Of a stretch of DNA of 64,000 nt, positions 1 to 64,000 are shown one piece after another. Source of the stretch: Minisyncoccota bacterium. GTDB taxonomy: Bacteria; Patescibacteriota; Minisyncoccia; Phycocordibacterales; PALSA-1337. The stretch spans positions 94,618 through 158,617 of the forward strand of contig JBAZRG010000002.1 in the NCBI GenBank assembly GCA_041663145.1. Direction: 5' to 3'. The notes below the pieces were generated by a model, which was not told the origin of the DNA, did not search any database, and was given only the letters and a program-made list of their open reading frames with translations. Positions within the stretch are counted from its first letter, which is position 1; every line of letters starts with the position of its first letter. The position numbers and the translations under genes are program-made.

Positions 1-156
1 CCGTCCGGTAACTGTAATCAGTCCATTCAAAAGAAATAATATTGAACTGATGGAGGCGGCCACAAGCATTAAAAAGATAAGGCGTGGGGTTCTCGGAGTC
101 AGCCAGTTTCCTACAAAACTAACTGATAATACGGGAGAATTTTCCATACCAGAAAA

Positions 157-348
157 GTGGAAATGAAAGCTGTGTTTGTTGATATAATTGTCGATAAAAA
201 TAAACTCATTTCCGAAATAGATTCTGGAACAGATTGCGGAGAATTTGTCGGGAGAGTTATCGGTCTATCCAGCAATACAGGATCAAAAAAGCAATATTGG
301 CCGGAAGAAGTTTACGATTACACCGTGAAAAAGTTTGTGCTTAAATAG
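157..348 (+). CDS. small hypothetical protein (63 aa)
   Basis: ORF from the six-frame track. No recognisable motif. Confidence 0.2.
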   Translation: MEMKAVFVDIIVDKNKLISEIDSGTDCGEFVGRVIGLSSNTGSKKQYWPEEVYDYTVKKFVLK

Positions 349-386
349 GTTCAAACTTCAAGTAAAAACTGCCGCAAATAAATCCT

Positions 387-854
387 ATGAAATTTCCTGT
401 AAATCAAGAATTAGAAAAGATCTCAAAGTGTAGAGGGAATATAATATCAGATGCTGTTGATGTTGAAATATCATTAGGTTGGAGACTAAGACTTTACTTC
501 TTTCCAAAAACAAGCCAAAAAGCAGCTATCTTTCACGACAAAATACTTAATTCCTCACAACTTAGTTTCGATAAGAAAATTTCACTTTATAAAGACATTT
601 CTTATTTTAAAAGGTTAAGACAATATGAAAAAATCATAGCAGCCTTACGATTCGTACAAAAATATAGAAATGCCTTTGCCCACTGGAGTACCATTTGGGT
701 CGATGATAGTAAAAATGAGATTGTTATATACAACACAGATTTATCGAAGGAAATTAGAGTAAATAGTAAAAATATTCTCGAATTTCAAGAAAATGTAAAT
801 TTTTTGGTTAAAACATTCAAATTTAAAAATTATCAAGGTAATTGGAAACTATAA
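387..854 (+). CDS. hypothetical protein with HEPN-like Rx4H motif (RNAFAH), possibly Abi-like
   Basis: 155-aa ORF. Its C-terminal half contains ALRFVQKYRNAFAHWS, which matches the canonical HEPN R-x4-6-H signature. Confidence 0.35.
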   Translation: MKFPVNQELEKISKCRGNIISDAVDVEISLGWRLRLYFFPKTSQKAAIFHDKILNSSQLSFDKKISLYKDISYFKRLRQYEKIIAALRFVQKYRNAFAHWSTIWVDDSKNEIVIYNTDLSKEIRVNSKNILEFQENVNFLVKTFKFKNYQGNWKL

Positions 855-983
855 GTATGGGCATTTTTAATTATCCTATACTAAACAGTAATAGAATCTA
901 TAAAATATAAGTAGGTGCATTCTTAGCTAAAAAAATCCCAACGTTATCCCACCGTAACCATAAATAGTGTTTTTTTATCTAGA

Positions 984-2033
984 TTGGTATACTGCGATTG
1001 TATGGAAAATGAATCAGAGATATTAGAATATAAAGAAAGCCTTTCTGAAATAGAGGAAGCTGGAGAATGTCTTACGGGATTTGCCAATAAAAATGGTGGC
1101 AGGGTCTGTTTTGGTGTAAAAAATAATGGAGAAGTAATCGGAATTAGTAATATAACTGAAAAAACCTTAAGAGATATATCGCAACGATATGTTGATAATA
1201 CAGAGCCAAAATTGATTCCGAAAATCGAAGCTGAAATGAAGTCAGGTCTAAATGTTATTAGTGTATCAATAGAAAAAAGTTCCACACCATATCATACTTA
1301 TAAGAAAAGACCGTTTATTCGAATTGGAACAGAGACAAAAGCAATGTCTCAAGACGAGTATCAAAAACGCTTAATTGCTTATAAGGATTTGAACCAGGAT
1401 TTTTCGGCAAAGAAAATTAACAACGTTCAATTAGATGACCTTTCTCCTGAAGCAATGTTGGACCTGAGAAAGTTGCTAAAAGTATCTGGTCGATTTAAAG
1501 TCAGCATCGACAAATTATCAGATGAACAATTACTTAGAGATTTGCAGCTTCTCCGCGATGGTAAATTAACGGTGGCGGCCCTGGTACTTCTTGCAAAACC
1601 TTCAACTCTTTCTCGAATTATGCCTTATGTTGAAATTAGGTACTCATTTAAACTCAATGAAAGCGAAATGAGAACTCAAGACATAGAGATATTTAATGGT
1701 GGATATTTATTGTATTACGATAAAATCTGGGAAAAAATCAACGCTCGAAATATAACCTTATCCGTGCCTCAAGGTCTCCTGATTAGAGATGTTAAAGCTT
1801 TTGATGAAGAGAGTATAAGGGAAGCGATTAATAACACGATTATACACAGAGACTATTCACTAAACGAGAGTACCTTTGTTACGCAATACCAACAGAAAAT
1901 AGAGGTAAAAAGTCCTGGAGGTTTAGTCGACGGTGTATCTATTGAAAATATACTCGATGAATCAAAAACTAGAAACAAATTAATAGCGGATACGTTATTT
2001 AAGACTGAATTCGTGGAACATCTTGGAAACTGA
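984..2033 (+). CDS. putative ATP-binding transcriptional regulator, N-terminal part (AlbA_2/divergent-AAA DNA-binding domain plus HATPase_c_4-like domain)
   Basis: The N-terminus (EILEYKESLSEIEEAGECLTGFANKNGGRVCFGVKNNGEVIGI) is typical of the Schlafen/AlbA_2 'putative DNA-binding domain' family. The central region is ATPase-like. The ORF ends at a single TGA that is in frame with the next ORF. Confidence 0.55.
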   Translation: MVYCDCMENESEILEYKESLSEIEEAGECLTGFANKNGGRVCFGVKNNGEVIGISNITEKTLRDISQRYVDNTEPKLIPKIEAEMKSGLNVISVSIEKSSTPYHTYKKRPFIRIGTETKAMSQDEYQKRLIAYKDLNQDFSAKKINNVQLDDLSPEAMLDLRKLLKVSGRFKVSIDKLSDEQLLRDLQLLRDGKLTVAALVLLAKPSTLSRIMPYVEIRYSFKLNESEMRTQDIEIFNGGYLLYYDKIWEKINARNITLSVPQGLLIRDVKAFDEESIREAINNTIIHRDYSLNESTFVTQYQQKIEVKSPGGLVDGVSIENILDESKTRNKLIADTLFKTEFVEHLGN

Positions 2034-2042
2034 GTAAACCTC

Positions 2043-2594
2043 ATGTTCAAGAATCAGCTTTCTCGAGGGAAAAATGCTCCAAATTATCTAAAAACTAACG
2101 ATAATAACGTCTTTTTAGAGCTAGATGGAAAAATTAAAGATATTGAATTTGCAAAATATGTCTTTAATGTTGCCGATAAAAATGGCCGGGAACTAAATGA
2201 TAAAGAATTGATACTTTTGAATCAAATTAAAGATAATAAGCGAATAAAAGCTAGCTACATTACAGATAATCTTTTAGAACTAGGACTAATAGAGAGAGTG
2301 GGTTATGGTAAATATATTCTTTCAAGAAATTATTATAATGATATCCATCGATCGGGTGAATATACTAGAAGCAGGGGACTCTCCAAAGAACACAATAAAA
2401 TGCTTATCCTCGAACATCTTAAAAGTTATGAAAAAGGTTTTAAAAAAGATTTATCACAGGTGCTGCCGACACTGCGATGGTTTCAAATATATAGGATGCT
2501 TATAGAGCTTCGGCAAGAGAAGAAAATAAAATTCACTGGAGACAGAAGAAGTCACTCGGGAAAAAACGCTGGCTATTGGAAATTAGTTGCATGA
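2043..2594 (+). CDS. C-terminal part (winged-helix-like) of the same regulator, in frame after one TGA; possibly a pseudogene fragment
   Basis: It is in the same frame as 984-2033, separated only by TGA plus three sense codons. LELGLIERVGYGKYILSRNYY looks like a wHTH. The combined length of about 536 aa matches full-length members of this family. Confidence 0.4.
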   Translation: MFKNQLSRGKNAPNYLKTNDNNVFLELDGKIKDIEFAKYVFNVADKNGRELNDKELILLNQIKDNKRIKASYITDNLLELGLIERVGYGKYILSRNYYNDIHRSGEYTRSRGLSKEHNKMLILEHLKSYEKGFKKDLSQVLPTLRWFQIYRMLIELRQEKKIKFTGDRRSHSGKNAGYWKLVA

Positions 2595-2826
2595 TTGTAG
2601 TAGAAGTGTAGTAGTTATCCGGTACTTAATCAAAAAAAACACTTATATAGAGCCACCACGGAATGATAAAATGTAGTAGTTCAGTTGTAGATATGTAGTA
2701 GTTCAAAACAATTTTTAGACAAGTAACGCCACTCGGACATTGTCCCAAACTCCCCGCCTTCGCTACGCCGAAGCCCGATTAGGGCGAAGGTGAGCATATA
2801 GTAGAGGTCATGTTAGAATTACACAT

Positions 2827-3273
2827 ATGAAAGAAATCACTCTTCATGGAGAATGGCTCGTCAAAGCACCTGTCGAAAATGTATTCAGAATGATGACAAA
2901 TTTTGAGAAATTTCCAGAATATTTCCCTAAGGTCGCTGAATCAATGCAAGTGAAGAAACGGGAAGGGGATTATTTAGAAATGGATGCAATTGTCAGATCA
3001 TTCGGCAAAAAATTTCCAGTGCAGATGAAAACTCAGATCCTGCCTGGAAAAGGGTTCATTTCGGATAATGAAAACCCTAAATTTGGAACTTCTGGACATG
3101 AAGAATTTTTACTTTCTGAACATCCTGAGGGAACATTAATTGATTACACCTATAGCGTTTCAATTCATAAGACATGGCTACGCGTGGTCGCAACACCACT
3201 CATTCGTTGGTATTCGATGAAATACTGGGAAAAAGCAGTTATAAGCGAATTGAGGAAGGCGCTGGAGAAGTGA
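2827..3273 (+). CDS. SRPBCC (START/Bet v1-like, polyketide-cyclase-like) family protein
   Basis: 148 aa. The N-terminus (ITLHGEWLVKAPVENVFRMMTNFEKFPEYFP) is typical of the SRPBCC lipid-binding fold. Confidence 0.45.
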   Translation: MKEITLHGEWLVKAPVENVFRMMTNFEKFPEYFPKVAESMQVKKREGDYLEMDAIVRSFGKKFPVQMKTQILPGKGFISDNENPKFGTSGHEEFLLSEHPEGTLIDYTYSVSIHKTWLRVVATPLIRWYSMKYWEKAVISELRKALEK

Positions 3274-3376
3274 TGGTTTTGACTCTGAAATCTTATACAG
3301 TTGGATCACAACCTATCTCTCAAGTGATATGAAGCTTTATAATATTCTCCCAAAGACGTTATTCCTTTATACTTCC

Positions 3377-3985
3377 TTACATATCTAACGGTAAACAGTA
3401 TACTTTGAATGAAGCGTTTGATGTGTGCCATGAACATTCTTGTTCTGTTGAATCACATGAAACATAACCTTCTGATAAAGGCAAATCCTCGCTGGTTCCT
3501 ATGAGAATAACTCCGGGTAAACTACCTTTGATCCAATTTGCAAAGTGTATCGTTTTACAACCATATTCAACAGCTTCAACTCCGGCGTGATTGTATACGT
3601 TTGGTAAATACGCGGTATATGCCCATCTTTCTAGACCTGTATCATGGGTAACATCGAAATGTGGTATTTTGCTAATATATCTTCCAATTATAAGTGGTTC
3701 AAGTGCCTCGTCTAGCCAAGGAAAACCAAAAAAATCATAACATGCAAAAGGATTATGATTGTTCGTCGGTGAATAGAGCGGAGGACATGGTGGTTGAGTC
3801 TCATTATGATCGAGCTTATACATCTGAAGAGCTTTTTGAAGTTCTCGCGTTTCCACAGCAAATTTTGTATTTTTTGCTTTATCTTTAGCATCTTGGAGTG
3901 ATGTAATTACGACTGTTGCCAAAAGACCTATGATGGCGATCACGACGAGCATTTCTACTAATGTAAAACCTTTATTATTGTGCAT
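3377..3985 (-). CDS. prepilin-type N-terminal cleavage/methylation domain protein (pseudopilin)
   Basis: An internal start gives MHNNKGFTLVEMLVVIAIIGLLATVV, the class III signal G|FTLxE plus a hydrophobic helix. I trimmed the track ORF to the ATG at 3985. Confidence 0.6.
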   Translation of the reverse strand: MHNNKGFTLVEMLVVIAIIGLLATVVITSLQDAKDKAKNTKFAVETRELQKALQMYKLDHNETQPPCPPLYSPTNNHNPFACYDFFGFPWLDEALEPLIIGRYISKIPHFDVTHDTGLERWAYTAYLPNVYNHAGVEAVEYGCKTIHFANWIKGSLPGVILIGTSEDLPLSEGYVSCDSTEQECSWHTSNASFKVYCLPLDM

Positions 3986-4305
3986 TGTTTTGATAAAGCA
4001 TTTTATTAAAATCACTAATTGTTCTAGGTCTTTTTGGGGGAGCGTTTGTGATATGTATGTAAATAAGGTAGGAGGCCAGTAGGACAATGACCACTATACC
4101 AGTATACATCCTCTTGGCTCCTTTATTATCCCTAACAATACCCTTACGCACAAGCCATGAATCATCTTGCGAAACTTGCGGTAAAAAATGATTAACCGAA
4201 GTCGTCGGTTTGGAATAGGATCTACTTGAAAAATCTTCTTCAAATTCTACCGACATATGTAAATCTTACCATAAGAGATCAAAAAAATGTTATAGTATAA
4301 ATCAC

Positions 4306-4872
4306 ATGATCAAGACCGACGAACAACTCATATCAGACTATCTCGATGGTAGTGAAAAAGCGTTAGGAACGCTTATTGATCGGCACCTGACAAATGCATA
4401 TAACTTTGCTTTGAAACTAGTAAATGACAGTCAGGTTGCGGATGATATAACTCAAGAGGCATTCGTCAAAGCCTGGAACAATATTCGAGGATTTAGGCAG
4501 GGGAGTTCTTTTCAGACCTGGCTTTTCGCAATTACTAGAAATGTGGCAATTGATTGGCTAAGACGAAGAAAGGAACTTGTTTTCTCCGCTTTTGAAAATG
4601 AGCGGGGAGAAAACATGCTTACAGAAACTCTTGTCGACACTGGCTTATTGCCAGATGAACTTTTGGCAAGAGCCGAAGATGCTCGTTTTGTGGAAATTCT
4701 TTTGGAAGAGATCGATCCTCTTTATCGTGATGTATTGAAACTTCGATATTCAAGCAATATGACATTTGCCGAGATCGGCGAATTTTTGAAGAGACCACTC
4801 CATACAGTAAAGAGTCAACATAGAAGGGCACTCATTGCCTTACGTCGATCTTTCGAGGCGCGACCAATCTGA
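4306..4872 (+). CDS. RNA polymerase sigma-70 family ECF sigma factor
   Basis: Region 2 (ITQEAFVKAWNNIRGFRQGSSFQTWLFAITRNVAIDWLRRR) and region 4 (LKLRYSSNMTFAEIGEFLKRPLHTVKSQHRRA) are recognisable. Confidence 0.8.
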   Translation: MIKTDEQLISDYLDGSEKALGTLIDRHLTNAYNFALKLVNDSQVADDITQEAFVKAWNNIRGFRQGSSFQTWLFAITRNVAIDWLRRRKELVFSAFENERGENMLTETLVDTGLLPDELLARAEDARFVEILLEEIDPLYRDVLKLRYSSNMTFAEIGEFLKRPLHTVKSQHRRALIALRRSFEARPI

Positions 4873-4964
4873 GTATCTTGTTAGGAATTGCGTTCTGCAG
4901 TGGTTTGTTTACATATATTTTGCCGAGAATTCTTTGCGCTTTGTACAATTTGTTTTCATAGAGA

Positions 4965-5390
4965 TTGTCATTCTTTGTAAAGATGCACCAAAATGCATCC
5001 CGTCTTCGTCTAACAGTTATGGAAAAGATACAGCCACCACAGGATCTAAAGCAGAATATCCTTTTAGGAATTGCAAAAGAGGAGTTTCGTCGCGCAAAGA
5101 TCTACTTCACTGTAGCTGTAACGGTATTGCCGACATCTTTGGTTGCAGTATTTTTGTCCGGCAGATATCTCATAAATAGTTTTTATGAATCCGGTTTTTA
5201 CAACTATTTTTCATTGCTGTTCTCCGGAGATAGTACGGTTTTGAGCTATTGGAAGGAACTGGTCTACTCCATGGTAGAAACAATGCCGATCTTGGGCACG
5301 ATCGTATTTTTGATGGCTGTTAGTTTTCTTGTTTGGTCGGGAGCCAATACCATTACAAATTTGCACCGTTTTACTTTAGCAACTAATTAA
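4965..5390 (+). CDS. putative anti-sigma factor / membrane protein
   Basis: It lies directly downstream of the ECF sigma gene, carries a predicted TM helix and has no other motif. The assignment rests on context. Confidence 0.3.
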   Translation: MSFFVKMHQNASRLRLTVMEKIQPPQDLKQNILLGIAKEEFRRAKIYFTVAVTVLPTSLVAVFLSGRYLINSFYESGFYNYFSLLFSGDSTVLSYWKELVYSMVETMPILGTIVFLMAVSFLVWSGANTITNLHRFTLATN

Positions 5391-5396
5391 TCAAAT

Positions 5397-5879
5397 ATGG
5401 ATTATAGAGATATACACAAATCGAAAACAGTGCGAGGAATCCTAATAGGATTGGGAGTTGCCGTCCTTATCCTGGTCATTTTTCAAGCAGGCATGGTTGC
5501 GGGTTATCACAAAGCTAGTTTCAGCGCGCGATTTGGTGACAATTTCGAGAGAAATTTTATTGATCCTCGAGAAGGAGACTTTGGTGGAAAATTTCCCGGT
5601 CCGGGCATGCCGGGCGGACATGGAGCCGTGGGAGAGATTGTTAGTATCATTCTTCCACGAGTCGTTGTAGCCGGCCCTGATAATTTGGAAAAAACTGTTC
5701 TCGTTGGTACGTCGACAATTGTTCGAGAATTTCGAGATGAAATCACCGCAGATCGACTCAAGGTCGGTGATTTTGTAGTAGTTCTTGGTAATCCGAATGA
5801 TAAAGGTGAGGTTGATGCAAAATTGATTCGTCTCATGCCTCCACCACCTGAGCCATCTGGTAGAGCCGTAAATAGATAA
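5397..5879 (+). CDS. hypothetical membrane-anchored protein
   Basis: N-terminal TM segment followed by Gly/Pro-rich and charged regions. No catalytic motif. Confidence 0.3.
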   Translation: MDYRDIHKSKTVRGILIGLGVAVLILVIFQAGMVAGYHKASFSARFGDNFERNFIDPREGDFGGKFPGPGMPGGHGAVGEIVSIILPRVVVAGPDNLEKTVLVGTSTIVREFRDEITADRLKVGDFVVVLGNPNDKGEVDAKLIRLMPPPPEPSGRAVNR

Positions 5880-5893
5880 TTAATTCAATAATT

Positions 5894-7558
5894 ATGAAAT
5901 CATTTATTCAAAAAATAATTATATGGTCTAAAGTCCACAAGATTATAAGTGTTGTCATCCTTCTCGCGCTTATCGGTGCTGGTTATGGAACAGTACTCGC
6001 CTTTAGTAGTGATACCAGTGAGACTCGTTATGTCCTTGCCACCTTGGGACGTGGAGATATCGTCGCTTCGGTAACTGGTTCCGGTCAAGTATCCTCATTT
6101 GATCAGGTTGATTTGACCGCCAAAACATCAGGTGATCTCGTCTCAGTAAACGTCAAAACTGGTCAAGAAGTAGGATCCGGCGCGATCATTGCCCAGATTG
6201 ACTCGGGGGATGCATATTATGATTTTGAAACAGCAAAACTGTCTTATGAAGAACTAGTCACTATCGATCCCGATGATGTTGTTGACGCTGAAGAAGATGT
6301 GGAAGACGCGTACACAACAGCCCGCACGGCTATAAGCACAGCTTCTATAAGTGTGGAAGATATCATGGAGGATTTGAAAACTCTTTTCAATTGCAATAAT
6401 GGATACCTGGGCGGTTGCAACAACTATTCCACAAGCGCTAAACAATTTCGCACGAAAGCGGAAACTGCATGGTTTGACGCGAATGATTCGATTTATAGTT
6501 TTACGAAAAAATATAGGATTATGTCCAACTCATCAACTCGAAAAGAAATCGAAGATACGGTAAAACTGGCTCGCGATACTGCGACGGCTGTTTTTGAAGC
6601 GGCGAAATACTCGCAAGACGCCGCGATTTATTTTAAAAACAACGCTGATAATGAAACCGACCAAACAAAAGCTGATGAGGCATACAGTTTAGTTTCACCT
6701 TTGGTATCATCGGCAAATACAGTTTTGTCCGATCTGACTACCGCTCAAAATGGCATAAAAGATAGCGAAAAGGCTCTTGTAGAATTGAAAGATGGAGCAG
6801 ATGTGCTCGATATTCGATCGAGCGAGCTTTCTCTTCGTCAAAAACAGGATGCTTTGTCTGATTATGTGATAAAATCCCCGTTTGCCGGTATTGTCGCGTC
6901 GATTGATGTGAAAAAAGGCGATACGGTAAATAGTGGAACCACAATAGCAACACTTATTACAAAAAAGAAGATCGCGGAGATATCTCTCAATGAAATTGAT
7001 GTTGCGAAAGTTAAAGTTGGTCAAAAAGCCACTCTTACTTTCGACGCCTTCGATGATCTGACTATCGGAGGAGAGGTGACCGAAGTTGATCTTGTCGGTA
7101 CTGTGAGTCAGGGAGTAGTTAATTATGTAGTAAAAATCGCCTTTGATACAGATGATAGTAAAGTAAAATCTGGTATGACGGTAAACGCGAGTATCATAAC
7201 TGAGATGAGACAAAATACGCTTGTGGTCCCAACAAGTGCGGTAAAAACGCAGAGTAGTATGAGTTATGTTGAAGTTATCGATCAAAGCGTCTCATATGAT
7301 AAGTCTAGTCAGACAACGGGTATTCTCCTTACAACATCTCCACGCAAAGTAAAAGTCACTACAGGTTTTACGGATGACGAGTCTATCGAGATAGTGTCTG
7401 GCCTTGAAGAAGGTCAACAGTACGTAGTTCGCACTATAACAACTACCGTCACAGCCACTCAGTCGACTCAAACCGCACCTAGTCTCTTCGGTAATGCGGC
7501 TGGCAGTGGTCGAACATCGGGAAGCGGAGGTTTTGGTGGTGGAAACATGCCACGATAA
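5894..7558 (+). CDS. efflux transporter periplasmic adaptor subunit (HlyD/MacA family)
   Basis: N-terminal TM helix, a biotinyl-lipoyl-like hairpin (IKSPFAGIVASIDVKKGDTVNSGTTIATL) and a beta-barrel region. It sits immediately upstream of a MacB-type ATPase and permease. Confidence 0.7.
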   Translation: MKSFIQKIIIWSKVHKIISVVILLALIGAGYGTVLAFSSDTSETRYVLATLGRGDIVASVTGSGQVSSFDQVDLTAKTSGDLVSVNVKTGQEVGSGAIIAQIDSGDAYYDFETAKLSYEELVTIDPDDVVDAEEDVEDAYTTARTAISTASISVEDIMEDLKTLFNCNNGYLGGCNNYSTSAKQFRTKAETAWFDANDSIYSFTKKYRIMSNSSTRKEIEDTVKLARDTATAVFEAAKYSQDAAIYFKNNADNETDQTKADEAYSLVSPLVSSANTVLSDLTTAQNGIKDSEKALVELKDGADVLDIRSSELSLRQKQDALSDYVIKSPFAGIVASIDVKKGDTVNSGTTIATLITKKKIAEISLNEIDVAKVKVGQKATLTFDAFDDLTIGGEVTEVDLVGTVSQGVVNYVVKIAFDTDDSKVKSGMTVNASIITEMRQNTLVVPTSAVKTQSSMSYVEVIDQSVSYDKSSQTTGILLTTSPRKVKVTTGFTDDESIEIVSGLEEGQQYVVRTITTTVTATQSTQTAPSLFGNAAGSGRTSGSGGFGGGNMPR

Positions 7559-7595
7559 TCATTTGTTGTGAATATCCTCATTTATTTATTGAACC

Positions 7596-8306
7596 ATGAT
7601 TGAAGTAAAAAATGTCACGAAAATCTATAAGACCGGTGATATCGAATTTCAAGCGTTGAAAGGAGTATCTTTTACGATTAAAGACGGAGAATTTGTCGCT
7701 ATTATGGGTCCTTCAGGATCAGGGAAATCGACTCTTATGCATATTTTAGGTTGTCTCGATACTCCGACTACAGGCACATATTTTCTTGATGGAAAAGATG
7801 TCTCAACTTTGTCAGACGATAATCTCGCGGATATTCGTAGGGAAAAAATCGGATTTGTTTTTCAATCATTCAACCTACTGCCTCGCACGACGGTACTACG
7901 AAATACAACACTACCATTGGTATATGCTGGTGTCAGTGAGGAACAAAGAAAAGAAAGAGCAGTAAAAGCACTCAGGGCGGCAGGTATGGATGAGTCACAC
8001 TTTTATCATTTGTCCAATCAACTTTCTGGAGGACAGATTCAGCGTGTAGCGATTTCTCGGGCACTGGTGAACGATCCGTCGCTTATTCTTGCCGATGAGC
8101 CGACTGGGAATCTGGATACAAAAACGGGAAATATAGTACTCGGCACATTCCAAAAGCTCAACGAGGAACTTGGTCGAACTATCATACTTATCACGCACGA
8201 GCCGGACGTGGCAGAACATGCCGACCGCATAATTTTTATACGTGACGGTCAGATTATCGAAGACGGTAAAGGTCACTCTAAAAGAGACGCTAAACATCAC
8301 GCATGA
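7596..8306 (+). CDS. ABC transporter ATP-binding protein (MacB/LolD type)
   Basis: Walker A (GPSGSGKST), ABC signature (LSGGQIQRVAISRAL), Walker B (ILADEPTGNLD). The TKIYKTGDIEFQALKGVS N-terminus is typical of the MacB family. Confidence 0.88.
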   Translation: MIEVKNVTKIYKTGDIEFQALKGVSFTIKDGEFVAIMGPSGSGKSTLMHILGCLDTPTTGTYFLDGKDVSTLSDDNLADIRREKIGFVFQSFNLLPRTTVLRNTTLPLVYAGVSEEQRKERAVKALRAAGMDESHFYHLSNQLSGGQIQRVAISRALVNDPSLILADEPTGNLDTKTGNIVLGTFQKLNEELGRTIILITHEPDVAEHADRIIFIRDGQIIEDGKGHSKRDAKHHA

Positions 8307-8347
8307 CCCTCCGACTAACTCAGGGTCATAGTGAGTAAAATCGAACC

Positions 8348-9571
8348 ATGAAAACATCCGACATTATCCACGAAACATATACCGCACTTCTCTCAAATAA
8401 AGTGAGAACCGGTCTTACCATGCTTGGTATTATCATCGGTATCGGATCGGTCATTGCCATGGTTGCGATCGGTCAGGGTGCGCAGGGAACAATACAATCG
8501 AACATCCAGTCTCTCGGATCCAATCTTATCCAAGTGACACCAGGTTCACAGGGTGGTCCAGGATCGCAAGTGAGTCAAGGTCGAGGAAGCGCGCGAACAC
8601 TTACGCATGATGATGCTCAAGCTATCGAGAAAGAAATTTCTTCTGTTCAGGCAGTTTCGGCTGAACTCTCGGGCAGGTATCAAGTGGTCGGCAAAGGGAC
8701 AAATACAAATACAACAGTCATGGGAGCAACTTCTAAATATCCAGAAGTGAGGAATGTTTCTATAGCGGAGGGATCATTTATTTCCGATCAAAATCTTAAA
8801 AGTCTCGGAAAGGTGGCGGTGCTTGGTCCAACTGTTCGTGACGATCTTTTCGGTGAGGGTGCATCAGCTATTGGGCAGACAATACGTATTAGCGGAGTAC
8901 AATTTAAGATTATTGGCGTGACGGTAGCCAAGGGTGGGTCGGGATTTCAAAATCAAGATGATATGATCTTTATTCCACTTACGAGCGCTCAAAAATTCCT
9001 CGTTGGCGATGATTATGTCTCGACTATCGCGGCACAGGCGGTAAGCTCGGATACCATGTCGCAGGCCCAAACGGATATAACTGATTTGTTGCTCAAGCGA
9101 CATAAGATCTCAGACTCCACGTCTGCTGATTTCAGCATTCTCAATCAAAACGATATTGTCGCGACGGCTTCAAGCGTTACACAGACATTTACCATGCTTC
9201 TGGCGGCTGTCGCCGGGATCTCTCTTGTTGTTGGAGGTATCGGCATTATGAATATGATGCTTACGACAGTGACTGAGCGAACGAGGGAGATCGGTCTTCG
9301 TAAAGCAATCGGAGCGAAGAGGTCAGATATCAACAAACAGTTCCTGGTGGAAGCGATTGTAATAACCCTGGTTGGCGGTATTATAGGAGTTGCTCTGGGG
9401 ACTCTGGTTTCATTTGGATTGACCACTTTCGACGTAATTCAGACGAAAGTCTCAATCGGATCAATACTTCTTGCTTTTGGTGTGTCGGCAGTGATAGGTA
9501 TCGTGTTTGGGTATTATCCGGCTCGTCGGGCGGCCGCTTTGAATCCGATCGAAGCATTGAGGTATGAGTAG
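8348..9571 (+). CDS. ABC transporter permease (MacB periplasmic core domain plus FtsX fold)
   Basis: N-terminal TM helix, a large periplasmic domain, and a C-terminal FtsX-like 3-TM bundle (LAAVAGISLVVGGIGIMNMMLTTVTERTREIGLRKAIGA). Confidence 0.85.
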   Translation: MKTSDIIHETYTALLSNKVRTGLTMLGIIIGIGSVIAMVAIGQGAQGTIQSNIQSLGSNLIQVTPGSQGGPGSQVSQGRGSARTLTHDDAQAIEKEISSVQAVSAELSGRYQVVGKGTNTNTTVMGATSKYPEVRNVSIAEGSFISDQNLKSLGKVAVLGPTVRDDLFGEGASAIGQTIRISGVQFKIIGVTVAKGGSGFQNQDDMIFIPLTSAQKFLVGDDYVSTIAAQAVSSDTMSQAQTDITDLLLKRHKISDSTSADFSILNQNDIVATASSVTQTFTMLLAAVAGISLVVGGIGIMNMMLTTVTERTREIGLRKAIGAKRSDINKQFLVEAIVITLVGGIIGVALGTLVSFGLTTFDVIQTKVSIGSILLAFGVSAVIGIVFGYYPARRAAALNPIEALRYE

Positions 9572-9579
9572 TTTGGTGA

Positions 9580-10257
9580 TCAGTGTGCTATCGAAATACC
9601 TTTAACTTTTTTGAATCCCGCATTTCTCATTGTCTCCAAAGCCTCCTTCATGGTGCTTCCTGTAGTGATAACATCATCGATAATGAGGACATCCTTGTTT
9701 AGAAATTGCGAATCTTTTGACTTTAGATCATCCAATATCACGATATCTACAGAGAATATCCCTCGGGCACTTACGAGTCGATCTGACCTATTCTTTAGAG
9801 TCTGTCTATCTTTGTGCTGTATTCGGACCAATAGATTCGAAATTACTCTGAATCTATCGGTACTATCAAGTTTTTTTATTTCTTCACAGATCAATTCACA
9901 TTGATTGAATCCTCGTTCGCGTCGTCTCTTTATTGTGATTGGCATCGGAATGATTGTGATAGGTTGGTCGGGACTATTGAGGGTCGATGAAGTATTCCGC
10001 ATGGCTTTATACAGGATAAAAGCCCCAATAGCTGTGGCTTTTTTTGATTTTTTATATTTAATATTCCAAATCAGTTTTGCAACACGTTCATCTTTGTAGG
10101 CGAGGACTCCTCGAGCATCGGGTATAGGAGAAGCAGAAGCTCGAGGTAGCGATTGTTCGGCCTTTTCTGGTGATAATGAAAAAAGTTCTTTTTCAGCAGG
10201 AGAAAGAGGGAATATAGCTTCAAGAATAGTTTTGTATAAAGCTTTTATGAATGACAT
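9580..10257 (-). CDS. comFC: ComF family protein (ComFC-like phosphoribosyltransferase domain)
   Basis: The C-terminal PRTase motif (VLIIDDVITTGSTMKEA) is present and the size fits ComFC. It lies adjacent to the pilus locus. Confidence 0.7.
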   Translation of the reverse strand: MSFIKALYKTILEAIFPLSPAEKELFSLSPEKAEQSLPRASASPIPDARGVLAYKDERVAKLIWNIKYKKSKKATAIGAFILYKAMRNTSSTLNSPDQPITIIPMPITIKRRRERGFNQCELICEEIKKLDSTDRFRVISNLLVRIQHKDRQTLKNRSDRLVSARGIFSVDIVILDDLKSKDSQFLNKDVLIIDDVITTGSTMKEALETMRNAGFKKVKGISIAH

Positions 10258-10331
10258 TTGAATGACATGTTTCTATCCACAATGTTGCATGTAATACCGA
10301 TTTTTATGATTTTATCTGCTATACTATTAGC

Positions 10332-11429
10332 ATGTCATTCTTTTCTTCACTGTTCAAGAAGGAAGCAAGCGTGCTTGGCATCGATCTCGGTTCTTCTGCT
10401 ATCAAGATCGTTCAGATCAAGAAAAAACACGGCAAAGCTGTTTTGGAAACATATGGGGAATTATCCCTGGGCCCTTACGCCAATATTGAGATCGGTAGGG
10501 CGGTTTCTTTGCCGGCCGAAAAGATGATTCAGGCCATCAAGGATATTTTACGTGAATCAAAAACTACCGCGAATATCTGTGGATCAGCTTTGCCTCTCTC
10601 GGCTAGTTTGATCACATTTATGACTATACCGGCCGTTCCCGACAAACAAATAGCAGACGTGGTCAATATAGAAGCCAGAAAATATATCCCCGTACCATTA
10701 AATGAAGTTTTATTGGATTACTCGATCATTCCTAGAGAAGAGGCATATACCAGTCAAGATGAGACCGCCAAAGCTGAAAAGAAAGGTAAAGACATTTTGG
10801 TTGTCGCCATACACAATGACTATATAAACGAATATCAGTCAATCATGCAGGGTAGTGGTCTCTTGCCTAGTTTTTATGAAATAGAAATATTCAGTTCGAT
10901 CCGTTCAGTTATCGATCAGGGTGTCGCCACGCATATGATCATAGACATGGGAGCGCGTTCAACAAAGTTGTATATTGTCGAAAGGGGTGTTTTACGAGCT
11001 TCGCATATCATCAATAGGGGCAGTCAAGATATAACTCTGGCTTTATCAAAAGCTCTATCCATCACTATTTCCGAAGCGGAGACCATGAAGAGGGCTTATG
11101 GTCTGAAGGGTGGTCCTGAATACAAAGAATTGACCGAGATCATAACAGTTAACCTCGATTATATGTTTTATGAGGCAAATGCGACCCTGCTTAGCTATCA
11201 AAAGAAATATTCCAAAAATGTAAATAAAATAATCTTGACTGGAGGAGGAGTTTTACTCCGTGGTTTTACTGATCTTGCCAAGATAAGTTTTCAGACCGAA
11301 GTCGTCTATGCGGATCCTTTCGGAAAATTGGAAACTCCCGCTTTTTTTGCCCAAGAATTCGCAAAATCAGGACCTGAATTTGCCGTAGCTATCGGAGCGG
11401 CATTGCGTAGGTTGGCGGAGCTAGAATAA
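10332..11429 (+). CDS. pilM: type IV pilus assembly protein PilM (actin-like ATPase fold)
   Basis: The N-terminus (VLGIDLGSSAIKIVQIKKK) is typical of the PilM/FtsA-like family. It is the first gene of the pilMNO-pilB series. Confidence 0.8.
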   Translation: MSFFSSLFKKEASVLGIDLGSSAIKIVQIKKKHGKAVLETYGELSLGPYANIEIGRAVSLPAEKMIQAIKDILRESKTTANICGSALPLSASLITFMTIPAVPDKQIADVVNIEARKYIPVPLNEVLLDYSIIPREEAYTSQDETAKAEKKGKDILVVAIHNDYINEYQSIMQGSGLLPSFYEIEIFSSIRSVIDQGVATHMIIDMGARSTKLYIVERGVLRASHIINRGSQDITLALSKALSITISEAETMKRAYGLKGGPEYKELTEIITVNLDYMFYEANATLLSYQKKYSKNVNKIILTGGGVLLRGFTDLAKISFQTEVVYADPFGKLETPAFFAQEFAKSGPEFAVAIGAALRRLAELE

Positions 11430-11495
11430 GGCACGCTTCGACTTATACACACTACTCATTGAGCTCTAGTCTGCTATAATTGTATGTGAATCATT

Positions 11496-12164
11496 ATGGA
11501 TCCAAAATTCCAAACTTCTTTCATACCAAAGAGTCCAATGCCTGGCTTAGGAGCAAGGAGTAATATGGCCTCGATAAAAAAACCACCTCGGCATATAGCT
11601 AGTCTTTATATGATTTTGGCTACCACCTTACTCGTCATATCTATTGCCGGAGTAGGAGGTGCCTTTCTCTGGAAGCAATATCAGATCTCTCTGCAAGAAA
11701 AACTCAAGATCGAGCTAGCTGACCGGGAAAAACAATTCAACATCAATCTCATCGAACAGTTGAAACAAGTCAATGTGCAGATCGATACTGCTAGAGGATT
11801 GTTGCGTGAACATAGAGCTGTATCGGCGATCTTCGATTTGATTTCTAAATTGACTGTTGAAAAAATCCAATTTACAACATTAGAAATTGTTGGACCAGAT
11901 AATCCTGGTGGTGATTTGAATATTACATTAGAGGGCAGTGGTGCCAATTTGGCTGTACTGGCTTTCCAGTCAGATGTTTTGGGATCACTCGAACGTTACA
12001 ATCTACGCAAAGCCATAAAAAATCCAATAATCAGCAATCCGAAGATCGGTGCCGATGGTCTGACTTCCTTTATCCTTGAAGCAAGCGTCGATCCATCCAG
12101 TGTTTCCTATGAGAGGATAGTAACTGGCGATGATACAGGTTCGGCAACATCGACTTCACTTTAA
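11496..12164 (+). CDS. pilN: PilN-like type IV pilus assembly protein
   Basis: Single N-terminal TM helix followed by a coiled coil. Its position after pilM supports the call. Confidence 0.5.
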   Translation: MDPKFQTSFIPKSPMPGLGARSNMASIKKPPRHIASLYMILATTLLVISIAGVGGAFLWKQYQISLQEKLKIELADREKQFNINLIEQLKQVNVQIDTARGLLREHRAVSAIFDLISKLTVEKIQFTTLEIVGPDNPGGDLNITLEGSGANLAVLAFQSDVLGSLERYNLRKAIKNPIISNPKIGADGLTSFILEASVDPSSVSYERIVTGDDTGSATSTSL

Positions 12165-12170
12165 AATATT

Positions 12171-12758
12171 ATGAATCGTAACATTATAGCTACAATATTG
12201 ATCGTTCTGGCTATCGGCACGTATTTTACTGTAACCAAAAAGATCATGATCGAAGTAGATGAAGTGCGTAAAGTCAACGCCGAATATGATTCGGCTATAG
12301 AGAGTGCTAAAAGACTGATCAGTGTGCGCGACCAAGTGCTCCGTGACTACAACAACCTTTCAGCTGTTGATCGTGATCGTCTATCTCGAATGGTGCCTGG
12401 ATCGATCGATAATATTCGATTGATGCTACAAGTTAAGGATGTGGCTATGACTCATGGATTTACTCTGGATGATCTACGTGCGGAAACGTCGGCAAAGTCA
12501 TCAGATACAAACACGTCAATGCCAACACGGAATCCAGACGGTTCTACTTCACAGTATTCGATTGCTACGCCAACTATGGATACAGTTACAGTGTCATTTT
12601 TAGCCAGTGCACCGTATCTAGAGTTCATAGGCTTCCTTCAGGATCTCGAAGCAAATCTCCGTATTATGGATGTGAGTAAGCTCAGTATGAAATCCAGTGA
12701 AGATGGTGTGTATGATTTTACAGTCGAACTAAAGACTTATTGGTTGCGTCAACAATAA
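12171..12758 (+). CDS. pilO: PilO-like type IV pilus assembly protein
   Basis: Single TM helix plus periplasmic domain. It follows pilN. Confidence 0.45.
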   Translation: MNRNIIATILIVLAIGTYFTVTKKIMIEVDEVRKVNAEYDSAIESAKRLISVRDQVLRDYNNLSAVDRDRLSRMVPGSIDNIRLMLQVKDVAMTHGFTLDDLRAETSAKSSDTNTSMPTRNPDGSTSQYSIATPTMDTVTVSFLASAPYLEFIGFLQDLEANLRIMDVSKLSMKSSEDGVYDFTVELKTYWLRQQ

Positions 12759-13090
12759 TTCAAAACCACATGAATAATCAGAAATCATCCAACAAATCAG
12801 CCCTGATCATCGGTATAATCGTCGTTGTGGCGGCTATCGGTTTCTTTTATTTTCAAGGCAAAGAATCACCTGATGATGGACTACTCAGTGTACAGCAGAC
12901 CGAGCCGGTCACCGCTCAAATCATTGGTCTTTTGAATCAGATCGAATCACTCCGTATCGATACATCTATATTTCGTAGTGTTTCTTATCAAACTCTTCGA
13001 GAGTATCCTGTAACGATTCCGGAACTCAATGTTGGGCGACCAAATCCTTTTGCGCCCGTATCCGGTCAGTCGGCCGGCAGTCGACGGTAA
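12740..13090 (+). CDS. small membrane protein in pilus operon (PilP-like?)
   Basis: 116 aa with one TM helix. It overlaps the end of pilO by about 19 nt. Confidence 0.3.
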   Translation: MVASTIIQNHMNNQKSSNKSALIIGIIVVVAAIGFFYFQGKESPDDGLLSVQQTEPVTAQIIGLLNQIESLRIDTSIFRSVSYQTLREYPVTIPELNVGRPNPFAPVSGQSAGSRR

Positions 13091-13101
13091 TCTCACAAAG
13101 C

Positions 13102-14886
13102 ATGTCAGTTCTAGATATACTCCTTCAAAAAAAACTATTAACCAAAGATGATGTCCGTGAAGTGCGCAGACAGATGTCTTCTGGCGGTTCTTTGGAAGAA
13201 AGTCTCATAGCTCAAGGAGTCAAGATCGAAGACATAGTCGGAGCTAGAGGTGAATTTTTGAATATTCCGGTACGGGTCATTTCGAGTGGAAGTGTCCCTT
13301 TTGAGGCACTGGACTATGTGCCTGAAGAATCAGCTTTGCATTATCGTTTTGTCCCGATAGGGCTCAAAGATGGAATGCTTGAAGTGGGTATTGTTGATCC
13401 AGACAATATGGAGGCGCGTGACGCTTTGAATTTTCTAGTTTCTAAGAAAAATATTCCATACAAAATATTTCTGATCACCATAGATGATTTTCAGAAGGTC
13501 ATAGAAATGTATAAGGGAATAACGGGCGAAGTCACAAAAGCTTTGTCCGAATTGGAGACGGAACTCTCAAATGAAGTAGAGTCGACTCGCGGTACAAAGA
13601 AGCCTGAATCAAGTTCGATGTCCGAAGAGTCCAATGCTGGTCTGGCTAAAAAAGTCGAGTCAAAACCGGGTGAAACGAAACAAAGCATTGAGGAAACATT
13701 GATCGTCGAAGATGCGCCTATCGTCAAAATAGTTGCTACCATCGTCCGTTATGCTGTCGAAGGGGAAGCATCCGACGTTCACATAGAACACATGAGAGAT
13801 AAAGTCCGAGTCCGTTTTCGAGTCGACGGAGTTTTGAATACCTCGCTTGTCATGCCATCTACTGTACATTCAGCGGTAGTTGCTCGTATCAAAGTCATAT
13901 CGAATATGCGTCTTGATGAGAAAAGAAAACCGCAAGACGGACGTTTTTCGGCCAGGATAGATGGACGAAGGGTTGATTTTCGTGTCTCGACATTCCCAGC
14001 CTATTATGGAGAGAAAGTCGAAATGCGTATCTTGGATCAGGCCAAAGGCGTCCGTACACTCGCGGAATTGGGTCTTTCAAATACATACATTGACATGGTC
14101 CGAAAGGCTCTCGATGCTCCATACGGAATGATACTCATCACCGGACCTACAGGTTCCGGAAAATCCACCACGCTCTACTCTATTTTGAATGAAATGGATC
14201 GTGAGAGTTACAACGTCCTTTCTCTCGAAGACCCTGTCGAGTATCAGATCGAAGGCGTCAGCCAATCACAGGTACGTCCGGAGATCGGTTACGATTTTAG
14301 TTCGGGACTCCGAACTACTTTGCGCCAGGATCCGGATATCATCATGGTGGGAGAGATTCGCGATAAAGAGACGGCTCAGCTCGCGGTGCAGGCCGCTTTG
14401 ACCGGTCACTTGGTCTTCTCGACTTTGCATACTAACAACGCGGCCGGCGTCATTCCTCGTCTTATCGATATGGGTGTCGATCCGTATCTGATCGCCCCAA
14501 CTCTCATCTTAGCTGTAGCTCAAAGATTGGTCAGTTTGCTTCCACCTGGAGGAGGACAGCCGACACCAGTAGATGGCAGTATCAAGGCTATGATAGATCG
14601 TCAATTTGCCGATCTTCCCGAACAATTCAAAAAAGAAATACCGTTTTCGGATACGGTTATGAAAATAAAGCCAACTTCTGATGCTCCAAAGGGTACACGT
14701 GGTCGTATGGCGGTATTCGAGATGTTCACAATGGATAAAGAGATCGAACAAGCCATATTGAGGAATGCCACGGAGATCGAAATCCAAAAGATTGTCCGCG
14801 AAAAAGGCATGTTGTCGATAAAGGAAAGCGCGATCGTTAAAGCTTTTGAAAAGAAGATACCTTTTGAAGAGGTAAACAAATTGTAG
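13102..14886 (+). CDS. pilB: type IV pilus assembly ATPase PilB (GspE family)
   Basis: N-terminal T2SSE_N-like domain, Walker A (GPTGSGKSTTLYS), Asp/His boxes and a zinc-binding tetracysteine-less C-terminal domain. Size is 594 aa. Confidence 0.9.
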   Translation: MSVLDILLQKKLLTKDDVREVRRQMSSGGSLEESLIAQGVKIEDIVGARGEFLNIPVRVISSGSVPFEALDYVPEESALHYRFVPIGLKDGMLEVGIVDPDNMEARDALNFLVSKKNIPYKIFLITIDDFQKVIEMYKGITGEVTKALSELETELSNEVESTRGTKKPESSSMSEESNAGLAKKVESKPGETKQSIEETLIVEDAPIVKIVATIVRYAVEGEASDVHIEHMRDKVRVRFRVDGVLNTSLVMPSTVHSAVVARIKVISNMRLDEKRKPQDGRFSARIDGRRVDFRVSTFPAYYGEKVEMRILDQAKGVRTLAELGLSNTYIDMVRKALDAPYGMILITGPTGSGKSTTLYSILNEMDRESYNVLSLEDPVEYQIEGVSQSQVRPEIGYDFSSGLRTTLRQDPDIIMVGEIRDKETAQLAVQAALTGHLVFSTLHTNNAAGVIPRLIDMGVDPYLIAPTLILAVAQRLVSLLPPGGGQPTPVDGSIKAMIDRQFADLPEQFKKEIPFSDTVMKIKPTSDAPKGTRGRMAVFEMFTMDKEIEQAILRNATEIEIQKIVREKGMLSIKESAIVKAFEKKIPFEEVNKL

Positions 14887-14889
14887 ATA

Positions 14890-15315
14890 ATGTATAATAT
14901 CGTCATGAATGAACAATCCACAAAAAAGATTTTATTTATAGATGATGACAAATTCCTTCTGGATATGTACTCACTAAAATTCACAAAAGCCGGTTATGAG
15001 GTCAAAACTGCCGATTCGACCGAAAGCGCAGTAAAGATCTTGCGTGATGGGTACTCTCCGGCTGTTATTCTGGTTGACGTTGTGATGCCGGGTATGGATG
15101 GACTCGATCTGGTGTCAATAATCCGAAAAGAAGGACTAGACGGCAAATCGAAGATTGTCATGCTTACAAACCAAGGAGCATCGGATGAGATAGTTCGAGC
15201 CAAGAAGCTCAATGTGGACGGTTATATCGTCAAGGCCACAACCATACCGTCGGAAGTTTTGGAAGAAGTTGATAAGATTATTAAAAATAATAGCAAACAG
15301 GAGGTTTCAAAATAA
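14890..15315 (+). CDS. response regulator receiver domain protein (CheY-like, no output domain)
   Basis: KILFIDDDKFLLDMYS ... VDVVMPGMDGLDLV ... VMLTNQ carry the receiver Asp and Lys positions. Confidence 0.8.
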   Translation: MYNIVMNEQSTKKILFIDDDKFLLDMYSLKFTKAGYEVKTADSTESAVKILRDGYSPAVILVDVVMPGMDGLDLVSIIRKEGLDGKSKIVMLTNQGASDEIVRAKKLNVDGYIVKATTIPSEVLEEVDKIIKNNSKQEVSK

Positions 15316-15320
15316 AAAAC

Positions 15321-16379
15321 ATGGACTATAAATCTGAAATAGAAGATTTGGTAAATCTGATATTGAAAGAGGGAGCTTCCGATCTGCATCTTTCGGTCGG
15401 TCGCAATCCGATCATCAGAGCATCGAGCAATCTTATACCCTTACTAAAGAGGCCTGTTCTTACCGAGGCCGATATGAAAGGTTTTATGAATGTGTTCTTG
15501 TCTCCAGCCAGCAAAGATCTACTCGAAGAGAGTAAAGACGTGGATTTTTCATATAGTCTTACCCACGCTCGATTTCGAGGTAATGCCTTTTATCGTCAAG
15601 GAGTGATCTCTATAGCCCTACGTCTCATCCCAAAAGTCATACGCACGCTCTCCGAGCTCAATCTTCCTCCGATATTGGAAACATTTACTAGGAGACCGCA
15701 AGGTTTCTTCCTCGTAGTGGGTCCGATCGGTCAGGGTAAAACAACCACCCTCTCATCATTGGTCGAACTCATAAATACCACAAGGACTGAGCATATATTG
15801 ACCATCGAAGATCCGATAGAGTATCTATTCGAATCAAAAAAATCCATCATCGATCAGAGAGAGGTCCGTCTCGATACTCCAGACTTTAACAATGCTCTTA
15901 CCGCCATGTTCCGTGAAGATATAGACGTGGCTATGGTCGGCGAGATGCGCGATGCAAATACCATGTCTACAGCAGTGACCGCGGCCGAAACTGGCCACCT
16001 CGTTTTCTCGACATTGCATACAAATAGCGCCGCCTCGACAGTCGATCGTATCATCGATACATTTTCTCCAAATCAGCAAGATCAGATCCGTGTGCAGTTG
16101 GCGGGATCTTTGACGGGTATCTTTTCCCAGCGACTCATACCGAGAATATCGGGCGGACTGATACCGGCTTATGAACTCCTCATAAATAACAGCGCTGTTT
16201 CAAATCTGATCCGTGAACGTCGCACACACGAATTGAATACAGTTATAGAGACAAGTTCACAAGTGGGTATGATAGATATGAACAGATCTTTGGCCGAATT
16301 GGTCCGGGCAGGGGAGATCACGGTTGAGAACGCCTATATGAGTTCATTAAATCCAAAGACATTGGAAAGAATGATATAG
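15321..16379 (+). CDS. pilT: twitching motility ATPase PilT
   Basis: Walker A (GPIGQGKTTT), EDPIEY, and the AIRN-like region. Size is 352 aa. Confidence 0.9.
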   Translation: MDYKSEIEDLVNLILKEGASDLHLSVGRNPIIRASSNLIPLLKRPVLTEADMKGFMNVFLSPASKDLLEESKDVDFSYSLTHARFRGNAFYRQGVISIALRLIPKVIRTLSELNLPPILETFTRRPQGFFLVVGPIGQGKTTTLSSLVELINTTRTEHILTIEDPIEYLFESKKSIIDQREVRLDTPDFNNALTAMFREDIDVAMVGEMRDANTMSTAVTAAETGHLVFSTLHTNSAASTVDRIIDTFSPNQQDQIRVQLAGSLTGIFSQRLIPRISGGLIPAYELLINNSAVSNLIRERRTHELNTVIETSSQVGMIDMNRSLAELVRAGEITVENAYMSSLNPKTLERMI

Positions 16380-16406
16380 AAATGTGTAAATCAATAATAA
16401 ATAAAC

Positions 16407-17615
16407 ATGCTTTTTAATTACGAAGCCATAGATGATACCGGAGCCAAAAAGACTGGTTCGATCGATGCTATCAATGTCGATGTAGCCATTTCTTCACTGC
16501 AACGTCGTGGTCTGGTTTTGTCGTCTATCAGGGATGCTGAGACTCGTTCATTTCTATCAAAGAATATATCATTTTTCGATAGGGTCTCGACAAAAGATGT
16601 TGTTATTTTGTCACGCCAGCTATCAACCCTATTTGAAGCTCAAGTTTCAGCTTTGCGCGTCTTTCGACTTCTGGCTGCCGAATCAGAAAATCACACTCTG
16701 GCGGCAAAATTGCAGATCGTAGCCGATGATCTCCAAAGTGGAAGCTCGATGTCGCAGGCCATGGCCAAGCACCCAAAGATCTTTTCGGAGTTTTATACAA
16801 ACATGGTCAAGGCTGGAGAAGAATCTGGAAAATTGGATGAGACATTCCAATACCTGGCGGATTATCTGGAGAGGACATACGAATTGTCCTCGAAAGTTCG
16901 CGGTGCTCTCATATATCCAGCTTTCGTGGTGGTCACTTTCTTTACTGTCATGATATTGATGTTCACTATGGTTATTCCGAAGATCAGCGGCATCATCACC
17001 GAGTCTGGAGCTGAAATACCGATCTATACACAGGTTATATTGGGTATAAGTAATTTCTTGGTTCAATATTTCTTTATTTTGGCTGTAATCTTTGCAGTGA
17101 TCGTATTTTTTGTTATTCGTTTTATAAGAACTCCAGCAGGTAGTATGGCTTTCGATCAGTTCAAATTGACTATTCCTTATATCAATACTCTATTTCGCAA
17201 AATGTATCTGGCGCGTATGGCAGACAATATGAATACAATGCTCATCTCAGGCATACCGATCATTCGAGCGTTGGAGCTGACTGCCGATGTTATCGACAAT
17301 AAAGTCTATGAACAAATCATGCACAATGCCGTCGAGTCGGTCAAAGGAGGCAAGACTCTGTCCGAAGCATTGTCTAATAATAACGAATATATTCCAGGCA
17401 TTATGGTTCAGATGACAAAGGTTGGTGAAGAAACCGGTGAAGTTGGTAATATCTTGAAGACCTTGGCTCGTTTTTATGGTCGTGAAGTTGCAACGGCGGT
17501 CGACTCTCTAGTGTCACTTATCGAACCTGGAATGATAGTGCTATTGGGAGGCGGTGTAGCGGTATTGCTAGCTTCCGTCCTAGTGCCAATCTACAATATT
17601 GCCGGCGCCCAGTAG
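16407..17615 (+). CDS. pilC: type IV pilus platform protein PilC (GspF family)
   Basis: Two GspF repeats and 3 TM helices. Size is 402 aa. Confidence 0.88.
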   Translation: MLFNYEAIDDTGAKKTGSIDAINVDVAISSLQRRGLVLSSIRDAETRSFLSKNISFFDRVSTKDVVILSRQLSTLFEAQVSALRVFRLLAAESENHTLAAKLQIVADDLQSGSSMSQAMAKHPKIFSEFYTNMVKAGEESGKLDETFQYLADYLERTYELSSKVRGALIYPAFVVVTFFTVMILMFTMVIPKISGIITESGAEIPIYTQVILGISNFLVQYFFILAVIFAVIVFFVIRFIRTPAGSMAFDQFKLTIPYINTLFRKMYLARMADNMNTMLISGIPIIRALELTADVIDNKVYEQIMHNAVESVKGGKTLSEALSNNNEYIPGIMVQMTKVGEETGEVGNILKTLARFYGREVATAVDSLVSLIEPGMIVLLGGGVAVLLASVLVPIYNIAGAQ

Positions 17616-17732
17616 GGCGGATTGTTATCCACATGTGGCATTACATCGCAATTATAGGGTAGTGCTATAATTGTGCTAACAGCCTTAAATAGGTTAGTTA
17701 TTAGAGGATTAATAATTATTAGTAAATAATAT

Positions 17733-18188
17733 ATGAAAAAGTACACAAGAGGTTTCACTCTTATAGAGTTGCTCGTGGTAATCGCCATCATCGGTATTTT
17801 GGCGTCAGTAGTGCTCGTCTCCTTGGGCTCAGCAAGAGCAAAGGGTAGGGCTGCATCTGCTCAAAGCAGTATGACAAGCATGAGAGCACAGGCGGAATTA
17901 AATGTTTCTGCTAGTGGCACATATCCTTCAACGCTTTGTACAGCAACTACAGGTGAGCTTGCTACATTACTAGCTGCTGTTCAGACACAAACAGGTGTAG
18001 CACCTACTTGTGATGTTACTACTGCAGGAGGTTCATGGGCTGTTTCAGCAACTATGACAGGAGTTGGTGGTGTTGCTGGTACGAATACAGCTTACTTCTG
18101 TGTTGATAGTTCCGGTTTCTCCGGTGGACGAGTAACAGCTGGAATTACCGGTTCTGACGGTACGACATGGGCTTGCCCAGCTTCATAG
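17733..18188 (+). CDS. type IV major pilin, copy 1
   Basis: MKKYTRGFTLIELLVVIAIIGILASVVLVSLG is a class III signal with Gly at -1 and Glu at +5. A Cys pair lies near the C-terminus. A TATAAT box sits upstream and a terminator downstream. Confidence 0.85.
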   Translation: MKKYTRGFTLIELLVVIAIIGILASVVLVSLGSARAKGRAASAQSSMTSMRAQAELNVSASGTYPSTLCTATTGELATLLAAVQTQTGVAPTCDVTTAGGSWAVSATMTGVGGVAGTNTAYFCVDSSGFSGGRVTAGITGSDGTTWACPAS

Positions 18189-18206
18189 TATCTATTCTTT
18201 AGTTTG

Positions 18207-18244
18207 AAAAACTGCCCGCCTCTTAGGTGGGCAGTTTTGTTTGG
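18207..18244 (+). terminator. rho-independent terminator after pilin copy 1
   Basis: Stem CTGCCCGCC / GGTGGGCAG with a 5-nt loop, followed by TTTTGTTT. Confidence 0.6.
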
Positions 18245-18398
18245 GGCGACGTAGTGACATGTTACTGGGGGTGCGCCTGTTATTATCCACACATGGCATT
18301 ACATTGCAATTCTAAGGGAATGCTATAATGCTATAATTGTGCTAACAGCCTTAAATAGGTTAGTTATTAGAGGATTAATAATTATTAGTAAATAATAT

Positions 18399-18854
18399 AT
18401 GAAAAAGTACACAAGAGGTTTCACTCTTATAGAGTTGCTCGTGGTAATCGCCATCATCGGTATTTTGGCGTCAGTAGTGCTCGTCTCCTTGGGCTCAGCA
18501 AGAGCAAAGGGTAGGGCTGCATCTGCTCAAAGCAGTATGACAAGCATGAGAGCACAGGCGGAATTAAATGTTTCTGCTAGTGGCACATATCCTTCAACGC
18601 TTTGTACAGCAACTACAGGTGAGCTTGCTACATTACTAGCTGCTGTTCAGACACAAACAGGTGTAGCACCTACTTGTGATGTTACTACTGCAGGAGGTTC
18701 ATGGGCTGTTTCAGCAACTATGACAGGAGTTGGTGGTGTTGCTGGTACGAATACAGCTTACTTCTGTGTTGATAGTTCCGGTTTCTCCGGTGGACGAGTA
18801 ACAGCTGGAATTACCGGTTCTGACGGTACGACATGGGCTTGCCCAGCTTCATAG
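18399..18854 (+). CDS. type IV major pilin, copy 2 (identical protein)
   Basis: The 151-aa product is identical to that of 17733-18188. Confidence 0.85.
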   Translation: MKKYTRGFTLIELLVVIAIIGILASVVLVSLGSARAKGRAASAQSSMTSMRAQAELNVSASGTYPSTLCTATTGELATLLAAVQTQTGVAPTCDVTTAGGSWAVSATMTGVGGVAGTNTAYFCVDSSGFSGGRVTAGITGSDGTTWACPAS

Positions 18855-18872
18855 TATCTATTCTTTAGTTTG

Positions 18873-18910
18873 AAAAACTGCCCGCCTCTTAGGTGGGCAG
18901 TTTTGTTGGT
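18873..18910 (+). terminator. rho-independent terminator after pilin copy 2
   Basis: Same hairpin and T-tract as the copy 1 terminator. Confidence 0.6.
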
Positions 18911-18925
18911 GCTATAATCATCTTC

Positions 18926-20803
18926 ATGCAAAAACCATCACTCTGCTCAGTGGCAATATTTGTTGGTACGAGTTTGTTTCTAGTAGCACCATTTGTTCTC
19001 AGTAGTTATTTATCAGAACACCTCATTCTGATTTCAATAATATTTGGACTTTTCGGATTACTTTTGACACTGCATTTCAAAAAGTCTATCCAAAAGACTT
19101 TGTCAAATAAACTAGCGTTTGTGTTTCTGATTTGTTTGCTAGTTTTAATTCCATTTTCAATCACAAAACTATCTTCAGTCACTCATTTATTTTGGTGGTT
19201 ATCATATATAGCTGTATTTTTGTCGGCACAATGTCTCGTTTTTGATAAAAAACTATTGCAAATAGGATCAAAATTATTTGTGGCAATTACCGCTGTATAC
19301 GCAGTCATCATGTCATACCAGTTTATATTGTCTGGCCTTAGTTCGTATACACGACTGGTCGGATTGTCCGCTGGACACAATATATATGGTGGGTTTCTTA
19401 TTTTGCCTTTTTTCTTGAGTATTTATTTAGCAATTGTGGAAGAAGAGCGATGGAAGAAAATATCCTGGATCATTGCCGGAGCAATCATCTTTTCCAATAT
19501 CATCCTGACTTTTTCCAGAGGGACATGGCTTTCCATTATTATAGGAATAATTGTTTTTGCTGTCATATTTCGTGAGAAATTTCTATGGCACGATGTTTTG
19601 AACTCTTGGAAGACATACGTCTCTATATTAGTCTTGGCAGGAATGATCACAGGTGGTCAATGGGTTATGGCTAGAAACAACACATCAAAGATTGACTCCA
19701 GACGTCTGGCAGAAGTAGAGATATTTTCCAATGAAGATGCTGATAGCAATGCCTTTACTGCCAGATTGTTCTATTTCAAAGATGCACTCAATACTTTCAT
19801 TGAACGTCCCATATTTGGTTTTGGTGGGGGATCGTATCAGTTTGCTCTACGCATGAATAAGCAAGATCCGAATTATGGTTCATTCGCCGACCCACACAAT
19901 TGGTTTTTGCGCATGCTAGTGGAGAATGGAATATTGGCAACGATTATATTTATAGGATTTTTATTCTCTTTGTTTTGGGGTATTGGCAAATCTATTTTGC
20001 GTACGGAAAAGACCGATAAAAAAACCAACTGGTTGAATATGGTCATATTTATCGGATTACTCTCATATCTTCTTCATGGTCTCATGGATATGGATTGGAA
20101 TTATCCGGTTCTGCTTTTGATTTTCTTTTCTTTTGCCGGCGCTTTGTATGGCAACACGCTTTCCGAGAGTGATGTGAAAGAATCCAGAAGAAAATATTTT
20201 TCACTGTGGATCAATGTCATTCTGATATTTGTAATGATTATCTCGGCCATGATTGCTGTCCAAATGTTTCGCTCTGATAGTGCCAGGAGGGACGGCGATT
20301 ATTTCTATTTTGCAAAAGAAGACAATGATTCGGCAGTGGTGAGTTATTATGATGCTATCAAGTTGAATCCCTACAATTCGGCTCCTTGGTACAGTCTTTG
20401 GAATGTCTATATGGGTGAGAACAAGTTCAATTATGCAGAGACGGCTATAGGGAAGGCCATATCTCTATTTCCGACAAATGGTACATATTACGGCGCTTTG
20501 GCGACAAGCTATGCTTCATCTAGTAATCCACAGGGTTACCATGATGCTTTGGTTAAATCCATAAAGTATTTTCCAGCTAACAATCTTATAAATTATGTGA
20601 AGCTCGTGCATTATGATTTTGTTCAAAAAGATTATAAAGAAGCATTGGAATATCTTGACCGAGTCATACCGATTTATACGCATTATCAAACGGTTTTATG
20701 GTACAAAAACGACCCAAACTCAGCGATGATGACTCAGAATCTCGCGACTCTGAAGGAGTACAAAACTAAGATTGAAAAAATTACAGGCAAGAAGTTGGAG
20801 TAG
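18926..20803 (+). CDS. O-antigen ligase-like (Wzy_C/PglL-type) polytopic membrane protein with C-terminal TPR region
   Basis: At least 10 predicted TM helices. NIILTFSRGTWLSIIIGII is the Wzy_C loop region. The C-terminus has TPR-like repeats (YYDAIKLNPYNSAPWYSLWNVY). I moved the start to the ATG at 18926 so that it clears the pilin terminator. Confidence 0.6.
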   Translation: MQKPSLCSVAIFVGTSLFLVAPFVLSSYLSEHLILISIIFGLFGLLLTLHFKKSIQKTLSNKLAFVFLICLLVLIPFSITKLSSVTHLFWWLSYIAVFLSAQCLVFDKKLLQIGSKLFVAITAVYAVIMSYQFILSGLSSYTRLVGLSAGHNIYGGFLILPFFLSIYLAIVEEERWKKISWIIAGAIIFSNIILTFSRGTWLSIIIGIIVFAVIFREKFLWHDVLNSWKTYVSILVLAGMITGGQWVMARNNTSKIDSRRLAEVEIFSNEDADSNAFTARLFYFKDALNTFIERPIFGFGGGSYQFALRMNKQDPNYGSFADPHNWFLRMLVENGILATIIFIGFLFSLFWGIGKSILRTEKTDKKTNWLNMVIFIGLLSYLLHGLMDMDWNYPVLLLIFFSFAGALYGNTLSESDVKESRRKYFSLWINVILIFVMIISAMIAVQMFRSDSARRDGDYFYFAKEDNDSAVVSYYDAIKLNPYNSAPWYSLWNVYMGENKFNYAETAIGKAISLFPTNGTYYGALATSYASSSNPQGYHDALVKSIKYFPANNLINYVKLVHYDFVQKDYKEALEYLDRVIPIYTHYQTVLWYKNDPNSAMMTQNLATLKEYKTKIEKITGKKLE

Positions 20804-20816
20804 GTGCTAAGAATTA

Positions 20817-20916
20817 GGAACCTTCCGGAAATAACTTCCCTCCCGTGCTCCGAGGATGGGTAGCCAGCGATTAGCGCCCGCAGGAGACGGGAGGGAAGTT
20901 ATTTCCGGAAGGTTTC
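20817..20916. repeat. long palindromic hairpin element, family B copy 1
   Basis: 30-bp near-perfect inverted repeat (GGAACCTTCCGGAAATAACTTCCCTCCCGT) around a loop containing CCGAGGATGGGTAGCCAGCGATTAGCGCCCGCAGG. It lies exactly between two convergent stop codons (20803 and 20917). Confidence 0.6.
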
Positions 20917-22224
20917 TTAGTAAGCGCCTCTTCCAAATAGTACCGCTGGAATTGTTTTTAGGATTATTACGGAGTCTAGGAGCATGCTTTGGTTGCAGAC
21001 ATAGTAGAAATCATATTCCAAATTTTCGTGGAGGGGTATGTCTTTGCGTCCCAATATCTGCCACAAACCAGTTAGACCTGGCTTGGCTTTGAGGCGGATC
21101 TGTTGCCATGGTTCGTATTTTTTGACTATAAATTCCATTTCAGGTCTCGGACCGACCAAGCTCATATCTCCTTTGAAAATATTCCAGAGTTGAGGCAATT
21201 CATCCAAACTCAGTCGACGAAGAAATCTGCCTATTTTGGTAATGCGTGGATCGGTCTCATTTTGTGGAGCATATTCATAGAGAGTTGCTGTGCAATGCAT
21301 GGTTCTAAATTTCCAGAGTGTAAATGGTCTGCCATCTGATCCGATGCGTGACTGTTGGATGAGCGCTGGACCATTGGAATCAAGTTTGATCACGGCAGTT
21401 ATGATGAGCCAGAGTGGGGTGACTATTATCATTCCTGTTCCAGCTATGACTATGTCAATGATTCTTTTTGTGTACAAGTAAACAGTATTTGGTCGAACAT
21501 TCGGAGTGATAGAAGGTATATCGTCTATGTTGTTCAAGCGTATCTCTCCGGTAACTAGCCTGAAAGTGTCAAGAATCACTCTGAAACTGTGATGCTTCAG
21601 ATTTTGATCAGCCAATATTTTCATGACTCGCTCACGTCCGAGATATTCATCAGCAATGAATATGTCATCGGAGTTTATTGTGCGTAAGTACGTAGCGGTT
21701 TGAGGATCATTGAAATCTAGCTTGATGACAGATAGATTGGGAAAAACATTTTTGATCTGTTTTTCAATATCTTTTGCTCGATCGCCAGTGCCTATGATAT
21801 GCACATTGTCATCACCATCTTTTTTACCATTCCGCCTATACCTGAAATATCCGAAACGTGTAAGAGTGATGAATATGACTGTGAACAATACAGTCAAGAA
21901 CAATACTCCGCGAGAGAAATCATATTTTATGGCATAAATGACGGCTGTTATGATAAGTGTCCAGACGACCAATGCTTTCAAGACTGTAAATATCCTAGCC
22001 GACAACTCTATATTGCGGACACGATAGAGTCTAAAGGCGGAGAAAATGATTATAAGCAGGACGGAAGCGATGATAAAGGAAAGTAAGTAGCCACCTTTGT
22101 CAAACGTAATCTTCCCAAAGTATGGATTCAGCAGGGAAGATTGGCGGAGAAAGAGGGAAAGAAGGAAGGTGAGGGTGAGGGAAATAGAATCTATGGTAAT
22201 TAGTTTTATGCGATCTATTTGCAT
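20917..22224 (-). CDS. undecaprenyl-phosphate sugar phosphotransferase (bacterial sugar transferase, WbaP/EpsB family)
   Basis: The C-terminal catalytic domain (LIQQSRIGSDGRPFTLWKFRTM ... DELPQLWNIFKGDMSLVGPRPE) is recognisable. The N-terminal 4-5 TM helices fit the family. Confidence 0.8.
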   Translation of the reverse strand: MQIDRIKLITIDSISLTLTFLLSLFLRQSSLLNPYFGKITFDKGGYLLSFIIASVLLIIIFSAFRLYRVRNIELSARIFTVLKALVVWTLIITAVIYAIKYDFSRGVLFLTVLFTVIFITLTRFGYFRYRRNGKKDGDDNVHIIGTGDRAKDIEKQIKNVFPNLSVIKLDFNDPQTATYLRTINSDDIFIADEYLGRERVMKILADQNLKHHSFRVILDTFRLVTGEIRLNNIDDIPSITPNVRPNTVYLYTKRIIDIVIAGTGMIIVTPLWLIITAVIKLDSNGPALIQQSRIGSDGRPFTLWKFRTMHCTATLYEYAPQNETDPRITKIGRFLRRLSLDELPQLWNIFKGDMSLVGPRPEMEFIVKKYEPWQQIRLKAKPGLTGLWQILGRKDIPLHENLEYDFYYVCNQSMLLDSVIILKTIPAVLFGRGAY

Positions 22225-22301
22225 AGAATTCTTTTCTGAAGAAATATGTTATATTTTTGCTAGGTTAAGAGCCTAAAACATCATCTTACTACACAAATCT
22301 C

Positions 22302-23273
22302 ATGTCTACAAAGTTCCCAAGATTATATAAGAAAAGGGCGAAAATTGCTAAAGCACTAAAGAGTCAAAGCCTCCTTTCTTTTTTTTATGTCATATTGGGA
22401 ATATTGAAAAGTCATATAGTTCAATTATTTCTTAATCTTAAATATAGCTATAAAGATACATCACTTCCGATTTTGCCTCAGATTCATCCAGTGTTTGACA
22501 GGCCGGTAACAATAATAATCCCTTTTCGTGATAACATTCATTTGCTCGAAAGATGTTTGAATAGCATTTTTGATAGGACTTCATATAATAATTTCAATTT
22601 AATTCTTATAAATAATCGGAGTGTAGAAGCAAAGACTGCGAAATATCTTTCATCTATAAAAAACGATCCACTCATTCGAATATTAGACTATGATAAATCT
22701 TTCAATTACTCCGATATGCACAATTGGGCGATGAATTTTGTTCAAACTGAAAATATATTATTACTTAATAATGATACGGAAGTTATAACTCCAAATTGGC
22801 TTGAATCACTCACCGCTTGGATAGAACAAGAGAAAGTTGGAGCGGTTGGGGCGCTCCTCTTATTTCCAAATGGGACGGTACAACATGCTGGAGTCGGCTT
22901 GTATCCCGAGATTGCATGTCATCTTTACGAAGGTGAATCGCCAAATGGAGATAATAAAAGTTCGATCAATCAATGTCGCGAGCTCTATGCTGTTACTGGT
23001 GCTTGTATGATGACAAAAAGAAATCTTTTCGAGGGAGTTCAAGGAATGGACAGCGCAAATTTGCCGGTGAATTTCAATGATGTGGATTATTGTTTGAAAC
23101 TGAGACAGAGAGGCTATAAGATTGTTTTCGAACCCTCTGTCAAACTTTATCACCATGAATCTTATACCAGAGGCAATGCGTGGACTCAGATTACGAGATA
23201 CAGATCATACAAAAAAGAGCATAGATTTTTCTGGAAGAAATGGAAAAAATATATCGGAGATATCGTTAAATGA
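22302..23273 (+). CDS. glycosyltransferase family 2
   Basis: VTIIIPFRDNIHLLERCLNSI ... LILINNRS, plus a DxD-like motif in ILLLNNDTEV. Confidence 0.7.
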   Translation: MSTKFPRLYKKRAKIAKALKSQSLLSFFYVILGILKSHIVQLFLNLKYSYKDTSLPILPQIHPVFDRPVTIIIPFRDNIHLLERCLNSIFDRTSYNNFNLILINNRSVEAKTAKYLSSIKNDPLIRILDYDKSFNYSDMHNWAMNFVQTENILLLNNDTEVITPNWLESLTAWIEQEKVGAVGALLLFPNGTVQHAGVGLYPEIACHLYEGESPNGDNKSSINQCRELYAVTGACMMTKRNLFEGVQGMDSANLPVNFNDVDYCLKLRQRGYKIVFEPSVKLYHHESYTRGNAWTQITRYRSYKKEHRFFWKKWKKYIGDIVK

Positions 23274-23286
23274 CGATTTCCGATTG

Positions 23287-24135
23287 TTATTTTCGACGTA
23301 GACGCGCTTCCTTTTTTACGCGAACAGAGAAATGATTTGCACCTATTATTAGGATTATCAAATCGATCAGATATTTGATTGGATATTCTATTATGTTCAA
23401 GTATTTATCCTGGACAAGATACGTTTCGACGGAATTCTCAAAAGCATTTTCCGGTGCCAGTGACCAATTTTGGCCATGCATAACAAAAACATCTACTAGT
23501 CGGTCAAAAAACATCCATCGTGTCTTATTCCGTATCCTTAAAAAAAAATCATAATCCATTGGACACTTTATCGATTCATCGAAATATCCGTATTGTTCGA
23601 AGACTTGTCTTTTGATGAATACGGACTGGTGATTGATGGAAGAGTGGAATTTCAACAGATATTTTCCAAGAAAACTTCTGGAGGAAAATCGGGAACATTT
23701 CGAGCGATTTGTTGTTTTAACAATTGTTCCTGATGGATTTATTCTGGTTTCTTTTCCATATATCCAATCGCAGTTATTTTGCTTCAGAAACAAATCGACA
23801 TCAGTCAAGACCTCTTTATCATGAAGACGATCGTCGGAATGAAGATGAATCAAGTATTCTCCCTTGGTCACCATGGTACCTTCATTCATGGCATTTGATA
23901 TACCTTTTGCCGGACGACTGACTAGCGATACTTTGTCAGGAAATTTATTTTTATACTCCTCTATTATTTCTATTGTTCGGTCGGTGGACTCACCATCAAC
24001 GAATATATGTTCGTAGTTACCAAATGTCTGCGAAGCGACACTGTCAATATTGTATTTTAGATATTCTTCGCTGTTTTTAGTACAGGTAATAATGGAGAAT
24101 CTAGGCTTCATATTTTGTGTTTTCAAATATAGCAT
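23287..24135 (-). CDS. glycosyltransferase family 2
   Basis: FSIITCTKNSEEYLKYNIDSVASQTFGNYEHIFVDGESTDRT is a typical GT2 N-terminus. Confidence 0.7.
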   Translation of the reverse strand: MLYLKTQNMKPRFSIITCTKNSEEYLKYNIDSVASQTFGNYEHIFVDGESTDRTIEIIEEYKNKFPDKVSLVSRPAKGISNAMNEGTMVTKGEYLIHLHSDDRLHDKEVLTDVDLFLKQNNCDWIYGKETRINPSGTIVKTTNRSKCSRFSSRSFLGKYLLKFHSSINHQSVFIKRQVFEQYGYFDESIKCPMDYDFFLRIRNKTRWMFFDRLVDVFVMHGQNWSLAPENAFENSVETYLVQDKYLNIIEYPIKYLIDLIILIIGANHFSVRVKKEARLRRK

Positions 24136-24817
24136 CGGCCTGAAGTGGTTGCAATGTTGTTGGATCTAGCAACTGTTCAATGTTACCAATGTAGTTAAAA
24201 CCCATTTTTGTGAGTTTATTGTATATATCATCAAAGAGTGGTTGACCCTCATATAGACTTTTGTAACTGACTTCAATCATGATTATCGGAGAGAGTTTGA
24301 ATGTTTCAAGACCACCATTTATCACGTTTATTTCGTATCCTTGGGTATCAATCTTGATAAAAGGTCTTTTGCATTTGTCCCTTATCTCATCGATATTGTC
24401 GAGCTTTCTTACCAATACAATCTCTTTTTGTGATTTTGCTGTAAAAGGAAAAGCTTTTTTATGCAGATCGTCCATCTTTAGTAGTGATGAAGAAGGACTG
24501 AATTCACAATGATTCATCGACATTTCTTTATTTTCATCTCCGATTGCACATTGTATAACTTTTACATTTTGTCGGTCTTTTGTTTTCGTCTGAAGTTTTT
24601 TGTAGACCTCTCTAAGAGGTTCAAAACAATATGTTTGTTTTCCAGGGAAGACTTTCATTATTTTTTCAAGAAACTGACCCTCGTTTGCTCCGATATCAAG
24701 GATTGAATCAATGGTATATTTTTTTAGCCAAGATAAATCAGAGGAACTGTCATTTGTAGTGTCTCTTACTCGAAAATGAAATATTGGTCGTAATATTTTT
24801 TTTATGATATTTTTCAT
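24101..24817 (-). CDS. FkbM family methyltransferase
   Basis: ILDIGANEGQFLEKIMKVFPGKQTYCFEP carries the SAM-binding GxGxG. Size is 238 aa. Confidence 0.65.
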   Translation of the reverse strand: MKNIIKKILRPIFHFRVRDTTNDSSSDLSWLKKYTIDSILDIGANEGQFLEKIMKVFPGKQTYCFEPLREVYKKLQTKTKDRQNVKVIQCAIGDENKEMSMNHCEFSPSSSLLKMDDLHKKAFPFTAKSQKEIVLVRKLDNIDEIRDKCKRPFIKIDTQGYEINVINGGLETFKLSPIIMIEVSYKSLYEGQPLFDDIYNKLTKMGFNYIGNIEQLLDPTTLQPLQADAIFENTKYEA

Positions 24818-24821
24818 GTCT

Positions 24822-26045
24822 TTACAGTTTTTTTGTGTCCATACGAATCAATGATGCCATGGGTCCATATATTTTACTGCCAAAAAGTTTGTCTCTAAGA
24901 TTGTTTTTACTACTGATGATGCGAAAGAATGTTTCTGCAGTATCGACAAATTCAATAGTTGGTCTCTGAAGATTGGCGTTAATCTTGTATGTACCAACAT
25001 TAAAAAAGAATGCCGGTATTGTAATATTTGAACGGAATGTGCCAGGCGTGTAATTTCTCAATTGGCCGTCAATATCTCCCTCGGAAACGTGGTATATCAC
25101 TTTTGAATCTGCATAAAAGATAATACATGGAATCACTTTGCTAAGAGATTCTTTTACTACAAATTCAAATTGAATTTGAAAAGGTGAGTCAATTGATAAT
25201 TTTGAAGATATTTTGTTGGAGTTATCAAGTAGTTTTACCGACGATATGTAAGCTTCATCTTTTGTTGTTTTATTTTGGGGAGCGGTGTACACCATCGTAT
25301 CGTTTATGTATTTTGCTACAATGTCTGTAGAATCACCCATTTCCTTTATTATTCCATTGTCCAGATATATTGTTTTTGAACAAATATTTTCAATAACATC
25401 CAGGTTGTGGCTAACAAGCAAAACAGTTCGTCCTTCTGTCTTGGACACATTTTCTATTTTCCCCAAACATTTTTTCTGAAATTCGGCATCGCCGACCGCT
25501 AGGACTTCGTCTACGATCAAGATGTCTGGTTCAAGATGGGCGGCGACGGCGAAGGCTAGGCGGACATACATGCCACTCGAGTAGTGCTTGACTGGTGTGT
25601 CTAGAAATTTCTCTATGTCAGCAAAGGCGACTATCTCATCAAATTTCTTGGCGACCTCTTTTCTGGTCATGCCTAGAATGACACCATTTAAGAAGATATT
25701 TTCTCTGCCGGTAAGCTCTGGGTGGAAGCCGGTGCCAACTTCCAAAAGGGAAGAGACACGACCAAAAAGTTTGACTTTGCCTTCGGTTGGTTTTGTTATA
25801 CCAGACAAAATCTTGAGAAGGGTTGATTTGCCAGCACCATTTTTACCTATGATGCCTATGATGTCACCTTTGTTTACGGTCAAATTTATGTCCTTAAGTG
25901 CCGAAAATGATTCGCGAGTCTTGCGTCTTCTGAATGGGTGCCTAATGAAACCCACGATAGTGTCGCGCAAAGTTCCATAACGAACCTTTTCGTGCATTAT
26001 GGGATATTTTTTTCCAAGGCCGGAAATTTCTATGATTGGTTTCAT
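24822..26045 (-). CDS. polysaccharide ABC exporter ATP-binding protein (Wzt/TagH-like, with C-terminal extension)
   Basis: Walker A (GKNGAGKSTLLK), signature (YSSGMYVRLAFA) and Walker B (ILIVDEVLAVGD). There is about 150 aa of extra C-terminal sequence. Confidence 0.8.
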   Translation of the reverse strand: MKPIIEISGLGKKYPIMHEKVRYGTLRDTIVGFIRHPFRRRKTRESFSALKDINLTVNKGDIIGIIGKNGAGKSTLLKILSGITKPTEGKVKLFGRVSSLLEVGTGFHPELTGRENIFLNGVILGMTRKEVAKKFDEIVAFADIEKFLDTPVKHYSSGMYVRLAFAVAAHLEPDILIVDEVLAVGDAEFQKKCLGKIENVSKTEGRTVLLVSHNLDVIENICSKTIYLDNGIIKEMGDSTDIVAKYINDTMVYTAPQNKTTKDEAYISSVKLLDNSNKISSKLSIDSPFQIQFEFVVKESLSKVIPCIIFYADSKVIYHVSEGDIDGQLRNYTPGTFRSNITIPAFFFNVGTYKINANLQRPTIEFVDTAETFFRIISSKNNLRDKLFGSKIYGPMASLIRMDTKKL

Positions 26046-26048
26046 GGT

Positions 26049-26897
26049 TTATATAACATCGGAAAATGCTCCTTCGGACTTGCTAAAATAATACATGCTC
26101 CAAATGAAAAGCAGTAAGGTGATGAGTAGAGATAAAATAATGGGAGTGGTTGAAAAAGGTAGAGAGAATATGGAAGAACGAAAGGCCTCTATGATTCCGG
26201 TGATGGGATTTAGGTTCAATAGAAATTGATATTTTCCCAAACTGGTTCCAGCATATATGACAGGGCTAAGGAATAGTCCAAGTTGAATGAAAAATGGAAG
26301 AGCGTATTGAACATCGCGGTATTTGACATTGAAAGCAGAGAGAAAGATGCCTATGCTAGCAGAAACTATTCCAAGTAAGAGTAGTATCGGAATTATGAGA
26401 AGTATACTGATGTTTGAAGGAAAGACATGAAAATAAATCATTAGTCCGACTAAGATGACGAGAGAAATAGCTAGGTCAATGGATTGAGTAACTATTTTTG
26501 CTAAGGGAACGATGATACGTGGAAAATATATCTTAGTGATCATCTGACTTGAGACGACTAGAGATGTGCTGGCCTCATTTATGGAATTGGAAAAGAATTG
26601 CCAAATGACAAGACCAGAATATACAAAAAGGGCATAAGGGATGACATTGTTGGTCATACCACCGAATCTGCCAAAGATAAAAACGAAAGCCAACATGGCC
26701 ACTACAGGCTGAAATATGGCCCAGGCAATGCCTATGATAGTCTGACGGTATCTGACCTTATAATCCCTCCAGGCAAGCAGATATAGAAGCTCGCGATGAT
26801 GCCAAATGTCACCAATCTCCAGAAAAGGGTCAAATCTGGTACGTGGTTCTATGACTTTGAGTGGTATTCGAGGGGCGGATGTCTCCTGCATCGCCAT
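26049..26897 (-). CDS. ABC-2 type polysaccharide exporter permease (Wzm-like)
   Basis: 6 TM helices. The ABC-2 family is inferred from its adjacency to the Wzt-like ATPase. Confidence 0.75.
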   Translation of the reverse strand: MAMQETSAPRIPLKVIEPRTRFDPFLEIGDIWHHRELLYLLAWRDYKVRYRQTIIGIAWAIFQPVVAMLAFVFIFGRFGGMTNNVIPYALFVYSGLVIWQFFSNSINEASTSLVVSSQMITKIYFPRIIVPLAKIVTQSIDLAISLVILVGLMIYFHVFPSNISILLIIPILLLLGIVSASIGIFLSAFNVKYRDVQYALPFFIQLGLFLSPVIYAGTSLGKYQFLLNLNPITGIIEAFRSSIFSLPFSTTPIILSLLITLLLFIWSMYYFSKSEGAFSDVI

Positions 26898-26972
26898 ATA
26901 TTAGCATGATATAATCGCTTTATAACAACATGAAAATTTTATGGAAACGTTAATGTGTTATGAACACAAGTA

Positions 26973-27743
26973 ATGAAATACGTGACTATTATAATTGTCA
27001 CATATAATTCCAGTCAATTTATAAATAATTGTTTAAATTTTTTGTTGTCTTCGGACGCACTTTCGATAAGTAGGATCATTGTTATAGATAATAATTCAGT
27101 GGATGGTACACAAGAATTATTGCAAAAATTCAGCAATATGTCTGAGATCACTATTATCTATAATATGAAAAATGTTGGGTATACGAAAGCATGCAATCAA
27201 GGCATAATGATGTCTTCGAGTAAATATGTCTTAATCCTCAACCCCGATATACAAGTAGGTAATGGATCAGTAAAGAGATTGTATGAATATATGGAAAGAT
27301 ATGATGTGGCAGTTGTGGGAGGAAAACTTATGTATTTTGACGGCAAGCTCCAGTACTCATGTCGTACATTTCCCAGTCCATTAACTTTTTTATATAGAGC
27401 TTTACAGATTGAAAATAATAAGACGATAAGGACACATTTGATGTACGATTTCGATCATGGGGAACCTCGTGATGTTGACTGGTTACTCGGTTCTTGTCTG
27501 ATGATTAGGCGAAAAGTTTTAGATGAAATCGGTTTTCTTGATGAGAAGTATTTTATGTATTATAGCGATGTTGAATTTTGTTGGAGAGTCCATAAAAATA
27601 ATTGGAAAGTGACATATGTACCTGACTCTGAAATGTTTCATTATTATCAGAGACAAAGTGCTAAAGGTGTACCTGGTTTTCTCGCATTATCGCACTTAAG
27701 GAGTGCTGTTAGGTTTTTTGTCAAAAGATACATTAAAGCTTAA
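26973..27743 (+). CDS. glycosyltransferase family 2
   Basis: VTIIIVTYNSSQFINNCLNFL ... VIDNNSVDGT ... LILNPD show the GT2 pattern. Confidence 0.7.
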   Translation: MKYVTIIIVTYNSSQFINNCLNFLLSSDALSISRIIVIDNNSVDGTQELLQKFSNMSEITIIYNMKNVGYTKACNQGIMMSSSKYVLILNPDIQVGNGSVKRLYEYMERYDVAVVGGKLMYFDGKLQYSCRTFPSPLTFLYRALQIENNKTIRTHLMYDFDHGEPRDVDWLLGSCLMIRRKVLDEIGFLDEKYFMYYSDVEFCWRVHKNNWKVTYVPDSEMFHYYQRQSAKGVPGFLALSHLRSAVRFFVKRYIKA

Positions 27744-27817
27744 GGCATTAATTATCAATTGTTCCAATACTTCCAAAGCGTCATTTGTTTTCATCTAAAA
27801 AATGTTAGAATAATTAA

Positions 27818-28810
27818 ATGAAGATATTCAGGTTGGTAGCATCAGTCGTCCTTGTTCTCATCATTTTCGCATCGGTTTATTTCATTTATTCAAGATTAAC
27901 AACACTATCTTCAGAATTCAGATTGGTGGAATTTCTCCGAGTAGATCCTGCTAAATCTTTTTCTGTCATTGTCCTTCCCGATACTCAGTTTTATTCGTCT
28001 CATTATCCTGGAATATTTTGTAGTCAAACACAATGGATTGTAGACTATAAGGATGATTTGAATATAGTATTTGTTTCGCACATGGGTGATATAGTGAATG
28101 ATGGGGCAAAAGAGATGAAGCAATGGAAGAATGCTTCAAAATGTCTTAGGAAGTTGGATGGAATTGTTCCTTATAGTGTCATTCCTGGCAATCATGATAC
28201 GAATATTCAGAGTGATAAATCATCTGGATTATCAATGTATGACAAATTCTTTCCGGTCTTAACATCCAAACGTAATGGTTGGTACGGTGGCAATTTTGAT
28301 GGCAATAGAAATAATTTTGAGATGATTTCTTCAAATGGTTTGAAGCTATTATTTATCAATTTGGAGATTGAGCCGACGGATGCCGTTTTGAATTGGGCAA
28401 ATGATATAGTTAGGAATAATTCCACTGTGTATACAATAGTAACAACGCATAAATATCTTGATATAGATGGAAAGAATCCTGAAAATAAGAGAGCATTTAG
28501 TATAGATGGCAATACTGGGGAAGATATTTGGAATAAATTAGTATTTGATAATTGCTCTATAGCCATGGTTTTGTCAGGACACTTTCATGGTGAGAATAAA
28601 ATTACAAAAATCAATTCGTGCGGAAATGATGTGAGTCAGATCGTTCAAGATTATCAGGCCAGAGAAAATGGTGGAAACGGCTGGTTGCGTATATACGTTT
28701 TTACACCAAATGATAAAAAGATTGATGTCTATACATATTCTCCATATTTGGGGAAAATAGAAATTGATGACAACAGTTCTTTTTCTTTAGGGATACCTGT
28801 TGATAACTAA
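27818..28810 (+). CDS. calcineurin-like metallophosphoesterase, membrane-anchored
   Basis: N-terminal TM helix. The metallophosphatase motifs are present: LPDTQFY, HMGDIVNDG, PGNHD and SGHFHGE. Confidence 0.6.
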   Translation: MKIFRLVASVVLVLIIFASVYFIYSRLTTLSSEFRLVEFLRVDPAKSFSVIVLPDTQFYSSHYPGIFCSQTQWIVDYKDDLNIVFVSHMGDIVNDGAKEMKQWKNASKCLRKLDGIVPYSVIPGNHDTNIQSDKSSGLSMYDKFFPVLTSKRNGWYGGNFDGNRNNFEMISSNGLKLLFINLEIEPTDAVLNWANDIVRNNSTVYTIVTTHKYLDIDGKNPENKRAFSIDGNTGEDIWNKLVFDNCSIAMVLSGHFHGENKITKINSCGNDVSQIVQDYQARENGGNGWLRIYVFTPNDKKIDVYTYSPYLGKIEIDDNSSFSLGIPVDN

Positions 28811-28867
28811 CATAGCGGTAAAGCCGTAAAGCGGTTATTATTGAGTCATAGTCTTATAATTTTAAAT

Positions 28868-29338
28868 ATGAATAAATACCCTCACTCTAAAGGTAAAGGT
28901 TTTACATTGATCGAGCTTCTCGTTGTCATAGCTATTATCGGCATCCTGGCATCGGTGGTATTGGTCAGTTTGGGAGCGGCAAAGGGCAAAGCTGCCGATG
29001 TAAAGATAATCTCTGACATAAAACAGATCCGAAGCGAGCTCGAGAGCAACTTTGATGGCTCGTCATATCCAGATCTTACAAACGACAGTCCCGTATATAC
29101 CGGTTTTGTAGCAGATGGAAATCCTGGTACTACAACCATAAATGCTTTGATTAGCGATATGAATTCTCAAGGCAGTGAAATAGTCGTTGTAAATGCGCCA
29201 TCAGATCCTTCGACATTCGTAACCGGTTACGCTCTATATGGAAGATTGGTATCGAGCAGTACTATGTATGTCTGCATGGATTCGACTGGCAAGACAAATC
29301 TGGAAGCATCCGATAACACAACATCGGTCTGCCCATAG
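28868..29338 (+). CDS. type IV pilin-like protein
   Basis: An internal start gives MNKYPHSKGKGFTLIELLVVIAIIGILASVVLVSLG. Confidence 0.7.
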   Translation: MNKYPHSKGKGFTLIELLVVIAIIGILASVVLVSLGAAKGKAADVKIISDIKQIRSELESNFDGSSYPDLTNDSPVYTGFVADGNPGTTTINALISDMNSQGSEIVVVNAPSDPSTFVTGYALYGRLVSSSTMYVCMDSTGKTNLEASDNTTSVCP

Positions 29339-29364
29339 AGAATTATAAGTGATATAATTTCACC

Positions 29365-29841
29365 ATGTCTAATAAAAATCTAAAGAATAAGGGTTTTACA
29401 TTGGTTGAGCTCATGGTAGTCGTGGTGATCATCGGTATATTGTCTGCTGTTGTCTTGGCAAACTTGAGTTCGGTCAAGTCAAAGTCCAGAGATGCAAAAA
29501 GGATTGCCGATGTCGGACAGATACAGTTGGCATTGGAGCAATATTTCGGAAGATGTCATGAATATCCAGGGGCACTTTCTGTGGGGTCATCTTGTTCCGA
29601 TCAAAGCGGAAATACTGTGAGTTTGTCGGATTTTATTTCTGTGATACCTACACCATCTTCACAGGCTGGTCAAAATAATTATCAGTATACGACAAAACAG
29701 TCTGGTCTGGATTATTATATTATGGCCACACTCGAAAATGACAATGAGGTCTTAACGGAAAGCCTTCCTTATGATTCGGTGGAATACCCAGATTGTTACG
29801 GTTCCTCGTATCCAAAAAATTATTGCGTAGGTCCTAGGTAG
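29365..29841 (+). CDS. type IV pilin-like protein
   Basis: MSNKNLKNKGFTLVELMVVVVIIGILSAVVLANL is a class III signal. Confidence 0.7.
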   Translation: MSNKNLKNKGFTLVELMVVVVIIGILSAVVLANLSSVKSKSRDAKRIADVGQIQLALEQYFGRCHEYPGALSVGSSCSDQSGNTVSLSDFISVIPTPSSQAGQNNYQYTTKQSGLDYYIMATLENDNEVLTESLPYDSVEYPDCYGSSYPKNYCVGPR

Positions 29842-29873
29842 ATTGTGTCGATGGGAATTTCCGAATAAGTAAC

Positions 29874-30677
29874 GTGGATACATTATCTCTCATACTTTCA
29901 TTTATATTCGGTACCATAGTCGGTAGCTTCTTGAATGTGGTGTCTTTGCGATTAAATACTGGAAATACAGTGGGCGGTCGGTCAAAGTGCATGTCTTGCG
30001 GTAAACAATTGATATGGTTCGAACTTATACCTATATTGTCATTTTTTGTCCAAAATGGCTCGTGTCGAAAATGTAAAAGTAAAATATCATGGCAATATCC
30101 ATTGGTAGAATTTTTCGGCGGGGCAATATTTGTACTTATTTTCCTAACATTTCCGCCGGTATCACTAGAGACTGGATTACAAACTTTACTTTATATAATA
30201 ACAACATGTCTCCTCATAGTGATTGCGACTTACGATATCAAACACAAGATCATTCCTGATCCATTCGTATATACTTTTGCCCTTATAGCATTGTTGAGTC
30301 AGATATTTGGAGGAGCTTCCTGGATACATATACCGAGCGTATCGACATTGTTGGCTGGACCTTTATTGGCATTGCCTTTTGCTTTGATCTGGCTCATCTC
30401 GAAGGGAACATGGATGGGTCTAGGAGATGCCAAGCTGGTATTGGGGATCGGCTGGTTGCTCGGTCTTTATTCTGGGGTAAATGCTATCGTTCTGGCTTTT
30501 TGGATTGCGGCCGCAGTTTCGGTGATATGGCTCATTCTCACATCCAAAGAGTTCAAGGCCAAAACCGAAGTGCCTTTTGGCCCATATCTCATCATTGGTA
30601 TGTATTTGGTCCTGTTTTTTGAGGTGTCTGTTATCGATATTCACATACTTAGGGATCTTGTGCTGTCGTATATTTGA
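29874..30677 (+). CDS. pilD: prepilin peptidase PilD (A24 family) with N-terminal zinc-binding CxxC...CxxC
   Basis: The DiS_P_DiS region is IVGSFLNVVSLRL...CMSCG...CRKCK. The peptidase_A24 TM core carries the catalytic Asp residues (ATYDIKHKIIPD and GLGDAKL). Confidence 0.85.
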   Translation: MDTLSLILSFIFGTIVGSFLNVVSLRLNTGNTVGGRSKCMSCGKQLIWFELIPILSFFVQNGSCRKCKSKISWQYPLVEFFGGAIFVLIFLTFPPVSLETGLQTLLYIITTCLLIVIATYDIKHKIIPDPFVYTFALIALLSQIFGGASWIHIPSVSTLLAGPLLALPFALIWLISKGTWMGLGDAKLVLGIGWLLGLYSGVNAIVLAFWIAAAVSVIWLILTSKEFKAKTEVPFGPYLIIGMYLVLFFEVSVIDIHILRDLVLSYI

Positions 30678-30701
30678 GTCAAAGGAGATATAATATAACA
30701 A

Positions 30702-31304
30702 ATGAGATCTTCACGAATCCAAAAAGGCTTCACATTGATCGAGCTCATGGTCACCGTGGGGATATTTGTCTTCATGACGGCGCTTCTTCTCGCAAAATAT
30801 AACAATTTCAATTCAGGGACTCTACTCACAAATCTAGCCTATGATGTGGCTTTGACTTTACGTCAAGCTCAGACATACGGTCTAAGTGTGGTCAATAGTC
30901 AACAGTCAGGAGCAAATTTTAGTAAGGCTTATGGAGTATATTTCGTAGATGAATCCGCAGAATATACTTTTTTTGTCGATTTTAATACAAAGGCATTTAA
31001 TACTGAGGGGATATTGAATGATACCAATGACGCAATCGAATCTATAAGCAAATATACTTTGAAACGAGGAGCGACTGTCACTGGACTTTGCGCGGTAAAC
31101 GATACAATCTGTTCGTCTTCGGATTTCAATAAGACTCATTTGGGCATCACTTTCAAAAGACCAGATCCAGATGCCATCATCAAAGCCAGTACAGATGGTT
31201 CCAATTGGGATACATACAACCATGCGGAAATAAGAGTTTCCCAAAACGGCGTTCATCGTATAATAAAGGTCAATAGTTATGGTCAGATCGGTATTCAAGA
31301 TTAA
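30702..31304 (+). CDS. minor pilin / pseudopilin (GspH/FimT-like)
   Basis: MRSSRIQKGFTLIELMVTVGIFVFMTALLL. Confidence 0.6.
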   Translation: MRSSRIQKGFTLIELMVTVGIFVFMTALLLAKYNNFNSGTLLTNLAYDVALTLRQAQTYGLSVVNSQQSGANFSKAYGVYFVDESAEYTFFVDFNTKAFNTEGILNDTNDAIESISKYTLKRGATVTGLCAVNDTICSSSDFNKTHLGITFKRPDPDAIIKASTDGSNWDTYNHAEIRVSQNGVHRIIKVNSYGQIGIQD

Positions 31305-31306
31305 TC

Positions 31307-31921
31307 ATGAAAATAAATAATACACAACGTGGATTTACAATGCTCGAGATGATAGTCTCACTCGGAATATTCACCGTGGTTGCTGTGATTGCTGTTGGTA
31401 CTCTAGTTAAGATTGTAGGCCTCAATCGTCAGGCTCAGACCTTGCAGTCATCGATGAACAATCTAAGTTTTGCTTTGGAGTCTTTGTCTCGAGAGATTCG
31501 AATGGGTACTTCGTTTTATTGTAGTAGCGATCTCGATGTGGATGTTTCAAGTTTTAGCCCGCGAGGATGTTCCGGAAGTAATGGAAGACTGCTGGCTTTT
31601 CGTTCATCGAAGACTGCTCCAGATGGTGGTAGTTCTGTATGCAATCTCATTTATTCATACAGGGTTGTGCAAGTTTCGTCTGATCCTCTACTTTTCAAAC
31701 TGGAAAAAGCCAAACAAAGTGATTGTGGTGACACACTAACCTACCACTCGATCCTTGATGAAAACAATATCTTTCTAACTGATGGCAATTTCAATGTCTA
31801 TAAGGGTGCTGGAGGATATTCTTGGGCAGACATAAGATTTCGTGGTTATTCAGGAAATCGTGAGAATGAATTGAACTATTTCAATGTTCAGACCAGCGTC
31901 TCTCAGCGTATGGCAGATTGA
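31307..31921 (+). CDS. minor pilin (PilW/GspJ-like)
   Basis: MKINNTQRGFTMLEMIVSLGIFTVVAVIAV. Confidence 0.6.
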   Translation: MKINNTQRGFTMLEMIVSLGIFTVVAVIAVGTLVKIVGLNRQAQTLQSSMNNLSFALESLSREIRMGTSFYCSSDLDVDVSSFSPRGCSGSNGRLLAFRSSKTAPDGGSSVCNLIYSYRVVQVSSDPLLFKLEKAKQSDCGDTLTYHSILDENNIFLTDGNFNVYKGAGGYSWADIRFRGYSGNRENELNYFNVQTSVSQRMAD

Positions 31922-31943
31922 GATAAAGTAGCATGAAAAAGAT

Positions 31944-32486
31944 ATGAAAAAAATCAGACAAAATAAATTCAATAATGGTTTCACTCTAGTCGAGACATTG
32001 GTGGCGATCACTGTCCTCATGATAGCTATCGCCGGACCGCTTACGGTTGCCAGTAAGGCTTATCATGCGGCTCAAGATGCTCGCAATCTGACCATTGCCG
32101 TTAATCTGGCTCAGGATGCGGTCGAATATATAAATGTTTTGAAAGAAAATTATGGTTTTAGCGGTTATATCGATGCTACGTGTAATGCGTGGAGTATTTG
32201 TGGTGTAAGCGCTATGCAGGACAGTAGTCCTTTGGATAGTGATGTAACCGGTAATGTCAAAGTTTGTTCAGAAATGAACGATTGCGATATTACATACAAT
32301 CCGACTGATGGATATACTCATAAGACAGGAGGAGAGGAATATAAAGAGACTCCTTTTAAGAGAGTGATACGTTATGAGGTTGTGAGTGATGGAATTCGAA
32401 GGATTGCCGTAGATGTTAGTTGGCAGACAGGATCAGTGCCAAATAGTTATAGTTTGACATACATAATGTCCGATAAAAAACGCTAA
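31944..32486 (+). CDS. minor pilin (PilV/GspI-like)
   Basis: NNGFTLVETLVAITVLMIAIAGPL. Confidence 0.6.
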   Translation: MKKIRQNKFNNGFTLVETLVAITVLMIAIAGPLTVASKAYHAAQDARNLTIAVNLAQDAVEYINVLKENYGFSGYIDATCNAWSICGVSAMQDSSPLDSDVTGNVKVCSEMNDCDITYNPTDGYTHKTGGEEYKETPFKRVIRYEVVSDGIRRIAVDVSWQTGSVPNSYSLTYIMSDKKR

Positions 32487-35180
<2,694 letters not shown>

Positions 35181-35182
<2 letters not shown>

Positions 35183-35332
35183 GCTCGGTGAATATTGTTC
35201 CTCAACGACTCGCAATGCGATTTGAACCCCGAACAAATTGCCCGTATATCAGTAGTTCCATCTGCTGATATACGGTTGCAATTTGGAGTGGGTGACCTTG
35301 CGAGGAGTTGAGGAACAATATTCACCGAGCTC
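35181..35332. repeat. structured palindromic element, family A copy 1 (152 nt)
   Basis: 26-bp perfect terminal inverted repeat (GAGCTCGGTGAATATTGTTCCTCAAC) plus an inner hairpin (CGTATATCAG/CTGATATACG). It begins inside the ligA stop codon. Its core is identical to that of the element at 45288-45438. Confidence 0.65.
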
Positions 35333-35442
35333 TGATATATTATCTCGTATATAAATTCTCGGAAGACAAATTAGGATATGGTGAGGAGGGGGTCCTAAAT
35401 CATTACTCGCCGTGTTTATGAGCATATGCTATTATCCACATT

Positions 35443-35745
35443 ATGATTACGATCAAGGAATTGGAACATCTATCCAAACTGGCTCGGATTAAACTCAATG
35501 AAAGTGATATGAAAGCACTCATTTCGGAGTTTGATTCGATCTTGACCTACGTCGACAAACTAAAGAAGGTAAAAGTCAGTCTCGATGCCGAAGAACGCGT
35601 GGGAGTTGTAAAAAATGTCTTTCGAAATGATAAGGTGGAAATGACAAGCGCAAGAGACAGGGAATCATTGTTAAATGAAGCACCAGACCGGGAAGGTGAC
35701 CTCATCGCCGTCCCAAAGATGATCGCTCAAGATGAAAAGATATGA
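35443..35745 (+). CDS. gatC: Asp/Glu-tRNA amidotransferase subunit C
   Basis: About 100 aa. It sits immediately upstream of gatA with overlapping stop and start, and has a GatC-like N-terminus (IKELEHLSKLARIKLNESD). Confidence 0.8.
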   Translation: MITIKELEHLSKLARIKLNESDMKALISEFDSILTYVDKLKKVKVSLDAEERVGVVKNVFRNDKVEMTSARDRESLLNEAPDREGDLIAVPKMIAQDEKI

Positions 35746-37181
35746 AAATCAACACCAAAGATCTGACTATAAGTGAAGTGAATCGACATTTGAAGAATGG
35801 AGATTTTAGTGCGGTTGAATTGGCTGAGGCTTATATGAAAATGATCAGTGAAAAGAATGGCGACATAAACGCATATCTCCAAACTTTCGATGATGCTTTG
35901 GAATCGGCAAAACAGGCGGATCTCGATATCAAATCTTCGAAATCTGGAATGTTGACGGGGATTCCTTGCGCGATTAAGGATAATATCCTATTCAAAGATC
36001 ACATAGCCAGTTCTTCTTCGAAGATACTCGAAAAATATCAGGCACCATATGATGCTACAGTCATGAAGAAACTCAGAAAAGAAGGAGTAGTCGTATTGGG
36101 TCGGACAAATATGGACGAGTTTGCCATGGGTGGATCGACGGAGAACTCGGCTTTTGGTGTTACGAAAAATCCTCTAGATACAAAGCGTGTGGCAGGCGGT
36201 TCATCGGGCGGTTCGGCAGCCGCCGTAGCTATGGATGGGGCATTGTTCGCTCTCGGCTCTGATACTGGTGGATCGATACGACAACCGGCTAGTTATTGTG
36301 GAGTCGTCGGACTAAAGCCGACATACGGAGCGGTTTCGCGATATGGACTCATGGCTATGGGTTCATCACTAGATCAGATCGGGCCGATCACAAAGACGGT
36401 GACTGATGCTCAAATAGTCTTTCGAGCGATTGCCGGTAAAGATGAAAAAGACGGTACTACCATTCCGGATGGTCTCTATTCAGTCAAGACTGTTAAAAAA
36501 AGCGGTAAATTGACTATTGGTATCCCAAGACACTTCATGACCGAAGGAGTCGATCCAGAAGTGTTGAAGATTTTTGATCAAAATATTGAGACCCTGAAAA
36601 ATAAAGGTTACGAGATAAAGGAAATCACTTTACCAAATATCGCACATTCGCTTTTGGTCTACTATATAGTCATGCCGGCTGAAGTTTCATCCAATATGGC
36701 GCGCTTTGACGGAGTCAAATACGGCTTGCGCGTAGACGGTAAAGATGGCATCGATGATTATTTCGAAACTAGACGAGCCGGTCTAGGTAAGGAAGTGATA
36801 CGAAGAATACTTCTCGGCACTTATGTGCTCTCATCGGGTTATTATGATGACTATTACAATCGGGCAAATGCCGTTCGCGCGATGATCACCGAAGATTTTC
36901 GCAAAGCTTTTGAAGATGTGGATCTGGTTGCCACACCGACGGCGCCAACGCCGGCTTTTAAGATAGGAGAGAAGACAAATGATCCTTTGTCTATGTATCT
37001 CGAGGATATATTTACAGTACCGGCAAATCTGACCGGACTTCCGGCTATCTCTGTTCCGGGTGGATCTGTATCCGTAGACGGAATGAAACTTCCAGTCGGA
37101 TTCCAATTGACCGCGAGACATGGCAGAGAGGATGATCTGTTCTTTGCCGGCAAGGATTTGCTCGGTGAAAATCAAAGTTGA
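35742..37181 (+). CDS. gatA: Asp/Glu-tRNA amidotransferase subunit A (amidase signature family)
   Basis: Amidase signature GGSSGGSAAAVA... with Ser-cisSer-Lys, and KDNI near the N-terminus. Size is 479 aa. Confidence 0.92.
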   Translation: MKINTKDLTISEVNRHLKNGDFSAVELAEAYMKMISEKNGDINAYLQTFDDALESAKQADLDIKSSKSGMLTGIPCAIKDNILFKDHIASSSSKILEKYQAPYDATVMKKLRKEGVVVLGRTNMDEFAMGGSTENSAFGVTKNPLDTKRVAGGSSGGSAAAVAMDGALFALGSDTGGSIRQPASYCGVVGLKPTYGAVSRYGLMAMGSSLDQIGPITKTVTDAQIVFRAIAGKDEKDGTTIPDGLYSVKTVKKSGKLTIGIPRHFMTEGVDPEVLKIFDQNIETLKNKGYEIKEITLPNIAHSLLVYYIVMPAEVSSNMARFDGVKYGLRVDGKDGIDDYFETRRAGLGKEVIRRILLGTYVLSSGYYDDYYNRANAVRAMITEDFRKAFEDVDLVATPTAPTPAFKIGEKTNDPLSMYLEDIFTVPANLTGLPAISVPGGSVSVDGMKLPVGFQLTARHGREDDLFFAGKDLLGENQS

Positions 37182-37200
37182 TTTGAGGTATAATATTGCA

Positions 37201-37776
37201 ATGGATTCCAATCTATTTCTTTTCAAAGACAATATCATCATCGAAACTCTTGTAAAAGCTTTTGATTTTATTCCAGCAATTATTCTGTTCTTCAAAAATG
37301 CTGGGGGATTCCTGATCGGGCTTTCTCTAGTGCTATCTCTATTTTTCTTGATCGGCATCATCTATTGCGTGGAAAGACTCAAAATTCTTCGTATCAAGGA
37401 AGAAGAGAAGTATGATCTCAAAGTTGAGCCTGCAATCGAAAAGGCAACACCGGGCGATATGGCACTGACGCGTCGTTGGGAAGAAGCCAAAAAACTCATC
37501 GGTTCGGCAAATGAGAATGACTGGAGACAGGCTATCATCAATTGCGACATAATTCTCGATGATCTTCTCGAGAAGATGGGCTATCGCGGAGAAAGTGTCG
37601 GTGAAAAACTAAAGCGTGTGGTAACAGGGGATATGAAATCACTTTCGGATGCCTGGGAAGCGCATAAGATCAGAAATCAGATCGCCCACGAATCGGGATT
37701 TGTTCTTGATCACCATATTGCCAAAAAAGTGTTTAGTCACTACAGGAAAGTGTTTGAAGAGTTTTATTATGTATAA
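37201..37776 (+). CDS. membrane-anchored hypothetical protein with HEPN-like motif (RNQIAH)
   Basis: Two N-terminal TM helices. The C-terminal domain ends ...WEAHKIRNQIAHESGF, matching R-x4-H. I trimmed the ORF to the ATG at 37201. Confidence 0.35.
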   Translation: MDSNLFLFKDNIIIETLVKAFDFIPAIILFFKNAGGFLIGLSLVLSLFFLIGIIYCVERLKILRIKEEEKYDLKVEPAIEKATPGDMALTRRWEEAKKLIGSANENDWRQAIINCDIILDDLLEKMGYRGESVGEKLKRVVTGDMKSLSDAWEAHKIRNQIAHESGFVLDHHIAKKVFSHYRKVFEEFYYV

Positions 37777-38275
37777 GTAATTTTTAGGAAAAATTAAAAC
37801 CCCGCCTATCGCTTGAAGCAACAGATGGGGTGTGTGAAAGTTTTCTTAATGTGACAAATTGTGTATAAGTCCGCTGACTAACACATTGCATCTGCGCAAC
37901 AGGGACAGCGTGCCTCGTCCAGTGACTTCTACGAGGCCGATCAGATAGGGTATAGTCGGTATGATCATACTCACCGATGACCACAAGAAGTTTTGTGGTT
38001 GACAGAGGCAAAGCACTAGCAGTGTGAATATGAAGCTTATTGGTACGAACAATACGAAATATCCGATTCGATCGGACATGTCGTAGATTTTTGTCCGTTC
38101 CTCAAACTTCTCTACGAATCGACTCTTCATTAGTCATCTTTCTCCTTGCTTTCAAGGTGAATTTCCAGTGTGAATACTAGCACGTTTTGTGTTTGTGTAT
38201 TTAAAGACCTAATAGTCAAAGAATGGATCAAAAAACCGCCCTTCGACTGTGCTCGGGGCGGTTGTGAATGAGACT

Positions 38276-38815
38276 TTAGAAGATAAAATCTTGAATTAAG
38301 CTCGTGATAATGACGGTCACACAAGCAATGTCCACTGCAAGCTCCTGGGGCTTTGGTTTTAGCGTCCCATGATCATGTCGGTATTCCCAGACGCCGATAA
38401 AGTCACTCAAGTGCTCGTTTCTCGACAGAGGCCACAAACAGGATTGATCGATGCTTCTGAATTTCCTGTTACAGTGAGTCATTCCATCTATTATAATGTG
38501 AATGCCTATCGCCGCAATGAGTGCGATGAAGTAGAAAATGATCCTTGGACTTTCTAGCGTCGTAGTGAAAAGAAAATAAAGAGTAAATATCCCAAAGACG
38601 AATACTGAGTGGGACATTTCTTTTAGGACCAGAGCGATGTGATTCTGCCGAGCGAGTGGCTGTCGTCCTCGTATCTTGTCGAGGAGGAATTGGGGCACCA
38701 TCACCATGTCCGGTAAAACCGAACCAATGGCGAAGGCACCTGCTATATCGTACCTGTTTGGGTACAAGAGTAACGATAAGCTCGTTCCGAGAACTAGGTG
38801 AGTATATGTCTGCAT
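38276..38815 (-). CDS. hypothetical polytopic membrane protein (possibly metal-dependent membrane hydrolase-like)
   Basis: 4-5 TM helices and several His/Asp residues (IIIDGMTHCN, HDHG). The family is not identified. Confidence 0.3.
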   Translation of the reverse strand: MQTYTHLVLGTSLSLLLYPNRYDIAGAFAIGSVLPDMVMVPQFLLDKIRGRQPLARQNHIALVLKEMSHSVFVFGIFTLYFLFTTTLESPRIIFYFIALIAAIGIHIIIDGMTHCNRKFRSIDQSCLWPLSRNEHLSDFIGVWEYRHDHGTLKPKPQELAVDIACVTVIITSLIQDFIF

Positions 38816-38891
38816 AAGACCTCCATATTTTGTCCCAAGTTATGTCAAATAAAACCAAGTCAATATTGGCATTAAAGTTAGAGTGTGTCAA

Positions 38892-38922
38892 CTTGTTGCA
38901 CAGGTAGGACGGGATTGGCATC
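38892..38922. repeat. 31-bp direct repeat, left copy (CTTGTTGCACAGGTAGGACGGGATTGGCATC)
   Basis: A second copy at 41880-41910 is identical over 27 of 31 bp. Together they flank the helicase/Zn-ribbon gene. Confidence 0.8.
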
Positions 38923-39087
38923 AAATAATGAAGGAAGTAAAAAGCATCTCTGAATTAGCCATAGAAGCAATAATAGCGAGCGTTGACGAATAACTTATTG
39001 TATGATAGGGTAATTTTGGCTTTCGGACTATATTTTTATTGATTTTTGACAGCCAAATATAGTAAACAGAAAACAAAAAGGAACGTG

Positions 39088-41757
39088 ATGATAACGCCAC
39101 ATGACTATCAGTGCAATCCGATTGTCATGATCGGTGAGGCACTGAAAGCTTCAAAAAAGGCTTTGGTTGTGATGGCGACTGGCACGGGTAAAACTGTTGT
39201 CGGCGCGTTCGCAATCAAAGAACCTTTGAAGCTGGGTCGAGGATTATTCCTCTGCCACAACAACCGTATCCTTGAACAATCCATGAAGCAATTCGCGGAA
39301 GTTCTCGGGCCGGAAGTGACCCTCGGGGTCTTCCATGGTGAGAAGAAACACTGGGACGAAGTAGATATCCTCTTTGCGTCCTTTCAGACCTTTGTGGACT
39401 GGAAGCATGCATTTTTCGAGGATGAATTCCGCTTCGTCATAGTTGACGAATCCCACCATAGTCAAGCAATTACATTCAAGGAGGTCATCGAATACTTCAA
39501 GCCGGCTGAGCTTTTGGCTCTCACGGCAACACCCGATCGAATGGATCAGAAAGACATCCGTGAGATCTTCGGGCAGGAAGTGGTGAATATAACTCTTGAA
39601 GAGGCGATCGGTAAAGGGTGGTTAGCTCAAGTTGAGTATCACCTTGTCACCGACAACCTCAATCATTGGGAACTGAAGAAGCTCGCTCGTGAAGTGCTGG
39701 AGGTGGGAAAGAAAATTTCCCTCAAACAGCTTAACGAAACGATCTTCATCAAGGCTCGTGATGAAAAAATTGCTGAAAAAATTCAAAGCTACGGGAAGAA
39801 AAAGACGATCGTCTTTTGCGAGAGCATAGTTCACGCAGAGAACTTTCAGAAGTTCCTTCCCCGATCCAAGGTCTACCACTCAAAAGTAAGCATTGGAAAA
39901 AATGAAGAAACCTTAAATGAGTTTCGCAGTGGCGAGTGCCAATGCATCCTAGTCGTTGATAAATTCAACGAAGGTCTCGACATTCCCGATGCCGAACTGA
40001 TTGTATTCCTCCGTTGCACCGACTCTAAAACAGTCTACCTGCAACAGCTCGGTCGTGGACTTCGCAAAACCCTGAATAAGGATAAAGTGATTGTTCTCGA
40101 CTTCGTCGGTAATACGGAACGTGTCATGATGATTCGTGAGATGATCGAAAAGGTTAAGTTCTTCACTATAAACTGGGCGGAGCTCGAAAGAAACCCGCTT
40201 CATGTCCAAGGTGACGGATTCGATTTCGTCTTCACGGATGAACTGATTGACTTGTTCAGTGTTCTCCAACGTCTGCAACTACGATACATCTCGGACGTTC
40301 CCGAACTCCTCGCGGAGTATTCGGATAAAAACGAACTGTTGCCAAGTGAGGTAGTTGCCGGAACGATGAGGAGGCTTTGGTGGGTATGCTCCAAGTGTGG
40401 GCATGAATGGCTCACCAGCGGTTCACACCGCCTTCGAGCCAAATCAGGTTGTCCAGCTTGCCTTAATAGAGCTGTCACCTCCAAAAACAACCTTGCCGTC
40501 ACGCATCCCGAGTTAGCTAAAGAATACTCTCCGCGGAATCTTCTGCCAGCGACGCAAATAATCGCTGGTTCGATGAAGAAACTGTGGTGGAAGTGTTCGA
40601 AGCCAGAATGTGGACATGAGTGGCAGGCAACCGGAAATGCTCGTCTAAGGGGCGGCAACATTGTTGGCTGTCCAGCATGTTGCAATAGGGTTGCAGGTGC
40701 CAAAAACAACCTTGCCGTCACGCATCCTGATCTGGCTAAAGAATATTCGCCACGGAATCCTCTGCCGGCTACAAGCTTTGTCGCTGGTACAAACAGGAAA
40801 CTGTGGTGGAAATGTCTGAAACCAGATTGTGGATATGAATGGCAGACAACTGGGGCAAATCGAGTGTCGGGAAAGGGTTGTCCAGCCTGTTGTAACAGAG
40901 CGGTAACCCCAAAGAACAACCTCGCTGTCACGCATCCAGATCTGGCTAAAGAATATTCGCCACGGAATCCTCTGCTGGCAAATCAAATCGTTGCTGGCTC
41001 GACGAAGAAACTATGGTGGAAATGCTTGAAACCAGAATGTGGACACGAGTGGCAAGCAACTGGGTTAAGCCGAGTGTCAGCAGGAACTGGCTGCCCAGCA
41101 TGCGCAGGTAACGTTGTCACTCCAAGAAACAACCTGACTGTCACCCATCCTGATCTGGTTAAAGAGTACTCACCGAAAAATCTGTTGCCCGCGACACAAG
41201 TTAATCCTGGGACAAACAGAAAGCTTTGGTGGAAGTGTTCAAAGCCGGAATGTGGACACGAGTGGCAAGCTTCATGTTACCATCGAACCAAGGGTGTTGG
41301 GTGCCCAGCTTGTGTAAACAAGGTCGTCACTACAAAAAACAACCTAACGGTTACGCATCCGGAATTGGCTAAGGAGTATTCACCAAAGAATTCGTTGCCA
41401 GCGACACAGGTCGTTGCGGGAACAAACAAAAAACTCTGGTGGAAGTGCTCAAAGCCAGAATGTGGGCACGAGTGGCACATCGAAGGAAGTGCTCGGGTTC
41501 AAGGTTATGGTTGTCCGGCGTGTGTAAACAAGGTCGTCACTACAAAAAACAACCTCGCTGTCACTCATCCGGAGTTGGCGAAAGAATATTCACCACGGAA
41601 TCCTCTGCCAGCAGATCGAATTATTGCCGGTTCAACGAAGAGGCTCTGGTGGGTTTGCTCCAAATGTGGGCATGAATGGCTTACAAGTGGTTCACACCGC
41701 GCTGTAAATAAATCGGGTTGTCCAAAGTGTTGCAATCGTGGGAGAAAAACTCCTTAA
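39088..41757 (+). CDS. SF2 DEAH-box helicase (type III restriction res-subunit-like) fused to seven tandem zinc-ribbon repeats
   Basis: The SD sequence AAGGAA lies 5 nt before the ATG at 39088. Helicase motifs are present: I (MATGTGKT), II (VDESHH), III (LTATP) and VI (QQLGRGLR). Seven repeats of about 53 aa follow, each with WW-x-C-x-K(PE)CGHEW...GCPAC. Confidence 0.8.
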   Translation: MITPHDYQCNPIVMIGEALKASKKALVVMATGTGKTVVGAFAIKEPLKLGRGLFLCHNNRILEQSMKQFAEVLGPEVTLGVFHGEKKHWDEVDILFASFQTFVDWKHAFFEDEFRFVIVDESHHSQAITFKEVIEYFKPAELLALTATPDRMDQKDIREIFGQEVVNITLEEAIGKGWLAQVEYHLVTDNLNHWELKKLAREVLEVGKKISLKQLNETIFIKARDEKIAEKIQSYGKKKTIVFCESIVHAENFQKFLPRSKVYHSKVSIGKNEETLNEFRSGECQCILVVDKFNEGLDIPDAELIVFLRCTDSKTVYLQQLGRGLRKTLNKDKVIVLDFVGNTERVMMIREMIEKVKFFTINWAELERNPLHVQGDGFDFVFTDELIDLFSVLQRLQLRYISDVPELLAEYSDKNELLPSEVVAGTMRRLWWVCSKCGHEWLTSGSHRLRAKSGCPACLNRAVTSKNNLAVTHPELAKEYSPRNLLPATQIIAGSMKKLWWKCSKPECGHEWQATGNARLRGGNIVGCPACCNRVAGAKNNLAVTHPDLAKEYSPRNPLPATSFVAGTNRKLWWKCLKPDCGYEWQTTGANRVSGKGCPACCNRAVTPKNNLAVTHPDLAKEYSPRNPLLANQIVAGSTKKLWWKCLKPECGHEWQATGLSRVSAGTGCPACAGNVVTPRNNLTVTHPDLVKEYSPKNLLPATQVNPGTNRKLWWKCSKPECGHEWQASCYHRTKGVGCPACVNKVVTTKNNLTVTHPELAKEYSPKNSLPATQVVAGTNKKLWWKCSKPECGHEWHIEGSARVQGYGCPACVNKVVTTKNNLAVTHPELAKEYSPRNPLPADRIIAGSTKRLWWVCSKCGHEWLTSGSHRAVNKSGCPKCCNRGRKTP
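40306..41745 (+). repeat. about 159-bp tandem coding repeats (7 units) encoding zinc-ribbon modules
   Basis: The repeats are near-identical at the nucleotide level (CTTGCCGTCACGCATCC.GA..TGGCTAAAGAATA.TC.CC.CGGAATC recurs). The first and last units resemble each other most closely. Confidence 0.8.
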
Positions 41758-41762
41758 TCACC

Positions 41763-41800
41763 CCGTAAGTTGACCTCAAGTCAGCTTACGGTTTTTTTGT
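41763..41800 (+). terminator. rho-independent terminator after the helicase gene
   Basis: CCGTAAGTTGAC...GTCAGCTTACGG hairpin followed by TTTTTTTGTTTG. Confidence 0.65.
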
Positions 41801-41879
41801 TTGTCATTGGAATCATAAAAATATCCCTTACCTTCAATGTAAAAGTGTTATTTTATGAGACGTGTCCTTCTTGTTGCAC

Positions 41880-41910
41880 AGGTAGGACGGGATTGGAATC
41901 TTCTAGTCCA
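41880..41910. repeat. 31-bp direct repeat, right copy
   Basis: CTTGTTGCACAGGTAGGACGGGATTGGAATC. It pairs with the copy at 38892-38922. Confidence 0.8.
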
Positions 41911-42053
41911 AAATATTAAACAGTTATATGAATTAAATCAATTATTATAAAAAAAGGAAACCGCCAGCGAACTGAAACCGACGGGTTCCGATGTTCGTGG
42001 CGGATTATTGTTGCTAGTTTGATGCTAAGTTCTTATTTTTTGACAGATTATTT

Positions 42054-42347
42054 CTACTGTTCATCAAGCCACTTTGAGATTGCACCCACATCTAGTCCAA
42101 CAGGAGCATTGTCGAATTTCTGTACGGTGACATTGCCCCATGGGTGATAATCTCCAGCTGGAAACCAGCTTTCAATGGTCTGTTCATCGGGATGTGCATT
42201 TGAGTAGATGACGACATAGCACCCACAGGCTCCAACAAATAATAGGCCAGCGTGGTCAATTGCAAAATTTGCAGCCCTCAATACCCACCAATCCGTAGAT
42301 GCAAAAGGACTTATTCTGTGTCCATGTATTAATCTTGTAACTTTCAT
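42054..42347 (-). CDS. hypothetical protein (97 aa)
   Basis: ORF with His/Cys-rich segments (LIHGHRI, VGACGCYV). A hairpin plus T-tract terminator lies on the minus strand around 41950-42006. Confidence 0.3.
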   Translation of the reverse strand: MKVTRLIHGHRISPFASTDWWVLRAANFAIDHAGLLFVGACGCYVVIYSNAHPDEQTIESWFPAGDYHPWGNVTVQKFDNAPVGLDVGAISKWLDEQ

Positions 42348-42480
42348 ATACTCCTTTTCTTTTTAGAGGTTTAACTGCTCTCTCGGACTCATTTAGTGCT
42401 AGAGAGAGCGGCCAAATAACAGAGAATATCAAAATCTATACCATAAGTATGGTAGCATATTATGAGATATAAGTCAAGCT

Positions 42481-42554
42481 TGTTGCGGGGAGCGGAATCG
42501 AACCGCTAATTTTCAGGTTATGAGCCTGACGGGTTACCGTTACCCTACCCCGCG
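42481..42554 (-). tRNA. initiator tRNA-fMet (CAU)
   Basis: The reverse complement reads CGCGGGGTAGGGTAACGGTAACCCGTCAGGCTCATAACCTGAAAATTAGCGGTTCGATTCCGCTCCCCGCAA. It has the C1xA72 mismatch and closely resembles the E. coli tRNA-fMet acceptor arm. CCA is not encoded. Confidence 0.8.
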
Positions 42555-42673
42555 ATGATATAGACGTATTGGAGCTATTCTGGCATAAAATGGTGTAGCG
42601 TGCAAGAGGATAAAAAGGGTAGAATACATAACGTGTTTGCATAGAGATTCATTTTCGTCTATTGTAATCATAC

Positions 42674-42750
42674 GTCGGCGTAGCTCAGGTAGTTAGAGCG
42701 AGGGACTCATAAGCCCTAGGTCGCAGGTGCAAGTCCTGCCGCCGACACCA
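42674..42750 (+). tRNA. tRNA with CAT anticodon (elongator Met or, more likely, lysidine-modified Ile2)
   Basis: GTCGGCGTAGCTCAGGTAGTTAGAGCGAGGGACTCATAAGCCCTAGGTCGCAGGTGCAAGTCCTGCCGCCGACACCA. Its T-arm resembles E. coli ileX (GGTCGCTGGTTCAAGTCCAGC). CCA is encoded. Confidence 0.7.
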
Positions 42751-42796
42751 TTTCACACTTTGTTTTTTGGCCGAGTTCTGGTACATTAATGTCCAT

Positions 42797-42870
42797 GCGC
42801 CCGTAGTTCAGTTGGCTAGAACGCTCCCCTGTCACGGGAGAGGTCGTGGGTTCGAACCCCATCGGGCGCG
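42797..42870 (+). tRNA. tRNA-Asp (GUC)
   Basis: GCGCCCGTAGTTCAGTTGGCTAGAACGCTCCCCTGTCACGGGAGAGGTCGTGGGTTCGAACCCCATCGGGCGCG has a clean cloverleaf with anticodon loop CTGTCAC. Confidence 0.9.
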
Positions 42871-43230
42871 CTTGACAAACCCAATAGGTATGATATAATA
42901 GTAGGGTAAGATTGAAACAGATAGATTTTGACAGTCAAATAGGCAAAGGGATTTAATGTATGAAGACAATAGAATTTTTTCTGGTTTGTCGTGCTGTTGG
43001 TAAGCATGGAAACGTAGCACGAGTTGCAATCCATGTTCTCGCTCTCTTAACGAGACACGAGGATTGGGATCGCGCAGTGGCCGGAATTCGTCGCGAATTT
43101 TCGCGATAGAATTCCACTCAATACGAAGAGGGGTAAGAGACTTGAAAAAACTTACCCCACTTTACTGAGCCTATAAAAATTGAAATTTGTAGGCTCACAG
43201 AGTGACGATGTTTTTAAATACCATAATATG

Positions 43231-43258
43231 ATCCCCAAATACGTGGGGATTTTTTGTT
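43231..43258 (+). terminator. rho-independent terminator
   Basis: ATCCCCA AATACG TGGGGAT followed by TTTTTTGTT. It ends a hairpin-rich 360-nt stretch that lacks an ORF. Confidence 0.5.
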
Positions 43259-43433
43259 ATAACCATTCACCACAACAAAATACCTCAAGTTGTTTTTGTG
43301 TCGATATTCATATATGATTTCAAACATTCGCGTTGGATCATTGAAATCATTTAGTGTACAGAAGTAAATATAAGCCGATGTAGCTGTCTTGGTAGCTCTG
43401 ACGCAAATCATTTAGTGTACAAAAGTAATACAA

Positions 43434-43699
43434 GCCGATGTAGCTCAGTTGGTAGAGCACGCCATTGGTAGGTCGTAAGACCCTGCCCATTTCGGTGGTA
43501 ACGCCGAGATGAATCCCGAATAACGGTTAAAGTCCCGAGAGTAGTCGAGGGATAAGACCGTGGCGTTTCGATTTTATCGAGACGCCCGAACGACTGACAA
43601 GGGTCTCCAAACGTTGGAGAAAGATACAGTCTAGTCCTCCCGTAAGGTGAGGTGTAAACGAATGGCGAGGTCTCCGGTTCAATCCCGGACGTCGGCTCC
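43434..43699 (+). tRNA. tRNA-Thr (GGU) interrupted by an intron of about 191 nt in the anticodon loop
   Basis: 5' exon: GCCGATGTAGCTCAGTTGGTAGAGCACGCCATTGGT. 3' exon: AATGGCGAGGTCTCCGGTTCAATCCCGGACGTCGGCTCC. The exons join into a perfect cloverleaf with anticodon loop TTGGTAA. Confidence 0.75.
43470..43660 (+). ncRNA. group I (self-splicing) intron in tRNA-Thr anticodon loop, no internal ORF
   Basis: The exon ends in U and the intron ends in G. GCCGA about 30 nt into the intron can pair with the exon TTGGT as P1. AAGATACAGTC matches the group I S/P7 element consensus AAGATATAGTC. CGAACGACTGACA resembles the R element. The size is similar to the small Azoarcus-type tRNA introns. Confidence 0.65.
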
Positions 43700-43735
43700 T
43701 TGTTTGTTAAAGTGTGTTTCGATATACTCCTTCTA

Positions 43736-44194
43736 ATGCCGATGCCAAGAAAGATTCGTAATATGTGTCTTATGTGCGGGAATGAGCCAGCCCGTCCATC
43801 ATACAAATATTGTTGTAATTCGTGTCAGCTTGAGTTTCAGCATCTTGAATATATTCGTAAATGGAAATTAGGAGAATTAAATGGACTTAGCAGTATTGGT
43901 ACAGTCTCTGTTCATGTGAAAAAGTACTTGAGAGAGAAATATGGTAACAAATGTATCCTATGTGGCTGGTCTGTAGTAAATACAAAGACTGGTCTGGTTC
44001 CACTAGTTGCAGATCATATTGACGGCAATTGGCGAAACAATTATGAGAGTAACTTGCGTCTCATTTGTCCAAATTGTGATTCGTTAACAGCAACTTATGG
44101 TGGTTCCAATAAAGGTAACGGTAGAACAGGGAGAGTTGTTAGCAAAAGAGTCCTTGAAGGAAAAAAGTTTGTATTGCTTTCTACGCCGATGTAG
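43736..44194 (+). CDS. HNH endonuclease (free-standing, between the two tRNA-Thr genes)
   Basis: CMCGNE...CNSC zinc knuckle followed by CILCGW...LVADHIDGNWRNNYESNLRLICPNCD, an HNH core. The start may be the ATG at 43736 or 43763. The stop codon lies inside the following tRNA. Confidence 0.7.
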   Translation: MPMPRKIRNMCLMCGNEPARPSYKYCCNSCQLEFQHLEYIRKWKLGELNGLSSIGTVSVHVKKYLREKYGNKCILCGWSVVNTKTGLVPLVADHIDGNWRNNYESNLRLICPNCDSLTATYGGSNKGNGRTGRVVSKRVLEGKKFVLLSTPM

Positions 44195-44260
44195 CTCAGT
44201 TGGTAGAGCGCCACTTTCGTAAAGTGGATGTCCCCGGTTCGATTCCGGGCATCGGCTCCA
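44185..44260 (+). tRNA. tRNA-Thr (CGU)
   Basis: GCCGATGTAGCTCAGTTGGTAGAGCGCCACTTTCGTAAAGTGGATGTCCCCGGTTCGATTCCGGGCATCGGCTCCA. CCA is encoded. Confidence 0.9.
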
Positions 44261-44332
44261 GAATCTCTTACGCATGATGTATATATATAACACTCATTGT
44301 CACACCGAGCCATTTTCTGTTACTCTAAGGTT

Positions 44333-45256
44333 ATGAACGACAAAGACAAATTGGAAGAAAAGATAGCCGAATTGGAAACCGCCATGAGTGGTGCAGATTT
44401 TTGGTCTGATAAAGAAAAAGCTCAGACTGTGATCGCGGAACATAAGAAATTAAAACAAGAACTTGAAGGAGTCGGCAAATACGATAAAGGTGACGCTATC
44501 ATGACTATCTTGTCCGGTGCTGGTGGAGATGATGCAGAGGATTTTTCGGCGATACTGATCCGTATGTATAGGAGATACGCCGAGAGTAAAGGTTGGGGTT
44601 GGTCGGTCATTCACGCAAATGAAAACGATCATGGCGGATATAGAAATATTACAGTAGAAATATCCGGTAAATCTGGTGGCACAAGCACTTTGAATGGTGA
44701 AGGGACGCTTGGGGCATTCGGTACATTAAAAAATGAATCAGGTGTTCATAGACTGGTTCGAATCTCTCCTTTTAATGCAAATGAAAAAAGGCACACTTCT
44801 TTCTCGATGGTTGAAGTCATTCCAAAACTAGAAAAATCCACAGCCGAAGATATAGTCATAGCCGATGCCGATCTAGAGATCAGTATTGCCAAGTCCGGTG
44901 GTCCTGGTGGTCAAAATGTTAATAAACGAGAAACAGCGGTGAGATTGGTCCATAAGCCGACTGGTATATCGATACATGTAACATCAGAACGTTCACAAGC
45001 TCAAAATCGAGAGAAAGCTCTGGAGATTCTCCGAGGAAAGATTTGGAAACGCAATGAAGAGGAACGACTAGCGAAGGAGAGAGGTATGCAGATTTCTAGT
45101 ACAACTTCCATAGAATGGGGAAATCAGATCCGATCCTATGTCTTTCATCCGTACAAGATGGTGAAGGATCATCGGACAGATGTGGAAACTTCACAAGTCG
45201 ATAAGGTTATTGAGGGAGAACTAGATGAATTCATAGAGGCAGAGAAGGAGTTGTAG
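44333..45256 (+). CDS. prfB: peptide chain release factor 2 (short form, no programmed frameshift apparent)
   Basis: SPF tripeptide ([20 protein letters not shown]) and GGQ ([25 protein letters not shown]) are present. The product is about 307 aa from the ATG at 44333. Confidence 0.88.
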
Positions 45257-45265
45257 GATTTGCAC

Positions 45266-45461
45266 AGACCCCGACATAATGTGGAATAGCTTGGTGAACA
45301 TTGTTCCGAAACGACTCGCAATGCGATTTGAACCCCGAACAAATTGCCCATATTAGAGTAGCTCCGTCTACTCTAATATGGTTGCAATTTGGAGTGGGTG
45401 ACCTTGCGAGGAGTTGAGGAACAATGTTCACCAAGCTAGCGGGAACATTATGTTGGGGTCT
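45266..45461. repeat. structured palindromic element, family A copy 2 (about 196 nt)
   Basis: It begins 10 nt after the prfB stop. The core 45288-45438 is shared with 35181-35332. It has an extra outer stem, AGACCCCGACATAATGT/ACATTATGTTGGGGTCT. Confidence 0.65.
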
Positions 45462-45514
45462 ATACATATTGTGAGTCATTTTACTGCCGTCCCCTCATAA
45501 GCTATAATCAGTGA

Positions 45515-46195
45515 ATGATTTATTACGATAAGGTTTCCAAGATCTACCCCGACAAGACAATAGCAGTCGAATCAGTCAGTTTTGGAGTCGAACCAAAGGA
45601 GTTCGTGACAATAGTCGGCCCTTCGGGGGCTGGCAAGACTACATTGTTGCGCATGCTTACGGCCGAGGAATGGCCGAGCAACGGCTCTGTATTCTTCGAA
45701 TCGACCGATATTCACCGTTTGACCAAGAAAGAGATGACGAAATTGCGACGTAGGATCGGCACCGTATTTCAGGATTATCGTCTGATACCGACCAAGACCG
45801 TATATGAAAATATCGCTTTCGCAATGGAAGCGACCGGTAGGAAAGACAGTGAGATAGCATCCGATGTCCCGCATGTTCTCGAACTTGTCGACCTAGCCCA
45901 TAAGATCTGGAATTTTCCGACGGAATTGTCCGGAGGGGAACGTCAGAGAGTCGCCATAGCCAGAGCCATCGTCACTCAGCCAGACATCATCATCGCCGAC
46001 GAACCTACAGGCAATCTCGATCCGACCAATACTTATGAGATCATTCGCATTCTTCAGAAGATCAACAATCTAGGCACAACAGTATTGTTGACTACACACA
46101 ATAAAGGAGTTGTAGATACAGTAGGGGGTCGCGTACTCACCATGGAAAAAGGTAAGATTATCAAAGATGATAAACATGGCAAATATATACTTTAA
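45515..46195 (+). CDS. ftsE: cell division ATP-binding protein FtsE
   Basis: IVGPSGAGKTTLLRML, LSGGERQRVAIARA and IIADEPTGNLD. It is followed by ftsX. Confidence 0.88.
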   Translation: MIYYDKVSKIYPDKTIAVESVSFGVEPKEFVTIVGPSGAGKTTLLRMLTAEEWPSNGSVFFESTDIHRLTKKEMTKLRRRIGTVFQDYRLIPTKTVYENIAFAMEATGRKDSEIASDVPHVLELVDLAHKIWNFPTELSGGERQRVAIARAIVTQPDIIIADEPTGNLDPTNTYEIIRILQKINNLGTTVLLTTHNKGVVDTVGGRVLTMEKGKIIKDDKHGKYIL

Positions 46196-46240
46196 TATTC
46201 AAGCATAATTTATTTCGCCGAAAGGCACACATTATTTTAT

Positions 46241-47197
46241 ATGATATTTACCACATTCAAACGCATAACTAGAACCGGTTTCGTCAATTTCTGGCGCAAT
46301 GGTTTTTTGTCATTCGCGGCAATCGTGGTGATCACAATGTCGCTTTGCGCATTTGGCTTTATCATATTCACTGGCGCTTTTGGCCGTGCTCTCATATCCG
46401 ACGTCAAAGACAAAGTTGATATCAATGTTTATTTCAGTCTATCAGCTGAGGAATCCGAAATATTATCCATAAAAAAAGATCTGACGGCCTTGCCTGAGGT
46501 GGCATCGACTACATATATATCTCGCGCTCAAGCTCTGGAATCATTCAAGACAAAGTGGCAGGACAATGCTCTCATCATGCAAGGTCTAGACGAGATCGGA
46601 AATAACCCATTCCCAGCTTCCATAAACGTAAAGGCAGTCGATCCTGGTCAATACGGCAGTATCGCGAAATATTTGGAAAATAAAAATCCAACCTCGGCCG
46701 ACGGAGCGCCTCTCATAGAGAAGGTCAATTATCGCGAGAACAAATTGGTCATCGATCGCCTCGGCAGGATAATTCCGGCGGCCGAAAGAGCGGGGACGAT
46801 ATTGGCTCTAATTTTCATAGTAGTTGCCGTGATCGTGGTTTGGAATACTATTCGACTCATAATATTTACAGCCAAAGATGAGATCTCCGTAATGAAACTG
46901 GTCGGTGCTAGCAACATATACGTGCGTGGTCCTCTGGTCATATCTGGTATCATGTACGGTTTGGCTTCGAGCGTGGTCACGCTTTTGGTGATGGCAGCTT
47001 TCGCTTTTTGGAGTGACAGTATTCTCCTGCGTTTTGCTGGAGTCGAGATTGCCAATGATTTTGAATTCGTAGTCAATGTTTTGTCGAGATATTATATCCA
47101 GAACTTCACTCAGATATTCCTGATGATCGTCGTGGCAGGTATCATACTTGGCGGATTGCCGAGCTATTCGGCGGCTAGAAAATATTTGCGTATTTGA
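46241..47197 (+). CDS. ftsX: cell division permease FtsX
   Basis: 4 TM helices and the FtsX extracellular domain. It lies downstream of ftsE. Confidence 0.8.
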   Translation: MIFTTFKRITRTGFVNFWRNGFLSFAAIVVITMSLCAFGFIIFTGAFGRALISDVKDKVDINVYFSLSAEESEILSIKKDLTALPEVASTTYISRAQALESFKTKWQDNALIMQGLDEIGNNPFPASINVKAVDPGQYGSIAKYLENKNPTSADGAPLIEKVNYRENKLVIDRLGRIIPAAERAGTILALIFIVVAVIVVWNTIRLIIFTAKDEISVMKLVGASNIYVRGPLVISGIMYGLASSVVTLLVMAAFAFWSDSILLRFAGVEIANDFEFVVNVLSRYYIQNFTQIFLMIVVAGIILGGLPSYSAARKYLRI

Positions 47198-47220
47198 TTA
47201 TTTTGTTTAGAATGTAAGAC

Positions 47221-49047
47221 ATGAAGAAGAAAGTTCGAAACAGAAATAAAGAGAAAGCACATTCTATCAGTCATCATAAATATATTTTCGTCATCGGTGG
47301 AGTAATGTCGGGAGTTGGAAAGGGTATAGCGTCGTCTTCGATCGGCACTCTGCTCTCGTCCAAAGGATTCAAAGTCAATCTGGTAAAGGTTGATCCATAC
47401 CTAAATGTTGACGCCGGTACTATGAACCCCACTGAACACGGTGAGGTTTTTGTTTTGAACTCCGGTCTGGAAACCGATCAGGATATGGGCAACTATGAAC
47501 GTTTCCTCGGACGCGACCTCACAGGAGACGACTATATCACGAGTGGTATGGTCTATAAGCATGTCATAGAAAAGGAAAGAGCTTTGGGATATGGAGGCAA
47601 ATGTGTCGAAGCTGTGCCACATATTCGCGATGAGATAGTCGAACGTTTCGAACATTCAGCCAAGGTCAACAAATCAAACATTTCTATTATCGAAATAGGT
47701 GGGACTGTGGGCGACTATCAGAATATCATGTTCATCGAGGCTGCTCGTCTCCTCAAGATCAGACACCCAAACGATGTAATATTCATTATGGTTTCGTATT
47801 TGCCAGTACCAGGGACTCTGGGAGAAATGAAGACTCGTCCGACTCAGCATGCTGTGTATCATCTGGCATCATACGGAGTGACAACCGATATCATCATCGC
47901 GAGAGCGGCATTGCCTCTGGATGCCAGACGTAAAGAAAAGATCGCTACAGCTTGTAATATTCCGGCCAAAAATGTCATATCGGCGCCAGATATAAAGAGC
48001 ATATACGATGTGCCAGTCAACTTTAAGCATGATCGTCTAGGAGAGATCATTTTAGAAGCATTGCATCTTCCGGCAGTTTCGACGGGACCTTCATTTAAAG
48101 AATGGATGAATATGGCCAGAGGCATAAAAAACCACACTCGTCATACGGTCAATATCGCTATTGTTGGTAAATATTTCAATACAGGCGATTTTATTCTATC
48201 CGATGCGTATCTCTCCGTTCTGGAAGCTATCAAGTTTTCAGCCTATGCTGTCGGCGTAAAACCGATCATTCACACGGTCAATGCCAGAGATTTCGAGGGT
48301 AAGGGAAATGAGAATGCCAAGATTCTGAACAATTCTTATGCCAATCTGGACAAGATGGATGGTATCATCGTGCCGGGCGGTTTTGGTGAGTCCGGCATAG
48401 ACGGCAAATTGGCTGTGATCAAGTATGCTCGAGAAAATAATATTCCATATTTCGGTCTGTGTTACGGCATGCAACTCATGACTATCGAGTACGCCAGGAA
48501 TGTGCTGGGTTTGGCGGGCGCTCAGACAGCCGAGATAGATCCAAAGGCTCCGCATATCGTGATCGACATCATGCCAGATCAAAAAAAGAAATTGGCGGCA
48601 GGGAATTATGGTGGATCGATGCGTCTCGGTACTTATCCAGCAAAACTTTCCCATGGCACAGTGGCTTTTGAGTCATACAATGCCAAGAGGGATGATGGAG
48701 ACAATAAAACACATTCAGTTATCCATGAACGTCATCGACATCGTTATGAAGTCAATCCAAAATATATAGCCAGACTAGAAAGGGGAGGTCTCGTCTTTTC
48801 GGGTAGATCACCAGACGGCAGACTGATGGAGATTGCGGAATTGCCTCGAGACAAGCATCCATTCTTTTTGGGCACGCAATTCCATCCGGAATTTTTAGCC
48901 AGACCTCTTTCACCACATCCGTTGTTTACGGGATTTATGAAGGCTTCGAAGGAACGAGCGAAGATAAAGCCTGTTGTAGAGGGTATTCACGTCGAATCGC
49001 AACTTCTATCAGAAAAAGTTCAAGAAGAAATTTCTAAGGAGGTGTAG
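47221..49047 (+). CDS. pyrG: CTP synthase
   Basis: KYIFVIGGVMSGVGKGI, the GATase C-terminal domain with GLCYGMQL (catalytic Cys), and HRHRYE. Confidence 0.92.
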   Translation: MKKKVRNRNKEKAHSISHHKYIFVIGGVMSGVGKGIASSSIGTLLSSKGFKVNLVKVDPYLNVDAGTMNPTEHGEVFVLNSGLETDQDMGNYERFLGRDLTGDDYITSGMVYKHVIEKERALGYGGKCVEAVPHIRDEIVERFEHSAKVNKSNISIIEIGGTVGDYQNIMFIEAARLLKIRHPNDVIFIMVSYLPVPGTLGEMKTRPTQHAVYHLASYGVTTDIIIARAALPLDARRKEKIATACNIPAKNVISAPDIKSIYDVPVNFKHDRLGEIILEALHLPAVSTGPSFKEWMNMARGIKNHTRHTVNIAIVGKYFNTGDFILSDAYLSVLEAIKFSAYAVGVKPIIHTVNARDFEGKGNENAKILNNSYANLDKMDGIIVPGGFGESGIDGKLAVIKYARENNIPYFGLCYGMQLMTIEYARNVLGLAGAQTAEIDPKAPHIVIDIMPDQKKKLAAGNYGGSMRLGTYPAKLSHGTVAFESYNAKRDDGDNKTHSVIHERHRHRYEVNPKYIARLERGGLVFSGRSPDGRLMEIAELPRDKHPFFLGTQFHPEFLARPLSPHPLFTGFMKASKERAKIKPVVEGIHVESQLLSEKVQEEISKEV

Positions 49048-49052
49048 GGCAG

Positions 49053-49146
49053 GTAACCCCGGCAACATCATGTCCCGTAGTAACCGAGGATTGTGATTAG
49101 CGAAGCGCCCGCAGGTTACGGAGGGACATGATGTTGCCGGGGTTAC
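49053..49146. repeat. long palindromic hairpin element, family B copy 2
   Basis: 24-bp perfect stem (GTAACCCCGGCAACATCATGTCCC) plus a GTAACC/GGTTAC extension. The loop CCGAGGATTGTGATTAGCGAAGCGCCCGCAGG shares CCGAGGAT...GATTAGCG...CCCGCAGG with 20817-20916. It starts 6 nt after the pyrG stop. Confidence 0.6.
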
Positions 49147-49244
49147 GTGATATTTGCCAAATAGACATATTTGTGTCAGACTACAAATAGAACGACAATG
49201 ACGTCGTATCTAGAAAGGAGGTTGACATAAAAAGACTTTATGAC

Positions 49245-49817
49245 TTGCTGATAAGTCTGGTGAAATTTACCGGATTTGTTGCTATTGAGAAATCGATCGG
49301 CGCATCGTTTTATTGGGGCTACTTTCCAATAACGGTTCATCGGTACGGTGTGGCTGAGGCTTTCACTCGTCTGTTTCTAATGCAGTTTGTAGCATCGATC
49401 ATTTTTTGGTTGATCTACGATCGCGTATCGAAAGGACGAGACCTGATCGGTGTGGCTGGCACCAAAAAGAGCTTGTTTGGATGGTGGCATAAGATACTGA
49501 CTAAAATACGAATCCGTTTTGGCTGGTGGAATAAGATGCTGGTCATAATACGAAATCGTTTAAATTTTGGTCAAAAGTCGGCTCGATGTATCGACATTGT
49601 TCTTGTGGCTATCAGATTCATTTTTCTTGTGGCTTTCAGATTCTTTTTGCTCTCTTGGCAACTGATTCCACCTGTCGTTCTGCTTTGCGTTCGGACAGAT
49701 GGTAAACGCATGAGAGCTATTACAGAGATAACTCTCATAGCTCTTAGTACACTCATCGCAACTCTTTGGTGGACTGCAGTCTCCAAAGGAGTATTGCGAC
49801 TCATATTCGGTGTATAG
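49245..49817 (+). CDS. hypothetical polytopic membrane protein
   Basis: TTG-start ORF with a strong AAAGGAGG nearby. 5-6 TM helices. Confidence 0.3.
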   Translation: MLISLVKFTGFVAIEKSIGASFYWGYFPITVHRYGVAEAFTRLFLMQFVASIIFWLIYDRVSKGRDLIGVAGTKKSLFGWWHKILTKIRIRFGWWNKMLVIIRNRLNFGQKSARCIDIVLVAIRFIFLVAFRFFLLSWQLIPPVVLLCVRTDGKRMRAITEITLIALSTLIATLWWTAVSKGVLRLIFGV

Positions 49818-49953
49818 CCGTCTTCCAAAGTTGGAGGGCGGTTTTTATTTTTTAATGAACCCACATCAGAACCAGTGCTTTCTTTCGAATCAACAAACTA
49901 ATAAAAAATCCGCTCCAAGTGTGATCTGGGAGCGGAGGTCAAAGTATCTTGAG

Positions 49954-50574
49954 TCACATGATCTGTTGCCATTTATATTGTGGACCACGAGTCGACAGCA
50001 GTTTTAGCAGTCTCTCATAGGATTCTCGTGGAGCCCATCCTATGAATCGATGGATCTTTCTCGCTTTCCAGATTGGTGGAAATTGAGAGTTTTGTTCAGA
50101 GCTTGTACATTCTGGTTCATCCTGATCGCTCGAGAGCCAAAAGAAGCTTTCATCCTCCAAGTCGTCATTTTCCTGTCTGAGATTGGCTCTCAGAATGCGT
50201 TTTGTGGCCAATAGTTGTGGCTCCGCCGTCAGACTGAATGGACCACCAATATTGTTACCGTCTTCTTGAACCAATTTGAATAGGTTAAACTTATCGCTCT
50301 GGCTGGAGTGACAGAGTCGGTTGATCTGAATCGATACCGTATGGTGGTACAAAATGACTCTCTTTAAAATAGCGTCGTATTCCAGCGAGGCAAATCCTTC
50401 GGTTACTAGAGTTATTATTTGGTGGAATGCCTGCGGTCGCTGTGCGACCTCGGCATCGATAGTGGGGATGAATCTCCTCAGCCATTTAATCGTCTCTATG
50501 AATTGCGAAGAGACAGTGTCTTGTTCCGCGCATGCGTTTGTACTCATAAGTTTGTTTTTCAAACTGCATTTCAA
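49954..50574 (-). CDS. hypothetical protein (206 aa)
   Basis: ORF only. No motif recognised. Confidence 0.3.
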   Translation of the reverse strand: MKCSLKNKLMSTNACAEQDTVSSQFIETIKWLRRFIPTIDAEVAQRPQAFHQIITLVTEGFASLEYDAILKRVILYHHTVSIQINRLCHSSQSDKFNLFKLVQEDGNNIGGPFSLTAEPQLLATKRILRANLRQENDDLEDESFFWLSSDQDEPECTSSEQNSQFPPIWKARKIHRFIGWAPRESYERLLKLLSTRGPQYKWQQIM

Positions 50575-50616
50575 GTTGTTTTATACCTCTTTTTGGGTTA
50601 TTCTGCAATGTGCACC

Positions 50617-64000: not shown

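Follow-up and report, generated by a model that had tools for sequence, protein, structure and literature searches.

Why does a gene cluster for glycan synthesis lie inside a type IV pilus locus, and what would be the acceptor of its product? This question is raised by the window, a stretch of 64,000 nucleotides from a Minisyncoccota bacterium. The initial annotation had proposed O-linked pilin glycosylation of the PglL/PilO type, and every gene that it named was recovered in place by ORF, Pfam and NCBIfam analysis. From the sequence, we consider it probable, with moderate confidence, that the locus encodes a system for protein O-glycosylation, with the adjacent type IV pilin as main acceptor and a glycan that is ABC-transporter-dependent and, in this genome, methyl-capped.

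The upstream part of the locus (10332-17615, forward strand) encodes the pilus machinery: PilM (PilM_2), three small PilN/O-like ORFs, PilB (T2SSE and MshEN), a receiver-domain protein (Response_reg), PilT (T2SSE) and PilC (T2SSF). The gene order is identical in the orthologous loci L001-L005. A pilin expression unit, duplicated exactly and in tandem, follows (17663-18907, forward), positions 17663-18241 and 18329-18907 being 100% identical over 579 nt with a period of 666 nt. Each copy carries a promoter region, an identical major pilin of 151 residues (17733-18188 and 18399-18854, both forward; N_methyl, 5e-10) and a terminator hairpin of about -24 kcal/mol. The intrinsic terminator after the first copy (18208-18243, forward) has a 14-bp stem and a U-tract (-24.1 kcal/mol, z = -4.3), and that after the second spans 18874-18907 (forward; -25.2 kcal/mol, z = -5.3). 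The perfect identity of the copies would fit an assembly artefact. However, the sequences upstream of them are only 84% identical and differ by an 8-nt indel, which favors a real duplication, and two tandem pilins, here diverged, also precede the ligase gene in L004 and L006.

A decaying locus might likewise be envisaged, as the glycan cassette can be lost: in L024 it is deleted, leaving a chimeric Wzt'-'PGT remnant. In the window, in contrast, all cassette ORFs are intact, and the catalytic residues of the ligase are invariant among orthologues that are 40-59% identical. We regard it as very improbable that the locus is a non-functional remnant, or the duplication an artefact, with nothing being glycosylated.

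The ligase-like protein (18926-20803, forward; Pfam Wzy_C and TPR), a candidate O-oligosaccharyltransferase (OTase), combines a Wzy_C domain (85 bits; cut-off 31.7) with a C-terminal TPR tail. Its mechanical ORF start, GTG 18893, falls within the pilin terminator; ATG 18926 is the likely start codon, giving a protein of 625 residues. Between the terminator of pilin copy 2 and this ATG lies the sequence TGcTATAAT (18909-18918), a putative promoter. The predicted topology comprises 13 transmembrane (TM) helices with the N-terminus inside and both the loop 257-335 and the TPR region 451-625 outside. According to the positive-inside count, 12 to 1, catalytic loop and TPR domain both lie on the outer face. 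Residues R198, R280, H324-N325-x9-G335 and D388/D390 are invariant across orthologues and fit the critical set of WaaL and O-OTases (R215/R288/H338/D389, H[NSQ]x9G). Thus, the ligase/OTase catalytic set is intact and predicted to face outward. The AF2 model of the protein has a pLDDT of 74.5, and its confidence is low for a large part of the catalytic loop (residues 260-323); a Foldseek search with this model retrieved WaaL (7TPG, E = 3.3e-4) as the only solved membrane fold.

This structural match would be expected of an LPS O-antigen ligase of the WaaL type. Since WaaL and some Wzy proteins have the Pfam Wzy_C domain in common, a Wzy-type repeat-unit polymerase also has to be considered, and one data source labels the protein 'O-antigen ligase'. 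However, it does not group with WaaL, whereas such a grouping would have spoken against pilin glycosylation: hhalign to E. coli WaaL gave a probability of 4.7%, and the score with the NCBIfam RfaL model was 25 bits (cut-off 277). Protein OTases have been reported to carry a TPR tail on the outer face, as predicted here. Moreover, no Wzx, Wzy polymerase partner, Wzz or LCP gene was found in any pilin-embedded (orthologous) locus, and an ABC-transporter-dependent pathway without Wzx flippase or Wzz needs no polymerase. To our knowledge, Patescibacteria have neither an outer membrane nor lipid A synthesis, which also counts against either assignment. A function as WaaL or Wzy is hence hardly to be expected.

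The PglL/PilO-type label was not borne out either. The marker domains PglL_A and Wzy_C_2 were absent from the ligase even at E <= 10. The closest non-CPR relative found was a Wzy_C/TPR protein of Paenibacillus (hhalign 98.2%, E = 3.8e-14), which may not be WsfB and whose gene lies with Wzm/Wzt, methyltransferase and rml genes in a cluster of the type used for S-layer glycosylation. More distant members of this Wzy_C family of ~600-650 residues occur in glycan clusters without pilins (L030; also L014-L016), suggesting that the ancestral function of the family was not pilin-specific.

The cassette itself begins with a polyprenyl-phosphate hexose-1-phosphate transferase of the large WbaP/WcaJ type (20917-22224, reverse; Bac_transf 9e-62), which scored 350 bits with TIGR03025 (cut-off 296) and shares 55-72% identity with the copies in orthologous loci. 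Of three GT2 glycosyltransferases, two are variable components: GT2a (22302-23273, forward; Pfam) has orthologues in L017 and L020 only, and GT2b (23287-24135, reverse; Pfam 2e-24) in L001 and L003 only, at 48% identity. The third, the rhamnosyltransferase-like GT2c (26973-27743, forward; TIGR01556 1.4e-21), is conserved in position and lies on the strand of the pilus genes, with positional orthologues of 30-35% identity in L001, L003, L004, L017, L020 and L026. An FkbM/RfbT-like methyltransferase (24101-24817, reverse; TIGR01444 88.8 bits, PF05575 RfbT 1e-7) is a candidate chain-terminating cap enzyme, making plausible the earlier suggestion of a methylated glycan, in the form of a terminal methyl cap in this genome. 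No orthologue of it was found in the other loci; other methyltransferases are present in some of them.

Export would be served by a Wzm ABC-2 permease (26049-26897, reverse; ABC2_membrane 4e-17, galactan Wzm/RfbD model 8.5e-21) and a Wzt ATPase of 407 residues (24822-26045, reverse; ABC_tran 1.5e-24), the best PDB match of which is a 404-residue Wzt (8dku/7k2t, 3.6e-60). Wzt has a C-terminal extension of ~150 residues, which reached only 19.7 bits with Wzt_C, under the cut-off; the match is confident in Wzt of L002 and L005. The last gene encodes a TM-anchored metallophosphoesterase (27818-28810, forward; Metallophos 8e-9), a conserved accessory with counterparts at the equivalent position in L004 (59% identical) and L026 (48%); a sequence search of the PDB gave no relative. 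The cassette carries no rml or other nucleotide-sugar genes, and its GC content is 33-41%, compared to 43-46% for the flanking pilus genes. Beyond it, on the forward strand, are two more pilins, which N_methyl and alignment identify as paralogues of the major one (28868-29841; starts 28868 and 29365), the prepilin peptidase PilD (29874-30677; A24_N_bact 1e-28, Peptidase_A24) and four minor-pilin-like genes (30702-33017; N_methyl in three).

Is the position within the pilus locus functionally meaningful? We surveyed orthologous loci with a visible upstream side, 11 including the window, all from metagenomes and with ligases 40-59% identical. A pilin lies directly 5' of the ligase in 10 of these (the window, L001-L007, L017 and L024); the exception is L021, where the ligase is preceded by a GT8 gene and ruvA instead. 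The loci differ in the glycosyltransferases of their cassettes and in the order of the genes, yet the pilin-ligase link is kept: it withstood cassette reordering in L017, insertion of a toxin-antitoxin pair in L003 and of mobile genes in L007, and cassette loss in L024. In L026, a 31%-identical ligase homologue abuts pilins, pilC and pilT, and the cassette is inverted. Recurrence in independent metagenomes puts the arrangement far beyond chance; note that all orthologous loci belong to one narrow clade, so synteny may in part be inherited rather than selected.

These data have to be weighed against the possibility that the cassette makes a cell-envelope glycopolymer, the cell-wall polymer alternative of the initial annotation. 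The Wzy_C protein would then ligate the glycan to an S-layer or other envelope protein, or to a membrane glycolipid, the kind of acceptor that TacL uses for lipoteichoic acid in pneumococci, and its position would reflect history or co-regulation rather than substrate. The S-layer-type setting of the closest non-CPR homologue and the pilin-free clusters of distant relatives (L030, L014, L016) are consistent with such a role, as are L021 and the teichoic-acid-like genes, cytidylyltransferase and GLF of L005. TacL, as far as we know, lacks a TPR tail and has no linkage to pilins. It resembles the ligase, by description, as a Wzy_C-type enzyme of a bacterium without outer membrane (Streptococcus pneumoniae) that transfers an undecaprenyl-PP-linked polymer to a glycolipid acceptor on the outer face (PMC5727136). 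However, in all complete loci the cassette has the major pilin on one side and the remaining pilins plus pilD on the other; it divides the pilin genes and never sits at the margin of the pilus locus. GT2c and the metallophosphoesterase stay co-oriented with the pilin genes where the remaining cassette is inverted, and no S-layer gene or glycolipid-anchor synthesis gene was seen in any locus. An envelope glycopolymer is thus a possible but distinctly less probable explanation. With conserved adjacency, an intact outward catalytic set and no grouping with WaaL, pilin glycosylation is the best-supported reading.

Substrate-specific O-OTases are typically encoded next to their pilin substrates (PMC12645811). 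As in TfpO (PilO)/TfpM systems of Pseudomonas and Moraxellaceae, the Wzy_C enzyme is encoded immediately 3' of the major pilin, and the window pilin resembles their substrates in its disulfide loop, short tail and C-terminal Ser (...C-x24-C-PAS, from translation and alignment) (PMC9829042). In contrast to TfpO/TfpM (420-470 residues, no TPR), the ligase is much larger and has a TPR tail. The C-terminal Ser/Thr, a hallmark of TfpO/TfpM systems, is not conserved: it occurs in 2 of about 11 ligase-adjacent pilins, those of the window and one other locus, a point that also fits a non-pilin acceptor. PglL/PglS of Neisseria and Acinetobacter share the Wzy_C core, the essential His, a C-terminal extracytoplasmic region (TPR reported for PglL) and, at 520-600 residues, a similar size; they modify pilins at internal Ser, and PglL is a general OTase usually unlinked to its substrates. 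The C-terminal disulfide loops of the pilins (32% Ser/Thr) resemble published TfpM sequons and that of PglS, which lies in a disulfide-bounded Ser/Thr/Ala-rich loop. No sequon is conserved across the pilins except an invariant Ser in the motif C-(I/V)-D-S-x-G, which may be purely structural.

Dependence on an ABC transporter distinguishes the glycan pathway from native PglL and TfpO systems. In this it resembles capped O-antigen pathways (E. coli O8/O9a, V. cholerae O1 RfbT, Aquifex Wzm-Wzt) with Wzm and an extended Wzt, an FkbM/RfbT-like methyltransferase and no Wzx, Wzy or Wzz; however, the final acceptor cannot be lipid A-core, and the initiator is WbaP-like, as in S-layer systems, rather than WecA-like. 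S-layer glycosylation in Geobacillus stearothermophilus and Paenibacillus alvei (slg clusters; OTases WsaB/WsfB) follows the same logic as the cassette, likewise in a single-membrane envelope: a WbaP-like initiator, a methyl cap that terminates the chain, Wzm/Wzt export of the finished lipid-linked glycan, low-GC variable glycosyltransferases and a Wzy_C OTase with TPR, the latter found in WsfB as in PglL (PMC2943079). Unlike these clusters, the cassette lies within a pilus operon of Patescibacteria, lacks nucleotide-sugar genes and neighbors a type IV pilin as candidate acceptor, not an S-layer protein. The best reading is a TfpO-like gene linkage joined to a Gram-positive S-layer-type pathway.

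By homology, the WbaP/WcaJ-type transferase would load hexose-1-phosphate onto undecaprenyl phosphate at the cytoplasmic face. GT2c together with GT2a and GT2b would extend the chain, and the methyltransferase would cap its non-reducing end. Wzm/Wzt would export the finished lipid-linked glycan, the cap probably being read by the C-terminal extension of Wzt. The 13-TM Wzy_C protein, with its Arg/Arg/His/Asp site and TPR predicted on the outer face, would then move the glycan en bloc to Ser/Thr of membrane-resident pilin. The acceptor residue probably lies within the Ser/Thr-rich C-terminal disulfide loop or immediately beyond it, the serine of ...CPAS being a candidate in this pilin. The adjacent PilBCM machinery would subsequently polymerize the glycosylated pilin.

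The cassette is organized like an O-antigen locus: its GC content is low, the ligase, initiating transferase, Wzm/Wzt and GT2c form a conserved core, and other transferases and modifiers are swappable. Variation of the pilus glycan from strain to strain is therefore to be expected. Most likely, the locus specifies a strain-variable glycan coat on the pilus of a Patescibacteria/CPR bacterium, as predicted from its genes.

All genes that the initial annotation had named between positions 17733 and 28810 were found in the region as ORFs and by Pfam and NCBIfam matches. PilM, PilB, a receiver protein, PilT and PilC (Pfam) are encoded upstream of the pilin and glycan block, and two more pilins, PilD and four minor pilins follow downstream of it; the flanks form a complete type IV pilus locus. 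Two prepilins of 151 aa each, with the N-terminal methylation motif, are encoded at 17733-18188 and 18399-18854 and are followed by the ligase-like Wzy_C/TPR protein (18926-20803, + strand; hereafter the ligase). The glycan cassette (20917-28810) comprises a large WbaP/WcaJ-type polyprenyl-phosphate hexose-1-phosphate transferase (above the TIGR03025 cut-off), three GT2 enzymes, including the positionally conserved GT2c (26973-27743, + strand), an FkbM methyltransferase with a secondary match to V. cholerae RfbT, a Wzt of 407 aa with its partner Wzm, and a membrane-anchored metallophosphoesterase (27818-28810). The GC content of the cassette genes is 33-41% vs. 43-46% for the pilus genes. A stand-alone receiver-domain gene lies between pilB and pilT (14890-15315, + strand), as it also does in L001-L005, related loci from other metagenomes. 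Upstream of pilM there is a ComF-like phosphoribosyltransferase-domain gene (9580-10257, - strand). Its position is occupied in L001-L004, with a Pribosyltran match in L002 and L004 only, and is truncated by the end of the contig in L005.

Outside the pilus locus, the window contains an ORF of 862 aa (53453-56041, + strand) in a local GC peak (53% vs. about 42%). It matched the Pfam Major Vault Protein shoulder domain (1.3e-24) and a Vault_3 repeat (7e-7), and a sequence search of the PDB gave no relative. Finding a gene of the vault-protein type in a member of the Patescibacteria is unexpected. Four tRNA genes are clustered at 42483-44257, and one further tRNA gene is located at 50753-50823.

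The two prepilin genes are part of an exact tandem duplication of 579 nt (17663-18241 is identical to 18329-18907) spanning the whole pilin expression unit, i.e. promoter region, gene and terminator. Immediately 5' of the two copies, sequence identity is only 84%, with an 8-nt indel, and L004 and L006 carry two diverged tandem pilins at the same position; both observations speak for a real duplication and against an artefact of assembly. The exactness of the copies implies that the duplication is very recent or that gene conversion has occurred. We consider it highly improbable that the locus as a whole is an artefact or a product of decay.

Each pilin copy is followed by an intrinsic terminator (14-bp stem, about -24 kcal/mol) that was seen by folding and missed by a consensus terminator scan. 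The listed start of the ligase ORF, a GTG at 18893, falls within the terminator of copy 2, making the ATG at 18926 the likely start (625 aa). This ATG lies 72 nt beyond pilin copy 2 and 20 nt past the terminator. An extended -10 element, TGcTATAAT, in the stretch 18909-18926 ends 8 nt before the ATG with no evident Shine-Dalgarno sequence in between, suggesting a leaderless or near-leaderless transcript that starts just past the pilin terminator. The order of strong terminators and then this element suggests that ligase expression may be low relative to that of pilin.

The ligase matched Pfam PF04932 (Wzy_C) with 85 bits (cut-off 31.7) and also TPR models. R198 (LTFSRGTW), R280, H324-N325-x9-G335 (DPHNW...G) and D388/D390 (HGLMDxDW) are invariant among 11 orthologues. 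The critical set of WaaL-type enzymes consists of R215, R288, H338 and D389 together with H[NSQ]x9Gxx[GTY] (bioRxiv 10.1101/2022.10.31.514599), and the conserved His is needed in every O-oligosaccharyltransferase (O-OTase) class (PMC9829042). The ligase residues match this set in order and spacing, an equivalence that does not come from a reliable WaaL alignment, and the final motif position in the orthologues is A or V, not G, T or Y. An AlphaFold2 model (pLDDT 74.5, pTM 0.72) contained 13 TM helices, with low confidence across much of the catalytic loop (residues 260-323). The predicted inside loops hold 12 K+R vs. 1 in the short outside loops. By the positive-inside rule, the N-terminus would be inside, and the invariant residues, the 79-residue loop 257-335 and the C-terminal TPR tail (about 175 residues) would be outside. 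TPR matches dominated a Foldseek comparison of the model with the PDB, the sole membrane match being WaaL (7TPG, E 3.3e-4). Sequence searches of the PDB returned TPR proteins only for the full-length profile and nothing meaningful for the TM domain alone. Based on domain score, topology and residue set, the ligase is a predicted member of the Wzy_C ligase/O-OTase superfamily.

Its class within the superfamily was judged from domain markers and published features. The initial annotation had favored a PglL/PilO-type O-OTase and named grouping with WaaL as one finding that would speak against its reading. The ligase does not group with WaaL: it scored 25 bits against the RfaL model PRK15487, vs. 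a cut-off of 277, and hhalign to E. coli WaaL gave a probability of 4.7%. No LPS genes were present within the 64-kb window, and Patescibacteria are not known as LPS producers. A polymerase function is argued against by the dependence of the pathway on an ABC transporter and by the absence of Wzx and Wzz from all pilin-embedded orthologous loci. We therefore regard a WaaL or polymerase identity as very unlikely. In PglL and PglS, Wzy_C is accompanied by PglL_A and Wzy_C_2 (PMC12645811). Neither domain was detected in the ligase at E ≤ 10 (HMMER filters may mask very weak matches). TfpO and TfpM are 420-470 aa long and lack TPR, vs. 625 aa with TPR here, and their C-terminal Ser/Thr acceptor rule fails in this family. 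On these grounds, the PglL/PilO-type label was not upheld.

The best match outside the clade was P0016, a Wzy_C/TPR protein of Paenibacillus thiaminolyticus (hhalign 98.2%, E 3.8e-14), in an alignment spanning the catalytic loop, TM10-13 and the TPR domain. The genes beside P0016 encode Wzm, a Wzt that carries Wzt_C, a methyltransferase fusion of 806 aa and a GT1, together with rml genes; judging from its gene content, this neighborhood has the organisation of S-layer glycosylation clusters. Such clusters pair a WbaP-like initiator and Wzm/Wzt with a terminal 2-O-methyl cap and with a Wzy_C OTase acting on a surface protein in the Gram-positive envelope, and TPR is present in WsfB and PglL (PMC2943079). 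The locus resembles these S-layer-type (slg) clusters in two respects: a single cassette holds a WbaP-like initiator, Wzm/Wzt, a TPR-bearing Wzy_C OTase candidate and a methyl-cap candidate, and the ligase is related in sequence to P0016.

A search of 5.8 billion proteins yielded about 14 close cluster representatives of the ligase (E < 1e-110), with the next matches only at 1e-18. The closest relatives are from uncultured Patescibacteria, one annotated as Ca. Taylorbacteria and two from MAGs labelled Saccharibacteria. The upstream side was visible in 11 distinct orthologous loci, the window included, and in 10 of these a pilin lies directly upstream of the ligase (window, L001, L002, L003, L004, L005, L006, L007, L017 and L024). 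The pilin-ligase adjacency, for which a survey of related genomes had been suggested, is thus conserved, and in this respect the ligase resembles TfpO and TfpM.

In every complete locus the cassette separates the major pilin(s) from the other pilins and pilD. Identities across loci are 40-59% for the ligase, 55-72% for the initiating transferase, 37-76% for Wzm, 54-75% for Wzt and 30-35% for GT2c. The metallophosphoesterase (59% identity in L004, 18361-19467; 48% in L026, 473-1552) is more conserved than the ligase, always lies between GT2c and the downstream pilins (window, L004 and L026), and has no solved relative by sequence in the PDB. The middle of the cassette varies, containing GT8, GT1/4, a GT8-GT9 fusion, UDP-galactopyranose mutase, a cytidylyltransferase, PAP2, differing methyltransferases, or none; the FkbM gene of the window has no orthologue among the other loci compared. 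These comparisons suggest that pilus surface chemistry differs between strains in the fashion of O-antigens.

The pilin-ligase link outlasts cassette reordering in L017, and is kept in L003, where an MNT/HepT toxin-antitoxin pair is inserted between ligase and transferase (4814-5655), and in L007, where an insertion of mobile or defence-type genes, with transposase-like, ATPase and HEPN-like ORFs, interrupts the cassette (4088-9441). In L024 the cassette is deleted, and the pilin and an undamaged ligase gene are still present. A 178-aa chimeric ORF in this locus (2842-3378, - strand), with an ABC ATPase N-terminus fused to a Bac_transf C-terminus, is the scar of the deletion that took the whole glycan cassette. 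A homologue with 31% identity to the ligase, in L026 (473-10037), adjoins two pilins, pilC and pilT. Here the block of ligase, initiating transferase, GT, Wzt and Wzm is inverted, and GT2c, the metallophosphoesterase and one pilin stay on the pilus strand. The L026 initiating transferase, at 191 aa, belongs to the small monotopic type, and the L026 Wzt (243 aa) lacks the C-terminal extension.

The only orthologous exception is L021, in which a GT8 gene and ruvA/rpsT replace the pilin upstream of the ligase (1192-4332) and the convergent initiating transferase is kept. Among more distant Wzy_C relatives, P0039 and P0027 occur in Wzz-associated contexts and P0015 in a pglC/pglD-like context, none of them pilin-linked. 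The one intermediate member examined, P0061 (649 aa, in L030), lies beside a transferase, GTs and a two-component system, and is also not pilin-linked. According to an exhaustive HMM search, the wider family is large, with 50 representatives when the cut-off is E ≤ 1e-30 and 1536 when it is E ≤ 1e-10; lengths of 600-650 aa are frequent. The distant relatives without a pilin link indicate that pilin embedding is a derived feature of one subfamily and not of the whole family. They also favor the main alternative, that the glycan is delivered to another acceptor, such as a glycolipid, for which TacL is a precedent (PMC5727136), an S-layer protein or some other protein. Neither the window nor the related loci contained a recognisable S-layer gene. 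Because of the non-pilin contexts of the distant relatives and the L021 ligase without upstream pilin, we treat this alternative as a real possibility, though not a probable one.

If pilin is the acceptor, the best candidates for the site are the Ser/Thr-rich C-terminal disulfide loop and the short tail behind it, as judged by comparing the adjacent pilins. The loop has 18-27 residues and contains an invariant Ser in C-I/V-D-S-x-G. Its Ser/Thr content is 32% vs. 23%, a modest enrichment not counted as site evidence. The window pilin ends in C-x24-C-PAS and the adjacent pilin of L017 in PICS; the remaining adjacent pilins end in Q, N, P, Y, TAGN or ATNL, with no terminal Ser/Thr. This comparison ruled out a C-terminal serine (TfpO-like) as the family-wide acceptor. 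The published sequons of PglS and TfpM resemble the disulfide loop and tail of these pilins.

From gene content, conservation, predicted topology and the catalytic residues, we infer all five steps of a possible pathway. The initiating transferase would make Und-PP-hexose, and GT2c together with the variable GTs would lengthen the chain. FkbM may cap the non-reducing end, by analogy to RfbT, WbdD and WsaE, and the completed lipid-linked glycan would be exported through Wzm/Wzt. Wzt_C scored below threshold in the window Wzt (19.7 bits, cut-off 30.4) and matched confidently in the L002 and L005 orthologues; the alignment of the window Wzt to a 404-aa full-length Wzt reaches residue 307. Finally, at the outer face, the Wzy_C/TPR enzyme would move the glycan onto pilin that has yet to be processed by PilD and assembled. 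We tentatively propose that the type IV pilus in this clade carries a long, end-capped, strain-variable, ABC-exported polysaccharide ('O-antigen on a pilus'), attached by a new TPR-bearing class of pilin O-OTase related to Gram-positive S-layer OTases. Taken jointly, these elements form a conjecture that we would not expect to hold in full.

Among the surface organelles of Patescibacteria, type IV pili are the best conserved, and they serve in host attachment, motility and competition in cultivated members. Pilin glycosylation in this group has been addressed only by site-predictor guesses in one detailed pilus study, with no enzyme proposed (PMC11623550), and we found no report of an O-OTase in Patescibacteria in the literature searched. 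O-OTases have been reviewed as widespread in Gram-negative species, with the pilin-specific TfpO, TfpM and PglS coming from Pseudomonas and Moraxellaceae (PMC9829042, PMC12645811). The locus combines TfpO/TfpM-like gene linkage, an enzyme architecture and pathway of the Gram-positive S-layer type, and an O-antigen-like variable cassette in a CPR pilus operon, a predicted system that comparative genomics supports well. The locus offers a concrete, testable enzyme-substrate pair together with a full predicted glycan pathway. An OTase that naturally takes ABC-exported glycans with a reducing-end hexose could serve glycoengineering. If the ligase is a pilin O-OTase, it would take pilin-linked O-OTases beyond the Gram-negatives (TfpO, TfpM, PglS, PglL) and tie them to Gram-positive S-layer systems. 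If our proposal is true, the pilus glycan could determine how these episymbionts recognise host cells or evade phages.

Follow-up and report, generated by a model that had tools for sequence, protein, structure and literature searches.

How can two hairpins of about 100 nt share the loop at their tip when the stems that carry it have nothing in common, and why do both stand directly behind stop codons? The question was raised by a reading of the sequence alone, in which two long hairpins were described at gene ends of a contig from a Minisyncoccota bacterium, one between two convergent genes and the other behind pyrG. This original prediction held that a conserved loop on freely varying stems is not the pattern of a simple terminator, and named as candidates a recognition site for a recombinase or an RNA-binding protein, or a small mobile hairpin. 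Here we follow the two hairpins, called W1 and W2, and the family defined by their loop, called family B, through the window (the whole stretch of DNA that was analysed, 64 kb in length) and through public genomes and metagenomes. The two hairpins are built as follows.

20816-20917, plus strand: W1, whole hairpin, about 100 nt; its pairing can be extended to 20814-20919, including the stop codon of the convergent gene
20816-20843, plus strand: 5' arm of the W1 outer stem, specific to the site in sequence, pyrimidine-rich beside the tip (CCCTCC)
20844-20851, plus strand: 5' side of the W1 inner stem, CGTGCTCC, with G20847 bulged; it pairs with 20883-20889 (GGAGACG)
20852-20882, plus strand: W1 core, GAGGATGGGTAGCCAGCGATTAGCGCCCGCA, covariance-model score 67.2 bits
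20890-20917, plus strand: 3' arm of the W1 outer stem, purine-rich beside the tip (GGAGGG); its end meets the stop codon 20917-20919
49050-49149, plus strand: W2, whole hairpin, about 100 nt
49053-49076, plus strand: 5' arm of the W2 outer stem, 24 bp perfectly paired with 49123-49146
49077-49085, plus strand: W2 internal loop and inner stem; GTA lies opposite GGA (49120-49122), and GTAACC pairs with GGTTAC (49114-49119)
49086-49113, plus strand: W2 core, GAGGATTGTGATTAGCGAAGCGCCCGCA, of a short-core subtype, covariance-model score 51.1 bits

An inverted-repeat scan and folding agree that two long hairpins are present where they had been described. The scan gives W1 arms of 31 nt that are 97% complementary (20816-20846 and 20887-20917) and W2 arms at 49050-49085 and 49114-49149, which include the perfect 24-bp part. 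As RNA, W1 folds at -72.2 and W2 at -66.0 kcal/mol, with z of about -10 and none of 200 shuffles equally stable; folding as DNA gives -43.9 and -39.2 kcal/mol. The loop pattern CCGAGGAT..GATTAGCG..CCCGCAGG has two exact matches in the 64-kb window, against 0.00 expected from shuffles. The shared loop stood in so far as it occurs exactly twice in the window, but its terminal CC and GG turned out to be base-paired and to form part of the inner stem; the unpaired conserved core, GAGGAT...CCCGCA, covers 20852-20882 in W1 and 49086-49113 in W2. BLAST comparison of the W1 arms with the W2 arms, and of the arms with the rest of the window, gave no similarity beyond chance words of 8-13 nt, and on this ground a role of the stems as guides or spacers for another locus was rejected.

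The placement at gene ends was borne out as well, with 0-12 nt between the hairpins and the stop codons. W1 starts 12 nt past the stop (ending at 20803) of a Wzy_C/TPR gene, overlaps at its other end with the stop codon (20917-20919) of a convergent gene for a sugar transferase, and fills the intergenic gap between the two; W2, taken as a whole, starts 2 nt past the pyrG stop (49047). In agreement with the U-tract said to be missing from both copies, there is no T-run 3' of W1 or W2, and neither hairpin received a terminator-like site call. At the gathering score Rfam 15 recognises only tRNAs in the window, and a relaxed scan of W1 returned generic miRNA-hairpin noise far below threshold. The tRNA genes number five, four of them clustered (42483-44257) and one just downstream of the W2 region (50753-50823).

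Searched for beyond the window, the loop motif recurs. We assembled 19 distinct B copies from pattern scans of public genomes and metagenomes, from tsaD orthologues fetched later and from covariance-model matches, and all of them come from Patescibacteria wherever the record names the organism. In a collection of one genome per species (185,579 species), the exact pattern was found in four copies in three MAGs, two of them labelled as Patescibacteria or Saccharibacteria and the third as 'uncultured bacterium' only; since the collection scans required the exact pattern, they underestimate both copy number and host range. A slightly relaxed pattern gave 24 stretches in metagenomes, among which 8 (7 distinct) are true long hairpins and the remaining 16 are chance matches in G+C-rich DNA without a hairpin. 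The pattern has no matches in the viral contigs of IMG/VR, the plasmids of PLSDB or the phages of INPHARED, on which ground a phage or plasmid origin of B was rejected. Copy number seems low, with two clear copies in 64 kb here and one or two per 20-kb locus elsewhere. The 31-nt core of W1 is identical in L003, L004, L012, L014, L019 and L027, making seven copies in different genomes, and the short-core subtype of W2 also occurs in the tsaD gene of L037, L044 and L045.

Read from the outside in, a B copy consists of a nearly perfect outer stem of about 20-30 bp that is different at each site, usually a purine-rich 3x3 internal loop (5'-GNA over GGA), and an inner stem of 4-7 bp that closes a core of 28-32 nt, GAGGAT-N-AGCGA(TT)AGCG-CCCGCA. 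The inner stem covaries, with two-sided changes in five of its six pairs (26 cells); none of 500 shuffles reaches its score, and slid controls are far lower. Within the core, a GCG/CGC mini-hairpin has undergone three one-sided changes, and a G·U pair was kept each time. The stems had been called completely different, which holds for W1 and W2, as they share nothing, but does not hold throughout the family: in the 19 copies, eight loop-proximal stem positions hold purines exclusively on the 3' arm and are rich in pyrimidines on the 5' arm, and beyond them follows a loose ATGTGTT-like stretch. In addition, L001 and L002, which belong to one genome, have arms in common. Just 5' of the inner stem, GTAG is found in 5 of the 19 copies (W2, L003, L004, L027 and L036), and GNAG or GNAA in most others.

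Intergenic copies are W1, W2, L001-L005, L009, L014, L019, L027 and L044:14841-14881. Most of them start about -3 to +16 nt from the stop codon of a co-oriented gene, and where the neighbouring genes are in tandem, four of five are co-oriented with the upstream gene. The copy at L044:14841-14881 (minus strand) is diverged and lies reversed downstream of an HSP20 gene; in its core, GAAAATGTAGCCAGCGATCAGCGCTTTGA, the closing GG/CC pairs have become AA/TT, a compensatory change. The window itself holds one further site that resembles the family.

50426-50457, minus strand: possible decayed B-like remnant, GATGCC GAGGTCGCACAGCGACCGCA GGCATT, 18.9 bits, rough E 0.001

This site is without long arms and lies in frame (AEVAQRPQA) in an unannotated 206-aa ORF (49954-50574) with no Pfam match; it could be what is left of a B copy, or coincidence, and the case is a weak one.

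The observations that carry the answer come from tsaD. In L012, a metagenome contig, a hairpin of 105 nt lies in frame within this gene, free of stop codons and adding about 30 aa to the protein between the GGHTELV and DDAVGEAF motifs. Altogether, tsaD carries B in L012, L034, L036, L037, L044, L045 and L047, and its core reads in several ways: forward in frame 1 as PRMGSQRLAPAG (L012 and L036), forward in another frame as SRGLEPAKRPQA (L045), reverse-complemented as PAGADRWLPILG (L034), and reverse-complemented in yet another frame as LRALRWSHSS (L037 and L044). The W1-type core is open in three of the six reading frames. With 12 relatives aligned and 120 Patescibacteria homologues inspected, the length of the TsaD loop ranges from 17 to 57 residues. 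Elsewhere among the TsaD homologues (P0121-P0240), the loop of P0148 and P0150 contains an insert peptide, RV.SERSEAERVTQD, from a diverged class-2-like core, and that of P0176 and P0207 a recurrent insert peptide SGGLASGGEAS. A spurious 78-aa ORF of the window (20856-21092, MGSQRLAPAG...) begins within the W1 core, and its peptide is part of the TsaD reading frame in L012. Outside TsaD, a search with concatenated core peptides gave no match to other proteins at E<=10, and a search with a 33-aa window peptide returned one irrelevant repetitive protein. Among the TsaD homologues, P0124 has no clear palindromic footprint at the DNA level.

The same gene shows the insertion in other states. L040 is the closest relative of L012 (four-fold sites 0.75 identical, against 0.45 between L012 and L034), and its tsaD has no insert; because L040 is insert-free and yet nearest to L012, B was cleanly lost there. 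In L042, remnants of the arms are kept and the core is gone. L012 and L034 agree in the inner stem, AATCC/GGATT, and in the outermost bases of the arms, and between the two the internal loop, inner stem and core are inverted as one block, which means that the B tip can flip between its arms. No duplicated junction bases are found in the filled and empty pair of L012 and L040, and no target-site duplication is visible at W1, W2 or L003. The PyrG of the window is 100% identical to a protein from a Candidatus Paceibacterota MAG. Relatives with 79-82% PyrG identity keep the order RF-ftsE-ftsX-pyrG, and a B hairpin is absent 3' of pyrG in these relatives.

That B is inserted DNA is shown by orthologous sites which are filled in some genomes and empty in others, and in tsaD it lies in frame within the coding region. 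Its in-frame presence inside this essential gene in other genomes marks it as inserted DNA and not a terminator, and the original prediction was right that a conserved loop on free stems calls for a special explanation. Among the candidates first proposed, it is the small mobile hairpin that the results favour, as the hairpin is absent at pyrG in relatives of about 80% protein identity and the in-frame tsaD copy is missing in the closest relative of one of the lineages that carry it. Absence from the same site in relatives without any footprint had been counted in advance as evidence against the idea; such absence was found, and it supports mobility and speaks only against a fixed host site.

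What is conserved in these insertions is the tip, and it is conserved as nucleotides. The four-fold degenerate sites of the tsaD lineages are saturated (0.27-0.45 identity), whereas the core is identical at 30 of 31 positions between L012 and L034 and again between L012 and L036, and at 27 of 28 between L037 and L044. Across 11 core codons there are no synonymous changes, and the core is read in three different frames; the constraint thus acts on the nucleotides, and constraint at the protein level was rejected. The arms tell which form of the nucleic acid matters. On the core-forward strand, the arm pairs comprise 525 Watson-Crick, 16 G·T and 2 A·C pairs, and copies that are reversed with respect to the host gene have 7 G·T and no A·C (6 counted, and 1 seen by eye in L044:14841-14881). 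This bias, reversed copies included, argues that the relevant form is one folded strand of fixed polarity, whichever way the gene is directed. The tip is therefore under strong purifying selection on its nucleotides, as a folded single strand with a polarity that is fixed regardless of the direction of the host gene. A replication-strand rule like that of IS200/IS605 is unsupported, as the core-forward strand has a positive GC skew in 11 loci and a negative one in 8.

The outer stem of the tsaD copies includes host sequence. The right arm of L012 ends in 16 nt, ACCCCTCCGTTTTGCT, that spell T-P-P-F-C-Y and align to S-S-P-F-K-Y of the insert-free L040; nothing in insert-free proteins corresponds to the K-Q-N-G-G encoded by the 16 nt that pair with them in the left arm. 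The native F-x-Y motif lies in the outer right arm in L012, L034, L036, L037, L044 and L047, in the form P-F-x-Y in most lineages and L-x-Y in L047. In each case the codons are those of the lineage itself, and they pair with a perfect inverted copy whose residues are without counterpart in insert-free homologues. One side of the outer stem is thus native to the host and the other repeats it in inverted orientation, which implies either an inverted duplication of the flank or concerted evolution of the arms with the palindrome spreading outwards. Stems derived from the host would explain why they look unrelated at different sites, and they fit W1, where the stem occupies the whole intergenic gap and reaches the stop codon. 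All tsaD copies may descend from one ancient insertion, in which case the host-derived stem would be a single event followed by concerted evolution. Insertion of the tip into long hairpins that already existed was considered and rejected, as the window has no others except family A, and the outer stems are not terminator-like.

Family A had been regarded as distinct from B, and is represented in the window by two elements.

35181-35332, plus strand: family A copy 1, palindromic, 152 bp with arms of 35 nt, starting on the ligA stop codon and lying before gatC
45287-45438, plus strand: family A copy 2, 152 bp, between a release-factor gene and ftsE

The family has a conserved centre, its apical hairpins (35239-35278 and 45345-45384) differ by fully compensated changes, and a relaxed Rfam scan gave no match to it. 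The separation from B is not complete, as L009 carries a B core on arms that are homologous to the family A arms of the window (p<0.0005), from which it follows that the two families share arm ancestry or exchange modules. Other long hairpins with stems of 24-33 bp are found in relatives (L030:8001-8118, also in L031 and L032; L033:5095-5201 and 5591-5734), with quite different loops of 44-80 nt and at other junctions of the ftsE-ftsX-pyrG block; several families of hairpin elements seem to circulate in this clade. The window also has a perfect 14-bp inverted repeat at 27080-27165, TGTTATAGATAATA, with a spacer of 58 nt, which is unrelated to families A and B.

Taking these results together, we consider it probable, at roughly 0.7, that B is a small non-coding palindromic insertion element of Patescibacteria, similar to the Rickettsia palindromic elements (RPEs) and to REPs, whose tip would be read by a trans-acting enzyme of single-stranded DNA. 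The tip would probably be the recognition structure of an enzyme acting in trans on folded single-stranded DNA, with a logic that may resemble that of HUH/Y1 transposases on REP or IS200 hairpins, or of IntI on attC. The arms might be kept perfect, and lengthened into the flanks, by intrastrand template switching or by inverted duplication. Copies would survive only where they do no harm, which in compact genomes would be right after stop codons, or else in permissive protein loops if they are in frame and free of stops; a hairpin at a gene end may incidentally protect the 3' end of the mRNA. Much less confidence attaches to any particular enzyme than to this overall picture, and no transposase or recombinase is found among the 18 of about 66 ORFs of the window that were annotated with Pfam. 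At the same time, the nucleotide conservation of the vertically inherited tsaD copy is unlike that of a purely selfish, decaying repeat, and points to a function at the locus or to repeated re-conversion.

Two further ORFs of the window are noted here. One, of 862 aa (53453-56041), contains a vault repeat and matches the shoulder domain of Major Vault Protein (E 1.3e-24); it lies where the window is G+C-rich (0.53 against about 0.42), as it is nowhere else, is unusual for Paceibacterota, and may have been acquired horizontally. The other (39046-41757) is a 903-aa SF2 helicase (ResIII/Helicase_C) fused to seven DUF4379 treble-clef zinc-finger repeats.

A narrower version of the insertion reading limits the mobile or selected unit to the tip of about 50 nt. 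The stem would then be made on site from host DNA by inverted duplication of a flank; alternatively, the tip would be directed to the apex of palindromes already present, in either case with no direct target duplication and with an enzyme that reads folded single-stranded DNA. The tip may in that case carry an indispensable function, which is suggested by its very long purifying selection inside an essential gene in either orientation. We regard this version as rather unlikely in its entirety.

The main rival, to which we assign a low probability, sees B as a structured cis-acting RNA of 3' UTRs, with the stem presenting a tip that binds a protein or controls processing or stability of the mRNA. 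It accords with the covariation of the inner stem and the G·U pairs kept after one-sided changes in the mini-hairpin, with stem mismatches on the forward strand that favour G·U by 16 to 2, with a start at about -3 to +16 nt from the stop of a co-oriented gene in most intergenic copies, and with co-orientation to the upstream gene in four of five tandem contexts. However, the same element is found inside the tsaD coding region in three frames, and it is antisense in L034, L037 and L044, where the core is conserved equally and the wobbles are still those of the core-forward strand. The reversed copy behind HSP20 (L044:14841-14881), the patchy occurrence at orthologous sites and the lack of an Rfam match are further difficulties. 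The protein recognition site that had been among the first candidates keeps one half of its meaning: as a reading of the tip it is reasonable, while an RNA-binding site on the host mRNA fits poorly, the tips in antisense being equally conserved.

Second in rank, and likewise improbable, is a non-mobile site of the host chromosome within a palindrome, which might be a folded single-strand recombination site such as attC or dif, a nick site resembling oriT, or a place where a nucleoid or segregation protein binds. Conservation of the core in place while four-fold sites saturate, in both orientations and inside an essential gene, would be expected of such a site, as would strand-specific folding, and variable stems around a constant element at gene ends recall attC. 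Nevertheless, the attC R and L boxes are absent, the 3' ends reading GGTTTCTTAG and GGGTTACGTG and not GTTRRRY, and neither a cassette array nor an integrase is seen in the annotated parts of the window. Moreover, the element is patchy even between sister lineages (L012 and L040), and the presence of the exact motif in 3 of 185,579 species genomes is hard to square with a core chromosomal function.

Finally, almost no weight can be given to an unusual factor-independent, possibly bidirectional terminator of these bacteria: its position directly 3' of stop codons, the convergent gap that W1 spans entirely and the extreme stability of the hairpins would suit it, but a T/U tract and a terminator-like call are lacking, the conserved 31-nt loop is left unexplained, the element occurs in frame in an essential gene, and large hairpins with this loop number two in 64 kb with about 66 ORFs. 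A canonical intrinsic terminator, with a short G+C-rich stem, a small loop and a U-tract, was rejected for W1 and W2, where no T-tract is present.

B was compared with known small repeats and recombination sites of bacteria. REPs are hairpins of 20-40 nt with small loops and stems conserved within a genome, present in hundreds of copies, and their RAYT is a Y1 HUH transposase. Like REPs and BIMEs, B forms imperfect hairpins at gene 3' ends, would have a folded single strand as its active form and tolerates G·T, and the GTAG or GNAG just 5' of the inner hairpin in several copies may correspond to the conserved 5' GTAG of REPs; it differs from REPs in its large conserved loop and variable stems.

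With attC sites, B shares the position at gene 3' ends, the imperfect palindrome, stems that vary by copy and, probably, the recognition of one folded strand. What attC conserves is not the loop: it keeps the outer R''/R' boxes (RYYYAAC and GTTRRRY) and extrahelical bases, and stands in arrays beside intI. At the stem base of B the R boxes are absent, the sequences reading AGGAACC...GGTTTCT and GTAACCCC...GGGGTTAC, and beside it neither a cassette array nor intI is seen, the neighbours being housekeeping genes with the conserved synteny RF-ftsE-ftsX-pyrG.

Terminal inverted repeats are conserved in Correia elements (CREE), ERIC and SPRITE-type MITEs, which also duplicate their target site (TA in the case of Correia). 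Like B, they are small and palindromic, lie at the borders of genes and are transcribed together with them. B has neither conserved terminal inverted repeats nor a target-site duplication, and assignment to the classical MITEs was rejected for this reason. Correia elements can also invert in place, and forms with different centres exist (PMC10969869); the flipped tip of B is comparable to the former, and the occurrence of both centres, A and B, on related arms (L009) to the latter.

The RPEs come closest in function. They are short non-coding palindromic repeats that lie between genes and also in frame in unrelated housekeeping genes, where they are read through as a peptide; they are of about 150 bp, whole elements can be aligned within a family, and they occur in reduced, host-dependent genomes without an identified transposase (PMC10969869). 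B shares with them the palindrome, intergenic as well as in-frame copies, reduced host-dependent genomes and the lack of an identified transposase. Judged by what would define such a class, B has both a stop-free palindrome in frame in a conserved protein gene and intergenic copies. At the same time, B conserves only a tip of about 45-55 nt, its outer stem is specific to the site, it belongs to another phylum, and its copy number is apparently much lower. We therefore name the RPEs as the functionally nearest known elements, in the sense of a functional class and with no claim of similarity in sequence.

Full-text searches of a collection of papers found no description of small palindromic repeats in Patescibacteria. 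Family B shows that such elements exist in these bacteria of the Candidate Phyla Radiation, in spite of their tiny genomes, and that they are able to settle in frame in essential genes. What is usual in small repeats is turned round here, conservation being found in the centre and lacking at the ends. The tsaD series amounts to a natural time course of one insertion, filled, flipped, changed in subtype, decayed and cleanly lost, and can be used for the study of how a palindrome is kept perfect, how it extends into host sequence and which enzyme reads its tip. In practical terms, B hairpins distort gene calls through an extra peptide, spurious ORFs such as the one within W1 and false terminators, and they account for part of the variation in length among the proteins of Patescibacteria.

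Follow-up and report, generated by a model that had tools for sequence, protein, structure and literature searches.

A predicted translocase gene for double-stranded nucleic acid, whose product has a C-terminal array of zinc modules, is enclosed by two nearly identical 31-bp direct repeats in the 64-kb stretch of DNA analysed here (the window), a piece of a metagenome-assembled genome. We see about an even chance that this is a horizontally acquired single-gene module encoding a nuclease-less motor and bracketed by the footprint of its insertion. Four sets of observations bear on this reading: (i) the repeats and their sharp bounds, (ii) the domain architecture of the protein, with intact motor motifs and no nuclease, (iii) a break in synteny at the locus and (iv) the horizontal spread of the gene family. 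The features of the locus are listed below in window coordinates.

37777..42481 (no strand): lineage-specific 4.7-kb stretch, from orf218 to the 3′ end of tRNA-fMet, not found here in related Patescibacteria
38276..38815 (−): gene for a YdjM-family membrane protein, the left neighbour, with its −35 at 38891-38886, directly beside the left repeat
38892..38922 (+): left repeat copy (CTTGTTGCACAGGTAGGACGGGATTGGCATC), abutting the −35 hexamer in the divergent YdjM gene's promoter-like site
38923..41869 (no strand): repeat-enclosed segment of 2947 bp, holding one gene and its terminator, preceded by 165 nt of upstream DNA and followed by 72 nt
39043..39087 (+): upstream control region, with TTGACA at 39047-39052 and an AAGGA Shine-Dalgarno site
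39088..40137 (+): SF2 DExH motor, aa 1-350 (ResIII and Helicase_C)
40138..40287 (+): helical/beta linker, aa 351-400, joining motor to array and sitting where SauUSI has its coupler domain
40288..41757 (+): array of seven tandem DUF4379 Cys4 treble-clef modules (aa 401-889) with a period of 69-73 aa, stop codon included
41763..41801 (+): the helicase gene's intrinsic terminator, a 12-bp stem at 41763-41791 followed by T7
41870..41900 (+): right repeat copy (…GGAATC), between two convergent terminators
42054..42347 (−): orf97, the right neighbour, with no family match and alone in its database cluster; terminator at 41961-41984 (−)
42482..42554 (−): tRNA-Met(CAT), taken as initiator type from its C1/A72 ends, with its 3′ end towards the lineage-specific stretch

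The window contains exactly two copies of CTTGTTGCACAGGTAGGACGGGATTGG(C/A)ATC, with starts at 38892 and 41870, and these are identical at 30 of 31 positions, differing at position 28 (C versus A). The two-copy repeat described in the earlier note is thus real, with zero such matches expected by chance, although the start-to-start spacing is 2978 bp and not the 2988 bp given there. No further match with up to three mismatches is present in the window (none expected in 100 shuffles), and no third copy emerged from the 64 kb at relaxed stringency. Over 170 nt on each side, the similarity of the two copies falls to the level of shuffled sequence, giving the repeat sharp edges. Nor is the repeat a generic one, a possibility that the earlier note had left to a search of the genome and its relatives: the 31-mer was not found in 256 other loci, a metagenome collection or IMG/VR contigs, searching the metagenome and viral collections for exact 24-mers and 21-mers returned no matches, and the locus of the closest homologue (L001) lacks it.

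The sole gene between the repeats is the helicase gene (39088-41757, +), whose 889-aa product is identical to NCBI MFA6315263.1. The segment therefore contains no recombinase, as had been claimed, and none, nor any transposase, was seen among 28 other window ORFs scanned. We can also confirm that the gene is self-contained, with AAGGA 6 nt 5′ of its ATG and a 12-bp terminator stem followed by T7. The upstream control region is 84% identical to that of L001, where the terminator hairpin is likewise kept, both sides of its stem having changed; the downstream context of L001 differs. The segment is richer in GC than its surroundings, again as proposed (0.47 versus 0.418 for the window, placing it in the top 5% among windows of equal size). 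This excess is modest and partly compositional: in the zinc-finger half it lies at codon position 2 and so reflects amino-acid composition.

The motor scores above the Pfam cut-offs for both of its domains (PF04851, 102.9 bits; PF00271, 57.3 bits). It had been described as a DEAH helicase; membership of SF2 holds, but motif II reads DESHH, which is DExH and not DEAH. Motifs I (GTGKT), II, III (TATP) and VI (QQLGRGLR) are all intact, and G32, G34 and K35, D120, E121 and H123, T146, and Q320 and R323 are invariant across 64 homologues. The AlphaFold model of the protein has a mean pLDDT of 88. No nuclease domain, PLD or other, is present among the Pfam, NCBIfam and PADLOC matches.

DUF4379 (PF14311) is taken here as a module of about 56 aa with two Cys pairs (zinc knuckle, beta-hairpin and helix) that exceeds the gathering score. 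The profile finds it in seven stretches (E 1.3e-97, 320 bits against a cut-off of 24.5), bearing out both the count of seven tandem zinc modules and the zinc-ribbon-repeat family name given in the earlier note. C34, C39, C56 and C59 are invariant in all seven units, each of which is modelled as a hairpin plus helix, and the most variable part is the stretch separating the two zinc knuckles. The period is 69-73 aa (210-219 nt), longer than the 53 aa or so first estimated. The proposal that the first and last units are most alike applies to the zinc-finger core (identity of 77% at the nt and 76% at the aa level) but not to whole units, where they are 58-60% identical and units 5 and 6 form the closest pair. 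Units 1 and 7 carry CxxC where units 2-6 carry CxxxxC. The motor-plus-array architecture itself is not unusual and is already catalogued in Pfam and NCBI.

Together with the helicase gene, the lineage-specific stretch holds a 94-aa ORF, the YdjM gene and orf97, all three on the minus strand. The gap between orf218 and tRNA-Met, 4.7 kb in the window, measures 22-685 bp in L004, L005, L012 and L002 (22-130 bp in the first three), and L004 and L005, the closer relatives, show no helicase gene in the roughly 9-10 kb around this locus. Nearby, at 43344-43455, we also note another small duplication, a 61-bp copy in tandem, with a tRNA fragment.

The motor is common to more than 1,000 database proteins, mostly from Patescibacteria, whose C-terminal arrays consist of DUF4379 or integrase-repeat units; the DUF4379 module is found in more than 12,000 cluster representatives. 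The gene family moves horizontally, into archaea as well, since a 56%-identical homologue lies on an archaeal contig beside aIF-2 beta. Helicase identity (57-62%) also exceeds that of GatA (53%), FtsE (50%) and FtsX (31%) on the same contigs. Neighbours differ at all 11 family loci and are housekeeping or unknown genes, none of them defence genes; a tRNA lies within 1 kb at five of the 11. In the window, L087 and L174 the helicase gene is a few kb from gatA, tRNA-Met and ftsEX, on the opposite side of the tRNA pair in L087, and this shared setting could indicate long residence with local rearrangement, not recent arrival. Scanning metagenomes with the family alignment yielded mainly distant motors and two additional family loci. 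A phage origin was rejected, as IMG/VR returned motor-only matches of at most 34% identity and no family member. No PLSDB plasmid match covers at least 80% of the protein, the best matches listed covering the array only. Our literature searches found no characterised member of the motor-plus-array family.

A second homologue, with four modules (L083), is bracketed by an exact 18-bp direct repeat unrelated to the 31-mer, and a contig from another sample stops 3 nt into that repeat. In a survey of 298 ORFs of at least 500 aa, the window helicase and L083 were the only genes with exact flanking repeats longer than 16 bp (Fisher p about 0.001). The two cassettes share no end sequences. Flanking repeats were found at two of 10 testable family loci, so the family does not have them throughout.

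Most likely, the 31-bp direct repeat was left by the insertion of the module. As to how this occurred, we infer that a module of promoter, gene and terminator was acquired horizontally in a Candidatus Paceibacterota genome, entering between the orf97 terminator and the YdjM promoter, inside the variable stretch on the 3′ side of tRNA-fMet. One ancestral copy in the orf97-YdjM spacer would account for the positions of both present copies, the right between convergent terminators and the left by the YdjM −35. The repeat could be either (i) a target duplicated on insertion or (ii) the shared core of recombination between a circle and the chromosome; transposable elements are not known to make target duplications as long as 31 bp. 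The enzymes for insertion would be encoded elsewhere, and recombination between the repeats could now delete the gene.

The earlier note had suggested a cassette mobilised in trans or an att-like scar. The self-contained module, the lineage-specific DNA by a tRNA, the mobility of the family and the L083 case agree with this suggestion, whereas the att or tRNA-fragment component fails: the Rfam tRNA model has no match at either copy with E up to 10. Read as its reverse complement, the 31-mer looks like a T-loop with an acceptor end and has GCAACAAG(+TTGAC) in common with the tRNA-fMet 3′ end and flank. The tRNA-fMet 3′ flank shares only GTCAA(G)CTTGTTGC with the repeat (score 21, within the window background), and alignments of the 31-mer to 45 tRNAs are weak. 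Transposon ends were likewise rejected, given that inverted terminal repeats are absent from the segment ends and that the window and L083 cassettes have no common ends, as was a CRISPR-repeat-like duplication: the copies do not form an array, being just two and separated by 3 kb, and cas genes were not seen. Direct inspection of the sequence revealed no attC-like imperfect palindrome, and Rfam gave nothing credible in either intergenic region. We found no excised circle or circular junction, no empty site and no second strain; GatA identity in the closest genomes is just 67-72%, and homologues of the YdjM protein reach at most 40%. The sole other contig with the YdjM neighbour gene belongs to the same organism and ends within the helicase gene.

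It is unlikely that the repeats are instead the remnant of an older local duplication or rearrangement around a long-resident helicase, with no acquisition at all. The proximity of the L087 and L174 homologues to tRNA-Met, gatA or ftsEX would fit such a history, as would other small duplications nearby such as the 61-bp tandem copy. However, graded similarity would then be expected, and what is observed is a drop from 97% to chance at both edges; in addition, the gene is missing here from the closer relatives L004 and L005, and in L087 it sits across the tRNA pair. A longer ancient duplication was rejected as well, the flanks being dissimilar and a TTTTTGACAG match, 16 nt out of register, lying at chance level. 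A chance match or an assembly artefact is scarcely credible as a source of the pair, even though the source is a metagenome-assembled genome and the independent assembly covers the left junction but not the right. The left junction is 100% identical in that independent Logan assembly (L175), the gene, terminators and neighbours are all intact, and no match is expected by chance. The repeat, at 31 bp, is also below the read lengths typical for such assemblies, which makes a collapse artefact unlikely.

We regard as quite improbable the proposal that the 31-mers are cis elements under selection, to be bound by a regulator or by the zinc-finger array that the gene encodes, and not an insertion scar. 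Their 30/31 identity amid flanks without similarity would be accounted for, and the left copy lies directly 5′ of the YdjM −35, where activator or UP elements lie. Repeat length also tracks module number in the two available cases (31 bp with seven modules, 18 bp with four), but a scaling rule cannot rest on two points, and the 31-mer has no significant internal periodicity, the feature sought as a sign of modular recognition. The right copy, between convergent terminators, has nothing to regulate; moreover, the 64 kb hold no third copy, the locus of the closest homologue has no 31-mer and a flanking repeat is missing at eight of 10 family loci. A bolder version, which we consider a long shot, is that the array is a modular reader of long DNA sites, at about 4.5 bp per module, with the flanking repeats as its own cognate sites, making the gene a self-recognising selfish element. 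If so, the element's own boundaries would be where the motor loads, to promote its excision, copying or protection, and the result would be a mobile element driven by a translocase and not a recombinase, with an array that could be reprogrammed by unit swaps.

[quoted passage not shown] The array probably binds nucleic acid, most probably DNA, and may tether or license the motor, with an output of remodelling or displacement; cleavage would require a nuclease working in trans. The defence or anti-defence sensor envisaged in the earlier note would draw only on the likeness of the motor to restriction-enzyme motors; PADLOC gave motor-level matches only, to several unrelated systems, and no partner genes in the window or at 10 other loci.

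The protein could instead serve CPR bacteria in a housekeeping role, as an RNA helicase or a ribosome-associated factor whose zinc modules bind RNA, an idea to which we attach a small probability. DUF4379 is present in mS66 and in assembly factors of the trypanosome mitoribosome, the family is found very widely among Patescibacteria, with rplJ-rplL, infB, greA and ftsEX among its neighbours, and the Foldseek list includes RIG-I-like and DEAD-box helicases. The top sequence and fold matches, however, are the DNA translocases SauUSI, HsdR (EcoAI type), RadD and XPB, and those to DEAD-box proteins are far weaker. The array is also interchangeable with integrase-repeat units, viral and phage arrays of DUF4379 or DUF4379-like modules adjoin DNA endonuclease domains, and the gene has no conserved position and crosses domains of life.

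This locus is an unsurprising, if thoroughly documented, example, the architecture being already known and the insertion mechanism only inferred. It belongs to a very large family that combines a nuclease-less restriction-type DNA motor with interchangeable tandem arrays of small, predicted DNA-binding modules and that spreads among ultra-small bacteria (Patescibacteria), reaching archaea. If the arrays read DNA in a modular fashion, they would constitute another natural programmable DNA-binding scaffold, and their fusion to a motor would be a new way to target a translocase. The two repeat-bracketed copies offer a testable handle on single-gene movement in genomes with apparently few classical mobile elements.

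Among known systems, the closest solved relative of the motor is SauUSI (7CLG), the best match by sequence (E 1e-43, 27% identity) and also the top Foldseek match. In SauUSI, the dsDNA-translocase motor has a PLD nuclease on one side and a TRD on the other (PMC7913695), and the two proteins share the order of SF2 translocase, helical linker and C-terminal nucleic-acid-recognition part. The PADLOC model mREase_IV matches the motor with E 3e-49 over model positions 236-573 only. The N-terminal PLD nuclease of SauUSI (residues 1-191) is missing here because the window protein begins at motif Q/I, with Walker A from residue 30; the DUF3427/SRA-like modification-sensing TRD is replaced by seven DUF4379 modules, and there is no sign of modification dependence or cleavage. 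Type I R subunits (EcoAI/FtnUII), RadD and archaeal XPB, all DNA-dependent motors, belong to the same SF2 branch (NCBIfam E 8e-37, 2e-27 and 8e-14, respectively). The type I R score, however, is 127 bits against an equivalog cut-off of 550, with those for RadD and XPB likewise far below theirs. The neighbours here are YdjM and orf97 and not HsdM or HsdS partners, the window has no Bax1-type nuclease partner and the protein has no RadD C-terminal domain. RIG-I-like receptors also place a zinc-binding recognition domain after a duplex-tracking SF2 motor, and LGP2 and MDA5 are among the fold matches. These matches are far weaker than those to DNA translocases, with large rmsd, and the window protein has no insertion domain or CARDs and, where the receptors have one CTD, carries seven small modules; RIG-I_C-RD appears only as 'faint' precomputed matches, in relatives only.

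As a genomic unit, the segment resembles islands at tRNA genes in that lineage-specific DNA abuts a tRNA 3′ end and a direct repeat brackets part of it. It differs in having no integrase, in that the repeat-bounded unit is one 3-kb gene and in that the repeat is not recognisable as a tRNA 3′ fragment. Unlike an IS or non-autonomous transposon it has neither inverted repeats nor a transposase, and unlike an integron cassette it supplies the gene with a conserved upstream region and a terminator, and has no attC.

Parallels to the array are found in two settings. Tandem DUF4379/CapR-like modules have been proposed as DNA-binding specificity modules of homing endonucleases (PMC12350094), and the same module of about 60 aa occurs three to five times in tandem in homing endonucleases, in viral restriction-like proteins (PMC12350094; PMC5513546) and in Klebsiella phage 'HNH endonuclease' genes, with the arrays proposed to confer DNA sequence specificity. 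The arrays in all these proteins precede a Vsr/EDxHD or other nuclease, whereas the window array follows a motor, and no homing-endonuclease nuclease domain (Vsr/EDxHD, HNH or other) was detected in the window protein; phage DUF4379 arrays are just 25-33% identical to it. The integrase-repeat sister proteins (PF14882; INT_rpt; 'integrase repeat-containing protein'), none of them characterised, differ in the family of their C-terminal repeats but have a 44-61% identical motor, a similar size and the same phyla, and one protein (P0084) carries both DUF4379 and integrase-repeat units.

The 31-mer CTTGTTGCACAGGTAGGACGGGATTGG(C/A)ATC is present twice in the window, and only one gene lies in the 2947 bp (38923–41869) between the copies:

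38892–38922, left copy of the 31-bp repeat
39088–41757, helicase gene (889 aa) with Shine–Dalgarno sequence AAGGA
41763–41791, strong terminator of the helicase gene
41870–41900, right copy of the 31-bp repeat

The copies are spaced 2978 bp from start to start, slightly less than the 2988 bp given in the earlier note. With up to three mismatches allowed, there are no other matches in the 64-kb window, and none would be expected by chance. The pair is real, standing far above chance expectation, and the 31-mer is not a generic repeat. Similarity between the 170-nt segments flanking each copy is at the level of shuffled sequence, so the repeat edges are sharp, and the dissimilar flanks rule out the remnant of a longer, decayed duplication. 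The left junction is confirmed by L175, a Logan assembly obtained independently for the same organism, which is 100% identical to the window over positions 35290–40758. A transposon end with inverted repeats was also ruled out, and no tRNA fragment can be recognized as the source of the 31-mer. The 31-mer matches no known RNA family and has no internal periodicity that would be a sign of modular recognition. As had been remarked from the sequence, no recombinase is encoded within the segment; none was found either among 28 other ORFs of the window that were scanned.

The description of the gene as self-contained, with its own Shine–Dalgarno sequence and terminator, is borne out, and its product matches NCBI MFA6315263.1 exactly, a protein encoded on a 187-kb contig of a Candidatus Paceibacterota MAG. 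The gene had also appeared GC-richer than its flanks. This holds for the segment as a whole (0.47 versus 0.418 for the window, among the highest 5% of windows of its size), but the excess in the zinc-finger half is located at the second codon position and therefore reflects a composition rich in Cys, Gly, Pro and Ala.

The nearest sequenced relatives of the window organism are distant, with a best GatA identity of 67–72%. Four comparison loci (L004, L005, L012 and L002) have the order ligA, gatA and orf218, followed by tRNA-Met after 22–685 bp. The window has 4.7 kb between orf218 and the 3′ end of tRNA-fMet (37777–42481), holding a 94-aa ORF, a YdjM-family gene (minus strand), the helicase gene and orf97 (minus strand), each with its own terminator. 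The left repeat lies directly upstream of the −35 hexamer of a promoter-like site for the YdjM gene, and the right repeat sits between two terminators that converge, those of the helicase gene and of orf97. The orf218 gene itself (37120–37776) is without a Pfam match; it is found directly downstream of gatA in loci L002–L017 at 30–62% identity and appears to be an uncharacterized conserved partner of the gatCA locus in many Patescibacteria.

Farther downstream, the tRNA-Thr(GGT) gene (43434–43700), missed by ARAGORN, is split by an insertion of ∼195 nt after the anticodon-loop TTGGTA. A homologous insertion with conserved blocks occupies the same position in L014 (12835–13091), and the gene is uninterrupted in L004 (13032–13105) and L012 (12052–12124). 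The insertion looks like a small group-I-like intron, with a weak match to Rfam Intron_gpI (15.8 bits, E 0.38). The split gene is directly followed by a 164-aa ORF (43700–44194) that matches HNH/IscB-HNH and zinc-ribbon families weakly and extends into the start of tRNA-Thr(CGT) at 44185; this ORF could be a homing-endonuclease-like gene, free-standing but tied to the intron. Just upstream of the split gene, a ∼61-bp tandem duplication with a 5′ tRNA-Thr fragment (43344–43455) points to local illegitimate recombination within the tRNA cluster. An unexpected find for a Paceibacterota genome is an 862-aa protein (53453–56041) with a Vault_3 repeat and a Major Vault Protein shoulder domain (PF11978, E 1.3e-24); the GC content of its gene is 0.525, well over the window mean of 0.418.

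A second repeat-flanked member of the family was found on contig L083, where a four-module homologue lies between exact 18-bp repeats CACCTCCTTTCTAGGGAG, only two copies of which occur in 14 kb:

L083 5517–5534, left copy of the 18-bp repeat
L083 8384–8401, right copy of the 18-bp repeat

For every ORF of 500 aa or more in the window and the comparison loci retrieved alongside it (298 ORFs), the 1.5 kb on the upstream side was compared with the 1.5 kb on the downstream side to find the longest exact repeat in common. Only two genes, both helicases, have flanking repeats longer than 16 bp (27 and 18 bp), corresponding to 2 of 10 family loci versus 0 of 286 others (Fisher p ∼0.001). No flanking repeat is present in the other eight testable family loci, and the window and L083 cassettes have no end sequences in common. 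The first 12 nt of CACCTCCTTTCTAGGGAG are the usual 16S rRNA 3′ end (anti-Shine–Dalgarno). The contig carrying the L083 gene in another sample (L084) stops 3 nt inside the left repeat (L084 position 1), and this could represent a population variant at that junction.

The closest homologue, in L001, has a motor 88% identical to that of the window protein, a 44-nt upstream region that is 84% identical and a terminator hairpin that is 87.5% identical and differs in both arms of its stem. The L001 gene adjoins tRNA-Asn in a different context without the 31-mer. This copy (L001 71–2302) appears broken into a 539-aa ORF and a 114-aa DUF4379 ORF with frame changes within the array, as if the gene had decayed or its repeats had been misassembled. 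Across 11 distinct family loci, the neighbours all differ and no partner gene is conserved; one of these loci is known from its gene list alone and has a serine recombinase and a type I R subunit nearby. A tRNA gene lies within 1 kb in 5 of the 11, where ∼10% would be expected in such genomes as a rough estimate rather than a measurement. On shared contigs, the helicases are 57–62% identical, compared with 53% for GatA, 50% for FtsE and 31% for FtsX, and a 56%-identical copy of 900 aa adjoins aIF-2 beta on an archaeal contig (L169 6001–8703, aIF-2 beta at 5275–5679). The greater conservation of the helicase relative to its contig neighbours and the archaeal copy together show horizontal transfer of the gene family. 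The archaeal homologue is downstream of a type I R subunit and is followed by a separate 145-aa ORF composed of DUF4379 modules only.

The most economical reading, and one that we consider evenly balanced between right and wrong, is that a horizontally mobile single-gene module inserted in a variable region beside tRNA-fMet and left the 31-bp repeat as its footprint. A single ancestral 31-mer in an orf97–YdjM spacer, doubled when the 2947 bp inserted, would explain why the repeats are positioned beside terminators and the YdjM −35 hexamer. Such a footprint could arise by duplication of the target or by recombination of a circular form with a matching chromosomal 31-mer; to our knowledge, no transposable-element target duplication is as long as 31 bp. 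We leave room for a long-resident helicase gene that was locally rearranged, because three family loci lie near the same gatA/tRNA-Met/ftsEX neighbourhood. The suggestion of a mobilized cassette or scar is partly supported.

The helicase assignment of the earlier note is confirmed by matches of residues 1–350 to ResIII, Helicase_C, DEAD and SWI2_SNF2. Motifs I, II (DESHH), III and VI are intact and invariant across 64 homologues. The PADLOC models mREase_IV, PbeA and REase_I match in the motor part only. Residues 401–889 contain seven DUF4379 modules (PF14311, E 1.3e-97), in agreement with the number and family of the zinc-ribbon repeats given in the note, and the measured period is 69–73 aa in place of ∼53 aa. 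In an AlphaFold model (mean pLDDT 88), every unit consists of short helices, a β-hairpin and a helix. All seven units retain the same four cysteines, and variation is greatest in the stretch that separates the two knuckles. A CxxC knuckle is common to units 1 and 7, which, as proposed for the first and last units, are the most similar pair, a result that applies to the finger core (77% nt); units 2–6 have CxxxxC and cluster together.

A full-length query retrieves 6231 proteins at E ≤1e-3, with PF14311 present in 114 of the best 120, and a motor-only query retrieves 1351 at E ≤1e-40. Members carry the source names Patescibacteria, Paceibacterota, Moraniibacteriota, Azambacteria and Parcubacteria. 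What follows the 120 closest motors is an array of DUF4379 modules or of integrase repeat units (PF14882), and no nuclease domain is found among these proteins. A large sister group (P0107, P0111, P0131–P0199) has the same motor with 1–5 PF14882 units replacing DUF4379. One protein, P0084, has both repeat types, which indicates that the C-terminal arrays have been shuffled. DUF4379 units occur in >12 000 cluster representatives, many with 8–16 tandem copies. No family member was found in IMG/VR, and no PLSDB plasmid match covers at least 80% of the protein, the best matches listed covering the array alone. The architecture is already common in databases, a known but uncharacterized kind; our search found no paper on a helicase–DUF4379 fusion.

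The best description of the protein is a putative translocase that belongs to the SauUSI/HsdR/RadD/XPB branch, lacks a nuclease and is targeted by its zinc-module array. A defence role is possible. Gene context offers no support for it, and the protein may equally well be a housekeeping factor of DNA or RNA metabolism. Because DUF4379 domains are also found in trypanosome mitoribosome proteins, the array may bind RNA.

The top solved relative by both sequence (E 1e-43) and fold (Foldseek E 1e-21, 27% identity) is 7CLG, followed by RadD, archaeal XPB, a type I HsdR fragment and the type ISP enzyme LlaBIII. 7CLG is SauUSI, in which an SF2 dsDNA translocase and a helical coupler stand between a PLD nuclease and a target-recognition domain (PMC7913695), whereas the 889-aa protein has the motor at its very start and no nuclease family was detected in it. 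Annotations of phage DUF4379 arrays read HNH endonuclease or endonuclease. A new class of homing endonucleases in phage group II introns has tandem DUF4379/CapR-like modules that stand before Vsr/EDxHD nuclease domains and have been proposed as DNA-binding specificity modules (PMC12350094), and in marseilleviruses four DUF4379 domains precede a restriction-endonuclease domain (PMC5513546). In those proteins the array is placed before a nuclease domain, whereas in the 889-aa protein it follows the motor.

Follow-up and report, generated by a model that had tools for sequence, protein, structure and literature searches.

Reinhold-Hurek and Shub are said to have reported in 1992 the presence of group I introns in the tRNA-Ile of Azoarcus and the tRNA-Arg of Agrobacterium. 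These introns are compact (about 200 nt), lie after the third anticodon base (36/37 in tRNA-Arg), form a 3-bp P1 with the anticodon, carry GNRA-capped P2 and P9 helices and belong to subgroup IC3. The statement made in the initial annotation of the locus described here, that bacterial tRNA group I introns are uncommon and patchy, holds for bacteria generally but not for Patescibacteria, in which group I introns occur in about 40% of the genomes (PMC13011429). In this phylum, "divergent group I introns" at position 36/37 of tRNA-Thr(GGU) are credited to Castelle et al. (2018, Nat Rev Microbiol) as cited in PMC13011429, and such introns have been located in three complete genomes, GCA_001029635.1, GCA_016700375.1 and GCA_030583745.1 (Nakagawa et al. 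2026, mSystems, PMC13011429). Genes for tRNA-Asn and tRNA-Asp of Patescibacteria are interrupted at 35/36 by introns of subgroup IA, for which self-splicing has been shown in vitro, and the intron tree groups the Thr introns with them (PMC13011429). In the literature on splicing, the in vitro assays cover the Asn and Asp introns, and no splicing assay or RNA report was found for the Thr family. The same survey judged the tRNA introns of Patescibacteria to be largely immobile (PMC13011429).

The window analyzed here, that is, the whole stretch of 64,000 nt, contains a tRNA-Thr(GGU) gene at 43434-43697, followed by a gene for an HNH endonuclease (HNH in what follows) and by tRNA-Thr(CGU), all of them on the + strand. 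Our preferred reading, to which we assign a probability of roughly 0.7, is that a group I intron and a selfish HNH gene are two separate elements lying side by side in the tRNA cluster of a Paceibacteria-like (Patescibacteria/CPR) genome. The nearest relatives of PrfB all come from Patescibacteria or Paceibacterota MAGs, with identities of up to 77%. The tRNA-Thr(GGU) gene is split by an insert of 191 nt (43470-43660) that separates U36 from A37. Its 5' exon (43434-43469), delimited by ARAGORN and by the spliced cloverleaf, comprises the acceptor stem, the D arm, the 5' strand of the anticodon stem and U33-G34-G35-U36, while the 3' exon (43661-43697) supplies A37-A38, the 3' strand of the anticodon stem, the variable loop, the T arm, the 3' strand of the acceptor and the discriminator. 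When introns are allowed, ARAGORN predicts tRNA-Thr(ggt) over 43434-43699 and places an intron of 191 nt at position 37, and the spliced product is a canonical 75-nt cloverleaf, in agreement with the perfect cloverleaf first noted on removal of 191 nt at U36/A37. The base on the 5' side of the intron is U36 (43469) and the final intron base is G43660; the anticodon-stem pairs formed from exon to exon covary among homologues (helix 1). No second tRNA-Thr(GGU) is visible within the window, and the split gene is missed by default ARAGORN, by the Rfam tRNA model and by the Rfam group I model. The value of the intron is mainly practical: as a further example of a tRNA that is likely essential but overlooked by standard tools, it would consequently be scored as absent, which would lead to wrong inferences on the completeness or the decoding capacity of the genome. 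Regarding the surroundings, a scan of the + strand for sigma-70-like promoters returned none for tRNA-Thr(GGU) or for HNH, candidates picked by eye falling below the threshold of the tool. Upstream there is a tandem duplication of about 60 nt whose first unit (43344-43403, + strand) is a copy of the region preceding tRNA-Thr(GGU) and contains a truncated mimic of the tRNA 5' end (43374-43395, GCCGATGTAGCTGTCTTGGTAG). This duplication is given as context only and is counted with neither the intron nor the HNH element.

The group I nature of the insert is supported by comparative structure. A search with nhmmer recovered 11 homologous inserts of 173-227 nt in related Patescibacteria (E = 1e-10 to 1e-32), all of them at position 36/37 of tRNA-Thr(GGU), and the covariance model R1 built from these introns scores 155-194 bits on its members. 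The minimum free energy fold of the insert alone contains the P1 extension, P2, P4/P5, P6, P7, P8 and P9, with z = -6.1 against shuffled sequences. Applied to an unguided MAFFT alignment of the 12 sequences, RNAalifold yields 50 pairs, 29 of them compensatory. With P3 included, 94.8% of the cells are paired, compared with 31-44% when the partners are slid, and 31 pairs change on both sides, values that none of 500 shuffles reached. Compensatory changes back P2, P3, P5, P6, P8 and P9 of the group I core; P4 and P7 never vary, and covariation thus neither supports nor contradicts them. The covarying P1-P9 core with its P3/P7 pseudoknot, together with the exon U and the terminal G, bears out across 12 sequences the assignment proposed from inspection of the window, and also answers the fold check suggested at that stage. 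Likewise, no open reading frame of at least 30 aa is present on the + strand of 43470-43660, as had been stated. A bulge-helix-bulge (archaeal-type) intron and a group II intron were set aside in view of the covarying group I core, and neither a reverse transcriptase nor a domain V-like element was seen in the insert.

The search with Rfam models, which had also been suggested, gave no usable match: RF00028 scores 12.4 bits (E = 2.8) on the insert, well short of its gathering score of 50, and its permissive alignment is sensible over the J8/7-P7-P9 end only. It has been reported that RF00028 fails to detect the tRNA-Thr(GGU) 36/37 introns of Patescibacteria (PMC13011429), and the miss is therefore read as a limit of the model. 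The initial annotation would have taken the lack of a covariance-model hit as refutation, a rule that would wrongly discard the intron because RF00028 misses the Thr family. Rfam matches to Plastid-ycf2, IMES-2 and DUF3800-XI were far under threshold and were taken as chance. The model built from the Thr introns aligns over its full length to a tRNA-Asp intron (locus L042) with 20.5 bits and to an Azoarcus-like, IC3-like tRNA-Met intron (L025) with 18 bits. The intron in the window is a further member of the published Patescibacteria tRNA-Thr(GGU) 36/37 family, the three published genomes having been compared by description.

At the level of the individual elements, P1 (43467-43487, helix 2) joins the exon residues G34-G35-U36 and the intron segment AGGUC, through a GUAA loop, to GACC(C)U and the internal guide GCC. 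This guide (43485-43487) pairs with the anticodon GGU, placing a U36·G43485 wobble at the 5' splice site. The GC, GC and UG pairs are conserved, the intron-side pairs covary (AU/GU/GC/UA and GC/AU), and 11 of the 12 aligned rows show the GGU/GCC pairing, L163 being off by one column. The guide originally proposed, GCCGA (43503-43507), is not conserved and belongs instead to the 3' strand of P2, which covaries. P2 (43488-43511, helix 3) is a hairpin of 10 bp, capped by a GUAA (GNRA) loop, in which 8 of 10 pairs show changes on both sides. The 5' strand of P3 (43515-43517, helix 4) is a CCC that pairs with GGG at 43601-43603 in a pseudoknot with P7; it is only 3 bp long, is paired in 100% of cases and includes two compensatory CG-to-UA changes (L052, L142). 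Another candidate for P3, the 7-bp pairing of AGACCCU (43478-43484) with AGGGUCU (43600-43606), was rejected, as it falls inside P1 and is not kept in homologues. P4 and P5 occupy 43523-43561, where ACGGUU (43523-43528) and GACCGU (43556-43561) enclose J4/5 (AAAG) together with the hairpin P5 (43533-43552); P4 shows no variation, and each of the four consensus pairs of P5 covaries. P6 (43562-43586, helix 7), a hairpin of 11 bp around a UUU loop, carries changes on both sides in 4 of 6 consensus pairs. The block at 43587-43603, made up of J6/7 (CGAAC), the 5' strand of P7 (GACUG, 43592-43596), J7/3 (ACAA) and the 3' strand of P3 (GGG), is invariant in 12/12 homologues, compensatory P3 changes excepted. 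P8 (43604-43620, helices 9 and 10) is a 7-bp hairpin with covariation in 6/6 pairs. It is followed by J8/7 (AAGAUA) and the 3' strand of P7 (CAGUC) at 43621-43631, which together form the stretch AAGATACAGTC, correctly recognized at the outset as an "S-like" element. This stretch is invariant in 11/12 homologues and aligns with its counterpart in RF00028 and in the tRNA-Asp and tRNA-Met introns. Finally, the 3' end (43636-43660) is formed by the GUAA-looped P9 hairpin (43636-43652, helix 11), the tail UGUAAAC and the omega-G at 43660, a terminal G being present in 12/12 homologues.

Downstream of the split tRNA, HNH (43736-44194, + strand) is a free-standing, intact open reading frame of 152 aa. 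Its TAG (44192-44194) lies inside tRNA-Thr(CGU) (44185-44260, + strand, 72.1 bits), as had been noticed from the sequence; the final codons ACG-CCG-ATG-TAG read into the tRNA, whose nucleotides 8-10 (UAG) are the stop codon. The protein carries an N-terminal CxxC...CxxC zinc ribbon and a core of the I-HmuI/HNH_3 type, C..C-(16)-DHIDGNWRNN-ESNLRL-CPNC. Among 20 diverse members of the family 53 positions are invariant, including C73, C76, D93-H94, N98/N101/N102/N106, C111 and C114. HNH matches the PHROG families of HNH endonucleases (E ~1e-15 to 4e-15), Pfam HNH_3 gives 16.5 bits (cutoff 24.8), the sole match in the PDB, and with it the only structural hint of a beta-beta-alpha-metal fold, is a weak one to I-HmuI (E = 0.19, 24 residues), and a look-up of the exact protein sequence found nothing on record. 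Homologues form at least 1660 protein clusters at 64-76% identity. In nearly all CPR loci the first nucleotide of tRNA-Thr(CGU) falls in the interval from -10 to +63 nt relative to the end of the HNH stop codon, the exact -10 overlap being found in roughly half of them; the metagenomic comparison covered 80 of roughly 600 or more HNH loci. This subfamily stands directly 5' of tRNA-Thr(CGU) and is anchored there whatever lies upstream. Distant members and phage homologues adjoin other tRNAs: outside CPR, the nearest relatives belong to phages and sit in tRNA arrays, beside many different tRNAs, and 77 of 80 homologues on viral contigs lie among tRNA genes, 11 with the same -10 overlap. Most likely, as judged from these sequence features, HNH is a free-standing homing endonuclease like those of the tRNA regions of T5 and T4, and the family as a whole probably consists of selfish genes beside tRNA genes.

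A different origin for HNH would be a host gene, inherited vertically and lost many times, for example a nuclease that serves the uptake or repair of DNA or serves defence, or a gene whose co-transcription with tRNA-Thr(CGU) is functional. In agreement with this, the protein is strongly conserved over its 53 invariant positions, the locus is fixed across many CPR lineages, and the divergence of HNH (62-76% identity) follows, and about equals, that of PrfB in the same genomes, so that vertical descent with frequent loss is conceivable. We nevertheless consider such a host gene unlikely. Of 59 related GTDB species that have the Thr(CGU)-prfB locus only 3 carry HNH, and at empty sites the two tRNA-Thr genes lie 2-30 nt apart (e.g. 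L002, L054). Degenerate copies, such as a cycle of invasion and decay would produce, are also found, one frameshifted (L080) and two without the N-terminal ~40 residues despite the presence of the upstream sequence (L146, L147). In addition, the nearest relatives outside CPR are the phage tRNA-array genes mentioned above, a setting typical of homing endonucleases such as those of T5 and T4 SegB. A possible further copy in the 715-bp gap of L012 was discarded, as the gap encodes an unrelated P-loop protein.

The distribution of the two elements bears on whether they are linked. Within the sequence covered at each locus, 55 of 62 non-redundant HNH-positive loci (about 89%) show no Thr intron, 10 of them with an intron-less Thr(GGU) and 45 without Thr(GGU) nearby, and HNH is absent from 4 of 11 intron-positive lineages. 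The search for an intron-less allele among relatives, suggested in the initial annotation, led to L044. There, an uninterrupted tRNA-Thr(GGU), which matches in every position the spliced tRNA of L082 and that of L012, is followed 92 nt downstream by an intact HNH. As this locus combines both, the intron-less site is not the target of HNH. Consistent co-occurrence and a lack of intron-less alleles in carriers, the pattern of an intron-associated homing endonuclease, were not what these loci displayed, and since HNH belongs to a separate tRNA-adjacent family it is not the partner of the intron. The early suggestion that HNH had left its intron, or acts on it in trans as a partner, is at odds with the 55 of 62 intron-less HNH loci and with L044. 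On the other hand, among tRNA-Thr(GGU) loci the intron is present in 7 of 17 with HNH and in 4 of 38 without it, a difference with a naive Fisher p = 0.024 in a count of phylogenetically non-independent loci that includes the ascertained window; this enrichment would allow for a loose link such as co-conversion. A separate observation concerns L082 and L084, which show no relationship up to a point 71 nt upstream of tRNA-Thr(GGU) and 99.9% identity from there on, possibly through an assembly chimera; because PrfB falls in the identical part, this identity is silent on the mobility of intron or HNH.

Such a loose link would arise if HNH cut tRNA-Thr clusters devoid of HNH and the repair tract passively carried along the ORF-less intron some 40-70 nt upstream, which would not itself be the target. 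The geometry is suitable, the intron ending 36-75 nt before the start of HNH in the window, L082, L086, L090 and L133, and the enrichment just described points in the same direction. There are precedents as well: homing by SegB co-converts flanking tRNA genes (PMC2330249), and T4 mobE is described in PMC2790892 as driving the trans homing of an adjacent defunct intron endonuclease. However, the enrichment is weak for the reasons given with it, the three closest loci with both elements (window, L082 and L086) may represent one ancestral event, and the four intron-positive lineages without HNH and the 10 HNH-positive loci with an intron-less Thr(GGU) speak against it, so that we regard passive carriage as doubtful. 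Equally tentative is a broader proposal in which HNH would move the ORF-less intron by trans homing within the repair tract and, in addition, the stop codon at tRNA nucleotides 8-10 would couple the output of the endonuclease to tRNA processing. Here the cut would again be made in HNH-less tRNA-Thr clusters and not at the intron insertion site, and RNase P would leave a stop-less message for tmRNA, a built-in limit on a toxic enzyme. If carriage by the repair tract were true, the tRNA introns of Patescibacteria would gain a route to spread and the published conclusion on their lack of mobility would have to be qualified.

A closer partnership is known as collaborative homing, an arrangement found in cyanophage psbA and in the DNA polymerase genes of T7-like phages. 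At this locus, the cut made by HNH would fall on the insertion site, or close to it, in a tRNA-Thr(GGU) devoid of the intron, and the intron would protect its own genome. The adjacency of both elements in the window, L082, L086, L090 and L133 speaks for such a partnership, but it is very unlikely given the intact HNH beside an uninterrupted tRNA-Thr(GGU) in L044, the 10 HNH-positive loci with an intron-less Thr(GGU) and the 45 without Thr(GGU) nearby, and the fact that the conserved partner of HNH is the downstream tRNA-Thr(CGU), to which it is joined at a fixed point. Another alternative, in which a decayed intron, a protein-dependent one or a pseudogene would leave the split tRNA without maturation by self-splicing, could be argued from the missing Rfam match, the short P3 and the lack of a splicing report found for this family, but it is highly improbable. 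Both exons are intact, with covariation in the anticodon stem that they form; the core joining regions are invariant while the helices covary in hosts whose PrfB is only 60-75% identical, implying selection on RNA structure; no other tRNA-Thr(GGU) is visible in the window; and self-splicing in vitro is on record for related tRNA introns of Patescibacteria (PMC13011429).

We thus return to the reading of two separate elements. In this scheme exogenous guanosine would attack after U36 and G43660 would then replace it, while the anticodon stem would hold the exons together so that their ligation would yield a normal tRNA. Independently, HNH would cut tRNA-Thr(CGU) loci lacking it and be copied into them by repair, and RNase P, on cutting at the 5' end of the tRNA, may detach the stop codon of HNH and hold its expression down. 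The proximity of intron and HNH would reflect a shared use of the tRNA-Thr cluster and no functional partnership.

When the intron is set beside described systems, the published Thr(GGU) 36/37 introns, compared by description, differ in nothing essential: phylum, tRNA, anticodon, insertion site, size class, lack of ORF and failure to match RF00028 are all the same. The Asn and Asp introns come from the same lineage, also interrupt the anticodon loop and have the core blocks AUAACGGU, ACCGUGG, GACU and AAGAUA(U/C)AGUC in common with the Thr intron. They differ from it in site (35/36 versus 36/37) and guide, the similarity is weak (20.5 bits), and an HNH (PF01844) is encoded inside some Asn introns, the Thr introns being free of ORFs. 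With the Azoarcus and Agrobacterium introns the Thr intron of the window shares the compactness, the insertion point, the 3-bp P1 and the GNRA-capped P2 and P9, but the IC3 core sequences are different, the IC3-like intron of this lineage being that of tRNA-Met (L025), which reaches only 18 bits with the Thr model.

Concerning HNH, endonuclease ORFs are likewise situated between tRNA genes in the case of hegA/C/D and F-TflI/II/IV of phage T5 (HNH) and SegB of T4 (GIY-YIG), and the T5 record shows that hegC and hegD extend over the 5' end of the tRNA that follows, as HNH does. The core of HNH is 46% identical to that of T5 hegA, the only one to match, since tblastn against hegC, hegD and T5.069 revealed no homology. 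SegB, which recognizes a conserved tRNA motif (PMC2330249), belongs to a different fold family. For these phage endonucleases of tRNA clusters, it has been proposed that processing of the tRNA within the common transcript lowers their expression. I-HmuI (PDB 1U3E), encoded in an intron of the Bacillus phage SPO1, matches HNH in the catalytic motif LVxDHxDGNxxNNxxxNLR but lies inside its intron and has other DNA-binding modules, HNH bearing an N-terminal zinc ribbon and CxxC pairs that flank the core. Unlike the T5 and T4 genes, HNH resides on a bacterial chromosome, is tied to Thr(CGU) through a fixed -10 junction and is known from its sequence alone. A large and conserved CPR family of small HNH genes, with a fixed junction and a stop codon supplied by the tRNA, thereby joins the homing endonucleases of tRNA clusters known from T5 and T4.

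The gene for tRNA-Thr(GGU), on the + strand at 43434-43697, becomes a complete tRNA gene on removal of an insert at 43470-43660. It is called neither by default ARAGORN nor by the Rfam tRNA model; when introns are allowed, ARAGORN reports a tRNA-Thr(ggt) interrupted at position 37 by an intron of 191 nt, and the spliced exons form a canonical 75-nt cloverleaf. The exon base preceding the insert is U36, the final base of the insert is G43660, and an ORF scan of 43470-43660 found no + strand ORF of at least 30 aa. All these features had been described in the initial annotation and were borne out. On the minus strand, an ORF of 132 aa (43408-43806) lies opposite both tRNA exons, the intron and the first part of the HNH gene. 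This almost certainly spurious ORF could mask tRNA-Thr(GGU) if a gene caller annotated it.

The insert is a genuine group I intron, as had been proposed from the sequence, and it is the comparative structure that bears this out. The Rfam group I model returns nothing at gathering score, and a permissive search gives 12.4 bits (E = 2.8) with an alignment that is sensible at the AAGAUACAGUC-P9 end only. The lack of a match to this model, the check suggested in the initial annotation, would by that annotation's own reasoning refute the assignment, but the fold argues otherwise. The minimum free energy is -77.6 kcal/mol (z = -6.1), and the hairpins of the fold follow the expected succession P1, P2, P4/P5, P6, P7, P8 and P9. 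Scanning GTDB species representatives with the neighbouring release factor protein PrfB yielded 80 syntenic loci and placed the window in Patescibacteria, among Paceibacteria-like MAGs with PrfB identity of up to 77%. A homologous insert is present in four of these loci (L053, L054, L012 and L052), and seven more come from contexts of HNH homologues (L082, L086, L090, L133, L141, L142 and L163). All 11 are 173-227 nt long, lie in tRNA-Thr(GGU) between U36 and A37 and end in G. RNAalifold, run on an unguided MAFFT alignment of all 12 (window included), predicted 50 pairs, 29 of them with compensatory changes. Once the P3 pseudoknot is included (CCC 43515-43517 paired to GGG 43601-43603), standard pairs occupy 94.8% of cells, compared with 31-44% for slid partners, and both sides change in 31 of the 53 pairs; none of 500 shuffles reached the observed values. 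Covariation is heavy in P2, P5, P6, P8 and P9, and P3 displays two clean CG-to-UA exchanges (L052 and L142), whereas P4 and P7 are invariant and therefore uninformative. The joining regions are nearly fixed: GAAUA (J3/4), AAA (J4/5), CGAAC (J6/7), ACAA (J7/3) and AAGAUA (J8/7). In P1, the anticodon G34-G35-U36 pairs with GCC 43485-43487, U36 facing G43485 (U36·G43485); every sequence keeps these anticodon-GCC pairs, and covariation is seen in the extension of P1 on the intron side. The structural details proposed initially were thus mostly right, except for the P1 guide: the GCCGA chosen for that role (43503-43507), which lacks conservation, is part of the P2 3' strand. We infer the splicing chemistry of the tRNA-Thr(GGU) intron, which is real and probably functional.

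This intron is a further member of a published family rather than a discovery. Introns at position 36/37 of tRNA-Thr(GGU) have been reported in three complete Patescibacteria genomes (Table 1 of Nakagawa et al. 2026, PMC13011429) under the name "divergent group I introns", a term credited there to Castelle et al. 2018. The same study describes their length and predicted structure as similar to those of canonical group I introns, considers them too diverged for detection by RF00028, and groups them with IA-type tRNA introns of Patescibacteria. Group I introns were found in ~40% of Patescibacteria genomes (PMC13011429), so the feature is not rare within the phylum. Among related HNH-less species with tRNA-Thr(GGU) in the locus, 4 of 38 carry the intron, and the nearest PrfB relatives of the window (L002-L008, 74-77% identity) are intron-less, which makes the distribution patchy within the group. 

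A covariance model built from the 12 Thr introns (R1) found no second copy in the window. It aligns at full length to the tRNA-Asp(GUC) intron of the related locus L042 (20.5 bits) and to an Azoarcus-like tRNA-Met(CAU) intron of L025 (18 bits). The tRNA-Asp inserts, of the published 35/36 type, measure ~210-227 nt and follow U35 (L042 872-1157, L044 537-838). The L025 gene (complement 619-914) is a tRNA-Met CAU with a 224-nt, IC3-looking intron after U33; it may merit attention, given that no Patescibacteria tRNA intron was assigned to subgroup IC in PMC13011429. Upstream in the window, at 42482-42871, a minus-strand Met(CAU) gene is followed by plus-strand Met(CAU) and Asp(GUC) genes, a tRNA cluster found in synteny in many relatives; the window's tRNA-Asp is intron-less, unlike those of L042 and L044.

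The proposed link between the intron and the adjacent HNH gene finds no support. Among 62 non-redundant HNH-positive loci, window included, 45 have no nearby tRNA-Thr(GGU), 10 have an intron-less one and 7 an intron-containing one, so that 55 of 62 lack the Thr intron; conversely, the four intron-positive GTDB lineages (L053, L054, L012 and L052) have no HNH. Among loci with tRNA-Thr(GGU), the intron occurs in 7 of 17 HNH-positive and 4 of 38 HNH-less ones (naive Fisher p = 0.024, for loci that are non-independent and include a window chosen for carrying both elements). Tentatively, the intron may have been passively co-converted during HNH homing. There is no sign that the HNH gene was once an intron resident: all 12 introns are ORF-less, and for the HNH genes that tRNA-Asn introns of Patescibacteria are reported to carry, the annotation is PF01844, a different Pfam family. 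A role as the intron's collaborative homing endonuclease is made very unlikely, most clearly by L044, where an uninterrupted tRNA-Thr(GGU) identical to the spliced L082/L012 tRNA is followed after 92 nt by an intact HNH; there, an enzyme with the intron-less site as its target would cleave the chromosome that encodes it.

Several other features were observed at these loci. Two metagenomic contigs, L082 and L084, share 99.9% identity over a stretch that begins 71 nt before the intron-containing tRNA-Thr(GGU) and continues across HNH and tRNA-Thr(CGU) into prfB; upstream of the breakpoint (locus position 2617) they are completely unrelated (Amidase/NUDIX versus SmpB/PLD/IF3), which reflects a rearrangement or else a chimeric assembly. 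A truncated sequence resembling the tRNA-Thr 5' end, GCCnnnnTAGCTGT(C/T)TTGGTAGgt, precedes real tRNA-Thr genes by 35-80 nt, irrespective of HNH or intron. In the window it lies at 43374-43395, inside a ~60-nt tandem duplication (43344-43463); further copies are found in L012 (2577, 2613, 3533, 3585), L014 (2166, 2206), L044 (3258), L045 (2840), L055 (3849), L071 (2616, 2774) and L073 (3710). In copies with a tRNA-Thr immediately after them, the first 7 nt equal the acceptor strand of that tRNA, but the D-loop CAG is replaced by GTC or GTT. The release factor gene (44333-45256), with an RF2 SPF motif and PCRF and RF-1 domains, is a single uninterrupted 307-aa ORF without sign of a programmed +1 frameshift site, and is followed by ftsE and ftsX.

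The HNH ORF extends on the + strand from ATG 43736 (or TTG 43700, the first in-frame start) to TAG 44192-44194. Its 152-aa product matches PHROG HNH-endonuclease families (~1e-15) and, weakly, Pfam HNH_3; the homing endonuclease I-HmuI, its sole and weak PDB match, has a motif similar to its LVADHIDGNWRNN-ESNLRL-CPNC. At 64-76% identity, the family numbers at least 1660 clusters, from Parcubacteria, Portnoybacteria, Berkelbacteria and others. Two CxxC pairs of an N-terminal zinc ribbon and two more flanking the HNH core are among its 53 invariant positions. Contexts were collected from 3 GTDB, 8 exact-protein look-up and 80 metagenomic loci. tRNA-Thr(CGU) lies directly 3' of essentially every copy of the subfamily (at least 57% identity), while the upstream side varies between tRNA-Gly(CCC), tRNA-Thr(GGU) with or without intron, and protein genes. 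More distant members (45-55% identity) adjoin tRNA-Thr(UGU), Tyr, Ala or Gly. The family is tRNA-cluster-associated and has phage relatives: tRNA genes lie within 2.5 kb in 77 of 80 viral-contig homologues, often in dense arrays, and a tRNA starts no more than 100 nt from the HNH stop in 42. In the PrfB-centred sample, HNH occurs in only 3 of 59 loci with tRNA-Thr(CGU), one of them frameshifted (L080). Decayed copies were seen in L080 (3199-3645, frameshift near the N terminus), L146 (1108-1467) and L147 (349-690), the latter two missing the first ~40 residues despite the presence of upstream sequence. Vertical inheritance with frequent loss retains some plausibility, since HNH divergence is similar to that of PrfB. 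The sporadic presence at a fixed site, the decayed copies and the phage relatives in tRNA arrays fit a putative free-standing homing endonuclease gene.

The HNH stop codon lies inside tRNA-Thr(CGU) (44185-44260, + strand), just as initially noted. About half of the loci show an overlap of exactly 10 nt between the end of the ORF and the start of the downstream tRNA, such that the acceptor stem is read as the final codons NNG-CCN-NNN and U8-A9-G/A10 as the stop; some distant members share this junction, as do 11 of the 80 viral-contig homologues. The overlap, with UAG or UAA at tRNA positions 8-10, was observed in the window (44185-44194), in CPR loci and in viral contigs (L170-L173, L181, L228/L229, L233/L234, L239/L242), on Thr(CGU), Thr(UGU), Thr(GGU), Gly(GCC), Lys and Arg tRNAs. 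RNase P cleavage at tRNA position 1 would strip the stop codon from a shared transcript. The tRNA-supplied stop codon and the fixation on tRNA-Thr(CGU) in CPR appear to be absent from the literature searched, and constitute the only, mildly new element. Related arrangements are known: the tRNA region of phage T5 harbours heg genes, of which hegA is 46% identical to the window HNH over the core, and hegC and hegD also run into the 5' end of the tRNA that follows. In phage T4, a conserved motif of tRNA is recognised by SegB, a free-standing homing endonuclease from a tRNA cluster, and tRNA processing of the shared transcript has been proposed to lower the expression of such endonuclease genes (PMC2330249).
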